DNA from: Octopus sinensis
Taxonomy: Eukaryota
Assembly: GCF_006345805.1 (NCBI RefSeq)
Contig: NC_043010.1
Coordinates: forward strand, 28,520,001 to 28,584,000
Reading direction: 5' to 3'
DNA: 64,000 nucleotides
Part shown: in pieces, positions 1 through 64,000 of the stretch
How positions within the stretch are numbered: the first letter of the stretch is position 1
Layout of the letters: the number at the start of each line of letters is the position of its first letter
Program-made: the position numbers and the translations under genes
The notes under the pieces: generated by a model
Seen by the model: only the letters and a program-made list of their open reading frames with translations
Told to the model about the DNA's origin: nothing
Database searches by the model: none

Positions 1-575
1 CGCCTACTCTTTCCCTCTGTCTTGTATATCTTACTCATTCTCTCATCTCTCTCCCTCCTTTTCATATCCTCCTCTTTTCTCATTTCTCTTTCCTTTCCAT
101 CTCACATCTACCTCTCCTCTCGTCACCTCACCCTCTCTCTCTCATATACTTCTCATTTGCCCATTCTTCTCACTCCGTCTCTCCCTCTCTCTCACATCTT
201 TCATCCTTTCCTGTCTCTTCTTCACTCTGTCTCTCTTTCTCTTGCTATCCTCTCCCTCCCTCTGTCTCTCTTTCTCTTCCCCTCCTCTCCTTCACTCTGC
301 CTCTCTTTATCTTCCCCCCTTCTTCTTCACTCTATCTCTCTTTCTATTCCCTTCCTTTCCCTCACGTTGTCTCTCTTTGTCTCTCCTTCCTCTACCTTCC
401 TCTATCTCTTTAATATGCCACACCCCCTTGCTTTCCTCCTATCACCCTCTCGATTTCTTACATAGCACCTCTCTCTTTCCTTCATATCTCCCTCTCTCTT
501 TCCCTATTTCCCCCTCTGTGTTTCTCCGTCTCTACCTCTCTCTATCTCTCATTACCTCTCTAGCCTCTACTCCCT
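1..575. repeat. CT-rich polypyrimidine low-complexity tract
   Basis: Almost purely C/T on the + strand; the overlapping L/S/P-rich ORFs are compositional artefacts. Confidence 0.85.
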
Positions 576-596
576 CTCTGGGCTTCAAAAACGAAG

Positions 597-1440
597 ATGG
601 CACCAAAGTGAGAAAGAAAGAGTTAAATCTTCTGCTACGAGCATGGTGATCCGCCAAACAACATCATCACTGCCGCGCTAAAGAACAATGGCTTTTATAG
701 AACCATTGACCAGATAGAGCGAAAGAAAAGTGAATTTATCCGGTCTTACATGCTTATAAGAACACACATCAACACCTTGGATAACATAATTGAAAATTAT
801 TGTGGCAAGGCTAATAAGGATGAAGAGGACGAAAAAGAGAAAGAACCCGGAAGTCTCTGTAATCCAGAGGTTCCTCAAGAAAATGGATCACCTACCCCGG
901 TGAACGACCAGGCAGGGAATTATAGGGGAGCCAAGGGAGCAGAAACTTGAAGCCTCCCTGTACCAGTGGTCCTACAAAGAAATGAGAAATTAGAAAAACA
1001 GAAGAAAAAAGGAAGAACGGAAAACAAAAATAAAGAAGGAAAGGAAGGAAAACAACCAAAGCTGAAACCCCAACCCACCACACAAATAGCAGAGAACCCC
1101 ATGGAGGATCCAATGCCACCCAGCACACTTCAGGAAAAAGAAATCTGGAAAGCACCCAAGAACCTGTAAATTCTACCTGCGGGGAGGACGGCAAAAATTG
1201 CCGGTTTGCCCACCCGACACCCTGCCAGAACTTCAGGGGACTCAAAGAGAAAAGCTTTAATGAGGGAAGACAGGAAATGTCTCCCAGGAAAACATTCAGA
1301 AAAGGAGTGTGCTCCTCAGATGTTCTGCGCAACGCAGCAGCTGAGCAAGAGTCTTTTTTGTGCATGGCGCAAAAGATTGTCCAGCAGCTAACCTGGTTAC
1401 ACCAAGCACAAAGAAGGAACCTTTCCCACCACTATGCAAG
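597..1440 (+). pseudogene. LINE A ORF1 remnant: Myb/SANT-like N-terminus, low-complexity linker, CCCH-type zinc fingers
   Basis: ATG at 597. With frameshift repair: MAPKW-RKKELNLLLRAW ... IITAALKNNGFYRTIDQIERKK, then TCKFYLRG-EDGKNCRFAHPTPCQNF at ~1162-1232. Contains stops and frameshifts. Confidence 0.55.
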
Positions 1441-2415
1441 ACCACCACAGTCAACAGACACGGGATGGCCTCCCCTAACGCCTGCACAGCCGTCACCCCA
1501 ATACTTTTACTAAATATTGGGGGCCTGTTGCATCAAAATAAAAACAAAATTTCTTTCCTGAGAGATCTTACTGCATGCAATCAAGCCCTATGTATAGCAC
1601 TCGTGGAAACTCACCTCAGCCCTGATATAGAGGACGCAGAAGTACACGTACCAAACTATGCCTTACTGCGAACAGACAGAAGGGAAAGGAGCCATGGTGG
1701 AGTTGCTGTATACATCCGGGATGACCTCACACCTCAGGTCTTACTATCATGCTCAAATTCGGTATGTGACACTTTAATTGTATACATAAGACAACATAAT
1801 ATAGTCATATGCAATACATATTGCCCACCGGATGCTCCAAATCACATAGGCAAGCTTGAAGATTGCCTCACAAGAATTAAAGAAATCCTCATGAATCTGG
1901 AACACCACGTGACCATATTTCTTATGTGCGATTTCAACTTCCCCAACGTCAAATGGCCCGAAGGTCTCATACTCTCAGGAATGAATCATTGCAAGCAAGT
2001 ACAGGTGGGGTCCCTGCTCAACCTCACCAATGCCTTATTCATGGAGCAAGTTGTACTCAAACCAACTAGGGCGAATAACATTCTGGATCTCTGCTTCATG
2101 AACAATATGTACATCATTCATGATGTGAAAGTGACACCGAAATTAGTCTCGGATCACAACATAATAAAGCTGTCTATGTTTGGGCCGAAAGTAACCAGAG
2201 ACATACAGCCTAAAGGAAGCAACCGAAATCTCTCCAATCTGAACTTCCACAAAGCAGGTTGGAAATCGATCCAAAAAGAGACCCTCAGAGAGGACTGGCC
2301 GAAATGTCTCTCCACACCAGACATTGACATGAAACTAGAATGTTTCATGTCTTCTGTGCAAGCCGTATGCCAGAAATATGTCCCAGAGCACAAGGCCAAA
2401 ACAAATAGGAGCTAG
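1360..2415 (+). pseudogene. LINE A ORF2, apurinic-like endonuclease (EEP) domain
   Basis: Motifs LLNIGGL, VETHL, GGVAVYI, DFNFP, NILDL, SDHN. Confidence 0.92.
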
Positions 2416-2890
2416 ATTTGAAGAGATAGGAAGATCCTCATGAGGCGACGGACGAAGGTTGCAAATCGACTCAACCAACATCCCAAAAGTAGTGAAACGT
2501 CCCGCCTAAAAACAACACTGATGGAGATCGAAAAAAGGCTGCAACAATCCTATGTGAGGGAGAAAGCAGACAAAGAAGCCTGGGTTATAAAAAAAACATT
2601 AAATCAAACCCAAAGGCCTTCTTTCATTACGCAAAAGAAACAGCCTCAGTACACTACAAGATAGGACCCCTCCTCCAAAAGGATGGCTCCCTCACAGACA
2701 GTCCAACTAAAATCAGTGAGATACTGAATGACCAGTTCAAAAGTGTCTTTACCACCCCGTTGAACACACAGACAGTGAACGAACCAGTGGACTTCTTTGT
2801 CGCCTCACATATAACAGCGAGGCAGTAGTTACAATAGAATACATTGACAATAGCGAAGAGAAAGAAAATGTACTACTAGCCATAGATGAA

Positions 2891-4100
2891 GTGGACACAA
2901 ACTCAAATGCTGGGCCTGATGGTTTCCCAGCAATCCTCCTCAAAGCGTGTAAGCATGCCCTGGCAAAACCCCTCAAGATTCTCTTCCAGAGCTTTCTTAC
3001 AAATGGCAAACTGCCAAGCAAGCTGAAGGAGGGAATAATATGGCCAATACATAAAGGGGGAAGTAGGGCAGATGCAAAAAACTATAGGCCTATCTCTCTG
3101 ACTTCACACATCAGCAAAGTCATGGAACGGATAGTCAGAAAGAAAACTAATCGCATTCCTTGAGGAAAATACTTGCTGAGTGATACCCAGCATGGTTTCG
3201 ACCAAGTAGGAGCTGCCTGACCCAGCTCTTACAACATTATGACTGGGTGTTGAGGCAGTTACTCAACAAATCAAATGTGGACGTAATCTACCTTGATTTT
3301 GCAAAAGCTTTTGACAAGGTGGATCATGGTATTATATGCCACAAACTGCGTGACCTCGGCATAGCTGGAAAACTTGGAGTGTGGTTACATGACTTCCTGA
3401 AAGATAGGAGTCAAGCAGTAGTGGTTAATGGAGCCATCTCTATGACCACACAAATAGTGAGCGGTGTTCCACAGAGCACTGTCTTGGGACCACTGCTTTT
3501 TATAGTGGCCCTCTCAGATATGCCCTAAAATGCCCGGATAGCCACTCTGGCAAGCTATGCAGACGATACGAAAGTCTTGCAGAAAATACAGAACCCCAGC
3601 GATGTTGCACACCTGCAGCAGGAGTTGGACTCAATCTACAGATAGGCTGAGGATAATAGTATGCAGTTTAATGCTGAAAATTTCCAGGCCCTGCGCTACC
3701 AGCATCCAAAACTGAATATTAAACTTACAGGGTACACCGGTCCACAGGGAATTTCAATCCCAGAGCCTAAATCTGTGAGGGACCTGGGTATCGACATGAG
3801 TGATGATACCTCTTTCCAAGTGCACATTACCAGGATGGCGACAAAGTGCAGACAACTGACTGGATGGATCCTAAGAACATTCAGAACCAGAGATAAGGAA
3901 ACCATGATGGTCCTCTGGTGGACATTCGTCCTCAGCTGCCTGGATTACACTGCTCACAGCTAGGGTCACCCACCAGTGTGAAATTAACAGCGGACCTTGA
4001 AGCAATTCAGAGAAGATTCACAAAGAAGATCGTCTCTTTGCAACAGCTCAGCTACTGGGAAAGGTTGAAATAGCTAAGACTCTACTCCCTGGAGAGAATA
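2891..4100 (+). pseudogene. LINE A ORF2, reverse transcriptase (fragmented)
   Basis: NYRPISLTSHISKVMERI, QHGFR, YLDFAKAFDKVDH, SGVPQSTVLGPLLF and YADD (3556-3567); several stops and frameshifts. Confidence 0.92.
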
Positions 4101-4129
4101 TGGGAGAGGTATGCAGTAATGAGAAGAGA

Positions 4130-4750
4130 ATGTTCGTGTCTATATATTTAGGAAGATTGAGAGACCGAGTGAGGAAAGATGGTGTGACAGAGAGAAGTGA
4201 AGAGACAGAGAGAGAAAGAGATGCAAGAGAGGAGGTTATGCAAAATATTGAGCGGCTGAGAGAAGATAAGAAGAAAGTGAGAGGAGAATGTTCACGTCTA
4301 TATATTTAGGAATATTGAGAGGCTGAGAGAAGGAAGATGGTGTGATATAGAGAAGTGAGGAGACAGAGAGAGAAAGAAAAGAAAGAGATGAAGTTATGCA
4401 AAAGATTCTACTTAGTAGATAGTAGAATATATAAATAAAGTAACAAATAAATATATATATATATCTGCAACTACGAAAGTTCTCTTCTAAACTAATTATA
4501 AATATCTATCTATCTTTAACTACGAAAATTTTCTTCTCAACTAATTACGACTATATTTCTAATGTTCGCGTCTATATATTTAGGAAGATTGAGAGGCTGA
4601 GAGGAGAAAGATGGTGTGACAGAGAGAGGCGAAGAGACAGAGAGAGAGAGAAGTAATGAAAGAGAAGAAGTTATGCAAAAGATTCTACTTGGATAGTACA
4701 ATATATAAATAAAGTAACAAATAAGTAAAATATATATATATATATAATAA
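4130..4750 (+). repeat. Three diverged copies of a ~160-190-bp GA-rich unit
   Basis: gttc(g/a)(t/c)gtctatatatttaggaa(g/t)attgagag...gttatgcaaaa recurs at ~4132, ~4290 and ~4564. Confidence 0.75.
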
Positions 4751-4874
4751 AAACTTACTTGGAGAAATAAGAAAGTGACGCGAGGCGTTCACTCATATAA
4801 TAACAGTTTAAAAAATAAAACATATGCATACATACATATATGTACATACCTACATCTATATATATATATATACA

Positions 4875-4941
<67 letters not shown>

Positions 4942-4949
4942 ATAAATAA

Positions 4950-6260
4950 AATAAAACATATGCATATATATAAACATATATGTACGTACCTACCTCTACA
5001 TGTACATATACACGCATATATGAGTACAGGACACCAAAAAGACGTCGAACACAATGAGAAACGAAAACATAGACACAAACCAAAGGAACTGGACATTTTT
5101 TAAACAACAAAAAAATAGAGTACAGGACAATTAACACAAAGAAAAAACCCCTTCTTCAGTCGCTATGGTTTCATCTACTCTACGTTTCGAAGGTGAAAGC
5201 GAGACGTATCTTCGACAAGAAACTTTCCTTCCTGCGAAAAGCAAATCAATTAAAATTCTGAGATCTTTTCGCAGAGGGGTAAAAAATGGTAACAAAAACA
5301 GGACAGTAACGACAGTACAAATTATAAACAGTAAAAGACAGGACAAGGAAAAACAAGATAAGAAGGGCTGTTAACGCCGAACGAGAAAAAGTATTGCAAA
5401 CGCTGACTTTTGTGAACGACGAACGGAGCAAAAAGAATTGCCGTCCACACCTCGAGAGGATAAAGGCTAGAAAGACAGTAGCGGAAGTCTCGTTGCGGGT
5501 CAGCGACGGGAGGGGGAAGGAGGAGCAAGAGAAAGGGAGAGAAGAAGGGGAATGGTTGTGAGGAAACCATGAAGAATAAAGAGGGAGAGAGAGAGAGAGT
5601 GAAGAATGAGAGAGAGGAAGAGACAAGTTAAGTAGAGGAAAAGGAAATCAAAGAATGAAGGATGAGAAAGGGATGGGACAGAAAGGTTAAGAGTGCGCAT
5701 CAAAGTTAATATCAAGAACAAAACTTAATATAAAGAACAATCTTACATGCGAAACAAAGGCCTTTTCGTTTTGTTTTTCTCGTTTGTTTTCTTGTCTTTT
5801 TATTTCTCGTTTTGTATTTTCTTGTACGTGTATCTTTATCTTGTATTTTATTTTGCATTTGTATCGTTTTTACGTCCTGTTTTTGTCACATGTTTTTCTT
5901 GTCTGTTTTTGCTCCTATGCGAGGCAATTTTATTTTAATTCTCTCGCAATGAAGGACTAGTTGACGAGTCGTGTCCTGTTTTATCCTTCGAAACACGCTT
6001 CAGTTAGCTAGAGACAGCTGATGAACTGGGGATTTTTCCTGTGTGGTTTGTCCTGTACCTTGTTTTTCTGTTGTAAAAAATAATGTTTTTCCCGTTTCCG
6101 TTTCGTCTCTGTTTTTTTGTTGTAAAAATATGGCTTGTCTGTTTTCGTTTTTCGTTGAGTTCTACGTCTAGTTGCAGTGTCCTGTACTCACGTATATATA
6201 TCTATATATGCATGTATATATACATGTAGATGTAGGTACGTACATATATGTTTGTATGCA
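4950..6260. repeat. Diverged long inverted repeat (arms ~4950-5400 and ~5760-6260) around a GA-rich spacer
   Basis: gtacgtacctac...gagtacaggacac on the left is the reverse complement of gtgtcctgtactc...gtaggtacgtac on the right; colinear blocks continue inward. Confidence 0.65.
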
Positions 6261-6276
6261 TGTATATATATTATTT

Positions 6277-6315
<39 letters not shown>

Positions 6316-6339
6316 CGTTTGTATGCCTCTTCATCCATC

Positions 6340-6515
6340 GAACATCGCTTGACAACTGGTGCTGCTGTTTTCACGTCCCCGTAACTGAGCGGTTCGGCAA
6401 AACAGACCGATACATTAAGTATTAGGCCTATAAAGAATAGGTCCTGGGTGCTATTTGCTCGATTGAAGGCGGTGCTCCAGCATGGCCGCAGTCAAATAAC
6501 TGAAAGTAGCAAAAG
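6340..6515 (+). mobile_element. SINE family A, 3' half
   Basis: aacatcgcttgacaac...ggcggtgctccagcatggccgcagtcaaataactgaaa; same body as the copies at 6647-7072 and 61615-62030. Confidence 0.8.
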
Positions 6516-6646
6516 CGAGTGAAAGGGTAATTAGCGAAAGCAGTGTATATTCTGTTGACAAATTTAAGGGAGATAACTAAAAATTATCTCATAGAGTTAC
6601 GTCCCTTGAATACTATAATAAAGACGTAATACATACACTGTTAAAC

Positions 6647-7072
6647 TTTTACTTCTTTCATTCTTTTGACTGCCCATGCTTGAGCACCAGCTTTTATCGA
6701 GCAAATCGCCCCCAGGGCATATTCTTTGTAAGTCTACTATTTATTCTATCGGTCTCCTTTGCCGAACCGCTAAGTTACGGTGACGTAAACACACCAGCGT
6801 CGGTTGTCAAGCGATGTTGGGGACACAAACACAGACAGAAACATACACTTACACATAAATACATATATATATTATATGTGTGTGTATGTGTATATATATA
6901 TTCATATATACGACGGGCTTCTTTATGTTTCCATGTACATAATCCACTCACAAAGCTTTGGTCTGTCCGATGCTATAGTAGAAGACTTGCCCATGGTGCC
7001 ACGGAGTGGGACTGAACCAGAAACCATGTGGTTGGTAAGCAAGATACTTACCAGACAGCCACTCCTACGCCT
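6647..7072 (-). mobile_element. SINE family A, full length (tRNA-like head, internal microsatellite, CR1-like tail)
   Basis: Reverse complement starts aggcgtaggagtggctgtctggtaag...ggttcagtccc (A/B-box-like), then an internal (TA/TG)n tract and the tail. Confidence 0.85.
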
Positions 7073-8119
7073 ATATATTTACATATACATATATACGACA
7101 GTAAGCAAGCTACGCCTCATACAGACACTCCTGTTTGTTACTCTGACAACAAGTTGAAGGTGAGCTCTGATTGGTAGTATGCAAATGAGTTCATTAATGG
7201 GCTCCGGAACTCTCGCTGGAGAAAAAAACTTTCGCGGTTGGGTCACATGAGACGATCCGACCACCTTGGGTGTGGGTGGACTGTGCTCACACACGCACAA
7301 ACACCCACACGTCCGCACTTACACACATAGATACATATAAAGACGCACACTGGTAGCTATTTATGCTTTAAATATGTTTACTTTAATACCGTGACATTCT
7401 GAAGTAATTGTATGAGTGTGTGGGTCAGCTGATATGTGTGTGTGTGTGTGTGCTTTCATTTCTGTGTCTGTTTGCGCGCGCTCATGTGTGAGAGTTTCCA
7501 GTTCATTGCTTGTACTTGTGTGCGTGTGTGAATGTGTAATTGTGTTTCCATTTCTGTGTGTGTGTGAGAGCATGTGTGTTTTTGTGCGTGTGTGTGTTTG
7601 AGAGTATTTTCATTTCAGTGTTTGTGTGTGTGTGACTCTTATTATTTCCATGGGAGCGTGTGTGTGAGCGACTGTGTATTTTTATTTGTTTGTGTGTATG
7701 CGACAATTGCTGCTACAACACACATTTCCATATCACTAACTACTAAATCAAACGAAGTTCGATTTATTGCACCTTTAGCGACTTCAGATATTGCTCATAT
7801 TTTTCTCATATGGCGACAATGTATTAATTTCAAAAGTTGATAAAACAAAATCTCATACTGGGGTGAAGAAAGGTGCTGACATTCTAACTGGGGGTGGTAA
7901 ACAACCAATACCCACCTTATTTCTCTGGTGTGGAATATTTATGACTATACCAGTTGACTTGTTACAGGCTTCGGTTATGGCTTCACTTTTATGGATTTGG
8001 GAAAGTCCACAGAAGTTACTGGATTTACAGTCAAATCTACTCAAGTAATTTCTCTTCTTTTTTGTTAAATCCTGTTGGAACTAGTGGATACTTACCACAA
8101 ACACACGCACGCACACACA

Positions 8120-8164
<45 letters not shown>

Positions 8165-8177
8165 CACACACACATGG

Positions 8178-8225
<48 letters not shown>

Positions 8226-8479
8226 TGCCCCATCGTTATCGAGTATGGCCATTGCACGAAGCTTAACTGTTCTTGGTGCTGTGACCGAATGTGACTTTTA
8301 TTTGCTTTTTAAGGCTACAGCCAGCTATTCAGTTGAGACTCACAGCACTATCAACAATCATGAACAATATTGCTATCGTGCAATGCTTGTGCAAGAAGAT
8401 TTTTTTAAAGTGAGGAAAGGCTGTGCCCCGAATCAATCCCACTCACTAAGCAACAGCAGCCATAATCCGAAAAGAAGAA

Positions 8480-8830
8480 CAAGTTAACATCATCGGAAAC
8501 TACCAAGCCGCAGGTTTTATTTCGGATTTATCCCAGTTACCTGAGTTACCTTCTCCTAGAAGGATGCCCTAACAAAGGCTAGGAGTCCTTCACTCCTAAT
8601 GGTTTAACCACGCGATCGGGTATTCAGTCCGATTATTTCTGTCCCCGCGCATGGTACAGCATTAAGCCTTAAAAAAATACACATTTATTGGATAGCCGTT
8701 GATTCTCAAGAGCTCCTCTGCCCTTTGGCAGGTTTTGTTTTTCATCCCGCAGGGTGTCCAATAAACACCCTCCTCACCATGCAACAGGTTGTACTGGGTT
8801 ACATGTTACCAGTAGCACACGAAAGTGACC
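8480..8830 (-). mobile_element. Probable 5' UTR fragment of an RTE-type LINE
   Basis: gagttaccttctcctagaaggatgccctaacaaaggctagg resembles RTE 5' regions as I recall them; no ORF support. Confidence 0.35.
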
Positions 8831-9553
8831 TGACATAAACAAATATATATACAAATATACATACAAACATATATATAAACAAATATATATATACAAATAT
8901 ATATACAAACATATATATATACAAACATATATATATATACAAATATATATATACAAATATATATACAAACATATATATACAAACATATACATACAAACAT
9001 ATATATACAAACATATACATACAAACATATCTATACAAACATATACATACAAACATATATATACAAATAAATATATACAAATATATATAGAAACATATAC
9101 ATACAAAAATATATATACAAATATATATACAAACATATATATGCATATATATACAAACATAAACATATATATACAAATATATACAAATATATATACAAAC
9201 ATATACATGCGAACACATATATACAAATATATATACAAACATATATACAAACAAATATATACAAATATATATATACAAACATATATATACAAACATATAT
9301 AAACTAATATATATACAAACATATACATACAAATACATATACAAACATGTATATAAAGATATTTACAAATATATGCATACAAACATATATATACAAACAT
9401 ATACATTCAAACATATATATACAAACATACATATACAAACATATATACAAACATATATGTAAATATATATACAAGCACACACATACAAATTATATACAAA
9501 TATATATACAAACATAAAAATATATATACAAATATATATATACAAATACATAT

Positions 9554-9610
<57 letters not shown>

Positions 9611-10825
9611 ATTATATATATATATATATATATTACACACAAACATATATACAAACATATATCCAAACATGTATATACAAACATATATATATATACAAAC
9701 ATATACATACAAACATATACATACAAACATATATATACAAACATATATATACAAACATATATGTATATACAAATATAAATATAAACATATACATACAAAC
9801 ATATAAAAACATATACATACAAACATATATACAAGTATATATACAAACATACATGTACAAATATATATACAAACATATATATACAAATATATATACAAAC
9901 ATATATAAAACATATATATAAAATACACTTACAAACATATATAGAAATACATATAGAAATATATATACAAACATATATATATATAAATATATATGCAAAC
10001 ATATATACAAACATATACATATACAAATATATATACAAACATATATATACAAACATACATATACAAATATATACAAACATATACATACAAACATATATAC
10101 AAACATATATAGAAACATATATCAAACATGTATATACAAACATGTATATACAAACATATATATACAAACATATATATACAAACATATATATACAAACATA
10201 TATACAAACATATATACAAACATATATCCAAACATGTATATACAAACATTTATATACAAACATATATATACAAACATATATATACAAACATATATATACA
10301 AACATATATATATAAACATATATACAAACATATATATACAAACATACATATACAAATATATATACAAACATATATATACATACAAATATATATACAAACA
10401 TATATATATACAAACATATATATATACAAACATACATACAAACATAGATATACAAATATATATACAAACATATATACAAACATATATATACAAACACATA
10501 TATACAAATATATATACAAACATATATATACAAATATATATACAAACATATATATATACAAACATATACATACAAATATATACAAACATACATATACAAA
10601 TATATATATACAAACATACATATACAAATATATATACAAACATATATACATATATATACAAATATATACACAAATATATATATACAAACATATATACAAA
10701 CATATATATATATATATATATACAAGCATACATATACAAACATATATATACAAACATATGCATACAAACATATATATATATACAAATATATATACAAACA
10801 TACATATATACAAATATATATACAA
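8830..10825. repeat. ~2-kb degenerate (TATATATACAAACA)n minisatellite
   Basis: 12-16-bp units with almost no G on the + strand; produces the long Y/I/V/C ORF artefacts. Confidence 0.95.
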
Positions 10826-11054
10826 TGCATGGGATAAGGCCTAAACAAACACATTATCGATTATTGAACTGAATTTCGGAACAGAAATAGCGCAGTTCAA
10901 TTTTCATTCGCCTAAACTTTAAGTGACCCATTTTTTGTGGTTCTACGATTTGTTGGCTAGAAGATGTGCCGGGAAGTTAAACACACAGACTCACACACAG
11001 ATACACACACATACACACAAGTTGAGTTTTATATATATATAGATATACATATGA

Positions 11055-11537
11055 GACTTCAATCTGCCCAACGTCAGATGGCCCGAGGGCCTTTCTCTCC
11101 CAGGAATGACACGATGCGAACGAGGACAGGCGAGATCCCCCCTGAACCTCATCAACACTCCGTACATGGAGCAAATAGTAACCCAACCAACCAGGGCATG
11201 TAACACACTGGATACCCGCCTCACAAACAATATGGACCCCATCCATAATGTGAAAGCGACACCGACGCCACTCTCGGACCACAACATGGCAGAGCTGACC
11301 ATGCACGGGCCAAAGGAAAGCATGGACATACAGCCTACAAGAAACTAATCAGAATCCTTCCAGCTTGAACCGCCACAAAGCAAACTAGAAACTAGAAATT
11401 GTGAAAGAGATCCTGAAGCAAAACTGTCCCCACCAGACATCGACATGAAACTCCAACAATTCATGTCCGTAATGCAAGCCATATGCCACAAATATGTCCC
11501 AGAGAGAAAGGCCACTATACACAAGAACAAAATCCCA
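11055..11537 (+). mobile_element. CR1-clade LINE fragment (endonuclease C-terminal part), related to LINE A
   Basis: DFNLPNVRWPEGL, MEQIVTQPTRACNTLD, SDHNMAELTMHGPK; colinear with ~1925-2410. Confidence 0.85.
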
Positions 11538-12361
11538 GCTGCGGAGGTGACGGGGCGGCGGACCTTCTCGGATTAGACTTTCATTGGAACGGCTTGTTGC
11601 CAGGCATTCCGATAGGCAGTGACGTCTATAAAGCAAAGCAGGGTCTAGAGACAAAAAAAGGATCAACGAATAAAATTGTAATTGCTAGTGGAAGGAGGAT
11701 TCTCGAATTCGCGAACATTACAGTTTACACTGACATACAGTAGACACAGTTCTGTTTCTTTAATCACCATTTCTTTACTTCAGAATCAAAAACGAGGTCG
11801 AAAACAACATTTGAACCACACATACATAAAAGGAGATTTCAGCAATATCTTCTCCTTATGTGACATTGGATATTATCATGTAACCACTAGTCATATTCAT
11901 AATGTAAACATATCTTCAGTAAATGTGTAACAGGAAATCACTATGTCCTGTGGTTCACAGTAGAATAACTACATGTTGCCTTCCTTGCTTTCATTTCTCC
12001 TATTGTAGTAGGGAATGAAGCATGATTGAATATTTGTTACTAATATAATAAGATGTCTTCTACTTCACGAAACGAAAAAGACTTATTAGGAAAGATAAGA
12101 CTAAAGTACAGAGATGGAGGCGACAAGGTGAATAACGAGTAGCAGATATAAGACAAACAAGGTGGACATATGTCGAAGTAAATGTGTACGAAACAGAAAG
12201 AAGACAAAAAGAGAACTAACTCTATAGCCCTAACCCTAAACCAAACACACATACAAACACATAGATATACACGCACTACACACGAGCGCACATATACAGC
12301 GCCTAACATACAGACGTACACGCATACACACACACATGCAGATAAATACATACTTACAAAC

Positions 12362-12392
<31 letters not shown>

Positions 12393-15300
12393 CATACATA
12401 CATACATACAAACATAAATACATACATACATATATATATGGAGAGAGATAGAGAGATTCACACACATAAGTGTTTGTGTGTGTTTAAAGAAAGATATATG
12501 AGTTAGTTGTATTTGGTCAGACTATATATTCCAAGTTCAATTTCCTTCTGAGTCGACTTCACTTCCATACCTTTCGGTCCATACATTATACCTGCCAAAT
12601 TTAAGACACATTTACAATATTTCAAGGCAAAAGTCTCACTTAAAAATTCAAAAATATAAATCCCATTGTAAGGGAAGGAACACTAACAACTAGCATTAGG
12701 GAAAGTAGCAAACACTTCAAATTGCCTCCCTTACGCAACAAGAAACGCAACTCTTGCCTGGCAATTGTTTAAATATACTCTCCCTTTGAAAATAATGGCC
12801 ATAATTATAAACTACTCTATACCCAATTTTTGTGGAGCCGTACTCCATCGCAAGGATTAAAAGGGTATTAATTGGGTTAAGAATCTACCCTTCTCTGATG
12901 GATATATTGAATCGTTTCCTTTCTACACAACAGAACTTAATAGTATAGGTTGTTTTCCCTTTCTCCAATCGATGTCAATACGAAGATGATAACCTCGGTT
13001 CAAGATGATTCCATCGGGATGACTATATTCACACACCTTTCCCCAATTCTGGAGAAGTGGGGAGGAAAAACATGAGGGTGGAACACACTTCCTTGGAAAG
13101 AAAAACTTTGTCAATCGTCGTGCACTTTGCAGATGATGGAGTAGTCCCTGATATGCGTAGGGTCAGAGCACTGATGATATCTATGGACCTGTTGTGAGCG
13201 GCACTCATTTTCATGTTGACCAATTTACGTTGACGCTGGTCCTGGCACTGTTTCGATAGACTTGGTTCAGCCAGGCGCGACTGGTATCCAGTGTCTGCCA
13301 TAGCGTTGTGACGAATAACTTGAGTCGGCCGTGAAAGGGGAGTGGCGAAACCTGATGCCTTCCTGGCAAGTGTGTAGTCTTAAACGAAGGCAGTGACGAA
13401 AGAATGGGGGCGGAAGAACCTTTTCCTCAGGAATCGCACGGTTCATTATATACATAGTGATCAAGAATTAATGCTTGGGTAGAGGATTCGTTAGGGAGGT
13501 CGACCAGAAGCCATAGGCTGTTGAATATTGCAGAAGTGTGGTCTTCCGTGTCGGCTGCAATGATTTGAAACCTGCCGTTGAAACGGAGTTATCGGCGGAA
13601 GACACTCTCATGATTATACAGGATGACACACCTAGCGTATTTCTGTTTTCTACAGTGACTGTAGGGGTTTGCAGTGAGTGTATCACGGAGTTTGTCAGGG
13701 TTGTCAGCTCCTAGTTCTTATATTAACTAGAATCCGCGGTGATTAGGTAGTTCTGGGGCTGAGCGTTGTCCACTTCCTTTTGATCGACGTACTTTGGAGC
13801 TCCTTCCAATGTCATGTCTAACTTGGAGTCACCCATGGTGTCAAGGCGTATCTCCTCGTCCTCCGACACATTTAGAAGAACATCGCGAACTATGATGTCC
13901 AAGAGGCATTCCACTTTGAGGTTGCACACTGCCATCGACGACATGCAGCCAATATTCTAACAGGTTCGTCCCGATCCAGGCGCATTTGTCCTTCCTGCAC
14001 ACGAACGACCATCACATTTTCTTCGCAGACAAACATGGACGTAATGTCAGTGAGGGCAGTTTGCTCATCACTTGAGGCCAACGCACCGAACGTCCATGTG
14101 AAATCTTTTCTGAGTGTCCCGTTGCAGCATTCGAGAGGCTGAAAGACTACTTCGTTACATCTAATTCCACTAGCATGTGTATAGTCTGAACATCTCAGCT
14201 CAAAGTTAGCCCACTTCTTGCTAGTTCCAGCTGCGGAGGTGACGGGGCGGCGAACCTTCTCGGATTGGACTTTCATTGGAGCTGCCTGTTGCCAGGCATT
14301 CCGATGGGCAGTGATGTCTACAAAGCAAAGCAAGGGTTAGAAGCAAAAAATGATCAACGAATAAAATTGTAACTGCTAGTGGAAGGAGAATTCTCGAATT
14401 CGCGAACATTACGGTAGAATGTAGAAACAGTTCTGTTTCCTACTTCTTTAACTACCATTTCGTTTCTTCTGAATCTCACAAACAAGGTCGAAAAAAACAT
14501 TTCAACCACACATAAATAACAGGAGGTATCAGAAATATCTTCTCCTTATTCACGAATATGTGTAACAGGAAATTACTATATCCTTGATTAACAGTAGAAG
14601 AGCTACATGTTGCCGTCCTTGCTTACATTTCTCCTATTGTAGTAAGGAATGAGGCATGGTTGAATATTTGTTAACAGGGGACGTGATATATAACAAGAAA
14701 TCTTCTACTTCACGAAAGGAACAAGACTTATTAGGAAAGTACAGAAATGGAGGCGACAAGGTGAACGACGAGTAGCAGATATAAGACGAGCAAGGTGACC
14801 CTATGTCGAAGTAATCGTGTACAAGAAAGAAGACGAAGACACGACGAACCCTATAGCCCTAACACTAAACCTCACGCTAAGACACATACATGCATGCATG
14901 CATGCATACATACATACATACATACATACATACATACATACATACACACATACATATAGATACACACGCAATACACACGTGCGCACACGTACAAACGCCC
15001 AACACAAACACGTACACGCACACATACACCTTAACGAAAACAATACACTACACACACACATGCAGATATATAGATATATCCACAAACTCGTGTGCGTGTA
15101 TTAAAGAAAAATACATGAGATAATTTTATATTTTGTCAGACTTTATGTTCCGAGTTCTAATACCGTCTGATTCGGCTTCACCCCCAAACCCTTGGGTCCA
15201 TACATTATTCCAGCCACATTTCAGATATTTCAAGGCAAAAATATCACTTAAAAATTCAAAAATATAAATTCCTTTGTAAGGGAAGTAACACTAACATCTA

Positions 15301-15835
15301 AGATTTGTGAAAATACCAAGACTTCTTTTCAAGTTACCTCCCTTGGAATCAAGAAAAACAACTCTTGCCATGACACGTGTGTAAATATAATCCCCCTTTG
15401 AAAACGATGGTCATAATTATAAACATCTTTATACCCAATTAAATGGGTTAAGAACTTGCCCGTCTCTCATGGATACATTGAATCGTTTCCTTTCTAGACA
15501 ACACAACGTAATAGTATAGGTTGTTTTCCCTTTTTCCAATCGATGTCAATATGAAGCAGATAACATCGCTTCGATATGTTTCCGTCGTGATGCCTACATT
15601 TCCACACTTTTCTCCAATTCTGAATAATTGCGGATGAATAACATGAGGGTGGTACACACTTGTTTGGAGTAAAAAATGTTTGTCAGTTGAAGGAGTGATG
15701 TACACAAATTAGCGACTCGTGAACTTCGCACATGACGGAACAGTCCCAGATATTCGTAGGATCAGGGCACCGATGATATTAATGGAGCTGCTCTGAGCGG
15801 CACTCATTGTTATGTTGACCACTATGGCCATAAAC
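11537..15835 (-). repeat. Tandem array of ~2.7-kb units (one complete, two partial)
   Basis: 11537-12240 matches 14228-14865 and 12490-13230 matches 15110-15825. The ATG contexts at 11716 and 14409 are about 2.69 kb apart. Confidence 0.9.
12500..14409 (-). pseudogene. Decayed intronless gene with a signal peptide, tentatively IgGFc-binding-domain (FCGBP N-terminal-like) protein
   Basis: Hydrophobic start MFANSRILLPLAVTILFV. Across frameshifts: YLITADSS, RFQIIAADTEDHT, TTLLQYSTAY..STSLT, EPCDS-EEKVLPP, VNIVIP, GIILN..IDW, GY..VYNYGH, which follow the motif order I recall for IgGFc_binding domains. Many stops. Confidence 0.45.
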
Positions 15836-15914
15836 TTAAACCTCACCCTAACACACATAAATACATACACACATGTACACGCGCGCAATATACATACGCA
15901 CAAACATACCTGCG

Positions 15915-17372
15915 TGGGGTTGGGGTTGGGGTTGGGGTTGGAGTTGGGGTTAAGGTTAGGGTCATGGTCAGGGTCAGGGTTTGGGTAGAGTTAGGGTTAG
16001 GGTTAGGATTAGGGTTATGGTTAGGGTTTGGGGTTAGGGGTTGGGGTTGGGGTTGGGGTCAGGGATAGGGTTAGGGTTAGTGTTAGGGTTAAGGTTAAGG
16101 TTAGGGTTAGGGTTAGGGCAAGGGTTAGCGTTAGGGTTAGGTTTAGCATCCGGGTTAGGGTTAGAGTTAGGGTTAGAGTTAGGCCTAGGGTTAGGGCTAG
16201 GGTTAGTGTTAGGGTAAGGCTTAGGGCTACGTTTAGGGCAAGGGAGTAGGGTTAGGGTTAGGGTTTAGGTTTAGGGTTACGGTTTGTGTTAGGGTCAGGG
16301 TTAGGGTTAGGGGTTAGGGTTTGGCTTAGGTTTAGGGTTCGGGTTAGGGGTTAGGGTTAGGTTTAGTGATAGGGTTTGGGTTAGGGCTAGGGGTTAGGGT
16401 AAGGGTTAGGGCTACGTTTAGGGTAAGGGAGTAGGGTTAGGGTTAGGGTATAGGTTTAGGGTTACGGTTGGTGCTAGGGTTAGGGTTAGGAGTTAGGGTT
16501 AGGCTTAGGCTTAGGCTTAGGTTTAGGGTTCGGGTTAGGGGTTAGGGTTAGGTTTAGTGATAGGGTTTGGGTTAGGACTAGGGGTTAAGGTTAGGGTTAG
16601 AGGGTTAGGGTTAAGGTAAGGGTTAGAGTTAGGGTTAGAAGTTTGGGTTAGTGTAAGGGTTAGGGTGAGGGTTAGGATCAGCGTTAGGGTTAGGGGTTAG
16701 GTTTAGTGATAGGGTTTGGGTTAGTGCTAGGGGTTAGGGTTAGAGGTTTAGGGTTTGGATCTGGGTTAGGGTTAGGGTTAGGGGTTAGGGTTAGGGTTAG
16801 TGTTAGATTTAAGGTTCGGGTTAGGGGTAGGGTTGGGGTTCGGCTTAGAGTTGGGGTTAGGGTGAGCATTAGAGTTTAGGGTTAGGAGTAGGTTTATTGT
16901 TAGGGTTCGGGTTAGGGTTACAGTTAGTGTTAGAGTTTTGGGTTAGGGATAGGGTTAGGGTTAGAGTTAGGGTTAGGGTTAGAGTTAGGATTAGGGTTAG
17001 GGGTTCGGGCTAGGGTTAGGGTTAGGGTTCGGGTAAGAGTTAGGGTTAGGGTTAGGGTTTGGGTTAATGTTAGGGTTAGGGTTAGGGGTAGGGTTAGGGT
17101 TTTGGGATAGGGTTGGGGTTAGGGTTAGGGGTTGGGGTTAGGTTTATGGTTAGGGTTAGGGTTAGCATTACGTTTACTTTTAGGATTAGGGTTAGGGCTA
17201 CGGTTAAGGTTAGGGTTAGGGTTAGTGTTAAGGGTAAGGGTTAGGGTTAATGTTAGGTTTAGGATTAGGGTTAGGGTTAGGGTTAGATTTTTGGTTAGGG
17301 TGAGGGTTAGCGTTACGGTAAGGTTTAGGGTTAGGTTTAGTGTTAGGGTTTGGGTTAGGGTTAGGGTTAGTG
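15915..17372 (+). repeat. Degenerate interstitial telomeric array, G-rich strand (TTAGGG)n
   Basis: TTAGGG dominates, with TTAGGT, TTAGTG, TAAGGG, TTTGGG and TCAGGG variants. Confidence 0.95.
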
Positions 17373-17599
17373 TATATTATAAATATATATAAATACATAT
17401 ATATATAATATATATAAAAACATATATATATAAATACATATATATTATATATATGTATATAATATATTATGTATTTTATATATATATATATTATATATTA
17501 TATATTATATATACAGGTTTTATTATATATATGAATTTATATATATATGTTTTATATATATATATATTTATATATATATATGTATCTATATATATTTGT

Positions 17600-17665
<66 letters not shown>

Positions 17666-17699
17666 ATAATATGCATGTATCTATATACATTTATATATA
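17373..17699. repeat. (TA)n-rich junction between the two opposed telomeric arrays
   Basis: About 330 bp of nearly pure A/T, exactly where array polarity switches. Confidence 0.92.
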
Positions 17700-20600
17700 A
17701 ACCCTGATCCTAACCCCTAACCCTAGCCCTACCCCTAACTCTAACCCTACTCCTAACACTTACCCTAACCCTAACCATAAACCTAACCCTAAATCTAACA
17801 CAAAACATAAACCTTAAGACTTAAGACATAACACTAACCCTAACCCTAAACCTAACCCCAACCCTAACCCTAACCCAAACGCTAAACCTAACCCTAACAC
17901 TAAACCTTACCCTAGCCCTAACCATAACCCTAATCCTAACACTAATCCTACACTAAACCTAACACTAACCCTAACCCTTACTCAAACCTAGCCCTAAACC
18001 TAACCCTAACTCTAAACGCAAACGCTAAGCCTAACACTAAACCTAACCTTAACCCTAACCCTAACCCAACACTAACCCTTACCCTAACCGCAATCCTAAC
18101 ACTTACCTTTACACAAATCCTAACACTAATCCTAACCCTAACCCTAAACTTACCCTAACACTAACCTAACCCAAACCCTAACACCAACACCAAACCTAAC
18201 CCTAACTCTAACACTAAACCTAATCCTAAACCTAACCGTAACATTAACCCTAACTCTAACCCTAATTCAAACACTAGCCCTATCTGTAAACCTAACTCTA
18301 ACCCTAACTCTAACCATAACCCTAACCTGAACCTTAACACTGACACTCCCCTAACACTAACCCTAACCTTAACCCGAACCCTAACCCAAACCCTAACCCC
18401 TAACCCTAACCATAACCCTAACCCAAACAAAAACCCTAACACTAACACTACCCTAACCCTACCCTAAACTTAACACGAATACTAACCCTAAACATAGATC
18501 CTAAACCTAACCCAAACCCAACCCTAAACCTAACCCTAACCCTAACCCTAAACCTAGCCCTAACCCTAACCTAAACCGAACCCCTAACGCTAACACTAAC
18601 CCTAACCCTTACCCTAACCAAAACCCAAACCCTAACCCTAACCCTAACCCTAATGCTAACCCAAACCCAAACCCTAAACCTAAACCTAACCCTAACACTA
18701 AACCTAACTCTAGCCCTAACCCGAACCCTAACCGTAACACTAAGCCTAATCCTAACCCTAACCCTAGCCCTAAACCTAACCCAAACCCTTATCCTAAACC
18801 TAATACTAACCCTAGCCCTAACCCAAAACCTAACATTCACCCTAACCCTGAACCTAGACCTAGCTGTAATCCTAATGAGAACCCTAACCCTAACACTAAC
18901 CCGAACCCTAACCCTTCGATCTAACCCTAAACCTAATCCTAACCCTAACCATATCCGTAACCCTAACGCTAACCCTAACCCTAAGTGAACCCGAACCCGA
19001 ACCCTTGCCCTAATTCGAAACCTAACCCTAACCCTAACACTAAATCAAACGCTAAACATGACACTAAGCCTAACACTAAACCAAGCCCTAACCGAAACCC
19101 TAACCCAACCCTAACCCTAACCCCAAACCCTAACACTAACCCTAACCCTAACCCTAACCCTAAACTTCAACCTAACCATAACCCTAACACTAAACCTAAC
19201 CCAAACCATAAACCAAACCCTAATCCTAACCCTAACCCTATCCGTAACCCTAACGCTAACCCTAACCCTTGCCCTAAACCTAACCCTAATCCTCACCCTA
19301 ACACTAACCAAAACCCTAACCCTTACACAAACACTAACACTAAACGTAACCCTAACCTTAACCCTAATTCAAAGCCTAACCCTAACCCTGGCCCTAACCC
19401 TAACATTAACCCTAACCCTAACACAAATCCTGATGCTAACCATGACCCTAACCCTAACCCTAAACCTAACCCTAAACCTAACCCAAACCCTAACCTTAAA
19501 CCTAAACCTAACCCTAACTCGGACCATAACCCTAACCCTAAACCTAAACCTTGGGCTAAACCTAACCCTAATCGTAACCCTAACCCTAACCTAACCCTAA
19601 ACCTACCCCTAACCCGACAACTAACCCTAACTGTAACACAGAAACTAAACCTAACCCCTAAGGCTAACCCTAGCCCTACCACTCACCCTAAACCTAACCC
19701 TGTCTCTAGACCAAACGCACAAAACTAACCCTAAACCTAACCCTAAACCTAACCCAAACCCTAACCTTAAACCTAAACCTAACCCTAACTCGGACCATAA
19801 CCCTAACCCTAAACCTAAACCTTGGGCTAAACCTAACCCTAATCGTAACCCTCACCCTAACCCTAACCCTAAACCTACCCCTAACCCGACAACTAACCCT
19901 AACTGTAACACAGAAACTAAACCTAACCCCTAAGGCTAACCCTAGCCCTACCACTCACCCTAAACCTAACCCTGTCTCTAGACCAAACGCACAAACCTAA
20001 CCCTAAACCTTACCCTAACCCTAACCCTGACCCTAAACCTAACACAAACCCTAACCCTAAACCTAACCCTAAACCTAAACCAAACCCTAACCCTAACACT
20101 AACCCTGACCCTAACACTAACTCTAAACCTAACCCTAACCAAAACCCTAAACCTAACCCTCACCCTAACCCTAAACATAACCCTAACCCTAAACCTAACC
20201 TAACCCTATCCATAACCCTAACCCTAACCTTAACCCGATCCCTAGACCTAACACTTAAACCAAACCCTATCACTTACCCTAAACCTAACCCCGACCCTAA
20301 CCCTAAACCTAAACTTAACCCTAACCCTAACCCTAACCCTAAACCTAACCCTAACCCTAACCCTAACCCTAAAACTAACCTTCACTCTAACCCTAATCCT
20401 AACCCTTACCCTAAACCTAACCTTCACTCTAACCCTAACCCTAACGCTAGCCCTAACGCAAACCCTAAACCTAACCCTACCCCTAACATTAACCCTAACC
20501 CTAACACTAACAGTACCCAAACCCTCACCCTTAACCCTTACCTACCCTATCCCTTGCCCTATCATTTACCCTAACACTTACCCTTGCCCAAAACCCTAAA

Positions 20601-23460
20601 CCTAACCCTAACCCCAACCCTAACCCTAGCGCTAAACTTAACGCTAGCCCTAACCCTAAACCTGACCCTAACCCTAACCTAACCCTTAATCCTAACCCTA
20701 ACCCTAACACTAAACCTAACCTTAAAGCTAACCCTAAACCTAACCCTAACCCTAACCCTAAAGCTAACCCTTACCCTTACCCTAAACCTAACCGTAAACC
20801 TAATACTAACCCTAACCCTAACCCTAAACGTAACCTTAACCTTAACCCTAACCAGACTCCTAACCCTAACTCTAACATTAGCCCTAACCCAAACCCTAAC
20901 CTTAACCCTATGCCTAACCCTAAACTTAAAACTAACCCTAAACCTACACCAAAACCTAACCCTAGACATAACCTTAACCTAACGCTAACCCTAACCCTAA
21001 CCATAAACCAAACCCTAGCCCTAACCCTAAACCTAACACTAATCCTAAACTTTAACATAACCCTAACCCTAACTCTAACACTAACCTAACCCTTACCCGT
21101 ACCCTAACCCTAAACCTAACCCAAACCCTAACTCTAACCCTAACCATAACCCTAACCCTGAACATAACCCTAACCTTAACCCTTAACCTAACCCTAACCC
21201 TAACCCTAACGCTAACACTAAATCTAAACCCTAACCTTAGCCCTAAACCTAACCTTAACCCTAACCCTAACCCTATCCGAAACCTAACCCTACCCTAACC
21301 CTATAACTAACCCCAACCCTAAAACTAACCCTACCGTAACCTAACCCTAATCTAACCCTAACGCTAACCCTAACACAAACCCTAACACTACCCTAACCCT
21401 AATCCTAACGCTAACCCTAACGCTAACGCTAGCCCTAACCCTAACCCTAACCCTAACCCTAATCCAAACCCTAATCTTGACCCTAGCCCTTCACCCTAAA
21501 CCTAGCCCTAAACCTAAACCTAACCCCTAACGCTAACCCTAACTCTAACCCTAACCCTAACCCTAGCCCTAACGCCAAACGCTTTCCCTAATCCTAACCC
21601 TTATAGCTAACACTAACCCTAACCCTAACACTAATCCTAACCATAAACCTAATCCTAACCTTATCTCCAACCCTAATCCTATCCCTAATCCTGACCCTAA
21701 CACTAAACCCTATCCGTAGCCGAATCCTTACGCTAACCCTAACCCTAACCTTAAACCTAACCCTACCCTTTACCCTAAACCTAACCCTCGCCCTAACCCA
21801 TACCCTAAACATAATCATAACTCTAACCCTTAACCTTAACCCTAACCCTAACACTAACCCTAACCCTAAGCCTAACCAAAACCCTAACCCTAATGTAAAC
21901 ACCTTACCCTAACCCTAACCCTAACCGAAACCCTAACCCGAATTCTAACACCTTACCCTAACCCTAACTCTACCCTAACTCTAAATCTGAACCTAACCCT
22001 TCCATTAACCCTAACACTAACCCTAACCCTAACCCTAACTCCTAACCCTAACCCTAACCTAACCCTACCCTAACTCCTAACCCTAACCCTAACCTTAAAC
22101 CTAACCGTAATGCTGACCCTAACCCTAACCTAACCCTTACCCGTACCCTAACCCTAAACCTAACCCAAACCCTAACTCTAACCCTAACCATAACCCTAAC
22201 CCTGAACATAACCCTAACCTTAACCCTTAACCTAACCCTAACCCTAACCCTAACGCTAACACTAAATCTAAACCCTAACCTTAGCCCTAAACCTAACCTT
22301 AACCCTAACCCTAACCCTATCCGAAACCCTAACCCTACCCTAACCCTATAACTAACCCCAACCCTAAAACTAACCCTACCGTAACCCTAACCCTAATCTA
22401 ACCCTAACCCTAACCCTAACACAAACCCTAACACTACCCTAACCCTAATCCTAACGCTAACCCTAACGCTAATGCTAGCCCTAACCCTAACCCTAACCCT
22501 AACCCTAATCCAAACCCTAATCTTGACCCTAGCCTTTCACCCTAAACCTAGCCCTAAACCTAAACCTAACCCCTAACGCTAACCCTAACTCTAACCCTAA
22601 CCCTAACCCTAGCCCTAACGCCAAACGCTTTCCCTAATCCTAACCCTTATAGCTAACACTAACCCTAACCCTAACACTAATCCTAACCATAAACCTAATC
22701 CTAACCTTATCTCCAACCCTAATCCTATCCCTAATCCTGACCCTAACACTAAACCCTATCCGTAGCCGAATCCTTACGCTAACCCTAACCCTAACCTTAA
22801 ACCTAACCCTACCCTTTACCCTAAAACTAACCCTCGCCCTAACCCATACCCTAAACATAATCATAACTCTAACCCTTAACCTTAACCCTAACCCTAACAC
22901 TAACCCTAACCCTAAGCCTAACCAAAACCCTAACCCTAATGTAAACACCTTACCCTAACCCTAACCCTAACCGAAACCCTAACCCGAATTCTAACACCTT
23001 ACCCTAACCCTAACTCTACCCTAACTCTAAATCTGAACCTAACCCTTCCATTAACCCTAACACTAACCCTAACCGTAAACCTAATCCTAACCTTAACCCT
23101 AAACCTAACCCTAACCCTAACCCTAACCCTTAAACCTAACCGTAATGCTGACCCTAACCCTAACCCTTGCCCTAACCCTAACCCTAACACAAACCGTAAC
23201 CCTAAACCTAAACCCAAACCCTAACTCTAACCCCACTCCCTTACCCTAAACGTAGCCCTAACCCTTACCCTAACACTAACCCTAACCCTAGACCTAACCC
23301 TAGTCCTAACACTAAGCCTAACCCTAACTCTAACCCTAACCCTAACCCTTACCCTAACCCTAACCCTAACCTTATCCATAACCCTAACCCTAACCCTACC
23401 CTAGACCCTAACCCGAACGCTAAGCCTAACCCTAACACTAACCCTTGCCCTAACCCTTGC
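17700..23460 (-). repeat. Degenerate interstitial telomeric array, (CCCTAA)n on +
   Basis: 5.8 kb of CCCTAA and variants, with internal 272-bp and 1046-bp tandem duplications. Confidence 0.95.
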
Positions 23461-26400
23461 TATTTCCGTCAATTTCCGGCAGTCTCCGTCAATCTCCGGC
23501 AGTCTCCGTCAATCTCCGGCAAACTCCGGCAATTTCGCCAATCTCCGGCTAACTCCACCAATCTCCACAAATCTCCGGCAAACTCCGGCAAAGTACGCAT
23601 ATCTCACTCTAGCGCCGCCTATCTCCGCCAATCTAGCTCCGCCTATCTCACTATATCTCCGCCTATATCACTCTATCTCCGCCTATCTCACACTATCTCC
23701 GCCTATCTCCACCAATCTCACTCTATCTACGCCTATCTCACTTTATCTCACTCCCAGGTGTTTTAACACCCAGCACTTTTGGGAAATCTCCCAAAATGCT
23801 ATTCCGCCTATCTCCACCAATCTCTGAAAATCTCCGACAATAACCGCCTATCTCACTCTGTCTCGCCCTATCTCACTCTATCTACCGCCTATCTCACTCT
23901 CTCTAAATATCTTAACACCCAGCATTATTGTCATATCTCCCAAAATGCTATTCCGCCTATCTCCGCCTATCTCCGCGCATCTCCGCATATCTCCGCGCAT
24001 CTCCACGTATCTCCGCCAATCTCCGCCAATCTCCGCCAATCTCACTCTTTCCCTCTCTCCCAGGTGTTTTAACACCCAGCATTATTGGGAATTCAACCCC
24101 AAATGTGATTCCGCAAATCTCCGCAATCTCCAGCAATCTCCGGTAATCTCAGTTAATTTCCAGTTATCTCCAGCAATCTCCAGCAATTTCCGGCAAACTC
24201 CGGCAATCTCCGACAAACTCCGCCCATCTCACTCTATTTCCGCCTATCTCCGCCAATCTCACTCTATCTCCACCTATCTCACTCTATCTCACACTCTGCC
24301 TGGTGTTTTAACGCCCAGCATTATTGGGAAATCTCCCAAAATGCTATTCCTACAATCTTCGGCTATCTCTGGCTATCTCCGGCTATCTCTGGCTATCACC
24401 GGCAATCTCCCGTAAACTCTGGCAATCTCCGGCAATCTCCGGCAATCTCCGGCAATCTCCAGCAATCTCCGGTAATCTCAGTTGATTTCCAGTTATCTCT
24501 GGCAATCTCTGGTAATCTCCGGCTATCTCTGGCAATCTCCCGTAAACTCCGGCAATCTTCAGCAATCTCCGGCAAAATACGGCAATCTCCGGCAAACTCC
24601 GCCTATCTCCACTAAATCTCCAGCAAACTCCACCAATCTCCGGCAAACTCCGCCACACTACACCAATCTCATTCTAGCTCCGCCTATCTCCGCCAATCTA
24701 ACTCCGTCTTTGCGACTATCTCATTCTATCTCCGCCAGTCTCACTATATCTCCGCCTATCTCACACTATCTCCGCCTATCTCACTCTCTCTCCACCTATC
24801 TACGCCTATCTCACTCTATCTCCGCCTATCTCACTCTATCTCCGCCTATCTCCGCCTATCTCACCAATCTATCTCCGCCTATCTCACTCTATCTCCGACT
24901 ATCTCCAACAATCTCCGCAATCTCCAGCAATCTCCGGTAATCTCAGTTAATCTCTGGTTATCTCCGGCAATCTCCAGCAATCTCCGGCAAACTCCTGCAA
25001 TCTCCAACAAACTCCGCCCATCTCACTCTATCTCCACCTATCCCAGGTGTTTGAACACCCAGCATTATTGGAAAATCTCCCAAAATGCTATTCCACCAAT
25101 CTCTGCCAATCTCAATCTATCTCCACCTATCTCCGGCTATCTCAGCCTATCTCACTATCTCTCTCACTCTCTCTTTCTCTCTCTCTCTCTCTCTTCCAGG
25201 TGTTTTAACACCCAGCATTGGGAAATCTCCCAAAATGCTATTCCGCCTATCTCCGTCTATATCTGGCTATCTCACTCTCTCCCAGGTGTTTTAACACCCA
25301 GCATTATTGGGAAATCACCCAAAATGCTATTCCGCCTATCTCACTCTCTCCCTCTCTCCCAGGTGTTTTTTGACACACAGCATTATTGGGTAATCTCCCA
25401 AAATGCTATTCCGCCTATTTCTGGCAGTCTCTGGCTATCTGCGGCAATCTCCGGCTATCTCCGGCTATCTCTGGCTATCTCCATCAATCTCTGGCCATTT
25501 CTGTCAATCTTGCCAATCTCACTATTTCACTCTCTCACAGATGTTTTAACACCCAGCATTATTGGGAAATAACCCAAAATGCTATTCCGCCAATCTCACT
25601 CTATCTCACTCTCTCCCAGGTGTTTTAACATGCAGCATTATTGGGAAACCGCCCAAAATGCTATTCCACTAATCTCCGCCTATCCCACTATCTCCCTCTC
25701 TCCCAGGTGTTTTAAAGCCCAGCATTACTGGGAAATCTCCCAAAATGCTATTCCGCCAATCTCTGCCTATCTCCGCCTGTCTCCACCAATCTCCACCAAT
25801 CTCCGCCTATCTCCCTATATCTCTCTCTCTCCCAGGTGTTTTAATATCCAGCATTATTGGGAAATCTCCAAAAATGCTATTCCGCCTATCTCTGCCTATC
25901 TCACTCTCTCCCTCTCTCCCAGGTGTTTTCACACCCAGCATTATTGAGAAATCTTCCATAATACTATCTCGCTTATCCCCGATAATCTCCAGCAATCTCC
26001 GGCTATCTCTGGCCATCTCCGGCAATCTCTTGCATTCGACGGTAATCTCTGGCAATCCCTGCCAATCTCACTCTATCTTACTCTCTACCAGGTGTATTAA
26101 CACCCAGCATTATTGGGAAATCTCCCAAAATGCTATTAAGCCAATCTCCGCCAATCTCACTCTATCTCCGCCTATCTCACTCTCTCCCAGGTGTTTTAAC
26201 ACCCAGCATTATTGGGAAATATCCCCAAATTCTATTCCACCCATCTCCGCCTATCTCACTCTCTCCAAGGTGTTTTAATACCCAGCATTATTGGGAAATC
26301 ACCCAAAATGCTATTCCGCCAATCTCACTCTATCTCTACCTATTGCACTCTATCTCACTCTCTCCCAGGTGTTTTAACACACAGCATTTTTGGGAAATCT

Positions 26401-28326
26401 CCCAAAATGCTATTCCGCCAATCTCCACCAATCTCCGCCTATTTCTGTCAATCTCCGCCATTCTCCGCCTATCTCACTATCTCCCTCTCTCCCAGATGTT
26501 TTAAAACCCAGCTTTATTGGAAAATCTCCCAAAATTCTTTTCCGCCTATCTCCGGCAATCTCTACCTATCTCACTCTATCTCCGTCTATCTCCGCGTAGC
26601 TCCGTCTTTCTCACTCTCTCCCAGGTGTTTTAATACCCAGCATTATTAGGAAATCTCCCAAAATGCTATTCCACCTATCTCTGCCTATCTCACTCTCTCC
26701 CTCTCTCCCAGCTGTTTTAACACCCAGCAATATTGGGAAATCTCCCAAAATGCTCTCCGTCTATCTCCCAGGTGTTTTAACACCTAGCATTATTGGGAAA
26801 TCTCCCAAAATGCTATTTCGCCTTTCTCCGCCTATCTCCCAGGTGTTTTCACACGCAGCATTATTGGGAAATCTCCCAAAATGCTATTCCACTTATCTCT
26901 GGCAATCTCTGGCTATCTCCTTCTATCTGCAGCAATCTCTGGTCATCTCCCGCTATCTCCAGCAGTCTCCAGCAATCTACGGTAATCTCCGGCAATCTCT
27001 GGCAATCTCCAGCTATCTCCGGCAATCTCTGCCAATCTCACTGTCTCCCAGGTGTTTTAACACCCAGCATTATCGGGAAATCTCTCAAAATGATATTACG
27101 CCAATCTCATTCTATCTCCGCCTGTCTCACTCTATCTCACTCTCTCCCAGGTGTTTTAACACCAAGCATTATTGGGAAATCTCCCCAAATTCTATTCTGC
27201 CCATCTCCTCCTATCTCCACCTATCTCTACCTATCTCCGGCTATCTCCGCCTATCTCACTCTCTCTCTCTCTCTCCCAGGTGTTTTTATACCCAGCATTA
27301 TTGGGAAATCTCCCAAAATGCTATTCCACCTATCTCACTCTCTCCCTCTCTCCCAGGTGTTTTGACACCCAGCATTATTGGGAAATCTCCCAAAATCTAT
27401 TCCACCTATCTCCGCGCATCTCCCAGGTGTTTTAACACCCAGCAATTTTGGGAAATCTCACAAAATGATATTCCGCCTATCTCCGGCAATCGCCAGCTAT
27501 CTCCAGCAATCTCCGGCAATCTCCGGCTATCTCAGGCTATCTCCGCCTATCTCCAACTATCTCCGGCAATCTCACTCTATCTCACTCTCTCCCAGGTGTT
27601 TTAACACCCAGCCTTATTGGGAAATCTCCCAAAATGCTATTCCGCCTATCTCCCAGGTGTTTTAATACCCAGCAGTATTGGGAAATCTCCCAAAATGCTA
27701 TTCTGCCAATCTCTGCCTATCACCACCTATCTTCGACAATCTCTGCCTTTCTCACTCTCTCCCTCTCTTCCAGGTGTTTTAACACCCAGCATTATTGGTA
27801 AATCTCCCAAAATGCTATTCCGCCTATCTCCGCCAATCTCCACCTATCTCCGCCAATCTCTACCTATCTTACTCCATCTCACTCTCTCCCTCTCTCCCAG
27901 CATTTTTGGGAAATCTCCCAAAATGCTATTCCGCCTATCTCATCCAATCTCTGCCAAATTCTCGCCAATCTCCGCCTATCTCACTCTATGTCCGCCTATC
28001 TGCATCTATCTCACCCTCTCCCAGGTGTTTTAATATCCAGCATTATTGGGAAATCACCTAAAATGCTATTCCTCCTATCTCCGCCTATCTCACTCTCTCC
28101 CAGGTGTTTTAACATCCAGCATTATTGGGAAATCTCCTAAAGTGCTATTCCTCCTATCTCCGCCTGTCTCATCCAATCTCTTCCAATCTCTGCCAATCTC
28201 CGCTAATCTCCACCTATCGCTGCCTATCTCACTCTCTCTCCGCCTATCTCCACCTATCTCTGCCTATCTCCATCTATCCTACTCTCTCCCAGGTGTTTTA
28301 ATACCCAGCATTATTGGGAAATCTCC
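23461..28326 (+). repeat. Telomere-adjacent satellite: ~34 double-hairpin cores separated by decamer-built spacers
   Basis: Core ccaggtgttttaacacccagcattattgggaaatctcccaaaatgctattcc; spacers made of ATCTCCGGCA, ATCTCCGCCT, ATCTCACTCT and similar words. Confidence 0.95.
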
Positions 28327-28510
28327 TGTCATCGTTGTCGTCGGAAAAATATATTAGGAATAAGAACCCAGGTTCGAAATTTCCCCAAGACACCTGATGA
28401 AGTCTGCAGGGTATATCAACTGAAACGTTGTGTTAACAACAAACAAGATGAGAACAAATATCCGTCAAATGTAAATGATGTAAATAATGTACATAATTCT
28501 TCATCTTTTA
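28327..28510 (+). mobile_element. Penelope-like element terminal (pLTR) fragment carrying a hammerhead motif
   Basis: Contains gacacCTGATGAagtctg...caactGAAACgttgtgtt. The Penelope assignment rests on the known association of minimal hammerheads with PLE termini. Confidence 0.55.
28389..28434 (+). ncRNA. Minimal type I hammerhead ribozyme motif
   Basis: Stem I GACAC/GTGTT; CTGATGA at 28394-28400; stem II AGT(c)TG/CAACT; GAAA at 28422-28425; palindromic AACGTT stem III; predicted cut after 28429. Confidence 0.6.
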
Positions 28511-29379
28511 GATACAAGTTCTTTTTTTTTTGAAAGTTACAGAAAATTTATTTGTTCATTTTGCCCAAAACTTTGTAGCTCTGGGTTTATTTGGTTATTT
28601 TTAAAAACTGTTCCCACAGAAGTTATACTGAATAATCTAGCTCTAGTTTCTTTGTTTAATATTTTAAATTAATATATTTCAGTTTTAAATGAGGATCATT
28701 ATATTAATTTCTTATGCTATTTCAAATACTTAGGGCAATCTTGTCTCTTTGATTGCCAAACTAAGATAACAAGTGACTTTGATAACTGACTGAAAATGGA
28801 AGTTAGTCTACATTAAATCTGTTGGCATATTATAGTGGTCGATTTTTTTTTTTTTTTTTTAGTAAGCTCATCCTGCTGGTTAATGGCATTACAATTTCGA
28901 ATGCTATAAACTTTTATGTAACTCTTTGAAAAGTTATGTCTGAAATTCCATAACTTCAAATCTTGCAGTGACAGTGCTTCCTGCTGTAGTCAAAATATCC
29001 AGTCATTGTTCCAGCTAGTTAAGGTCCTCAAAGCATCCTGGCTAGCACTATACCTCACCAGTGGTACTAATGTTCCTTGTCAGTTATTAACTGTGTACAT
29101 CTCACACAAAGAATATATCCTTTAGATTTCCATTTAGAAGTCAAATCCAGTATTTCATGCTGCCTCCACAAATCACCTCACTAGATGAGTTGTTATATAT
29201 CCATGCAAATATGTTGCACTGGATTTCTAAAGCAAAAAATTTGCACAAATACTGTTATGTATTATGTAAATATGAATACTAAATGATATAGCACTTTCTA
29301 TTTTGTAACCTACTATATACATTTATTAAAAAAGTTATAGCCAAAATAACATTTAAATGAAAAAGTAGATGCCTCTTAT

Positions 29380-29580
29380 ATCCTTTCTACTATAGGCACA
29401 AAGCCTGAAATTTTGTGGGAGGGCATAAATTGATTACATCAACCCTAGTACTCAACTGGTACTTATTTTATCAACCCTGAAAGGATGATAGGCAAAGTTG
29501 GCCCAAGCAGCATTCGAACTCAGAATGTGAAGACATGAAATGCATTTCACCCAACGTGCTAATGATTCTGCCAACTCAAC
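29380..29580 (-). mobile_element. SINE family B (tRNA-like head plus conserved central domain)
   Basis: tcctttctactataggcacaaagcctgaaa...ggtacttattttatcaaccctgaaaggatgataggc; homologous to 40941-41372. Confidence 0.8.
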
Positions 29581-29947
29581 TAATAATAGAAGCAGAATTA
29601 TTAAAAATTAGAAATTAAATATCCCGAAGTTTTTATATTCACAAATTACTGTAATTGAGAAAGGGTGAATAAATTAATGTTATGTGCACAACATTATTTT
29701 AGGAAAGTGGTGTATCATTACAATAGCTACATACATACCTGTAGACTTTTACTTTGCTTTCTCCTTTGTTATGCTTTTGTTTTCCTCACATTAAACATCA
29801 ATTAGGTGTCTAGTGTCTTAGGAAATCTGAAGAATATTTAGTCATCCATCATAGAACAGAATGAGGGACAGAATTATTTCCCTTCCTTAATTCTAACTAT
29901 ACCTGTTCTATGCTTCTACTGTCGAGAGATTAGAATAGACTCTATTC

Positions 29948-31060
29948 CAGTGTTTCCCAAAAATGGGACTGTGGCAAAATGCTGTGGGACCAGAGGGAAA
30001 TTTTGGAATAGAGTGAAAATTACATCAATTTCTTCCTAAAATTTTCTATTACTGTCTGCAACTCTTTAAAATTTACACACCCTGCATATTACATATCTTA
30101 ATTTGCCATATCAATCATTTGATTGTTCAATAATAATTCATTAATGATTTATAAAGGATTGAGTTGGCAGTGGTAAGTCTGGTATGACAGTCTTATCGCT
30201 CATGTCACTTCATTGAACTTTTGAAGTGTTGTAATGTTTCTGAGAAGTAGCTTTGAAAGTGAGGGCGCGTGGCTTAGTGGTTAGGGCATTCGGCTCACAA
30301 TCGTAAGGTTGTGAGTTCGATTCCCGGCGACGCGTTGTGTCCCTGAGCAAGACACTTTATTTCACGTTGCTCCAGTCCACTCAGCTGGCAAAAATGAGTT
30401 GTACTTGTATTTTCAAAGGGTCAGCCTTGTCACTCTCTGTGTCACGCTGATTTTCCCCGAGAACTACGTTAAGGGTACACGTGTCTGTGGAATGCTCAGC
30501 CATTTGCACGTTAATTTCACGAGCAAGCTGTTCCGTTGATCGTATCAGCTGGGACCCTCGTCGTCGTAACCGGCGGAGTCTTTAAAGCTTTGAAAGCAAT
30601 CCTAGCTATTGAATGTGACAATCTGCCTTTCAGGTATATTTGAGATTTGCTGAACTAACAGCTTCAAGGTAAAAATGCAGATATTTTAAACTGTAAAGCG
30701 GCTACTAGTGCTTTCCTTGAAAAACATAATCTATTTAGGATGAATATTAGGTGTAAGGAGTCTACTTGTTTTCAATCTTGCCACTACCGAGGGGAGGCTG
30801 CAAGATGATATTTTAGTATACATTGAACACTTAAAGAAATTACACAACGATATGGAAATTAGGCTTAAAGATTTCCTGGAAAGGAACATTCCAAGTTGAT
30901 TGATGTTGATATTACATTGCAGTGTAATCAAAGTGTTCAACCTGAACTTAATTATCATAGGCAATTAGTGAAATTGCTATGAAATTCCCATTACTTTAGC
31001 AGGCAGTAAAATTATATTCCATTGCTTTTCCGACATCATACCTAGTTGAGTCAGATTTTA
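29948..31060 (+). mobile_element. hAT (Charlie/Buster-type) DNA transposon fossil
   Basis: TIR-like CAGTGTTTCCCAAA at 29948; transposase remnants QLQGKNADILNCKAATSAFL and DDILVYIEHLKKLHNDMEIRLKDFL...IPS (~30660-30900). Interrupted by a SINE. Confidence 0.6.
30261..30585 (+). mobile_element. SINE family C, full length, with 11-bp target-site duplication
   Basis: A box TGGCTTAGTGG, B box GTTCGATTCC; TSD agctttgaaag at 30249-30259 and 30586-30596. Confidence 0.88.
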
Positions 31061-31599
31061 ACCATTTAAAAACTTTATTTTATAGACCTACAGTATTTAT
31101 AACATTTATATTTTATATTTCCAGTCTTAAAGAGATTTACTTTTTATATATGTTTTTGACTGCCTTGCTTGCATGCAAAGGATGTTTCTTTTTTTCTTTT
31201 TTTTTATAATTATTGACTTATTTATTTTTTTATTTTTTGACCTCCTACCAACTTGCCCAAATCAGCCAGGCTGCCAAAGGGCTTAATCCGATTTTTTATG
31301 CAATTTAAAAAAAAATTTTTTGTAATCTTTATTATTATAAATATAAAAATATTCGATGTAAATTAGATTAATAAATACATTTATTATTTACTTCCCTCAA
31401 AAATTTACAATCACTTAGGTGTAAAATTATATTCCAGGTGATCCTCATTTTGTCCAATATTGAAAAATGTGCAAAACTGCATCAACTGCAAGGACCTCAG
31501 CAAATACAAAGGATTTTATATTCAACAAGTAATTATATTTTTTACTCACTTAAGCCCTTCATTCCTGTGGAGCATGGGCCATAACATAGAATTTTCTCA

Positions 31600-31714
31600 A
31601 TAAAACCAAGAGAAAATGATGTTTTATAAACACATTCTACCAGTATACGAAGTTTAAAACTTTTTAGTTACCTAGAAATTATATTACAAAGTGCCGTTCA
31701 AAAGGAAAAGATCC
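31600..31714 (+). mobile_element. Solo right end of the GGATC-type MITE family
   Basis: accagtatacgaagttt...gtgccgttcaaaaggaaaagatcc matches the TIR region of 31904-32752 and 39110-39526. Confidence 0.65.
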
Positions 31715-31903
31715 CTAACACAACCACCAGCTAAACACTATTAATTTAATAACTCTGCTACTATGATTAATATAATACTATATTATACCAATACTCGATC
31801 TAATGCAACTACCATTAAAAACTACCTCCTCCCATCACTACTAGCAAGTTATACTTCGCTCGCTTTACCTCTGGCTTCATCTGCTAGAAATAGTAGCTAA
31901 ATA

Positions 31904-32752
31904 GGATCTTTTCCTTTTGATGGACGGAATTTTCTAGTTAACTAAACAATTTGAAACTTCGTATACTCAAATCATTTGCTGCGTCTAAAAACGTAAACAG
32001 CACACACACACACGTGTTATTCATCCTTCTCTCTGTCTTCTGCATGTGCTAGAAATAACAGCTATATCTCTTAAATCGATGAATTTCGTCGCCCAACAAA
32101 AATATTAACGATATTTTTTGAATATTTTCTTTATTTTTTTTTACCGAAAAGGCTTCTCCCATGGTTTTGAAGGGCCAGAAACAACAAAAACAAAACAATA
32201 ATATGCCTAAATCGGTCTAGAGGGTGCGCGTCGTATTGTAAAACTTTGCGAAATATTTTTTCATAAAAGGATGCCCCAGCTTGTCGGAGGCTGTGATATA
32301 AATTGGGGAAAAAATCCTCGACACCAGTGTGTAATTGGTACTTAATTTATCGACCCTGAAATGATGAAACATTGCCACGCTTATATATTAATTACTATGT
32401 GCTTGTGCAAATGTATATGCATGTGTTTGAGAGAGAGAGAGAGAGAGAGTGTGTGTGCAAGTGTACGTGTGTGTGTGTGTGTGCAAGTGTACGTGTGTAT
32501 GTATCTGAATATATGTGTGTGTATGCGACGTGCGTCTGCTATGTTTCTTTATCAATATCGATAACGCAGCAAATGATTTGAGCTGAAATGCTGGCATTTC
32601 ATTGGTTAAAATTCGAAGAATTAAACTACGTTAAACTTACAAGGTACAATTTTGTTTACAATAATGTTTTCTTTTGACACATTCTACCAGTATACGAAGT
32701 TTCAAATTGTTTAGTTAACTAGAAAATTCCGTCCATCAAAAGGAAAAGATCC
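31904..32752. mobile_element. Non-autonomous DNA transposon (MITE), 64-bp perfect TIRs, 8-bp TSD
   Basis: TIRs 31904-31967 and 32689-32752 (GGATCTTTTCC...); TSD gctaaata at 31896-31903 and 32753-32760. Confidence 0.9.
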
Positions 32753-33695
32753 GCTAAATATTTAAAAATTATTATTTGCCGCCTTCTAAATAAAAGGCGA
32801 AATGGTCATTGTTAGACTGCTATTTGATCATCAATATGCTCAGTCAGGACCGACCTGGCGCTAAGCAATAACAAAAAGGAGCCTCTAAATGATCGCTTGA
32901 CCTGCTAAAATAGCAAATAAATCTCAGCTCACGCCGGTACAAGTTTAAAAAATTGGTAGGACACAATACAGTGATAAATATGCAAAAACGTCAAGGCTTG
33001 CACAAGTACAACTGCTCCCACCTCCAATCCATTTTCATTACTGTATTATACCCCCACCACCACCACTCTACTTCTCCGTCCCCCATCATCAGCATCATCT
33101 CTTTGCAAATATAATCCTCCTACTTCCTCAACTAAAACTACTAATACCACCACCAACACTCTGACTACACCGGCGCCACCAGTTTCGAGACACCTCTTAT
33201 TACATCAAATAGAGCAACTGCAGCCTTAGTCCTGCTACTATCACTACTACAATAGTGACTACACCTCATACTCTTCCTCACCCGGGACATTGCTTACACT
33301 GCTCCTACCAGTAAACCACTCTCTCTTTTTCTCTTACTCTTTCTCTCTCCAGCTACAAATCTTCTCTATTACTTTGCTAAAACTGCCATCACCAATCATT
33401 ACGATTGCCATTGCTGTATCCCCTACCGGCTATAGCAATGGTACTACTTTTCCCTAATCTTTTCTTTCACCCGCACCTCTCTTTTACAGATACTTGCTTC
33501 CCTCACTTTTTCTGTTGCTACTCTTTCGAGTTTTATACCATCCGTCACTATATTCTTCTATCATCTCTTATCTCTCTTCCCCTCTCTCTAGCAAGCATTA
33601 CGCTTCTATAATCAACACTAATATGTAGTAAGAGAGTGATGGCAGAAAGGGAGGAAGAGGGAGAGGAAAGGTTTATGTGTGCGTGTCAGAGTATG

Positions 33696-33737
<42 letters not shown>

Positions 33738-35049
33738 CATGCGCGTATGTGTATATTTGCATATATAATCCTTGTTTGCATGTGTTTATGTAGTACAACT
33801 ATCAGCTAGTCTGTCAAATGTGCTTGTACGAAGTGTGCATGTATATAAGAATGTAACTGTTCCTGTATATGTCGCGTTTTATTTGTGTGTGTCTGTGTGA
33901 GTATACATATATGTAAAGAATAATCAATGGGTCTATTTTTTGAAGGTAATTAATTATGGGGGACATTTGTTCATGAATGTGTTTATACCTTTCACTGTAT
34001 GTATGTGTTTGTATATATGGATGTTTTATTCATTAACTTAAAGAGTACTGCTAACTATGATAAAAAGGGATATAATTGTTGAATAGATAGGTGACAATGT
34101 AATGAGATGGCTAGGAAGTAAACGATTGAAACATGCAGTAATACAGTATAGGGTACCATAAGTAAAATTTACTGCATTTTTGACATTGAAAAAAAAACTT
34201 TACAAATATTCACTACTTTACAAAAACTATAACAGCTAAGCAAATGACCTTCTCTTAACGCATTAAGAACACTATAACATATTCTGAAATACTACTTCAG
34301 AAAATTATCACCGTTCTCTTTAAACATCTAAGGGACAAATTTAGCTGGAGCAATATAAGATAAAGATAGTTAAATTTGCCTCTTCAATTCTCCAGTATTA
34401 CATTTGAGAAAAGACTCATACACATCAATATTCATCCTTTGACATCAGAAACTCAGTTTTAAATTATCTAGGTCAAATGAAAGAAGATCATGGAAAAATG
34501 GCACATGATATTAAATCAACGAAACTCGACTAAATCTAAAAACTCGACATAAAATATTCTTTATAGCTTCTTCACGATCTGTCCGAGTGTCTTTCTTCCT
34601 CATATATTTGTGCACCATAGAGTTAAAGAGAAGAAATTATTAAAATTAGTCATTACTCATTCTGCTCCATTTTAGACATCATTTTTTGAAAATTGAAGAT
34701 TATTAAATTAGATATTAGCATGGGGAAAATGACTTGGGTTCCAACAGAGAAAAGAATATTGATTGTTAAATACTAAAAATTATCCAGAAATTTTAATTGC
34801 AACTTCAATTACAATCGGGTCAAACAAAATTCTTTTAAAAAATGTACCTGTGAGCTGGTTATGTTTCATACTCTCTCAACTTCAGTAACAATTATGCTGG
34901 CCAATTTTACTCCCAAAGATGATGCAACAGTATAAAATGATGCAATACTTACAATATAATGGTGTGAAACAGGTCGGGAGAAAATAACGAGAAATTACTC
35001 ATTTTCCAAGGAGACTCGTAATCCCCTTTAGTATTTGTCTTATGTTTAG

Positions 35050-36010
35050 TATTCAGTTTAGTATTAAGGAAGGCAAAGGCAGGGTATCAGTTCAGAAATA
35101 GTAAAAGAAAACTTAACCATTTGCTCTACATAGATGATTTGAAACTTTTACAGACTGTAAGACTCTTCAGCAAAAATTGAGAAAGGGTACATCAGAAGGA
35201 AGCTAATGAAGCCAAAGCTAAATGTTTCGAATCTAGTGAAGGTTGTAAATACTTGGGCAGTATCGTTACTTAGATACTCAGCAGCTTTTGTAGATTGGAC
35301 AAAAACTGAATTGGCAAAACTGGACAGAAGAACTAGAAATGAATTCAATATGAGTGGAGGACTCTACCCAAGAGCAGGAGTAGCAAAATTCACTTACCTA
35401 GAAAAGAAGTTGGAAGAGGGTTAATGTCAGTAGAAAACTGCGTGGAGTTAGCGAGAGTAGATATAGACTGCTATGTAGGTAATAGTGAAGAAAGCTTATT
35501 AAGAGCTGCTAGAGTTACAACAAAACACAGGGAGACCAAACATAGGGAAACCAAAAAGTCAAATGAAGTTAAAAACCAGAAAAATGAAGTTAAAACCAGA
35601 AAATTACAAATTGCATCAAATACAGAATAGACAACACATCGAAAAGTGATAAATGCAGAATTTGTGGACAAAATGGTGAAATCGTATGGCATATAACCAG
35701 CCAATGTACGCCGCTAGTCCAGAAAGAATATAAGAGATCTCATGACAATATAGCAAGGATTGTCCACTGAAACAAGTATGGATTTGACAGAACAAAAAAA
35801 GTGGTACAAACATAAATCCGAAGGCAGCATCGAAAATGATAGTGCAAAGATCCTATGGGATTTTATGATTCAGTGCGACCATGAGATAGAGAATAGGAAG
35901 CCAGACATAGTGTTAATTGAGAAAGAAAATAAACTATGCTGGATCATAGATAGCTGACAACAAGGTATGCGATAAGGAAGAAAGAAAAGTTGATAGATAT
36001 GACAGCTCAT
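35050..36010 (+). mobile_element. Dong/R4-type (restriction-like endonuclease) LINE fragment
   Basis: NTWAVSLLRYSAAFVDW, LDRRTR, KILWDFMIQCDHEIENRKPDIVLIEK. Confidence 0.8.
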
Positions 36011-37781
36011 AGGGGCGAGCCCCTTTCTATGCTCGGGTCAAGGCAAAGAACGCAAACACCAATATCAGCAGCAGGGCCTGATTGCATATGATGGTTTACC
36101 CCCCCCCTCCCCCGCTGCATCATGCTGATTCCATACCCCTTTGAGCAACATAAAAATTCACTCATCCATCCACAAACACTCTCCAAGCTTTTCTATCATT
36201 TATAAACTCTCTTGCCTCTCTCACTCCAACATCTCTAACTACCAAGGCTTTCCTCACTCCATCCATCCCCACAAACCGAGGGCTGCCTCTGGTTCTGCTG
36301 CTGGGGTTAATGCAGTTTTGCACCTTTCCTTGAAAAATGAATTTTTTTTTTTCAGATTCCTATGTTTAACCCCCACCCCACCACTCCCCACACCAGTTTA
36401 AAATTTTGAACTTTTTCGAAATCTTTTTCCCCTATATTTTAGATTACGGAGATTCCGGATATGCAAGAAACTACGTTTTGAAACTTTAACATTCAATAAG
36501 CATATAGATAGGTATATAAAGAGATAGATGGATATGAATGTCTTCCTGGGGCTAAAAACAACAGTAACTTCTATAGGACCACCACATTTAGTTGACAAAT
36601 ATATTTTATGAATAAACGGATAGGGATAAATAGATAGACAGACAAATAAATAAATGGATGAAAAAGTTCAAAATTTAAAATTGGGAGAGGCTAAAATTTG
36701 AGCCCGTTATTAAACTTTATAACATTAATTATTCAGAGTTGTTACACGACCCAGAGTATGGCAGTTTGACCCAGTTTTGTGTAGACCTAAACTACCAAAA
36801 CTCCACGGCTAGCATTATACAATGTTGACTGTCCCTTTCTTTGCTTTGCCAACAAGGAAGAAATAACAGTTCGAATTTCTGTTTCCGATGGTAAATCCAA
36901 ACGCCCAGGATGTTTACGTTTAAGTTCCACTGACATTTTACCTGGACCTCGTTTTCATTACCCAAATTAAACATATCAATAATTTCTTGTTTAAATGGAT
37001 CCACATACTTTCGACCATACTTATTACCGTGCTTTTCTTGTTCTTGCCCATCCACAACACTCATGATTATGCTGGATTGCTTCATGAATGGGATCAAACA
37101 TCATAAGTTCTTCAACATTTGAACTAATATTAATCACCTCAAATTGATGCTGTTCATCTATGTCTTTAGTATAAACAATAGCTTGACTGATTAAATCTTA
37201 TTGTCCTAAGGCTCCCTTGCAATTATGGATTTCCATTTTGTCCCTACGACATAAATTACATTGAAGGGGATTTTCATCGTCTGATTCTATATCTGAATCA
37301 TTAATATTTGATGCTACAGCAACTCCAAAACGATACTTGTCTGAGATATTCCCCTCAACGCCATCTATATATATAAAACTGAGAATGTGTGTCTGTTTGT
37401 CTGTCTGTGTGAATCCCTAAAACATGAGAACTACACAACCAATTTCATTCAAATTTTACACATGCCTTACTTAGGATCCATGGAGTGTCATGGACAAAAA
37501 ATCTTTAACTTCTTGCCTAGCGCGAGCCCACAGCAATATCATATCTTCTCCACTATTTCAGTATTACGTGTTAAAAGTGAAACAAAAACATCTCTCTATT
37601 GTATGTATATGGATGTATTTATATATATATGTATAGCTGTATATGTATACATGTACATGTATAGATGTATTTCTATAGATATACATGAATATGTATACAT
37701 GTATGTCTAGATGTATATATATATGTAATATGTACACATATACATACACATATATATACACCCATACACACACACATACAT

Positions 37782-38095
37782 AGGTGCAGGTGTGGCTGTG
37801 TGGTAACAAACTTGGTTCCAAAACACATGGTCCTCAGTTCAGTCCCACTGTGTGGTAACTTGGCATGTGTCTTCTGCTATAGCCTTAGACCAACCAAAGC
37901 CTTGTCAGTGGATTTTGTAGACAGAAACTGAAAGAAATCAATTGTATGTATATATATAAGTCTATGTGTGTGTCTTTGTGTTTCTCTCTTATCTCTGCTT
38001 CACAACTGGTGTTCTTTATTTACATCCCCATAACTTACTGGTTTCACAAGAAGAAACTGATAGAATAAGTACCAGGCTTATCAAAATATAAAAAC
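37782..38095 (+). mobile_element. SINE family A, diverged, inside the Helitron
   Basis: aggtgcaggtgtggctgtgtggtaa...gttcagtcccactg...gaaactgaaagaa. Confidence 0.75.
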
Positions 38096-38160
38096 GCACT
38101 ACGCAGTGTCTCATATTTTTGTTTGCCCACTCAGTTGTATCTATAAATTTATCTTTGTGT

Positions 38161-38217
<57 letters not shown>

Positions 38218-38324
38218 CGCGTGCGTGTGTGTGTGTGTACATATATATATATATGGATTTCGTAGACAGGAACTGAAACAAATCAATCGTATATATATGT
38301 ATGTATATATGTAAGTATATGTGT

Positions 38325-38550
38325 TTTGGTATTGGCAACATGAATGACAATGGTCAGAGACTACTTGAATTTTGCACATACCATAAACCTTTGCATCACC
38401 AATACATTCTTTGCCAACAAGACATCCCACAAGGCATCTTGGAGACATCCAAGATTTCACCACTGGCATCAGCTGGATCTCATCATTACACGAAGATCCT
38501 TTCTGAAATCCCTTCAACTGACCCGTAGTTACCACAGCACGGATCATTCA
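38325..38550 (+). mobile_element. RTE-clade LINE endonuclease fragment
   Basis: GNMNDNGQRLLEFC / LCITNTFF..K..HKASWRHPRFHHWHQLDLIITRR. Confidence 0.85.
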
Positions 38551-39109
38551 CTAGAGCTCCATGACCTTCATTTTTCAGGAGCAAAATCATTTTAACAGGT
38601 TCAATAAGACTGGAATTTTGGAATCTGCGCATAAAAATCAGTAGTATGGGATACATGTGGCACGATTACAATTTTGGGGTGGGGTGTAAAGAGGGAAATA
38701 ACCTTCATCTGCAATTTTGATGAAATTTGAAACATAGGTATTCCAGTTCATTACAGAAAATATAACAGAAAAGTCTAATTCTTCAATTGTATGTAACTCG
38801 GGCAACGCCGGGTAACTTTGCTAGTAAACACTACATTTTGTTAAGCTGCCTCTACCTTTCTCTACAACACCAAAATCTTCAACAGTGTCTGTATCAAATA
38901 TTTCATTCTGATTGGAAGCACAATCTTCTTCATCGGATTCGCTTTCACAATTTCCTTCATTTACATCGTTCGTAGTGCCATTGATAAGATTGTATGTTGC
39001 TGTCAATGGTAAGTTCGAATTTTAATAAACTGAAGCGGAATTTCTTATCGAATCAAACTGTACTTCCATATGATCACCTATGTTTTGTAATTTTCCAATT
39101 ACCTTCAAG

Positions 39110-39526
39110 GGATCTTTTCCTTTTGAACAGTTTTCAACACAATTTCTAGTTAACTAAACACTTTAAAACTTCGTATACTGGTAGAACGTGTCAAAATAAA
39201 ACATTTTTTCTCTTGGCTTTCTTGAGAAAATTGTAATTTGTAAGTTTAACGTAGTTTAATTTTTCGAATTTTAACCAATCGATCGCCTCTATTCAGCTAA
39301 AATCATTTGATGCGTCTAAAACTGAGACAACATCCTGACACTAACCCTAACCCTAGCTCTAACCCTAACCCTACACTAATCCTAACCCCAACCCTAACCC
39401 TAAATTTTAGCCTTTCGTTTTTTTTTTTTCTTAATTGTTAAATTAATTTAACCAGTATACGAAGTCTAAAAGTGTTTAGTTAACTAGAAATTGTGTTGAA
39501 AACTGCCGTTCAAAAGGAAAAGATCT
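39110..39526. mobile_element. Second GGATC-type MITE, containing a telomere-like (CCCTAA)n block
   Basis: Same TIR family as 31904-32752; near-perfect TSD ccttcaag / cctccaag; CCCTAA variants at 39339-39403. Confidence 0.85.
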
Positions 39527-40724
39527 CCTCCAAGTTTTCCTGTTCAAACAGTTCAACAACTAATTATGCCACTGTATTACTTATACCGCCATTAGCATTT
39601 AAAGATCAACTAATTCAACAGGAGTTATAACATCTGAACCCATATTACAATGCATATGCACATGCCTCATAGCTGTAGCAAAATGAGCGCCGATACTGCC
39701 TTTACTATCTTGTACACGCGGCGGTGTTCAGTGAACAAATTAAAGAGACTACCCGGCAGTGGCTAAAATGCGAAGCGATCAAGTTTATGTATCAATTTCC
39801 TTTTTAAATATTTATTTCCTTTCACACAATATTAAAACAACGACTAAAAATTTTCTGAAGCAGCACCCCAACTTATTTTTTGTTAATATAAAAAAAATAA
39901 TAATAATAATAACAACTATGAAGAAAACGAGTATGAAAAAAAAATTGCGCTAACGACCCTGTGGGTGTGGGGTAGCGGAAGAGGACTTTCGGAAAATTCA
40001 CAAGATCCAATTTTTCCGTCATAACTTTCGGTAAAATGGATATAGCATTGATTTTTTTTTTTTTTACGGAATCCCACGTTTTTGGTTATACACATACACA
40101 CACTGATCTAAATTAAATTTTAATCAACATTAGCTGCTTTGCGGTCACGGAGATATTCCGAATATTAAAAAAGCTGCAACCATATTCCGTTTTTTACCTA
40201 AGACTAAAATATTAACACAATAACTTGCCTAAAGGGGGCTAAAACAACTCTCCCTTTACAAAGTAAAAACTTACAACGTTATATACATGGCTGCGTGAAC
40301 TTAATTTGTGACTTACAGGATGGATAGCCAGTGTCGAAATCTGAAGTATATTTAAAGTGTAATGTGTGGAGAAAGAACATAAGCAGTGTCAAAGTATAGT
40401 ACATCTAAGACTATAAATGATATAAATAGTGAATACTCTGAAAAAAAAATGGTAAATTAAAAAAAATGAACAAAGCTTTAGGGGAGACAACTCTAACATT
40501 TTATTTGAATTACCTCCCATCAATGTGACGCATGGTTGTTTTCTATTATTGTGTTCACTTTCATATCGAATTCTGCTTCAATATTTAAACAGCAAAATTA
40601 TTCCATATTTTCCTTTTCGTATTTTCAGCGTTCGATCGTTTTGGGCACTGGCTTAAATACAACATAAATAGCATTCACATCTATGATAGTATTCGCGAGA
40701 AGATTCATCTTGCAATAATAATAA

Positions 40725-40830
40725 TCCTTTCTACTATGGGCACAAGGCTTGAAATTTGTGAGGCGGAGGCTAGTCGATTACATTTACTCCAGTGTTCAAC
40801 TGGTACTTACTTTATCGATCCCTACAGGAT
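40725..40830 (-). mobile_element. SINE family B, 3' fragment
   Basis: aataataatcctttctactatgggcacaaggcttgaaa...ggtacttactttatcgatcc. Confidence 0.75.
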
Positions 40831-40940
40831 GTTTGTGGACGTGATGTTTGTGGTGGAAGGAAGACTTGAAGGAGGAGAGATGACGTCACGTCGGCGAGAG
40901 AGAAGACATGTTTCCCTCTTGGCGAGACCTGGCGATAGAG

Positions 40941-41372
40941 AGGAGCTGGCAGAAACGTTAGCCTGCCGGGCGAAATGCTTGGCGGTATTTCGTCTGCTGC
41001 TACATTCTGAGTTCAAGTTCCGCCGAGGTCGACTTTGCCTTTCATCCTTTCGGGGTCGATTAAATAAGTACCAGTTACGCACTGGGGTCGATATAATCGA
41101 CTTAATCCGTTTGTCTGCCCTTGTTTGTCCCCTCTGTGTGTAGCCCCTTGTGGGCAGTAAAGAAATAAGAAACGTTAGCATGCCGGGCGAACTGCTTAGC
41201 CATATTTCGTCTGTCTTTACGCTCTGAGTTTAAATTCCGCTGAGGTCGACTTTGCCTTTCATCCATTCGGGGTCGATAAACTAAGTACCAGTTACATACT
41301 GGGGTCGATCTAATCGACTGACCTCCTCCCCCAAAACTTCAAGCCTTGTGCCTAGAGTAGAAAAGATAGAGA
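40941..41372 (+). mobile_element. Two SINE family B copies in direct tandem with different tails
   Basis: Shared core gaggtcgactttgcctttcatcc(t/a)ttcggggtcgat at ~41025 and ~41243; the tails differ. Confidence 0.85.
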
Positions 41373-41982
41373 GAAAGGTCCTGACAGCAAGTGTTAAGAA
41401 TTGAACAATCTGCTGGCAGTACCCAATTATAAGTCGAAGAGCGACTTTATTTACATGCCTTCAAACCACAAGCTATTTTGGCACGTTGTTACTAACTGTG
41501 AAGATACGTCTGAGAAGTGGATTTTTTATATCTTTCAGATGCTCATGTTCTTTGGGTTTTTTTTTTTATAAATCAAAAACACAGAACAAAAATATAACAG
41601 ACAAGGAAAACATATGGACAGATGGACGATACAAGGACAGATAGGAAAACCAGGACGGACTATTCATGGCTTTCTATTCATCAGTCAAGATTCCAATTAT
41701 CACTACAGTTTCAGCCTGTTACACTTGAGACTGTTCAAAATTGGTAGGCCCCAAAAATCTAAGCTAAGAGCATTCGATTTTTGGAAGAAAGCTGGCGAAT
41801 ATGTGCAACAACACAGACAAAAAATTATGTATGTATGTATCTATGTATGTGCATATATATATATATATATATATATAAGTTCAGTAAAAATTTAGATTCA
41901 GATGAATATGGTACTTAAGTTGAGGCACCAGAATTTAGTATAGTATTATCCATACAATTTCAAAATAAGATGATTAGAATCT

Positions 41983-42260
41983 AAATAAGCAACAAGGATA
42001 TCCAGAGGTAATGCAGTATGATTGTTTATAAGTGGAAGGAAGGACAACAATGTTATTTGTCTATCTCCTTAACTTCTTGGAAATTTTAGGCAAAATTATA
42101 CTAATGTGTCCATCTGTTTTAATTTAATTAAATTCTATGTCTTTGTGCAGCTGAGGATTGGTCTGCATTTAAATTGATGTAATGGTTACATTGTTCAATT
42201 AAATGGAGTTGTGTGAAACGATCGTACTGTATTACCTCTGGATATCCTTGTTGCTTATTT
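41983..42260. repeat. Short inverted-repeat element (~43-bp arms)
   Basis: aaataagcaacaaggatatccagaggtaatgcagtatgattgt (41983-42025) is inverted at 42218-42260. Confidence 0.6.
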
Positions 42261-42262
42261 TG

Positions 42263-42306
<44 letters not shown>

Positions 42307-42369
42307 GTGCTACAAATTAAACTCAAATTTTATCCAACACTGCTTGTGTAAATTAAATTTAATTAAATA

Positions 42370-42520
42370 CAGAGGCATGGGTGTAGCTTTGTGGAAAGAA
42401 GGTTCTGGGTTCACTCTTACTGCATGGTACCTTGGGCAGGGGAATTTTACTGCAGTACCAGGCTCAGCAAGGACTTGTGAGCGAATTTGATTGATGGAAA
42501 CTGAAAGAAGCCTGTCGGGC
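42370..42520 (+). mobile_element. SINE family A, 5' fragment
   Basis: Degenerate head ending in ggaaactgaaagaagcctgtcg, followed by a microsatellite. Confidence 0.6.
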
Positions 42521-42556
42521 ATGTGTGTGTATACGTGTGTGTGTAAGTGTGTATAC

Positions 42557-42594
<38 letters not shown>

Positions 42595-42596
<2 letters not shown>

Positions 42597-43249
42597 GAAG
42601 AAACATAAGACCAGGTAATTTAATCTGCAAACATGACTCCAATTTCAGATGAATTTAAAGAACAAATATATACATGATACATTAAAAGTATATAAATACA
42701 TATACATTTTTAAAAAATCTATAAATATATTAAAAATATATATGTAAGATAATAGATTTTTTAAAAATCTTTAGATGTAGACATAAGTATATTAAAATGT
42801 ACATGTATACGTAAATATTTTGAAGAAGGTCTGAAGTAGTGATGAAAGTGAAATTAAAGATACAAGGAGGAAAGAAATTAAAGGTCAGGATAGTTAAAAA
42901 TAGGGTACTGACAGCTGTTTCTAGAAATTAATTGCTAGTAAAAATAAGGGGATATAGTACTCATTATTTAGCAATTCCTCCATCTTCAGGGTAAGAGGTT
43001 TTACATTTGCAAATTAACAAGTTATGTATACATGTATGTTTTAATATACCTATGTCTACATCTAAAGATGTTTTTAAAATCTATTATCTTACAAATATAT
43101 TTTTAATATATCTATTTATTTATAGATTTTTAAAAAATGTCTATGCATTTATATATTATTAATGTATTATATATATAATTGTTCTTTAAATTCATCTGAA
43201 ATCGGAGTCATGTTCATGGATTAAATTACCTGGTCTTACGTTTCTTCAT
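42595..43249. mobile_element. Foldback/MITE-like element with ~215-bp inverted arms
   Basis: atgaagaaacataagaccaggtaatttaatc... at 42595 is inverted as ...gattaaattacctggtcttacgtttcttcat ending at 43249. Confidence 0.75.
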
Positions 43250-43253
43250 ATTA

Positions 43254-44498
43254 TTGAGTTGACAACTAAGTTCCTGCCGTTTTTTAAAATTTTGGAATCT
43301 ATTTTTTTCAAGAATTCTATTTTTGAATCATTTTGGAATCTATTTTTTTTTTCTAGTTAATTTTAGTTAATTTTCGTTTATTTTCAGATCATTAAAATGG
43401 AATGTCAAGTTAAGAAAAATGAGCATTTTCAACACCTCCTTCTTTTTGCTTTTAATCAAGGTTCTAAGGCCACAAAAGCTGCTCGCAACATTTGTGCTGT
43501 GTATGGAGAGGGTGCAATAGCTGAAAGAACCACTCATGATTGGTATGCCAAGTTCAAAAACACACCTCATTCTGGCCGTCCAGTTGAGTTCGATGAAGAA
43601 CAATTAAACCAACTTTTGCACGAAAATTCTCATCAAACAACGAGGGAACTGGCAGAGAAAATGGAATGCTCCCACACTGCTATGGAAAAGCATCTTCACT
43701 CGATGGGAAAGGTTCAAAAGTATGGAGCATGGGTTCTGCATTATTTAAGTGACAACAACAAAAATCAATGAGCCACAATCTCTGCTGGTTTGCTTGCTTG
43801 TCACCGCTCAACACATGGGCACGAGCAACGATTTCTTTACCGAATAATTACTGGTGACAAAAAATGGTGCCTGTACATCAATATGAAGCAGTGTACTGAA
43901 TGGCTTAGCCCAGTAAACAAGTGACACCATGCGTGAAACAAGATCTTCATCCGCGTAAAACAATGTTGTGCATATGGTGGGAATGGGAAGGGATTATCCA
44001 TTACGAATTACTTGAATGGAACCAAACGGTCAATGCAAAACTCTATGTTCCACGGATGGAATGACTCAACATGGCTGTTCAAGAGAAAAGACCTAATCAG
44101 CATCATGGAGTTCTTCTGCTGTACGACAACACCCGCCCTCATATCGCCAATATGACCAAGGAATCCATTCAAATGCATGGTTGGGAAGTGCTGTCACACC
44201 CGCCATACTCTCCTTATTTGGCACCAAAGGATTTCCACCTCTTTTGATCTCTTTCAAATGCTATGCGCAGAGTTTTGTTCGATACTGATACAGAATTGAG
44301 AGCTTGGTTGGATCAATTTTTCGAGTCGAAATCAGGTGATTTCTATAAATGAGGTATTGAAAATCTTGTTGAACATTGGGTAGAAGTTGTAAACAACAAG
44401 GGTGAATACATTATTGATTAATTAGATGTTACTTTTTTAATAAAACTTTTAAAAAAGTAAAATTTTAAAAAAAACCAGGAACTTAGTTGCCAACCCAA
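43254..44498 (+). mobile_element. Full-length mariner (Tc1/mariner) DNA transposon, inactive
   Basis: TIRs TTGAGTTGACAACTAAGTTCCTG and CAGGAACTTAGTTGCCAACCCAA, TA at both ends, about 1.25 kb. Confidence 0.92.
43397..44421 (+). pseudogene. Mariner transposase pseudogene (D,D34D type)
   Basis: HTH region, GAWVLHYL (WVPHEL-like), IITGDKKW, LLYDNTRPH, HPPYSPYLAPKDFHLF; several stops and a frameshift. Confidence 0.92.
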
Positions 44499-45539
44499 TA
44501 TATATTTTTATCTTTTGTCTCAAGTTCCTCTTCATCACTTCTTAGTGCAAACCTTAACTTTGTGAGAGAGTTCCTGATTAATCATATTCTTTCTTAAAAC
44601 AATTATACATATATATATATATATATATATATCAAAAATTTAACAAAAACACAACAAATGGAAAGTTTGGCAAAAACGTGGCAAACAGAAAATTCATTGT
44701 TAATCCCTCATCAGTCAATGTCCAAAAGATCATTACAATTTCATGCCTTTAACATTAATATCGTTCACTTTGGTGGTGCAAGTGGTGAAAAGACATTGGG
44801 AATAGTTAAGGAATGTACACGACAATGACAAAAACAAATACAACAAAATAAAATTTACGTATACAGCAAAAAAGTTGTGCATCCACAAGACAGATAGGTA
44901 TGGGGTAATGCAAACGAAAATGAAAATGGCTTGGAAGGCTGGAGACAAGAGAAGCACGGATAGAAAGTCAGAACGAAGGAAGAAGTAAATTATTAAGGAG
45001 GGAAAGAGAGAGAAAGAAAGAGGATGGAAGGCAAATGAGAAGCAAACAAAGAGAAAGAGATAGAAATAGACATTGCTCAAAAAATATTCCAAGAATATTT
45101 TACAAATGAGTAAAAAGATCAGGAGTGTGTAGCATTACCGCGTGACAACTGGGGTATGCACTTTCACTGTAGACAGAAAATGAGAGATTACCTGGATCAG
45201 TTTCAATCAACAACTGTCTATCTGCCTTTAACAATTCTAGGTAATGGTGCATATACATGCGCGCATGCATACATACACAATGAGTTATGTAAGGATTTTA
45301 TTAAGCCGTATAAAGAGCTTTCCAGTTAATTTAGTTTAGTTTATGCATGTAGTGTTTGCTAAAATCTATAATATTCTGTTGTGTATAGCAAAAATCGAAC
45401 ACTGTTAATGCATCAGTAATTTATTAATTGAACAAGGAACCAGACTGTTTTATTAGTGAAAATCATTTCATCTAATTTGATGATAATAATAATAATAATA
45501 ATAATAATATAATAATAATAATAATAATAATAATTGACT

Positions 45540-46645
45540 GGATGGAATAAAATCTAAGCAGTTAATACATGAGTGATAGCATCATTTCGGTATGTAGCTG
45601 GAATCATAAACTGGCAAAAGAAAGAACTGATGAACAAGGATATGAAGACAAGAAAAATATTGACAGTGCACGGGGCCTTCCACTCTAAGAGTGACACCAA
45701 TAGGCTCTACTTGTCCAGAAGAATAGGTGAGAGGGGTTTGATCAGTTGTCATAATTGTATCGAAGCAGAGGAAAACAGTTTAGGGTGGTATGCAAAAAAT
45801 ACCGTTCAACCATTGTTGAAACATGTAAAGAAGCCTGGCATCATCAAAATTCATAATTGCATGAAGAAAGAAAAACTTAAAGAGGAAAAGAACACAAAAA
45901 AGAAGCTGTATAGAAGTAGAAAAATGTACAGTCAGTTTGCAAGAGATATGAACACTAAGACATACAGAAGACCGGTGACTATGGATGAGGAGGAGTGACC
46001 TGAAGCACTCATATGCGCAGCTCAGGAACAACTGTTAAGGACTAACTATGTGAAGTGCAGAATTGATAACACTGCCAAGCATGACAAATGCAGAATGTGT
46101 GGTGAGAGAGGTGAAACAGTATAGCACATCATTAATGAATGCCCAAAATTGGCACAACGCAAATACAAAAGATGTTATGGCAATGTGACAAGAATGATCT
46201 ATTCGGAGCTCTGTGGAAATCACAGCCTACAAAGAGCAAAGACATGGTATGAGCAAAACCCAGAATGAATTACCGAGAATGAAAATTGTGAAATCCTGTG
46301 GGATGCAATGATTCAGTATGATCACCTGAACAGACATTGGAAACCAGACATTGTTGTGGTGAATAAAAAAGAGAGAAATTACATGATAATCAACACAGCA
46401 TGTCCCAGTGACAACAGGAGCAACAAAAAAGAAAAACTGAACAACTACGTCAATTTAAAGTGAGAAATACGAAGGTTATGGTCAATGAGGAGAGTAGACG
46501 TGATCCCAATAGTAATCAGCATACTTGGAAATATCAACTCAACTACTAATATGGCTTAAAAAAGTTGGTACAAATGTAAAGATAGAACACCTACAAAAAT
46601 CAGCATTGTTTGGAACTGCAAGAACTCTTTGCAGGATTCTATGGG
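45540..46645 (+). mobile_element. Dong/R4-type LINE 3' fragment next to an (AAT)n tract
   Basis: RLYLSRRIGERGLIS, AAQEQLLRTN, CRMCGERGETV.HIINEC (CCHC), ILWDAMIQ..WKPDIVVV; (AAT)n at 45480-45535. Confidence 0.85.
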
Positions 46646-47653
46646 AAGCTGGGTGACGAACAACAGTCTGGTGTGATGAAGAAATACAGTTAGTATGAAG
46701 TTGGAAGACAAACTACAGTCATTGGGAATCTGGGCAATGAAGAACTACATTATACAAGACATCCAGCCATGTACGACTATCTTTCTCTCTGGGAAAGTTG
46801 GTTTGCTGGGCTGGTCCACAGTTTCTCAGCTGCTGACTTGGCTATTGGAGCTGTGTTGGTGTCAGGACATGTTTTGCAACAAAAGTTTCTCCTGGAAATT
46901 TCAGGTAGTTGTCGATGAAATTTCAATAAAAACTGAAACTGCTCTCCTCTTTTTTTTTTTTTTTTTTGGCCACAATGAAATAGTATAAAAAGACTGTCAT
47001 TTATGACTATCTAATATATTTTAATTGGGTTTGATTTAAAAACACTGTGTTAGCTGAAATCTACAGGTTTAATCTTTCGTATATTGTACTTTTGGATAAG
47101 TTTCGTAAATTTTATCCAACAACTGTTTTTCCAGCAATGGCTGATCCCTTCTGCCAAAGTTATTTAGTTGGTGTTTAGGCAATCCATTGAACTGGTTTAG
47201 AAAACATGGCATGATGTCTCTGCAGATGAAAATTCATATAACTAACCAAAGACATCAGGTAGAAGTAAATGCTGGTTTGGGTTGGACTGGATCAAAATTA
47301 CCGATTTTTTATACTTAAAGTTGTTCTGCTAGTGATCCTGTAACATAATGTCATTGTATGTTTTATTTGTGCCAAGAAAAGTAGAAAGTTGTGATGCACA
47401 AGTGATTTAAAAGCATCTCGAAGCTCAAATATCCTAGAAACTCACAGCGTAAATAATTCATCATGTGATGAACAATGTCAAGATTAACAGGTCCTTTCCT
47501 TGATGATGGTGAAGAGTTATCCATTCTTCAACACACACACACAAGCACACACACACACACGCACACACATACACACACACATATATATAATAAATGTAAC
47601 CACATATGGGCCATTCGCAGTTTTCTTTCTTCTTTGGACTTTTCCTTTTCTCC

Positions 47654-47688
47654 TTTCTGATGAAGAACTATGCTCGAAACATTAAAAA
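47654..47688 (+). ncRNA. Degenerate minimal hammerhead-like motif
   Basis: tttCTGATGAagaactatgctcGAAAcattaaaa: core present, stems II and III imperfect. Confidence 0.35.
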
Positions 47689-47817
47689 CTCTCTCCTTTC
47701 ACTAAATGTCAAACTAATATATAATTCTTGTGCACCTTCGTTTTTTTTTCTCTTTTTGTTTTTTATTAATTTTTTTAATTGTTTGTTCATTGAATTGACT
47801 ATATATATATATATATG

Positions 47818-48845
47818 GTTCTGCTAATCGGCCAATAGCTAATTAGCAAAGCTGACTTTTCATTTAGCAGATTAGTGTTTTCGCTAACTTTGGAAACCGT
47901 TAGCAGACAAATTAGCTTCCGCTAAATTTACTTCCAATAACTTTAAGTCCGCTAACAAAATTCATACATTTGTACTTGTCTACTGTTGGCATGTCTTGAA
48001 GAGTCCATCAGGCGTGCTATTGGCTGACTATGTGTACACATGACAAGATGTGATTGACCGATGCGGCAGCAGTTAACTGAGCCGCATTGTGTAATTCTGC
48101 AGTTTTGAGTTGTGTTCACTTATGATGTTGTCACATTACAGACAGTCTTACAGTATCAGCGACAAAAGTGTACATTATTGGCTCATCAAGTTATCGCTTA
48201 TTGTTATGGAAGGTGAAGACGTTTTGTTCGGCCTGAGGATGAAGGGCCTGTTGAGGAGTCTGCAACGGCTGTGGGTGAGGCAGAGGCCACTCAGAATGAG
48301 AGCCAGGTGTTTCAAAACCCATGGCCCCACATGGAGCACTACTTTGTCCTTATGTCAAAGGATAAGAGGAACGCCAAAATCCTGTACTTCTAGTACATCA
48401 TGTGCCAGCCCCAGGAGATCACCATCAAGAGACAAGCGATGAGCCTCTACAACTTGAAGTCGCATGTCAAGAGGAAACACCCAGTGCATGCCATCCAGTT
48501 TGAGGAGAGGATCGAGGCCAGATCTTCCCTTGGGAACCAAACTTCTGGTAGCAGTGTCAGTAGCTACTCGTCACAGCCATATGCAAAGAAAGCATACCAG
48601 ACCAGCATTAGTCAAGTGTTTGCCCAAACTGCTTGCACTAGCGCCTGTCAGTCTATGGTGGACAGAAGAATTGTAGATCTGTTTGTCAACAACATGCTAC
48701 CGCTGCATGTAGTGGAGTCCTCCACATTGGTTGGCCTGATCAAGATGCTGAACCTCAGCAAGATGTTGATGTCCTGTCGCACTTTGTGTAGGATAATCTT
48801 GGCCAGCCATACACAGTTGGAGAAGTATCTTACAAGGTATTTATA
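47818..48845 (+). mobile_element. 5' part of a Tol2/Ac-like hAT transposon
   Basis: Subterminal GCTAA/TTAGC repeats (47820-47960); BED-finger remnant NPWPHMEHYF...MCQP...NLKSHVKRKH; MVDRRIVDLFVNNMLPLHVVES...MSCRTL. Confidence 0.75.
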
Positions 48846-49139
48846 AATCAAAACTGTACCTAGGGTACCCACAATAACAGGAACAGTTATCACTTTAAGA
48901 TGCCACTTCTTTTATATTTCAATTTCCAGGTCCTTATATTTACTTAATTTGTCAAATTCCTTTACAGATATATTTTTATCAGTGGGAATACTTACATCTA
49001 TTAGTCTACTAGTATTTTCTTCTCTGTCTTTAACAGCTATGTCTAGTCAATTAGCCTAAATCATTCTGCCGATGTTGACTGGAAAATCCCAGAGGATAGT
49101 GACATTTTTACCTTCAACGACTGGCTTAGGATGATGTTC

Positions 49140-49430
49140 ATACCGCTAAGCAGAAGTGGTAATTTTGTAGTGTTTAATATTTTCCAATGTAGATACTACC
49201 CTATCTTGGCAATTTTTGTATTCATTTGGTGTCAGCACAGGACATCTTGAGGTGAGATGGTCTATTGTTTTATCAAATGTATTGCAGAATCTGCATTTTG
49301 GATTGAAACTGTTTTGAAGAACGTTAACCTGGTAGTTTTTGGTAAGAAAGTTTTGATCTTGCGCTGCCAATAAGAAACCATCAGTCTCTGCTTCTCAACC
49401 ATTGATGGGTTGTTACTTGGTCTACATCAG
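49140..49430 (-). mobile_element. Dong/R4-type LINE fragment (zinc-knuckle region)
   Basis: AAQDQNFLTKNY, CRFCNTFDKTIDHLTSRCPVL. Confidence 0.75.
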
Positions 49431-49464
49431 CATTTTGGCTTTGAAGTATATATTGTCCATGCAT

Positions 49465-50360
49465 TATTATTATTATTATTATTATTATTCCTTTGTAACA
49501 CACTGTAGGTAAAAATGCACCAGAGTCTTTAGTCATCTTTAGTCATCACAAGGACCTCAGACAGATAATACTTTCCTTAAGAATGTGGGCTGTGCCCAAT
49601 AAGGCTGCTTTTTGCAAGACATCAATCTTGCATGGGATTTCCAGTTGCCTTAAGAAGTCTTGAAATTTCAATGGGATTGAGCCCAATGCTCCAATCACCA
49701 CTGGTATCACTTTTACATTACCCTCTCACATTCCATACAGTCTTGCCATTTCCACTTTCAATTCGGAGTACTTGGTGATTTTTTCAACCTCTTTACTCAC
49801 AACATTCATGTCATTTGGTATGGCTACATCAATGATCTGACAGTATTTGTCTCTCTTACTCAATATGACAATATCCAGCCAATGTTGTTCGATTACCCAA
49901 TCTGTCTGAAAATCATAGTAAGAGAGTATCATTACTTTTCCATCCTCCTGCATAACTTTACTTGGTACGTGCTCATACCAGTTTTCTGTTACTTCATATT
50001 GGTATTTACAGCATAAGAGCCAATGAAGATACACACACACTTTATCATGGTGGCACTTGTATTCTTTTTGTGCAAGGCTCTCACATTCACTTATGAAGTG
50101 GGTCACATTTTCCACAGAGTCTGCTTTTCTGGGTCAGAAGTTTTATAGATGAATTGGTTGCGAGAGCCTGGTCTTGTGCAGCAATGATCAGGCTTTCGGT
50201 GGTACACTTCAAATCACCTCACTCAAGCCATGCCCACAATGCTGTATTATCCTTAATGCCCTGTATATTCCTTTCAAACTGTCTATGTATTCTCATTTCA
50301 AACTGTCCATACATTCTCATTTCAAACTGTCCATGCATTCTCATGCCACCTAGTTTTTGT
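49465..50360 (-). mobile_element. Dong/R4-type LINE 3' end with (AAT)n tail
   Basis: HFISECESLAQKEYK.HHDKV, DIVILSK...IIDVAIPND...EKITKYSEL; ends in an (AAT)n tract at ~49465-49490. Confidence 0.82.
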
Positions 50361-51253
50361 GTGTTTCAGAGGATTCTACTCCAAGAGAAAAAATAAAAAA
50401 TAAAAAAGAGAAAAAAATTTGTTTTAATTGTATTTAGTACTTTAGGATTTTAAGTACTGAGGTTCAACTAAACCCCTTATGGTCGCATTGAATAACTGAA
50501 ACAAAAGATAAAAAATAAATTCTATAATAGACTGTAAAATTCTGAGTTCAAAACCCGCCAGAAAGAAGTCCAAATCCTGCCAAGGGATTTCTGGAGTTGA
50601 TTAGAAAGTACCAACTTGTAAGAACGATGGATCGGGTTGGATGCCTCGTTGTATCTATTCTGGTTCTTTGTTCTGAGTTCAAATCCAATCATGGTCTCCT
50701 TAGGTGGTAGCCTTTAATCCATCATGCTGTTTAACCTAGTCCTTGTGTGCCTTTAGTGGAGTTCACCTCTTACAAATATTCAGACCAGGTCTCTAGTTTG
50801 AACACACCTTCCTCATGCCGATTTCCAAACCCATGTAAAAGGTCGTGGACTCCTTCTTTTTCCCCCTGATTTTTAAAAATCTTTGTTGATTAAAAGTAAA
50901 ATTGATTGAAGTTTTTTTTTTTTTTAATTTAAAATTTGAACTTGAGAAAAACTTTGATGCAAGTTGGAAACGATTTGTCAATTCGAATAGAAATGAATCT
51001 TCTCAATTACAAATTGAATTGAAATCAATTTGAAAACAAAAATATTGAAATTTTCAACTTCGAATTCATTTTTTAAAAAATGTTCAGAAATTATATCTCT
51101 ATTTTAGTTAACAATCACCATGTCTAAAATTTTTGTTTGTGGAAGCAATTCCTTTTAATCAGTCCTCTATTTCATCATCTGAAAAACTGGAAAATAATCC
51201 ACCCAAATAAATGAATTAAAAAGAAAAATCAGAATGGAGACTTTTAAAAAATG

Positions 51254-51527
51254 GGCATTCTTTCGATATAACTCGACAAAATCAAAACATTTCATTTCGG
51301 GTATTTCCGTGGAAGCAAATGATAGTTCGATTCTGTTTTCTGCTTGGAAATTTGCGGATTTTACATACACACATGAAACAGGTAAGAACAAATATGCAAG
51401 GCTTTTGTTCCTTCAAGTTTAAAATGAGACATTGCTGGCATAATTTCGTTAGATCTATACTCCACAACCCACGGAATTACCTGAAGTGAAATGTTTTGAT
51501 TTTGTCGAGTTATATCGAAGGAATGCC
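51254..51527. mobile_element. MITE with ~59-bp TIRs (GGCATTC...) and 8-bp TSD
   Basis: Arms 51254-51312 and 51469-51527; TSD aaaaaatg at 51246-51253 and 51528-51535. Confidence 0.85.
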
Positions 51528-51834
51528 AAAAAATGTAATCAATATGTTATATTTTTATGAAGAGTTGTACTGATAGTAATTTCAGACTTAACACATGTAG
51601 GTGTTTATGTTGTTTAGCCCCAGGTTAGCCATGATCCAGATTTGCTCGTTGATCAAAGAGATTACAACAGTATGTGTCTCCCCCCCCCCCCAGCAGTGTG
51701 CCCTTTCATTTTAAAAACAGAGAGATGTAATTTGAGGTTAAATGTGGCTGATATTTTAGCAAAGCTAATGATTGCATAAGATTCTCGCTCTTTGTCACAT
51801 TTGTCATCGTTAAATAATTATAATAATAATGATG

Positions 51835-51960
51835 ATGGTTTCAAATTTTGCCAGAAGGGCAGCCATTTGGGTGGCAGGTGAGTAGATTACATCGACCCAG
51901 TGTTTTACCGGTACTTAATTTATCGATCTCGAAAAGGTGAAAGGCAAAGTCGACCTCGAA
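51835..51960 (-). mobile_element. SINE family B fragment
   Basis: gattacatcgacccagtg...ggtacttaatttatcgatctcgaaaaggtgaaaggcaaagtcgacctcg. Confidence 0.7.
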
Positions 51961-52733
51961 ATAAGCTATACACGAAGGTAGAAAGAGAGTGTGTGTGTGT
52001 ACGCACGAAGGATGTTTTACATACATACATACATATATGTATGCGCGCATGCATGCATCCACTAACAAAAGGTGGGCCGGAGTGAAAAAAAATATCCCGC
52101 AACGTTGCGGTCGCGGAATAATATTTCAAACGGAACTCCGGATACACTTACACCGATTCTATATGATTTATTTATTTTTATATCTACTGATTTATTGTTT
52201 GTTTTGTGTGTTTGACAAGTGGGTTTTAAAGTAATGTCTTATAGACAACCTAACGTGTTGTTGGTGAGGGGGTCAGTGTTGAAGGCTAGGAAGGGATTGC
52301 CTAAATATTGCAATTATTATAACAAGGATCTCCAAACAAACAAATAAGTCAGAATCAACTGATTAATTATAGGTACAGCTATTGGCTTGTCTTTAAGGTA
52401 TAGTATTATATACATATATATATAGAGAGGGAGAGAATGTGTGTTTGTGTGCATAAGAATTATCTCCTGTCGAAATATGAAATATATATTGCTTGTATAA
52501 AATAGGGAATGTATTCATGCAGAATTGTGTATATATTTATATTTGTAACCATGCTTTTGTGACTTAGTTATGATTTAAGATGTATATCTAATGAATATGT
52601 GTGTGTGCATAAAATGCCTACTCTGTGTGTGTCTATATCCGCACGCTATTAGTATATATTATTTAAGTTATAGTGTATATTTATATATACAGTACAAATA
52701 TACTATACATATACACATGTGTGTGTGTGCCTG

Positions 52734-52771
<38 letters not shown>

Positions 52772-52873
52772 TGAAGTAAGTACATAAATGCAATACATGG
52801 TGGAAAAAATAGTACTCGAATACCAGAGGTAGAGTAATATGCTTTATTGAAAAGCAGCAAAAAATATATCACA

Positions 52874-52919
52874 AAAATTGTTACTCAGAGTTTCACGTTC
52901 TCGTTCGTCGGACAGTTTT
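52874..52919 (-). ncRNA. Minimal type I hammerhead ribozyme motif (U4C variant)
   Basis: Reverse complement: aaaaCTGT-CCGACGA-ACGagaaCGT-GAAA-CTCtGAG-T-A/ACAAtttt; all three stems pair, with one mismatch in stem I. Confidence 0.6.
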
Positions 52920-53219
52920 GTTTATATATATGTGTGTGTGTGTATACATCTATGCAGAAATAAGTTTCTAGTGTGTGTGTACTATGGAATGCATGTATTT
53001 GTGTTTATATGCGTGTAAGGATAGATGAATTTGTGAGTAAATGGATTTGATTTTATGCATATTTAATGTGTATAATTTTGCTCAGCGAATGTGATTGTAG
53101 AATGCATATGATATCTATGCATAGAGTGATTTGTATGATATTACGTGAAGGAACGAAAATATAAATGCTACTACACTCTATAATAGTCTGAGACTTCGTA
53201 CCTTATTAAATAATAATCA

Positions 53220-53520
53220 TTCGGAGTATAAGCACAAGGCCTGAAATTTTGTGGAGAGGGCTAGTCCATTACATCGACCTCAGTGCTCAACTGGTTAATA
53301 ATAGTAATAATAATAATTTCTGATTTAGGCAAAAGGGTGCAGTTTTTAGCGGGGAGGCTTTAGTCGATAACTTTGATGCCAGTACTTGTCTAGTATGTAT
53401 TTTATCGACCCCTGAGCGATGAAAAAGTGATAGTTAACTTCAACGAGATTTGAACCCAGAATGTAAAGAACTGGAAGAAATACCGCCCAGCTCTCTAACG
53501 GTTTGGCCAATCCACGTAGT
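53220..53520 (-). mobile_element. Two SINE family B remnants separated by (AAT)n
   Basis: gcacaaggcctgaaattttgtggagagggctagtcc... and ...tttatcgacccctgagcgatgaaaa...gatttgaacccagaatgtaaag. Confidence 0.65.
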
Positions 53521-53958
53521 AATAATAACAATAACAACTATCATTACTTAATTGCTGCAAACGCAACGGACAACCAACATAAGACAAAGCAAATATTGTT
53601 TTCATTTGATATAATTTCTAGTAAATTTCAAAATGTAGAAATAAGAATGCACACACACACATATTTACCAAGGTGAACTAAGTCCACAACGACCAGATTT
53701 CGATTCCTGTTAAAGCAAACTATTTTTTCTCTCTACCTATGATATCTATAAATTTTACCTTCTATTGAAGGTTTATATGTAACGGCGGATTGGCAGTTTT
53801 AAGAGAACATCGGACAAAATGCATTGCAATATTATTTACATTCTTTGCGAGGTCTGAGTTCAAATCCTACCGTGGTTAACTCATATATATATATATATAT
53901 ATATATATGTACGCACATATAGCTTATATATCTAACATATATACTGTAGTCACAAGTG

Positions 53959-54052
<94 letters not shown>

Positions 54053-54199
54053 ATATATATATTATATATATATATATATATGTGTGTGTGTATGTGTTGG
54101 TTCTTCCTTGTTTCTTGGTAAAAAAAAATATTCATGCTCCTTCATTAATGTTGGCACTTCTGATGGTGGTAAAACCAATTTTCGAATGGAACAATTGGT

Positions 54200-54905
54200 C
54201 CACGGATGTCACATCTGATGGTCAGCAGATGCTTTGGTTGGAATTGGCAGGTCTTTTTGCTTTGGCCATTTATGCGTTATGTTTCTTTGAGGATATTTTT
54301 CAAAATGTCCTATACAGATCTTGATGATGTCACATCATGTTGTTCTCTCTTCTGTGAGCTGCTGCCAAGCTTTATGGTTAGTGTTGATGCTCTAAATTAT
54401 CTCTTTCAGTTGATCTTTCAGTTGATCTTTGTAATGTCACATGGGGAAGCCATGTGGTTTCTTGCCGGTGCTAAGTTCACTGTAGATGATTCAGCTTGGC
54501 AGTCTGCTACTATTCATGCATTAGACATGACCTGCATTTTTGAAATGTTTGATGATAATAAAGTCAATACTGTTGGGTCTGGCCCATTCAGGACTGCAAG
54601 GTCATTGACATAGTTATACCATTTAGATGTTCTTAACTGATAGTAATTTTTTGGTCAATGAAATTATTCCAATGGCAATACAAGGTCCATGTCACACTAC
54701 CATAGAGTAATGTGGAAATAACCTTGGCCTGATACACTGAGCTTGGTTTGTAGTGTCAGATTTTTGTTCCCAAAGGCTTGCTGAAAGAGTTTTCTGAAAG
54801 TGACATGAGTAACTTGTATCCTGTTCTTGATGTCTTTCTTGAAATTCCGTTGCGTAGAGAAGGTGCTTAACTGATCTATTTGTTCCAGTGGTGTGTTGAT
54901 CAATG
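54200..54905 (-). mobile_element. RTE-clade LINE, RT C-terminal/3' fragment
   Basis: DIKNRIQ..HVTFRKL..QAFGNKNLTLQTKLSV..AKVISTLLYGSVTWTLY; SRLPS.IIYSELSTGKKPHG. Confidence 0.75.
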
Positions 54906-55026
54906 TTTTTTCCTTAAGTTCTCTTGGGTTTTTTTCTCTGTATGTACAGTTTTACTCTAATATTGTAACTTTTTTCAAACATAGTCTTGCCCATCACTTT
55001 TTAGCCTCATGTTAAATATATATACA

Positions 55027-55390
55027 CTAGCACTATGATCCAGCAACGCCGGGTGTTAGTGCTAGTGCATGTATATACAGCTGTGTGCATGCGCACATAT
55101 ACGCGAGTACTGTCCTAATCTCTGACCAATCACATACAGCTAGCTGGCATTCAATTGGCGTATCAAGTTTCGGGCATTTTGATTGGGTTTTGGATAGAAA
55201 ATTCACAAAAAAGTCACTTCTATTGATTTTTTAATGGCTTTGTGGGGTGACTGGGGAAATGTAAAGATGTGCACGACCACCCTTGGACGGTTTTGAATGA
55301 CCATAGAAAGTGTGAGCCCGCTAACTGAAAAATTGGGGATTTGTATAAAGGACACACACACAGACATTTTGCCGTTTAAATATATAGAGA
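55027..55390 (-). mobile_element. Short complete non-autonomous Helitron
   Basis: On the - strand: 5' TCTCTATATA after an A; 3' hairpin ccggcgttgctgg then CTAG before a T. Confidence 0.65.
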
Positions 55391-56220
55391 TATATTTTTT
55401 CGTTTTTCAATATTAACATGTATATGTATAATTCTTGATGGGTTTTTTAATTAGTCCACCTGTTACATTATATTCTACTATACACATGTGGCCCTGTTTA
55501 TTATACTTTGTCTCGACCTGTTACCATATTTTTCTTAAACATACCTGTTAGTTTTCATCCTTATTTTTATGTTATAGTTTACTGCACATATAGACGTGCA
55601 TATACATTGATATGTCTGTCTTCTTTTCCCTTTCATCTCTCTTACAATTATTATTACTGTTATTTTTTCCCCTTTTAAAACTTGCTTGCAAATATCTGAT
55701 TTTTTTTTTCCCTATTACCCCATTTGTATTCTCCCTTATTGCATCTTATTTTAATTTACTTCATTTCATTAAACCTCTTTTGATGTCTTTACAACAATTC
55801 CTCACACTGATGAAAATGACAATGCATAAATTTAATTATAATTACTATGGTTATAATATTTTTTTACATATTTGTATTGTCCTTTGAAACGCATGTATGT
55901 ATTGAATCCTATTTTGTATTAAATCTAATTTTGATTCAACATCTTTTTTTCTCCTCCATTTTTCTATAATTGTTTATGGTATTTTTATACCTATAACGAT
56001 ATTTTTCAACTACTGTTTTCATAGTCTTATTACTTGCTCTGGCTGTTTTTTATGAATATGATGAATCTTTATTACAAATCACTCTTTCTCTCTTTTTGGA
56101 CCTCTCAAAAAAGTTTGAATTGTTCTCTTTTGAACTTATTTTTTTAGCTATATATATATATGTGTGTGTGTGTGTATGTGTATATATATATATATATATA
56201 TATGTGTATATGTGTGTATT

Positions 56221-56269
<49 letters not shown>

Positions 56270-56775
56270 GTGTGTGTGTATGTATATATATGTGTATATA
56301 TATGTATAGACAAGAAGAAAATGGAGGAAATATAACAAACAGAAGTGTGTCTTTTGCGCTAGTAAGCCATTATTTAATTAGTAAATAAAGGTGGGACTGA
56401 AGTTGTTTACAATCATTTCTGTTTACCATGGTGACAAAAATATATATTTATATTTTTGCATCGTTGTCAATGGTAGACATCGTCAGAACAAAGAAGTCAG
56501 AGGTAGAGAGACGAAGAGTGAAAGATCAATGGCTATATCTGAAAAGAGAAGATCAAAGATTCGAGTGTCTTACATGATAGTTGGGTTCACAGTTTGTTAA
56601 GTCCGTTGTGAGGTGGATGAAGAATATTAGTTAGATCTGTATATATATGTGTGTGTGTGTATTTATGTATATATGTATTTATGTATAAACTTAGATATGT
56701 TTCGACCAAAGATTGGTCCAAGCCATGTCTAACTTAATAGCACCACCTGATAGGATTATTTGAATCCTGTTTAAG

Positions 56776-58476
56776 TCAAGTTTTGTTTATGGTCCATTCA
56801 AGTAGTGAGTTGTATCCAATTATGGGTGGTTTATCTGGTATTCCTTGAAGGAATCTATTCAGACTCCGTTTAAAGTTGATGGGATCCTTTTCCTCTTTGA
56901 TCCCTTTCGGGACAATGTTAAATAGGGCAGGGCATGTTGAGGAAAAGAAATTATGTTGCAGTGTACATGTATGCTGTGATCTGGAATTGGGCAGGGGACG
57001 TATGGCCCGTGATCCCAGTCTTGGATGAACCTTGAAGCTAATGGGCAAAGTTGGCGATATATTCTCCACATTGTACAAATGATGTACCGCTCACAGCGAC
57101 GCTGGATAGTGTAGAGTTTCAAGGCTTTAAGGCGATCCCAATAATCGAGAGCAGCCATGCCTTCAATTCGTTTGGTGAGTGCCCTCTGGGGTGATTCAAT
57201 CCTCGAGATGTTTTGTCTTGTATGGAGAGACCACAGTGGGCAGCAGTATTCGAGTTGTGGCCGTACAAAGGAGGAAAAAAGTGGTATGATGACACATTGT
57301 TCTCTGGACCGGAAAGTTCTTAAGATCCAGGAACTCATCCTACGAGCTATATCGACCTTCTTGTTGATGTGTGCACTCCAACTGAGATCGTCATCAACAA
57401 TTACACCCAGGTCTCGGATATTGTTAGAGGCTGTGAGCGGATCCCCTGAAGGAAGAGAGTATGGCTGTTTTAGTGAGGAATTTCTTCCAAAATGCATCAG
57501 CTCAAATTTTCCCTCGTTCAGTTGCATTTTGTTTTTGTCTGCCCATTGACTCACAGCATATAGATCAGACTGGAGTTGAGTTCGGTCTGCTTCTTCATTC
57601 ACAATTTGCTGGAGCTTAGTGTCATCAGCAAATATTTTCACTTTGCAGTAATGTACGACACTGGAAAGGTCGTTTATGTAAATTATGAAGAGTAGCGGAC
57701 CCAAGATAGTCCCCTGGGGGACACCGCTGGTGACTTTTGCTGGGCTTGAGTGGACTCTGTCAACTACAACATGTTGTGTTCTATTCGCCAGGAAATACTT
57801 GATCCAGTGTAGAACTTTTCCACGGATTCCAACATTTGCCAGTTTTGAGAGTAGGATATTATGGTCTACCGTCTACCCTGTCGAACGCTTTACTGAAGTC
57901 AAGATATATGACATCAGAGTTCGAACCTGTTCCCAAGGCTTTGAGTACATCTTCAATATGGTGCAAGAGCTGTGTTAGACAGTCCCTGCCACAGCGAAAG
58001 CCATGCTGATTTGCATTTAGGAGTTTGTGGGTCTCCAGGAAGTCAGCTATCCTTGATCTTAACACTCTTTCAAACACTTTAATGATGTGGGAGGTGAGTG
58101 AGATTGGGCGATAGTTGAGTGCGAGGGATCTGTTTCCCTGTTTGAAAACCGGGATGACTGACTGGGATAGAAACTGTTTCGGTATATAACCTGCGTCTAA
58201 CGAATTTCTCCTGAGGTTGGTCAGAGGGGCTGTAAGTTGGTGTCTACATTCCTTCAGGAGACTAGCGGGGAATCTATCAGGGCCTACAGCAGAGTAGTAT
58301 TTGACCTCATTTATTGCTGCTATGATGTCAGTTGCAGTGAAGGTTATGTCAGAGATTTTATGTTGAGAGTCAACTTCGTTCGCTTCTCTTACATTAATAT
58401 CAGTGGGAACACTAAAGACAGAGCAGTATTTCTGCCATTTCTTTAGCATCGTGTTGGGAAATGCCGTTATCATCAA
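56776..58476 (-). pseudogene. LINE B reverse transcriptase (frameshifted)
   Basis: NYRPISLTSHIIKVFERV, QHGFR, YLDFSKAFDRVD, GPLLFIIYINDL, FADDTKL; a 7-bp tandem duplication gtctacc at 57864-57877 shifts the frame. Confidence 0.93.
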
Positions 58477-58686
58477 TCAATGGCCCAATGGGTGAGACAG
58501 TGGTTCTATGCTTATTTGCATAAGAATAGAACACTTTTGGGTTCTGTTTGATGTTTTTGATTACCCACTGTTCCTCCACAGCTCTTTGATTTTCAATGGA
58601 GGTTTTCATGTCGGTCTGCAGATGAAGTTTTTCCAGCTCTAGCCTTTTCATTGTTGTTGAATGTGGATGTTGTATGTGGGAATATT

Positions 58687-59745
58687 TTAATTGGTTGATT
58701 TTTTTGTTGAGTCTTTTGATGCGCCTGATGAGTGTTTTTTTCTTTTAGGGAGCCGGTTTCTGTTTGTGTTAGTAGATTTTGTGGGAGCGTGTTTAGAGCA
58801 TGTATAGGTGACAATGTTGTCAAAGTGCTGCCATGCGGTCTCAATATGGGTGGAATTGAGAGTAAAAGACCAGTCGATGAAAGACAGATCCTTTCTGATT
58901 GCTCCCCAGTCCGCTTTGTGGAAGTTTATGTTGTCAAATGAGTGCCATGGAGTGGGATTGGCTGGTTTGGTTTTTATATGTCGGGAATTAAAATTGCAGA
59001 GTACCATGTCGTAGTCTGAGAGGAGAATTTTTTCAACTGAAATACTGTGAACGAAGCTAGAGTGATTGGTCAATACTAGATCCAAGATCGTTTTATTCTG
59101 TCTCATTGGTTCGAGCACTAGCTGAGTCAGGAAGTATTCATCCATTAGATTAAAGAGCAGTTCTGCTGCTGCTCTATCTGATGTAGAGCATTTGCCTAAC
59201 TTCAGAGTATTTGTGGGCCAGTTCACATGAGGGAGGTTAAAATCACCCATCACTAGTATATTTCCGGAGTTGTACTTCCGAAGGAAGGACTTGACTTTGC
59301 TAAGGCACTCTTCAAAACACTTTAGAGGTGCTTGGGGAGGCCTGTAAAGACCAACAATGATTATGTCCTTGGCCTTGTTGAATAGTGATACAGATTCACA
59401 ATAGCCATTGGAAAATATGTCCTTGGCATCAAGTGAAAAGGAGTCATGGATAAAGATGTCTGTCCCTCCCTCATTTCGGTCTGTGCGATCCACACGTACA
59501 ATGGTGAAATCTTTTATTTTCACCTCGGCGTCCATATGGGTGTTGTTCAGGTGAGTCTCGGTAAGGATAAAGAAAGGGAAGCAATGTGCCGTTTCGGCAA
59601 GCCAACTCTCTATATATGGGATCTTCCATTTTTGGGCAATAATTGATGGGTTGATGCCACCTACATTTAACAGGAATGTCGAGGTAAGGGAAGTTTGATG
59701 TTTGCATTGTTCTAAGTTATGTTTTATGTTGTTCAGTGGTAACAA
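58687..59745 (-). pseudogene. LINE B APE endonuclease domain
   Basis: LLNVGGI, LTETHL, GLYRPP, MGDFNLP, ILDLVLT, SDYDMV. Confidence 0.92.
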
Positions 59746-60090
59746 TGTGGGTAGGAGCTGTATGCGTATGATTTTCTTGTTGGTAGTGGGTGTGTGGTCC
59801 TTGTGATTTGCATAGGTGGTTGCTGATATCTCGTTGGATCTCCTGGCTTAGGTTGGCCTTCATATTTTTTAGGCAAAGATGTTGAGGCGAAAGTGGATGG
59901 TTTTAATTGTTTTGGTGTTTTGCTTATTTGTTTGCTTTTTAATGGCATGTGCAGTGGGGTGATAGTGGTGGATGGTGGTGGGTGATGGCTCGGATGTTTT
60001 TTTCCAGTTCTTTTGCTAGATTCATTATAGCTAAAAAAGAGGAAGAAGTTTCTTGTCTAGAAGAGTTTGTTGTTGAGGTTGTTGTTGTTG

Positions 60091-60357
60091 TTACGCCAGT
60101 GATGCGTTCGAAGAGAAAACACATCTCAGTTTATCGAAGTGTTTATTTATTAATTTAAAAGCAACTTCGATTTGTTTTAATTTATTTTGTATCTGCTGTT
60201 CAGATCGAGTTTGCAAAAGGTGAACTGTTCGTTTAGCAATTTCATTCAGACACGAAGTGCCTATGCTCTCTGTTTGGGTAAGGCAATGCCATGTGTTGAT
60301 AAGAACGTCGATTTCATTATCAGACCAGTTTTTGTTGGATTTTTGGTGGCTAGCCAT
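60091..60357 (-). pseudogene. LINE B ORF1 N-terminus, Myb/SANT-like (trihelix) motif
   Basis: WSDNEIDVLINTW ... RSEQQIQNKLKQI. Confidence 0.6.
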
Positions 60358-60824
60358 TCTGGTGGATATGTTTTATTAAAATTTATTTTGTTCGTTTGTT
60401 TTGTTGATGATTTTTATTTATTTATTTATTTTTTTATAAGGAGAAGTATGTAGAATAGATTGTACAGAATGTTTGCTGTAATGCTGAGAAATTTGTATTT
60501 GAATTATGAGCTTGCAGTTATTTTATCTTTCTTTTCTTTTTTTTTCCCCCTCTTTTTCTAATTTTTAATGTGTGGGTGATCCTTTAGTTATCAGAAGGTA
60601 TATATAAATAAATACTCTCTCATAGGAGTGTGTGGTTTTGTTTATTTCGTCGTTTGAAATTTATGAAAATAATTTGTAGTTAAAGAAAAGTCTACTCACG
60701 AGTTGGGAAAACGCGTGGTTTCAACTGTACAGGAATATATGTGATGGTCAATTCCGATTGTAGCTGTGAAGCTTCCTCTGGCGCGGAGAGGAGTAAAAAT
60801 ATGTCTTTATACTTCAGCATCAGT

Positions 60825-60878
60825 ACATATATATATATATTATAATATATATATATAATATATATATATGTATTTATG

Positions 60879-60909
<31 letters not shown>

Positions 60910-60914
60910 GTATT

Positions 60915-60953
<39 letters not shown>

Positions 60954-61027
60954 GTATATATATATATGTATTATTATATATATATGTATTTATGTATATA
61001 TATATATGTATTTATGTATATATATAT

Positions 61028-61070
<43 letters not shown>

Positions 61071-61350
61071 CATATATATATGTATGTGTATATGTATGTA
61101 TGCATATATATATGTATGTGTATATGTATGTATGCATATATATATGTATGTGTATATGTATGTATGCATATATATATGTATGTGTATATGTATGTATGCA
61201 TATATATATGTATGTGTATATGTATATATATATATGTGTGTGTATATATATATATATGTATGTGTATATATATATGTATATATATATGTGTATGTATATG
61301 TATATATATGTCTGTATGTATATGTATATATGTATATATATGTATATGTA

Positions 61351-61382
<32 letters not shown>
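60825..61382. repeat. (TA)n/(TATG)n microsatellite
   Basis: Direct inspection. Confidence 0.95.
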
Positions 61383-61383
<1 letters not shown>

Positions 61384-61384
61384 A

Positions 61385-61575
61385 TACTGGCTCATGCCGG
61401 TGGCACGTAAAAGCACCCACTACACTCTTGGAGTGGTTGGCATTGGGAAGGGCATCCAGCTGTAGAAACTTTGCCAGATCAGGTTGAGCCTGGTGCAGCC
61501 TCTGGCTCACCAGTCCTCAGTCAAACCGTCCAACCCATGCCAGCATGGCAAGCAAATGTAAATTGTTGATGATGA
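61385..61575 (+). mobile_element. SINE family D (RTE-like tail ending in (GAT)n)
   Basis: ggtggcacgtaaaagcacc...ggaagggcatccagctgtagaaac...ccaacccatgccagcatgg...gatgatgat. Confidence 0.7.
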
Positions 61576-61614
61576 TGATGATATATATATGTATATATCT
61601 CTCTTTTTTCTCTT

Positions 61615-61827
61615 TCTTTTACTTGTTTCAGTCATTTGACTGCGGCCATGCTGGAGCACTGCCTTTAATCGAGCAACTCGACCCCGGGACTTATTCTTTT
61701 GTAAGCCCAGTACTTATTCTATCGGTCTCTTTTGCCGAACCGCTAAGTAACGGGGACATAAACACACCAGCATCGGTTGTCAAGCAATGCTATGGGGACA
61801 AACACAGACACACAAACACACACACGC

Positions 61828-61858
<31 letters not shown>

Positions 61859-62030
61859 TACATATATACGACGGGCTTCTTTCAGTTTCCGTCTACCAAA
61901 TCCACTCACAAGGCTTTGGTCGGCCCGAGGCTATAGCAGAAGACACTTGCCCAAGGTGCCACGCAGTGGGACTGAACCCAGAGCCATGTGGTTGGTAAAC
62001 AAGCTACTTACCACACAGCCACTCCTGTGT
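61615..62030 (-). mobile_element. SINE family A, full length
   Basis: Colinear with 6647-7072, including the internal microsatellite. Confidence 0.88.
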
Positions 62031-62091
62031 TTATATATATATATGTATGTGTTTGTATATATATATGTATATATATGTATATATATATATG

Positions 62092-62161
<70 letters not shown>

Positions 62162-62162
<1 letters not shown>

Positions 62163-62196
62163 TAGCTGAAGGTGACCCGCTCTACGCGCGGGTAAG
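62162..62196 (-). mobile_element. Helitron 3' terminus
   Basis: On the - strand: hairpin cccgc-gcgtaga-gcggg, about 10 nt, then CTAG|T. Confidence 0.6.
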
Positions 62197-62199
62197 AGT

Positions 62200-62545
62200 G
62201 TGGTTGTTACTTTCTGTTGCTTCCTTTCAGCACGTAAAAAGCACAATCCAAACGTGGCGGATTGCAGCGCCGCCTTGACTGGCTTCTGTGCTGGTGGCAC
62301 GTAAAAAGCACCAACTGATCGTGGCCGCTGTCAGCCCCCCTGGCACCTGTGCTGGCGGCACGAAAAAAGCACCCACTACGCTCACAGAGTGGTTGGCGTT
62401 AGGAAGGGCATCCACCTGTAGAAACACTGCCAGATCAGACTGGAACCTGGTGCAGCCTCCTGGCTTCCCAGACCCCGGTCAAACTGTCCAACCTGTGCTA
62501 GCACGGAAAACGGACGTTAAACGATGATGATTATGATGATGATTC
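62200..62545 (+). mobile_element. SINE family D with internal tandem GGCACGTAAAAAGCACC units
   Basis: Same tail as 61385-61575, ending in cggacgttaaacgatgatgat. Confidence 0.72.
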
Positions 62546-62854
62546 TCCCTCCTATCTCTCTCACTTTCCCACTCTGTTACTCTTCCTTTCTCTTGGACTC
62601 TCCCTCGCTTTCTCTTACTCTCTATCTTTATTTATCTCTCTCCCATTTATAAACAACAAAAGATTTTGAGTAAGTTGAGAAATAAAATATTTAGAAAGAT
62701 CAATCATAATATCAGGCAGTAACAACGGAAAGGTCTGCTTCAAGGCAGACAGCAAAACACTAACATTTAAAAGGGACAGACAAACTTGCGAGCTGAATAA
62801 AAATAATAAAATATTGGAAACCAAAGTTTGAAGGGATAGAATTTGAGGATAGTA

Positions 62855-63302
62855 GTGTCACCATGGCTGGCATTTCTTAACGACGGACAGCAATGTATTG
62901 ACAGTTTAACGGCTGGCGTAAAATTTTGAACTTGATGTAAAAGAAAATCCCTAAAAACCAAGTTTTGAATTGATTCTTTCTCACGACAGTAGACTCACCA
63001 TGGCAAGCATTCAAAACTTCTTCATCATGGACAGCAACACATTGACGATTAAAAGGCTGGCGCAAATTTTTTAGCTTGATGTAACAGAGAATTGCTAAAA
63101 ACCCGCTCCTTTAAATTTTAATCCCCTTCCAGCCCTATTTAGACCCCTTTTCACATTTTGGTTAATATAACCCGATTTCATTTGGGTCTACTGGGGCCAC
63201 ATTTTATAAGATGAGGACTCAACCAAGTTTCCCGAGTTCTGGTCATAGACCATAGAACACTCAACCAAGTTTCCTGAGTTCTGGTCATAGACCATAGAAC
63301 AC
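62855..63302 (+). repeat. Local tandem duplications (~140-bp diverged pair and 42-bp near-exact pair)
   Basis: tcaccatggc..ggacagcaa..ggctggcg..cttgatgtaa at ~62858 and ~62996; the 42-mer starts at 63217 and 63259. Confidence 0.75.
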
Positions 63303-63642
63303 TTAGCTAAAATCTAGTTTCTACCTAGTCTGAACCAATCAATCCGCCGCAGTCTTCATCCACACAGAGCTTACTCAACCATGTTCCAGTCCCAGCGACA
63401 GACGACCAGACCAGCCAGTCATGTTCCTGCTCCAGCCAATGACGACGCTAACATACACCAGCAACGCCACCGACACCTTCATCTCAACGTCGCCTTTCTC
63501 TGCCGTCGCCATCACCATCGTCGTCCTTCACCTTCATGACGTCTCCATCTCCGTCGCCTTCATCTCTAGCAACACTAATATGTACATAGTACTCATTCAG
63601 GTTTAGCTTTCATGCTGTTATGAATTTCACCGAGGTTAACAG

Positions 63643-63795
63643 CACAGCACTACCTGCGAGATCTTCTGTACCAATGTAACCTGGCACAGCATTGAAGCCA
63701 CAACTGCTACACGATGTGTTCAACCGGCATCTGCACTTGTGATCCAAACATCCTGTTACAGAACGAACTGCTATTATGTACTGTACTACGAACTG
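63643..63795 (+). pseudogene. Candidate Cys-rich (EB-module/EGF-like) phase-1 exon with one in-frame stop
   Basis: AG|...|GTAAAT, 153 nt; translates to ..LYQCNLAQH*SHNCYTMCSTGICTCDPNILLQNELLLC.. Confidence 0.3.
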
Positions 63796-64000
63796 GTAAA
63801 TTAACTCCATCTTGTCTGAAATACCCTGAGAGACTTTTCCTATGCGCTGTATTTTGTTTTGCCCGCATACACCTTGTTTGTACTTCTGTTGCACACACAA
63901 ACACACATAGTTAATACACACACAAATGCTATCTCTGTCACATTCATACGCCACACATGCCTTTCTCGCTTGTTTTCCATGCTCAATGTGCCCTTGTAAA

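What the first reader, a model, noticed from the sequence alone, without database searches (positions are those of the whole stretch)
23755..28326. Repeat-spacer satellite with ~34 conserved double-hairpin cores next to the telomeric array
Seen: each ~52-bp core has hairpin 1 GGTGTT-tt-AACACC and hairpin 2 AGCATT(A/T)TTGGGA-aatc-TCCCAAAATGCT, a 12-bp perfect stem in some copies. Cores are far more uniform than the spacers, giving a CRISPR-like look in a eukaryote. Inference: an undescribed telomere-associated structured element. Cores could be protein-binding or cruciform sites, processing signals in a TERRA-like transcript, or amplified ends of a rolling-circle element.
Basis: partly seen in the sequence, partly recalled or inferred. 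Interest (0 to 1): 0.78.

Follow-up and report, generated by a model that had tools for sequence, protein, structure and literature searches.

The report
Telomere-adjacent compound minisatellite with palindromic cores
This is an ordinary animal tandem repeat beside an old, internal telomere-like tract: a 10-base minisatellite that carries 34 copies of a 53-base hairpin-forming segment, with no sign that the hairpins are kept by selection.

Summary
There are 34 same-strand copies of a 53-bp core in 23753-28326 and none elsewhere in the window. The core consensus folds into two hairpins (z about -5 to -6). The array starts right after a 5.8-kb (AACCCT)n tract.

The CRISPR-like reading does not hold. 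Every "spacer" is a run of one 10-bp minisatellite, [A/T]ATCTC(CGCC/CGGC/ACTC). Spacer lengths step in tens. Whole multi-unit blocks, cores and spacers together, are duplicated at 85-87% identity.

The hairpins show no sign of selection:
- There are no compensatory changes.
- Pairing is 89.6%, the same as in shuffled controls.
- Stem columns mutate as often as non-stem columns (5.5% vs 4.7%).
- Only 7 of 34 copies keep all 12 pairs of hairpin 2.
- One copy has lost hairpin 1 by slippage between CCCAG repeats.

Cores are only modestly more uniform than spacers.

The neighbouring telomere-like tract is degenerate. It is also internal here, lying head-to-head with a (GGGTTA)n tract.

Best reading: a telomere-associated compound satellite amplified by unequal exchange and slippage. 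Its palindromes come from one ancestral unit. The sequence family has no match in any collection I could search, but the kind is well known. Interest is low.

The parts
15917..17370 (+). Context: degenerate (GGGTTA)n telomere-like tract, G-rich strand on +.
   Evidence: TRF (period 6, 238 copies, 75% matches). 63-72% of bases lie in exact hexamers. About 8% substituted from a perfect array.
17373..17699 (.). Context: TA-rich low-complexity joint between the two head-to-head telomere-like tracts.
   Evidence: sequence read directly.
17700..23457 (+). Context: degenerate (AACCCT)n telomere-like tract, C-rich strand on +. This is the orientation expected at a left chromosome end, followed by its subtelomere.
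   Evidence: TRF (959 copies, 72% matches). Exact-hexamer cover is 54-83% with no gradient. About 9% substituted.
23458..25041 (+). Telomere-proximal domain of the array. Long runs of the 10-bp minisatellite [A/T]ATCTC(CGCC/CGGC/ACTC), up to 691 bp. Only 4 cores. CpG-rich (observed/expected 1.1-1.5, GC about 0.50).
25042..28326 (+). Core-dense domain. 30 cores separated by 7-156 bp of the same 10-mers. CpG observed/expected about 0.4-0.7. Contains duplicated multi-unit blocks.
26767..26819 (+). Best-preserved core copy, the only one with all 6 + 12 Watson-Crick pairs. Hairpin 1 is at 26771-26784 (GGTGTT-TT-AACACC). Hairpin 2 is at 26786-26814 (AGCATT-A-TTGGGA AATC TCCCAAAATGCT).
   Evidence: consensus folds.
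27896..27932 (+). Core copy 31, which lacks hairpin 1. The deletion runs exactly between the two CCCAG direct repeats of the core (positions 1-5 and 17-21). This is a slippage footprint.
   Evidence: row window:27880-27932.
28288..28326 (+). Last core, cut at core position 39, where the array meets AT-rich unrelated sequence.
25673..25962 (+). Example of a three-core block duplicated in register at 26462-26751. 290 bp, no gaps, 86.9% identity (core 89.4%, spacer 84.2%).

Best explanation
This is a telomere-associated compound tandem repeat of an animal genome. A 10-bp CpG-containing minisatellite ([A/T]ATCTC followed by CGCC, CGGC or ACTC) abuts a telomere-type (CCCTAA)n tract.

Inferred history: a 53-bp non-repetitive segment, which happens to hold two short palindromes, entered this minisatellite once. 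It was then co-amplified with variable numbers of 10-mers. The processes would be unequal sister-chromatid or homologue exchange, gene conversion and replication slippage. That gives units of variable length (about 60-750 bp) that look like 'repeat + spacer'.

The hairpins are inherited from the single founder unit and are decaying neutrally. At most they help slippage or template switching, which drives the amplification (inference, not shown). The cores look more uniform mainly because a unique 53-mer mutates only by point changes. The 10-mer runs also change by gain, loss and shuffling of variant repeats and by CpG decay.

Shown here: the anatomy, the stepped spacer lengths, the block duplications and the lack of covariation. 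Inferred: the amplification mechanism and the neutrality of the hairpins.
For: - All spacers resolve into the same 10-mer. The commonest forms are TATCTCACTC (25), TATCTCCGCC (24) and AATCTCCGGC (17).
- Spacer lengths step in tens: 16 of 33 are 6 mod 10 and 7 of 33 are 4 mod 10.
- Every core meets the 10-mers at the same two junctions...CTCTCT|CCCAGG and ATTCC|GCC[T/A]ATCTC. All copies share one orientation and there are no inverted self-matches.
- Multi-unit blocks are duplicated in register: 25673-25962 against 26462-26751, 290 bp ungapped at 86.9%; 26243-26552 against 27025-27336 at 85.6%. Core and spacer identity inside these blocks do not differ significantly (Fisher p = 0.22 and 0.81).
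- Structure test on 34 copies: 0 pairs with changes on both sides (shuffle mean 1.3), 89.6% of cells paired against a shuffle mean of 89.6%, covariation score 0.060 against 0.063.
- Stem columns are 5.5% substituted against 4.7% for unpaired core columns, p = 0.49.
- Of 63 disrupted stem cells, 34 are transversion-type mismatches on either strand.
- Only 7 of 34 copies keep 12/12 pairs in hairpin 2, and only 1 of 34 keeps both stems intact.
- Copy 31 lost hairpin 1 between the CCCAG direct repeats.
- 51 of about 133 CpG-type 10-mers carry TpG or CpA at the CpG site, while the core consensus has no CpG.
- No Rfam family matches the region.
- A satellite-DNA review states that monomers often carry inverted repeats and palindromes, that within-array variability is usually up to about 10%, and that such motifs may aid tandemisation (PMC12692304, read).
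Against: - Cores are still about 1.6 times less divergent than same-length spacers (12.3% against 19.5%; 17.7% without CpG transitions). Weak constraint on the core as a whole is therefore not excluded.
- The copies are young paralogues, about 5% from consensus. A covariation test has little power here, and its silence is not proof of neutrality.
- A 12-bp stem plus a 5-6-bp stem in 53 bp is far beyond shuffled expectation (z about -5 to -6), although this counts as a single founding event.
- Genome-wide distribution and transcription are unknown.
Confidence: 0.8

Rival explanations
1. The core is a functional structured element of a telomere-adjacent domain. It could be a cruciform or protein-binding site in DNA. 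It could also be a hairpin signal in a transcript running from the array into the telomere-type tract (TERRA-like), kept uniform by selection.
For: - The double hairpin in the consensus is strong.
- Cores are somewhat more uniform than spacers.
- Hairpin 2 keeps at least 10 of 12 pairs in 27 of 34 copies.
- The telomere-proximal 1.6 kb is CpG-rich tandem repeat (observed/expected 1.1-1.5). This recalls the human CpG-island repeat promoters of TERRA (PMC6600276; bioRxiv 10.1101/2025.05.15.654290, both seen).
Against: - There are no compensatory changes, and pairing equals the shuffled controls.
- Stems are not better conserved than loops or flanks.
- Most stem changes are true mismatches on both strands.
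- One copy lacks hairpin 1.
- The neighbouring telomere-type tract is degenerate and internal.
- 38% of CpG-type 10-mers have decayed to TpG or CpA, which is not what a protected unmethylated promoter island shows.
- No Rfam match.
Confidence: 0.08
2. The core descends from the end of a mobile element: a Helitron or Helentron 3' hairpin region, or a MITE or foldback element. It was tandemised next to the telomere-type tract, as described for many mollusc satellites.
For: - Hairpin-bearing short units combined with micro- or minisatellites resemble Helitron-associated tandem repeats reported in oysters and other animals (PMC12692304).
- The window is rich in transposon debris.
Against: - No CT[AG][AG] follows within about 10-12 nt of hairpin 2; the sequence there is ATTCCGCC[T/A]ATCTC.
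- The unit ends carry no terminal inverted repeats or target-site duplications, and every copy shares the same junctions, so there was one founding event.
- No copy lies outside the array in 64 kb.
- The reading frames of 150 aa or more outside the simple-repeat tracts are non-LTR endonuclease and reverse-transcriptase pieces plus one with no annotation attempted (892-1365, - strand); none was recognised as a Rep/helicase.
- No match in the viral, metagenome or prokaryote-genome collections, nor among 5.8 billion predicted proteins.
Confidence: 0.09
3. Assembly artefact. The head-to-head telomere tracts and the irregular array come from a chimeric join or from collapsed, error-rich long reads, so the fine structure is unreliable.
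For: - Two telomere-type tracts face each other across a TA-rich low-complexity joint, and both are uniformly degenerate with no purity gradient.
Against: - The window has no N.
- Cores are only about 5% from consensus while the hexamer tracts are about 8-9% substituted. Random read error cannot explain both.
- Shared diagnostic variants define duplicated blocks, as expected of real sequence.
- 10-mer variants follow CpG-decay logic rather than random error.
Confidence: 0.03

Closest known systems
Telomere-associated (subtelomeric) satellite and minisatellite arrays of eukaryotes
   Same: - A tandem, single-orientation, strand-asymmetric repeat (GC skew about -0.5) directly abuts a (CCCTAA)n tract, with its C-rich strand continuous with the telomeric C-strand.
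- It shows variant repeats, a higher-order block structure and concerted evolution.
   Different: - The adjoining telomere-type tract is degenerate and internal in this window.
- Whether the family sits at other chromosome ends is unknown.
- The unit is compound: a 53-bp core plus a variable number of 10-mers.
Satellite DNAs whose monomers carry palindromes or dyad symmetries (general property reviewed in PMC12692304)
   Same: - The unit holds short inverted repeats predicted to form stem-loops or cruciforms.
- Within-array divergence is about 5-12%.
- Such palindromes have been proposed to aid tandemisation.
   Different: No centromere context. There is no evidence here that the structure is retained by selection.
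Human subtelomeric CpG-island '61-29-37' repeat promoters of TERRA (PMC6600276; bioRxiv 10.1101/2025.05.15.654290)
   Same: - CpG-rich tandem repeats lie within about 1.6 kb of a telomere-type tract, 23458-25041 (observed/expected 1.1-1.5).
- The preprint's title covers TERRA promoters at interstitial as well as telomeric sites.
   Different: - No sequence relation was tested or is claimed.
- Transcription and factor binding are unknown.
- Heavy CpG to TpG/CpA decay argues against a protected island.
- The hairpin cores are concentrated in the CpG-poor distal domain, not in the CpG-rich part.
Helitron/Helentron- or MITE-associated tandem repeats of molluscs
   Same: Short units combined with micro- or minisatellite stretches and a hairpin motif, in an invertebrate-type genome rich in transposons.
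   Different: No element termini, no CTRR, no target-site duplications, no dispersed copies in the window, no Rep/helicase gene.
CRISPR arrays
   Same: Superficial alternation of a conserved palindromic unit with variable-length intervening sequence.
   Different: - The intervening sequence is not unique. It is one 10-bp minisatellite of variable copy number, spanning 7 to 691 bp.
- The genome is eukaryotic, and the repeats themselves diverge by 5-12%.

Membership tests
Telomere-associated (subtelomeric) tandem repeat | Directly adjoins a telomeric-repeat tract, in the subtelomere orientation. | tested here: met
   (AACCCT)n ends at 23457 and the 10-mer array starts at 23458. The first core lies 295 bp further in. 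The C-rich strands are continuous.
Telomere-associated (subtelomeric) tandem repeat | The adjoining telomeric tract is a terminal, functional telomere. | tested here: not met
   The tract is about 9% substituted with no purity gradient. It is followed on the far side by a TA-rich joint, an opposed (GGGTTA)n tract and 15.9 kb of other DNA.
Telomere-associated (subtelomeric) tandem repeat | The family recurs at several chromosome ends of the genome. | not testable with these tools
   The source genome is not available. The core is absent from the metagenome, prokaryote-genome and viral collections.
Satellite or minisatellite evolving by unequal exchange and slippage | Head-to-tail copies, length variation in steps of the short unit, and duplicated multi-unit blocks. 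| tested here: met
   Spacer lengths fall in 10-bp steps. Ungapped 290-bp and 312-bp multi-unit duplicates occur at 86-87% identity. One copy shows a slippage deletion between CCCAG repeats.
Repeat-spacer (CRISPR-like) array | Spacers are unique sequences unrelated to one another. | tested here: not met
   All 33 spacers and the 295-bp leader are runs of the same 10-mer. Same-length spacers are 74-97% identical.
Conserved structured RNA or DNA element | Base pairs are maintained by compensatory or covarying substitutions, and stems are more conserved than unpaired positions. | tested here: not met
   0 compensatory pairs. Pairing is 89.6%, equal to the shuffle mean. Stem columns are 5.5% substituted against 4.7% for unpaired columns. 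Power is low because the copies are young paralogues.
Known RNA family (Rfam 15) | A covariance-model match. | tested here: not met
   No match at gathering score in the whole window. No match at E <= 1 in 23400-28400.
Helitron 3' end | A hairpin about 10-12 nt upstream of a CTRR terminus, a 5' TC, a Rep/helicase gene or dispersed copies. | tested here: not met
   ATTCCGCC[T/A]ATCTC follows hairpin 2, with no CTRR. No copy lies outside the array. No Rep/helicase frame was recognised among the ORFs of 150 aa or more; four of them match endonuclease or reverse-transcriptase domains, and one non-repeat ORF (892-1365, - strand) was not scanned.
MITE or foldback element | Terminal inverted repeats at the unit ends, with target-site duplications at independent insertion sites. 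| tested here: not met
   The two palindromes are internal and separate, and the unit ends are not inverted repeats of each other. All copies share one junction pair, so there was a single founding event.
TERRA-promoter-type subtelomeric CpG-island repeats | CpG-rich tandem repeats close to the telomeric tract. | tested here: met
   23458-25041 has GC about 0.50 and CpG observed/expected 1.1-1.5. The CpG sits inside the repeat unit, so this follows from the repeat's own sequence.
TERRA-promoter-type subtelomeric CpG-island repeats | Drives transcription toward the telomere, with factor binding (CTCF, NRF1) and an unmethylated state. | not testable with these tools
   No expression or methylation data are available. 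CpG decay in 51 of about 133 CpG-type 10-mers hints at germline methylation.

The most novel reading that the evidence does not exclude
The 53-bp double-hairpin core is a lineage-specific functional module of chromosome-end-type chromatin. For example it could be a cruciform or protein-docking site, or a processing signal in a subtelomere-to-telomere transcript. It would be kept uniform by selection plus homogenisation, and found at many chromosome ends of this animal's genome. The young paralogous copies seen here are too similar for covariation to show.
Probability: 0.07. Interest if true: 0.55.

Novelty: new member of a known kind. Interest (0 to 1): 0.2.

Why it matters
As it stands, this mainly matters for annotation. 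It is a compound telomere-associated satellite and should be masked and named as such. It should not be read as a repeat-spacer system or a structured RNA.

It is a tidy example of how a unique palindromic segment caught in a minisatellite can mimic a "conserved repeat + variable spacer" array.

The context is the more useful lead. A subtelomere-type satellite beside head-to-head degenerate telomere tracts could mark an old chromosome fusion or an inverted internal telomeric site. If the core family proves specific to chromosome ends, it would serve as a cytogenetic and assembly marker for ends and fusion points in this genome.

Tried and rejected
- CRISPR-like repeat-spacer reading: rejected, because the spacers are all one 10-mer.
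- Selected RNA or DNA structure: tested with the named structure on 34 copies and found no support.
- Known RNA family or tRNA: none found.
- Relatives elsewhere. Exact and degenerate core patterns gave 0 hits in the metagenome collection (2 scans), the prokaryote-genome collection (2 scans) and the viral collection (1 scan).
- Protein-space trick. I searched a 313-aa ORF that reads through about 10 cores in all frames, to pull out spurious ORFs from other assemblies. It returned only 3 hits, all to the peptide encoded by the 10-mer (AISGYLRLSP...). These led to (GGCTATCTCC)n minisatellites without cores in L001 and L002.
- Organism identification. An exact look-up of a window ORF failed. The best relative of the reverse-transcriptase fragment (73% amino-acid identity) lies in NCBI assembly GCA_024449705.1. 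I could not find a name for that assembly in the paper library. My impression that the dispersed repeats look cephalopod-like rests on memory only and was not tested.
- CpG decay as the full explanation for spacer variability: rejected as sufficient. It removes only about 2 of 19.5 percentage points in same-length comparisons. Most of the excess must come from turnover of 10-mer variants.
- The whole-window repeat finder was swamped by simple repeats and added nothing.
- A first fuzzy-regex scan timed out and was replaced by blastn-short.
Full report
**What is there.**
The window is eukaryotic DNA with vertebrate-type telomere hexamers. From left to right the region reads as follows:
- a degenerate (GGGTTA)n tract at 15917-17370;
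- a 330-bp TA-rich joint;
- a 5.8-kb degenerate (AACCCT)n tract at 17700-23457;
- from 23458 to 28326, a C-rich tandem array (GC skew about -0.5);
- then unrelated AT-rich sequence.

Inside the array, blastn-short with the consensus CCCAGGTGTTTTAACACCCAGCATTATTGGGAAATCTCCCAAAATGCTATTCC finds 34 copies. All are on the + strand, all lie between 23753 and 28326, and none lies elsewhere in the 64 kb. Two half-patterns searched with up to 3 mismatches give 23 and 31 matches, against 0 in 100 shuffles.

**The hairpins.**
The consensus folds into exactly the two stem-loops described. As DNA it gives -13.2 kcal/mol (z = -5.9) and as RNA -19.3 kcal/mol (z = -4.8). Hairpin 1 is effectively a 5-6-bp stem. 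Hairpin 2 is a 12-bp stem with one bulged base. In individual copies the stems are eroding:
- 7 of 34 copies keep 12/12 Watson-Crick pairs in hairpin 2;
- 12 of 34 keep 6/6 pairs in hairpin 1;
- only the copy at 26767 keeps both.

**The 'spacers' are not spacers.**
Cutting the inter-core sequence at each NATCT shows one 10-bp minisatellite throughout. This holds for every interval and for the 295 bp between the telomere-type tract and the first core. The commonest forms are TATCTCACTC (25), TATCTCCGCC (24), AATCTCCGGC (17) and TATCTCCGGC (9). Interval lengths run from 7 to 691 bp and step in tens: 16 of 33 are 6 mod 10 and 7 of 33 are 4 mod 10. Every core meets the 10-mers at the same two junctions...CTCTCT|CCCAGG and ...ATTCC|GCC[T/A]ATCTC. 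This points to one founding event followed by amplification, not repeated insertions. The CRISPR-like picture therefore fails on its defining point.

**How it was amplified.**
Self-comparison shows collinear blocks of several units:
- 25673-25962 against 26462-26751 is 290 bp, ungapped, 86.9% identical and spans three cores with their spacers.
- 26243-26552 against 27025-27336 is 85.6% identical with 2 gaps.

Inside these blocks core identity (89%) is not significantly higher than spacer identity (84-87%), with Fisher p = 0.22 and 0.81. There are no inverted self-matches. Copy 31 (27896) lacks hairpin 1 through a deletion lying exactly between the two CCCAG direct repeats of the core. The last copy is cut at core position 39, where the array ends. 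Together these are the usual footprints of unequal exchange, conversion and slippage in a satellite.

**Is the structure selected?**
I counted the named structure on the alignment of all 34 copies (A1):
- 89.6% of cells pair, identical to the mean of 500 shuffles (89.6%).
- No pair has a change on both sides (shuffle mean 1.3).
- The covariation score is 0.060 against 0.063.

After masking non-homologous ends, stem columns are substituted at 65/1175 = 5.5% and unpaired core columns at 25/537 = 4.7% (p = 0.49). Of 63 disrupted stem cells, 34 are mismatches on either strand, 19 would be G·U in a + strand RNA and 10 in a - strand RNA. There is no bias toward structure-preserving change. With about 5% divergence per site, roughly 0.95^24, or about 29%, of copies should keep hairpin 2 untouched; 7 of 34 (21%) do. 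The caveat is that these are young paralogues, so the test has little power and cannot prove neutrality.

**Are cores 'far more uniform'?**
Only modestly. For unit pairs with equal spacer length, pairwise divergence is 12.3% in cores and 19.5% in spacers, or 17.7% after removing CpG transitions. Two intrinsic causes are visible:
- The 10-mers carry a CpG in each CGCC or CGGC unit. 51 of about 133 such units now read TG or CA at that site. The core consensus has no CpG at all.
- Runs of 10-mers also change by gain, loss and reshuffling of variant repeats. A unique 53-mer cannot change that way.

CpG decay alone explains only a small part of the excess. Weak constraint on the core as a whole is not excluded.

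**Telomere context.**
The array is in the position and orientation of a subtelomere: (CCCTAA)n, then the repeat, then unique DNA. But the hexamer tract is not a live telomere in this window:
- Only 54-83% of its bases lie in exact hexamers.
- It is about 9% substituted, with no purity gradient.
- It faces an equally degenerate (GGGTTA)n tract (about 8% substituted) across a TA-rich joint.
- A further 15.9 kb of transposon-bearing DNA lies beyond.

Only the right-hand tract has this satellite beside it. A relic of an end-to-end fusion, an inverted internal telomeric site and a mis-join are all possible, and reads or synteny would decide. Sequencing noise cannot explain the degeneracy, because the cores are only about 5% from their consensus.

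**Two domains.**
The telomere-proximal 1.6 kb (23458-25041) is almost pure 10-mer, with 4 cores, GC about 0.50 and CpG observed/expected of 1.1-1.5. The distal 3.3 kb (25042-28326) holds 30 cores and has CpG observed/expected of about 0.4-0.7. The proximal part formally resembles the CpG-island tandem repeats that act as TERRA promoters in human subtelomeres (PMC6600276; bioRxiv 10.1101/2025.05.15.654290). However, the CpG richness follows from the repeat unit itself, the CpGs are visibly decaying, and the hairpin cores are concentrated in the other domain. I keep this as a lead, not a finding.

**Comparison with what is known.**
No Rfam family matches the region and no tRNA was found. The core pattern is absent from the metagenome, prokaryote-genome and viral collections. 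A protein-space search with an ORF reading through about 10 cores returned only hits to the peptide encoded by the 10-mer. Those hits led to (GGCTATCTCC)n minisatellites without cores in two unrelated contigs. Helitron-end and MITE features were looked for and not met (no CTRR, no terminal inverted repeats or target-site duplications, no dispersed copies); no Rep/helicase frame was recognised among the long ORFs, one of which (892-1365, - strand) was not scanned.

Reviews of satellite DNA describe the properties seen here as ordinary. Monomers often carry inverted repeats or palindromes, within-array variability is up to about 10% under concerted evolution, and such motifs may aid tandemisation (PMC12692304). 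A general review of telomere neighbourhoods and internal telomeric sequences was also consulted (PMC9498494).

The source organism was not established. The best relative of a reverse-transcriptase fragment in the window is in NCBI assembly GCA_024449705.1, for which I could find no name. My impression that the dispersed repeats look cephalopod-like rests on memory only.

**Verdict.**
This is a telomere-associated compound minisatellite or satellite. Its palindromic core is inherited from one founder unit and was amplified in place. The sequence family appears undescribed in what I could search, but it is a new member of a well-known kind. Interest is about 0.2.

The most novel reading still open, at about 7%, is that the core is a functional chromosome-end module of this lineage. 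Genome-wide mapping, cross-species covariation and transcript data would settle it.

Noticed in passing
window 15917-23457: Head-to-head telomere-type tracts: (GGGTTA)n at 15917-17370, a TA-rich joint at 17373-17699, and (AACCCT)n at 17700-23457. Both tracts are about 8-9% substituted with no purity gradient. This could be a relic of an end-to-end chromosome fusion, an inverted internal telomeric site or an assembly mis-join. Only the right-hand tract has the satellite beside it.
   Followed up: partly
window 23458-25041 versus 25042-28326: The array has two domains. The telomere-proximal domain is CpG-rich and almost pure 10-mer (observed/expected 1.1-1.5, 4 cores). The distal domain is CpG-poor and core-dense (observed/expected about 0.4-0.7, 30 cores).
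   Followed up: partly
L001 10170-10400; L002 300-620: Near-identical 10-bp minisatellites, (GGCTATCTCC)n, occur without cores and without telomere repeats in two unrelated public contigs. One is an ENA 195-kb contig and the other a TARA Oceans scaffold. The 10-mer motif is therefore not unique to this locus or genome.
   Followed up: partly
window 1360-2415 (+) and 56859-59745 (-): Fragments of non-LTR retrotransposons with endonuclease and reverse-transcriptase domains (Pfam PF14529, PF03372, PF00078). The right-hand one is broken into at least three reading frames. Its closest relative, at 73% amino-acid identity, is on a 934-bp contig of NCBI assembly GCA_024449705.1.
   Followed up: partly
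window 39341-39403: A short internal telomeric stretch, (CTAACC)n with about 10 units, in the same orientation as the large (AACCCT)n tract.
   Followed up: no
window 8835-10825 and 60827-61370: A 2-kb AT-rich minisatellite, (ATATACAAATAT)n with a 12-14 bp period, has a related inverted array about 50 kb away. It produces long spurious YIYI-type ORFs.
   Followed up: no
window 102-552: A CT-rich imperfect tandem repeat with periods of 35, 70 and 105 bp at the left edge of the window. Its composition resembles the CTCTCT leader that precedes each core, but no relationship was shown.
   Followed up: no
window 28327-28535: The array ends abruptly inside a core. The adjoining sequence contains a GGTTCGAA box-B-like motif and a T-run at about 28522-28532. 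This may be a SINE-like insertion that truncated the array. ARAGORN finds no tRNA there.
   Followed up: no
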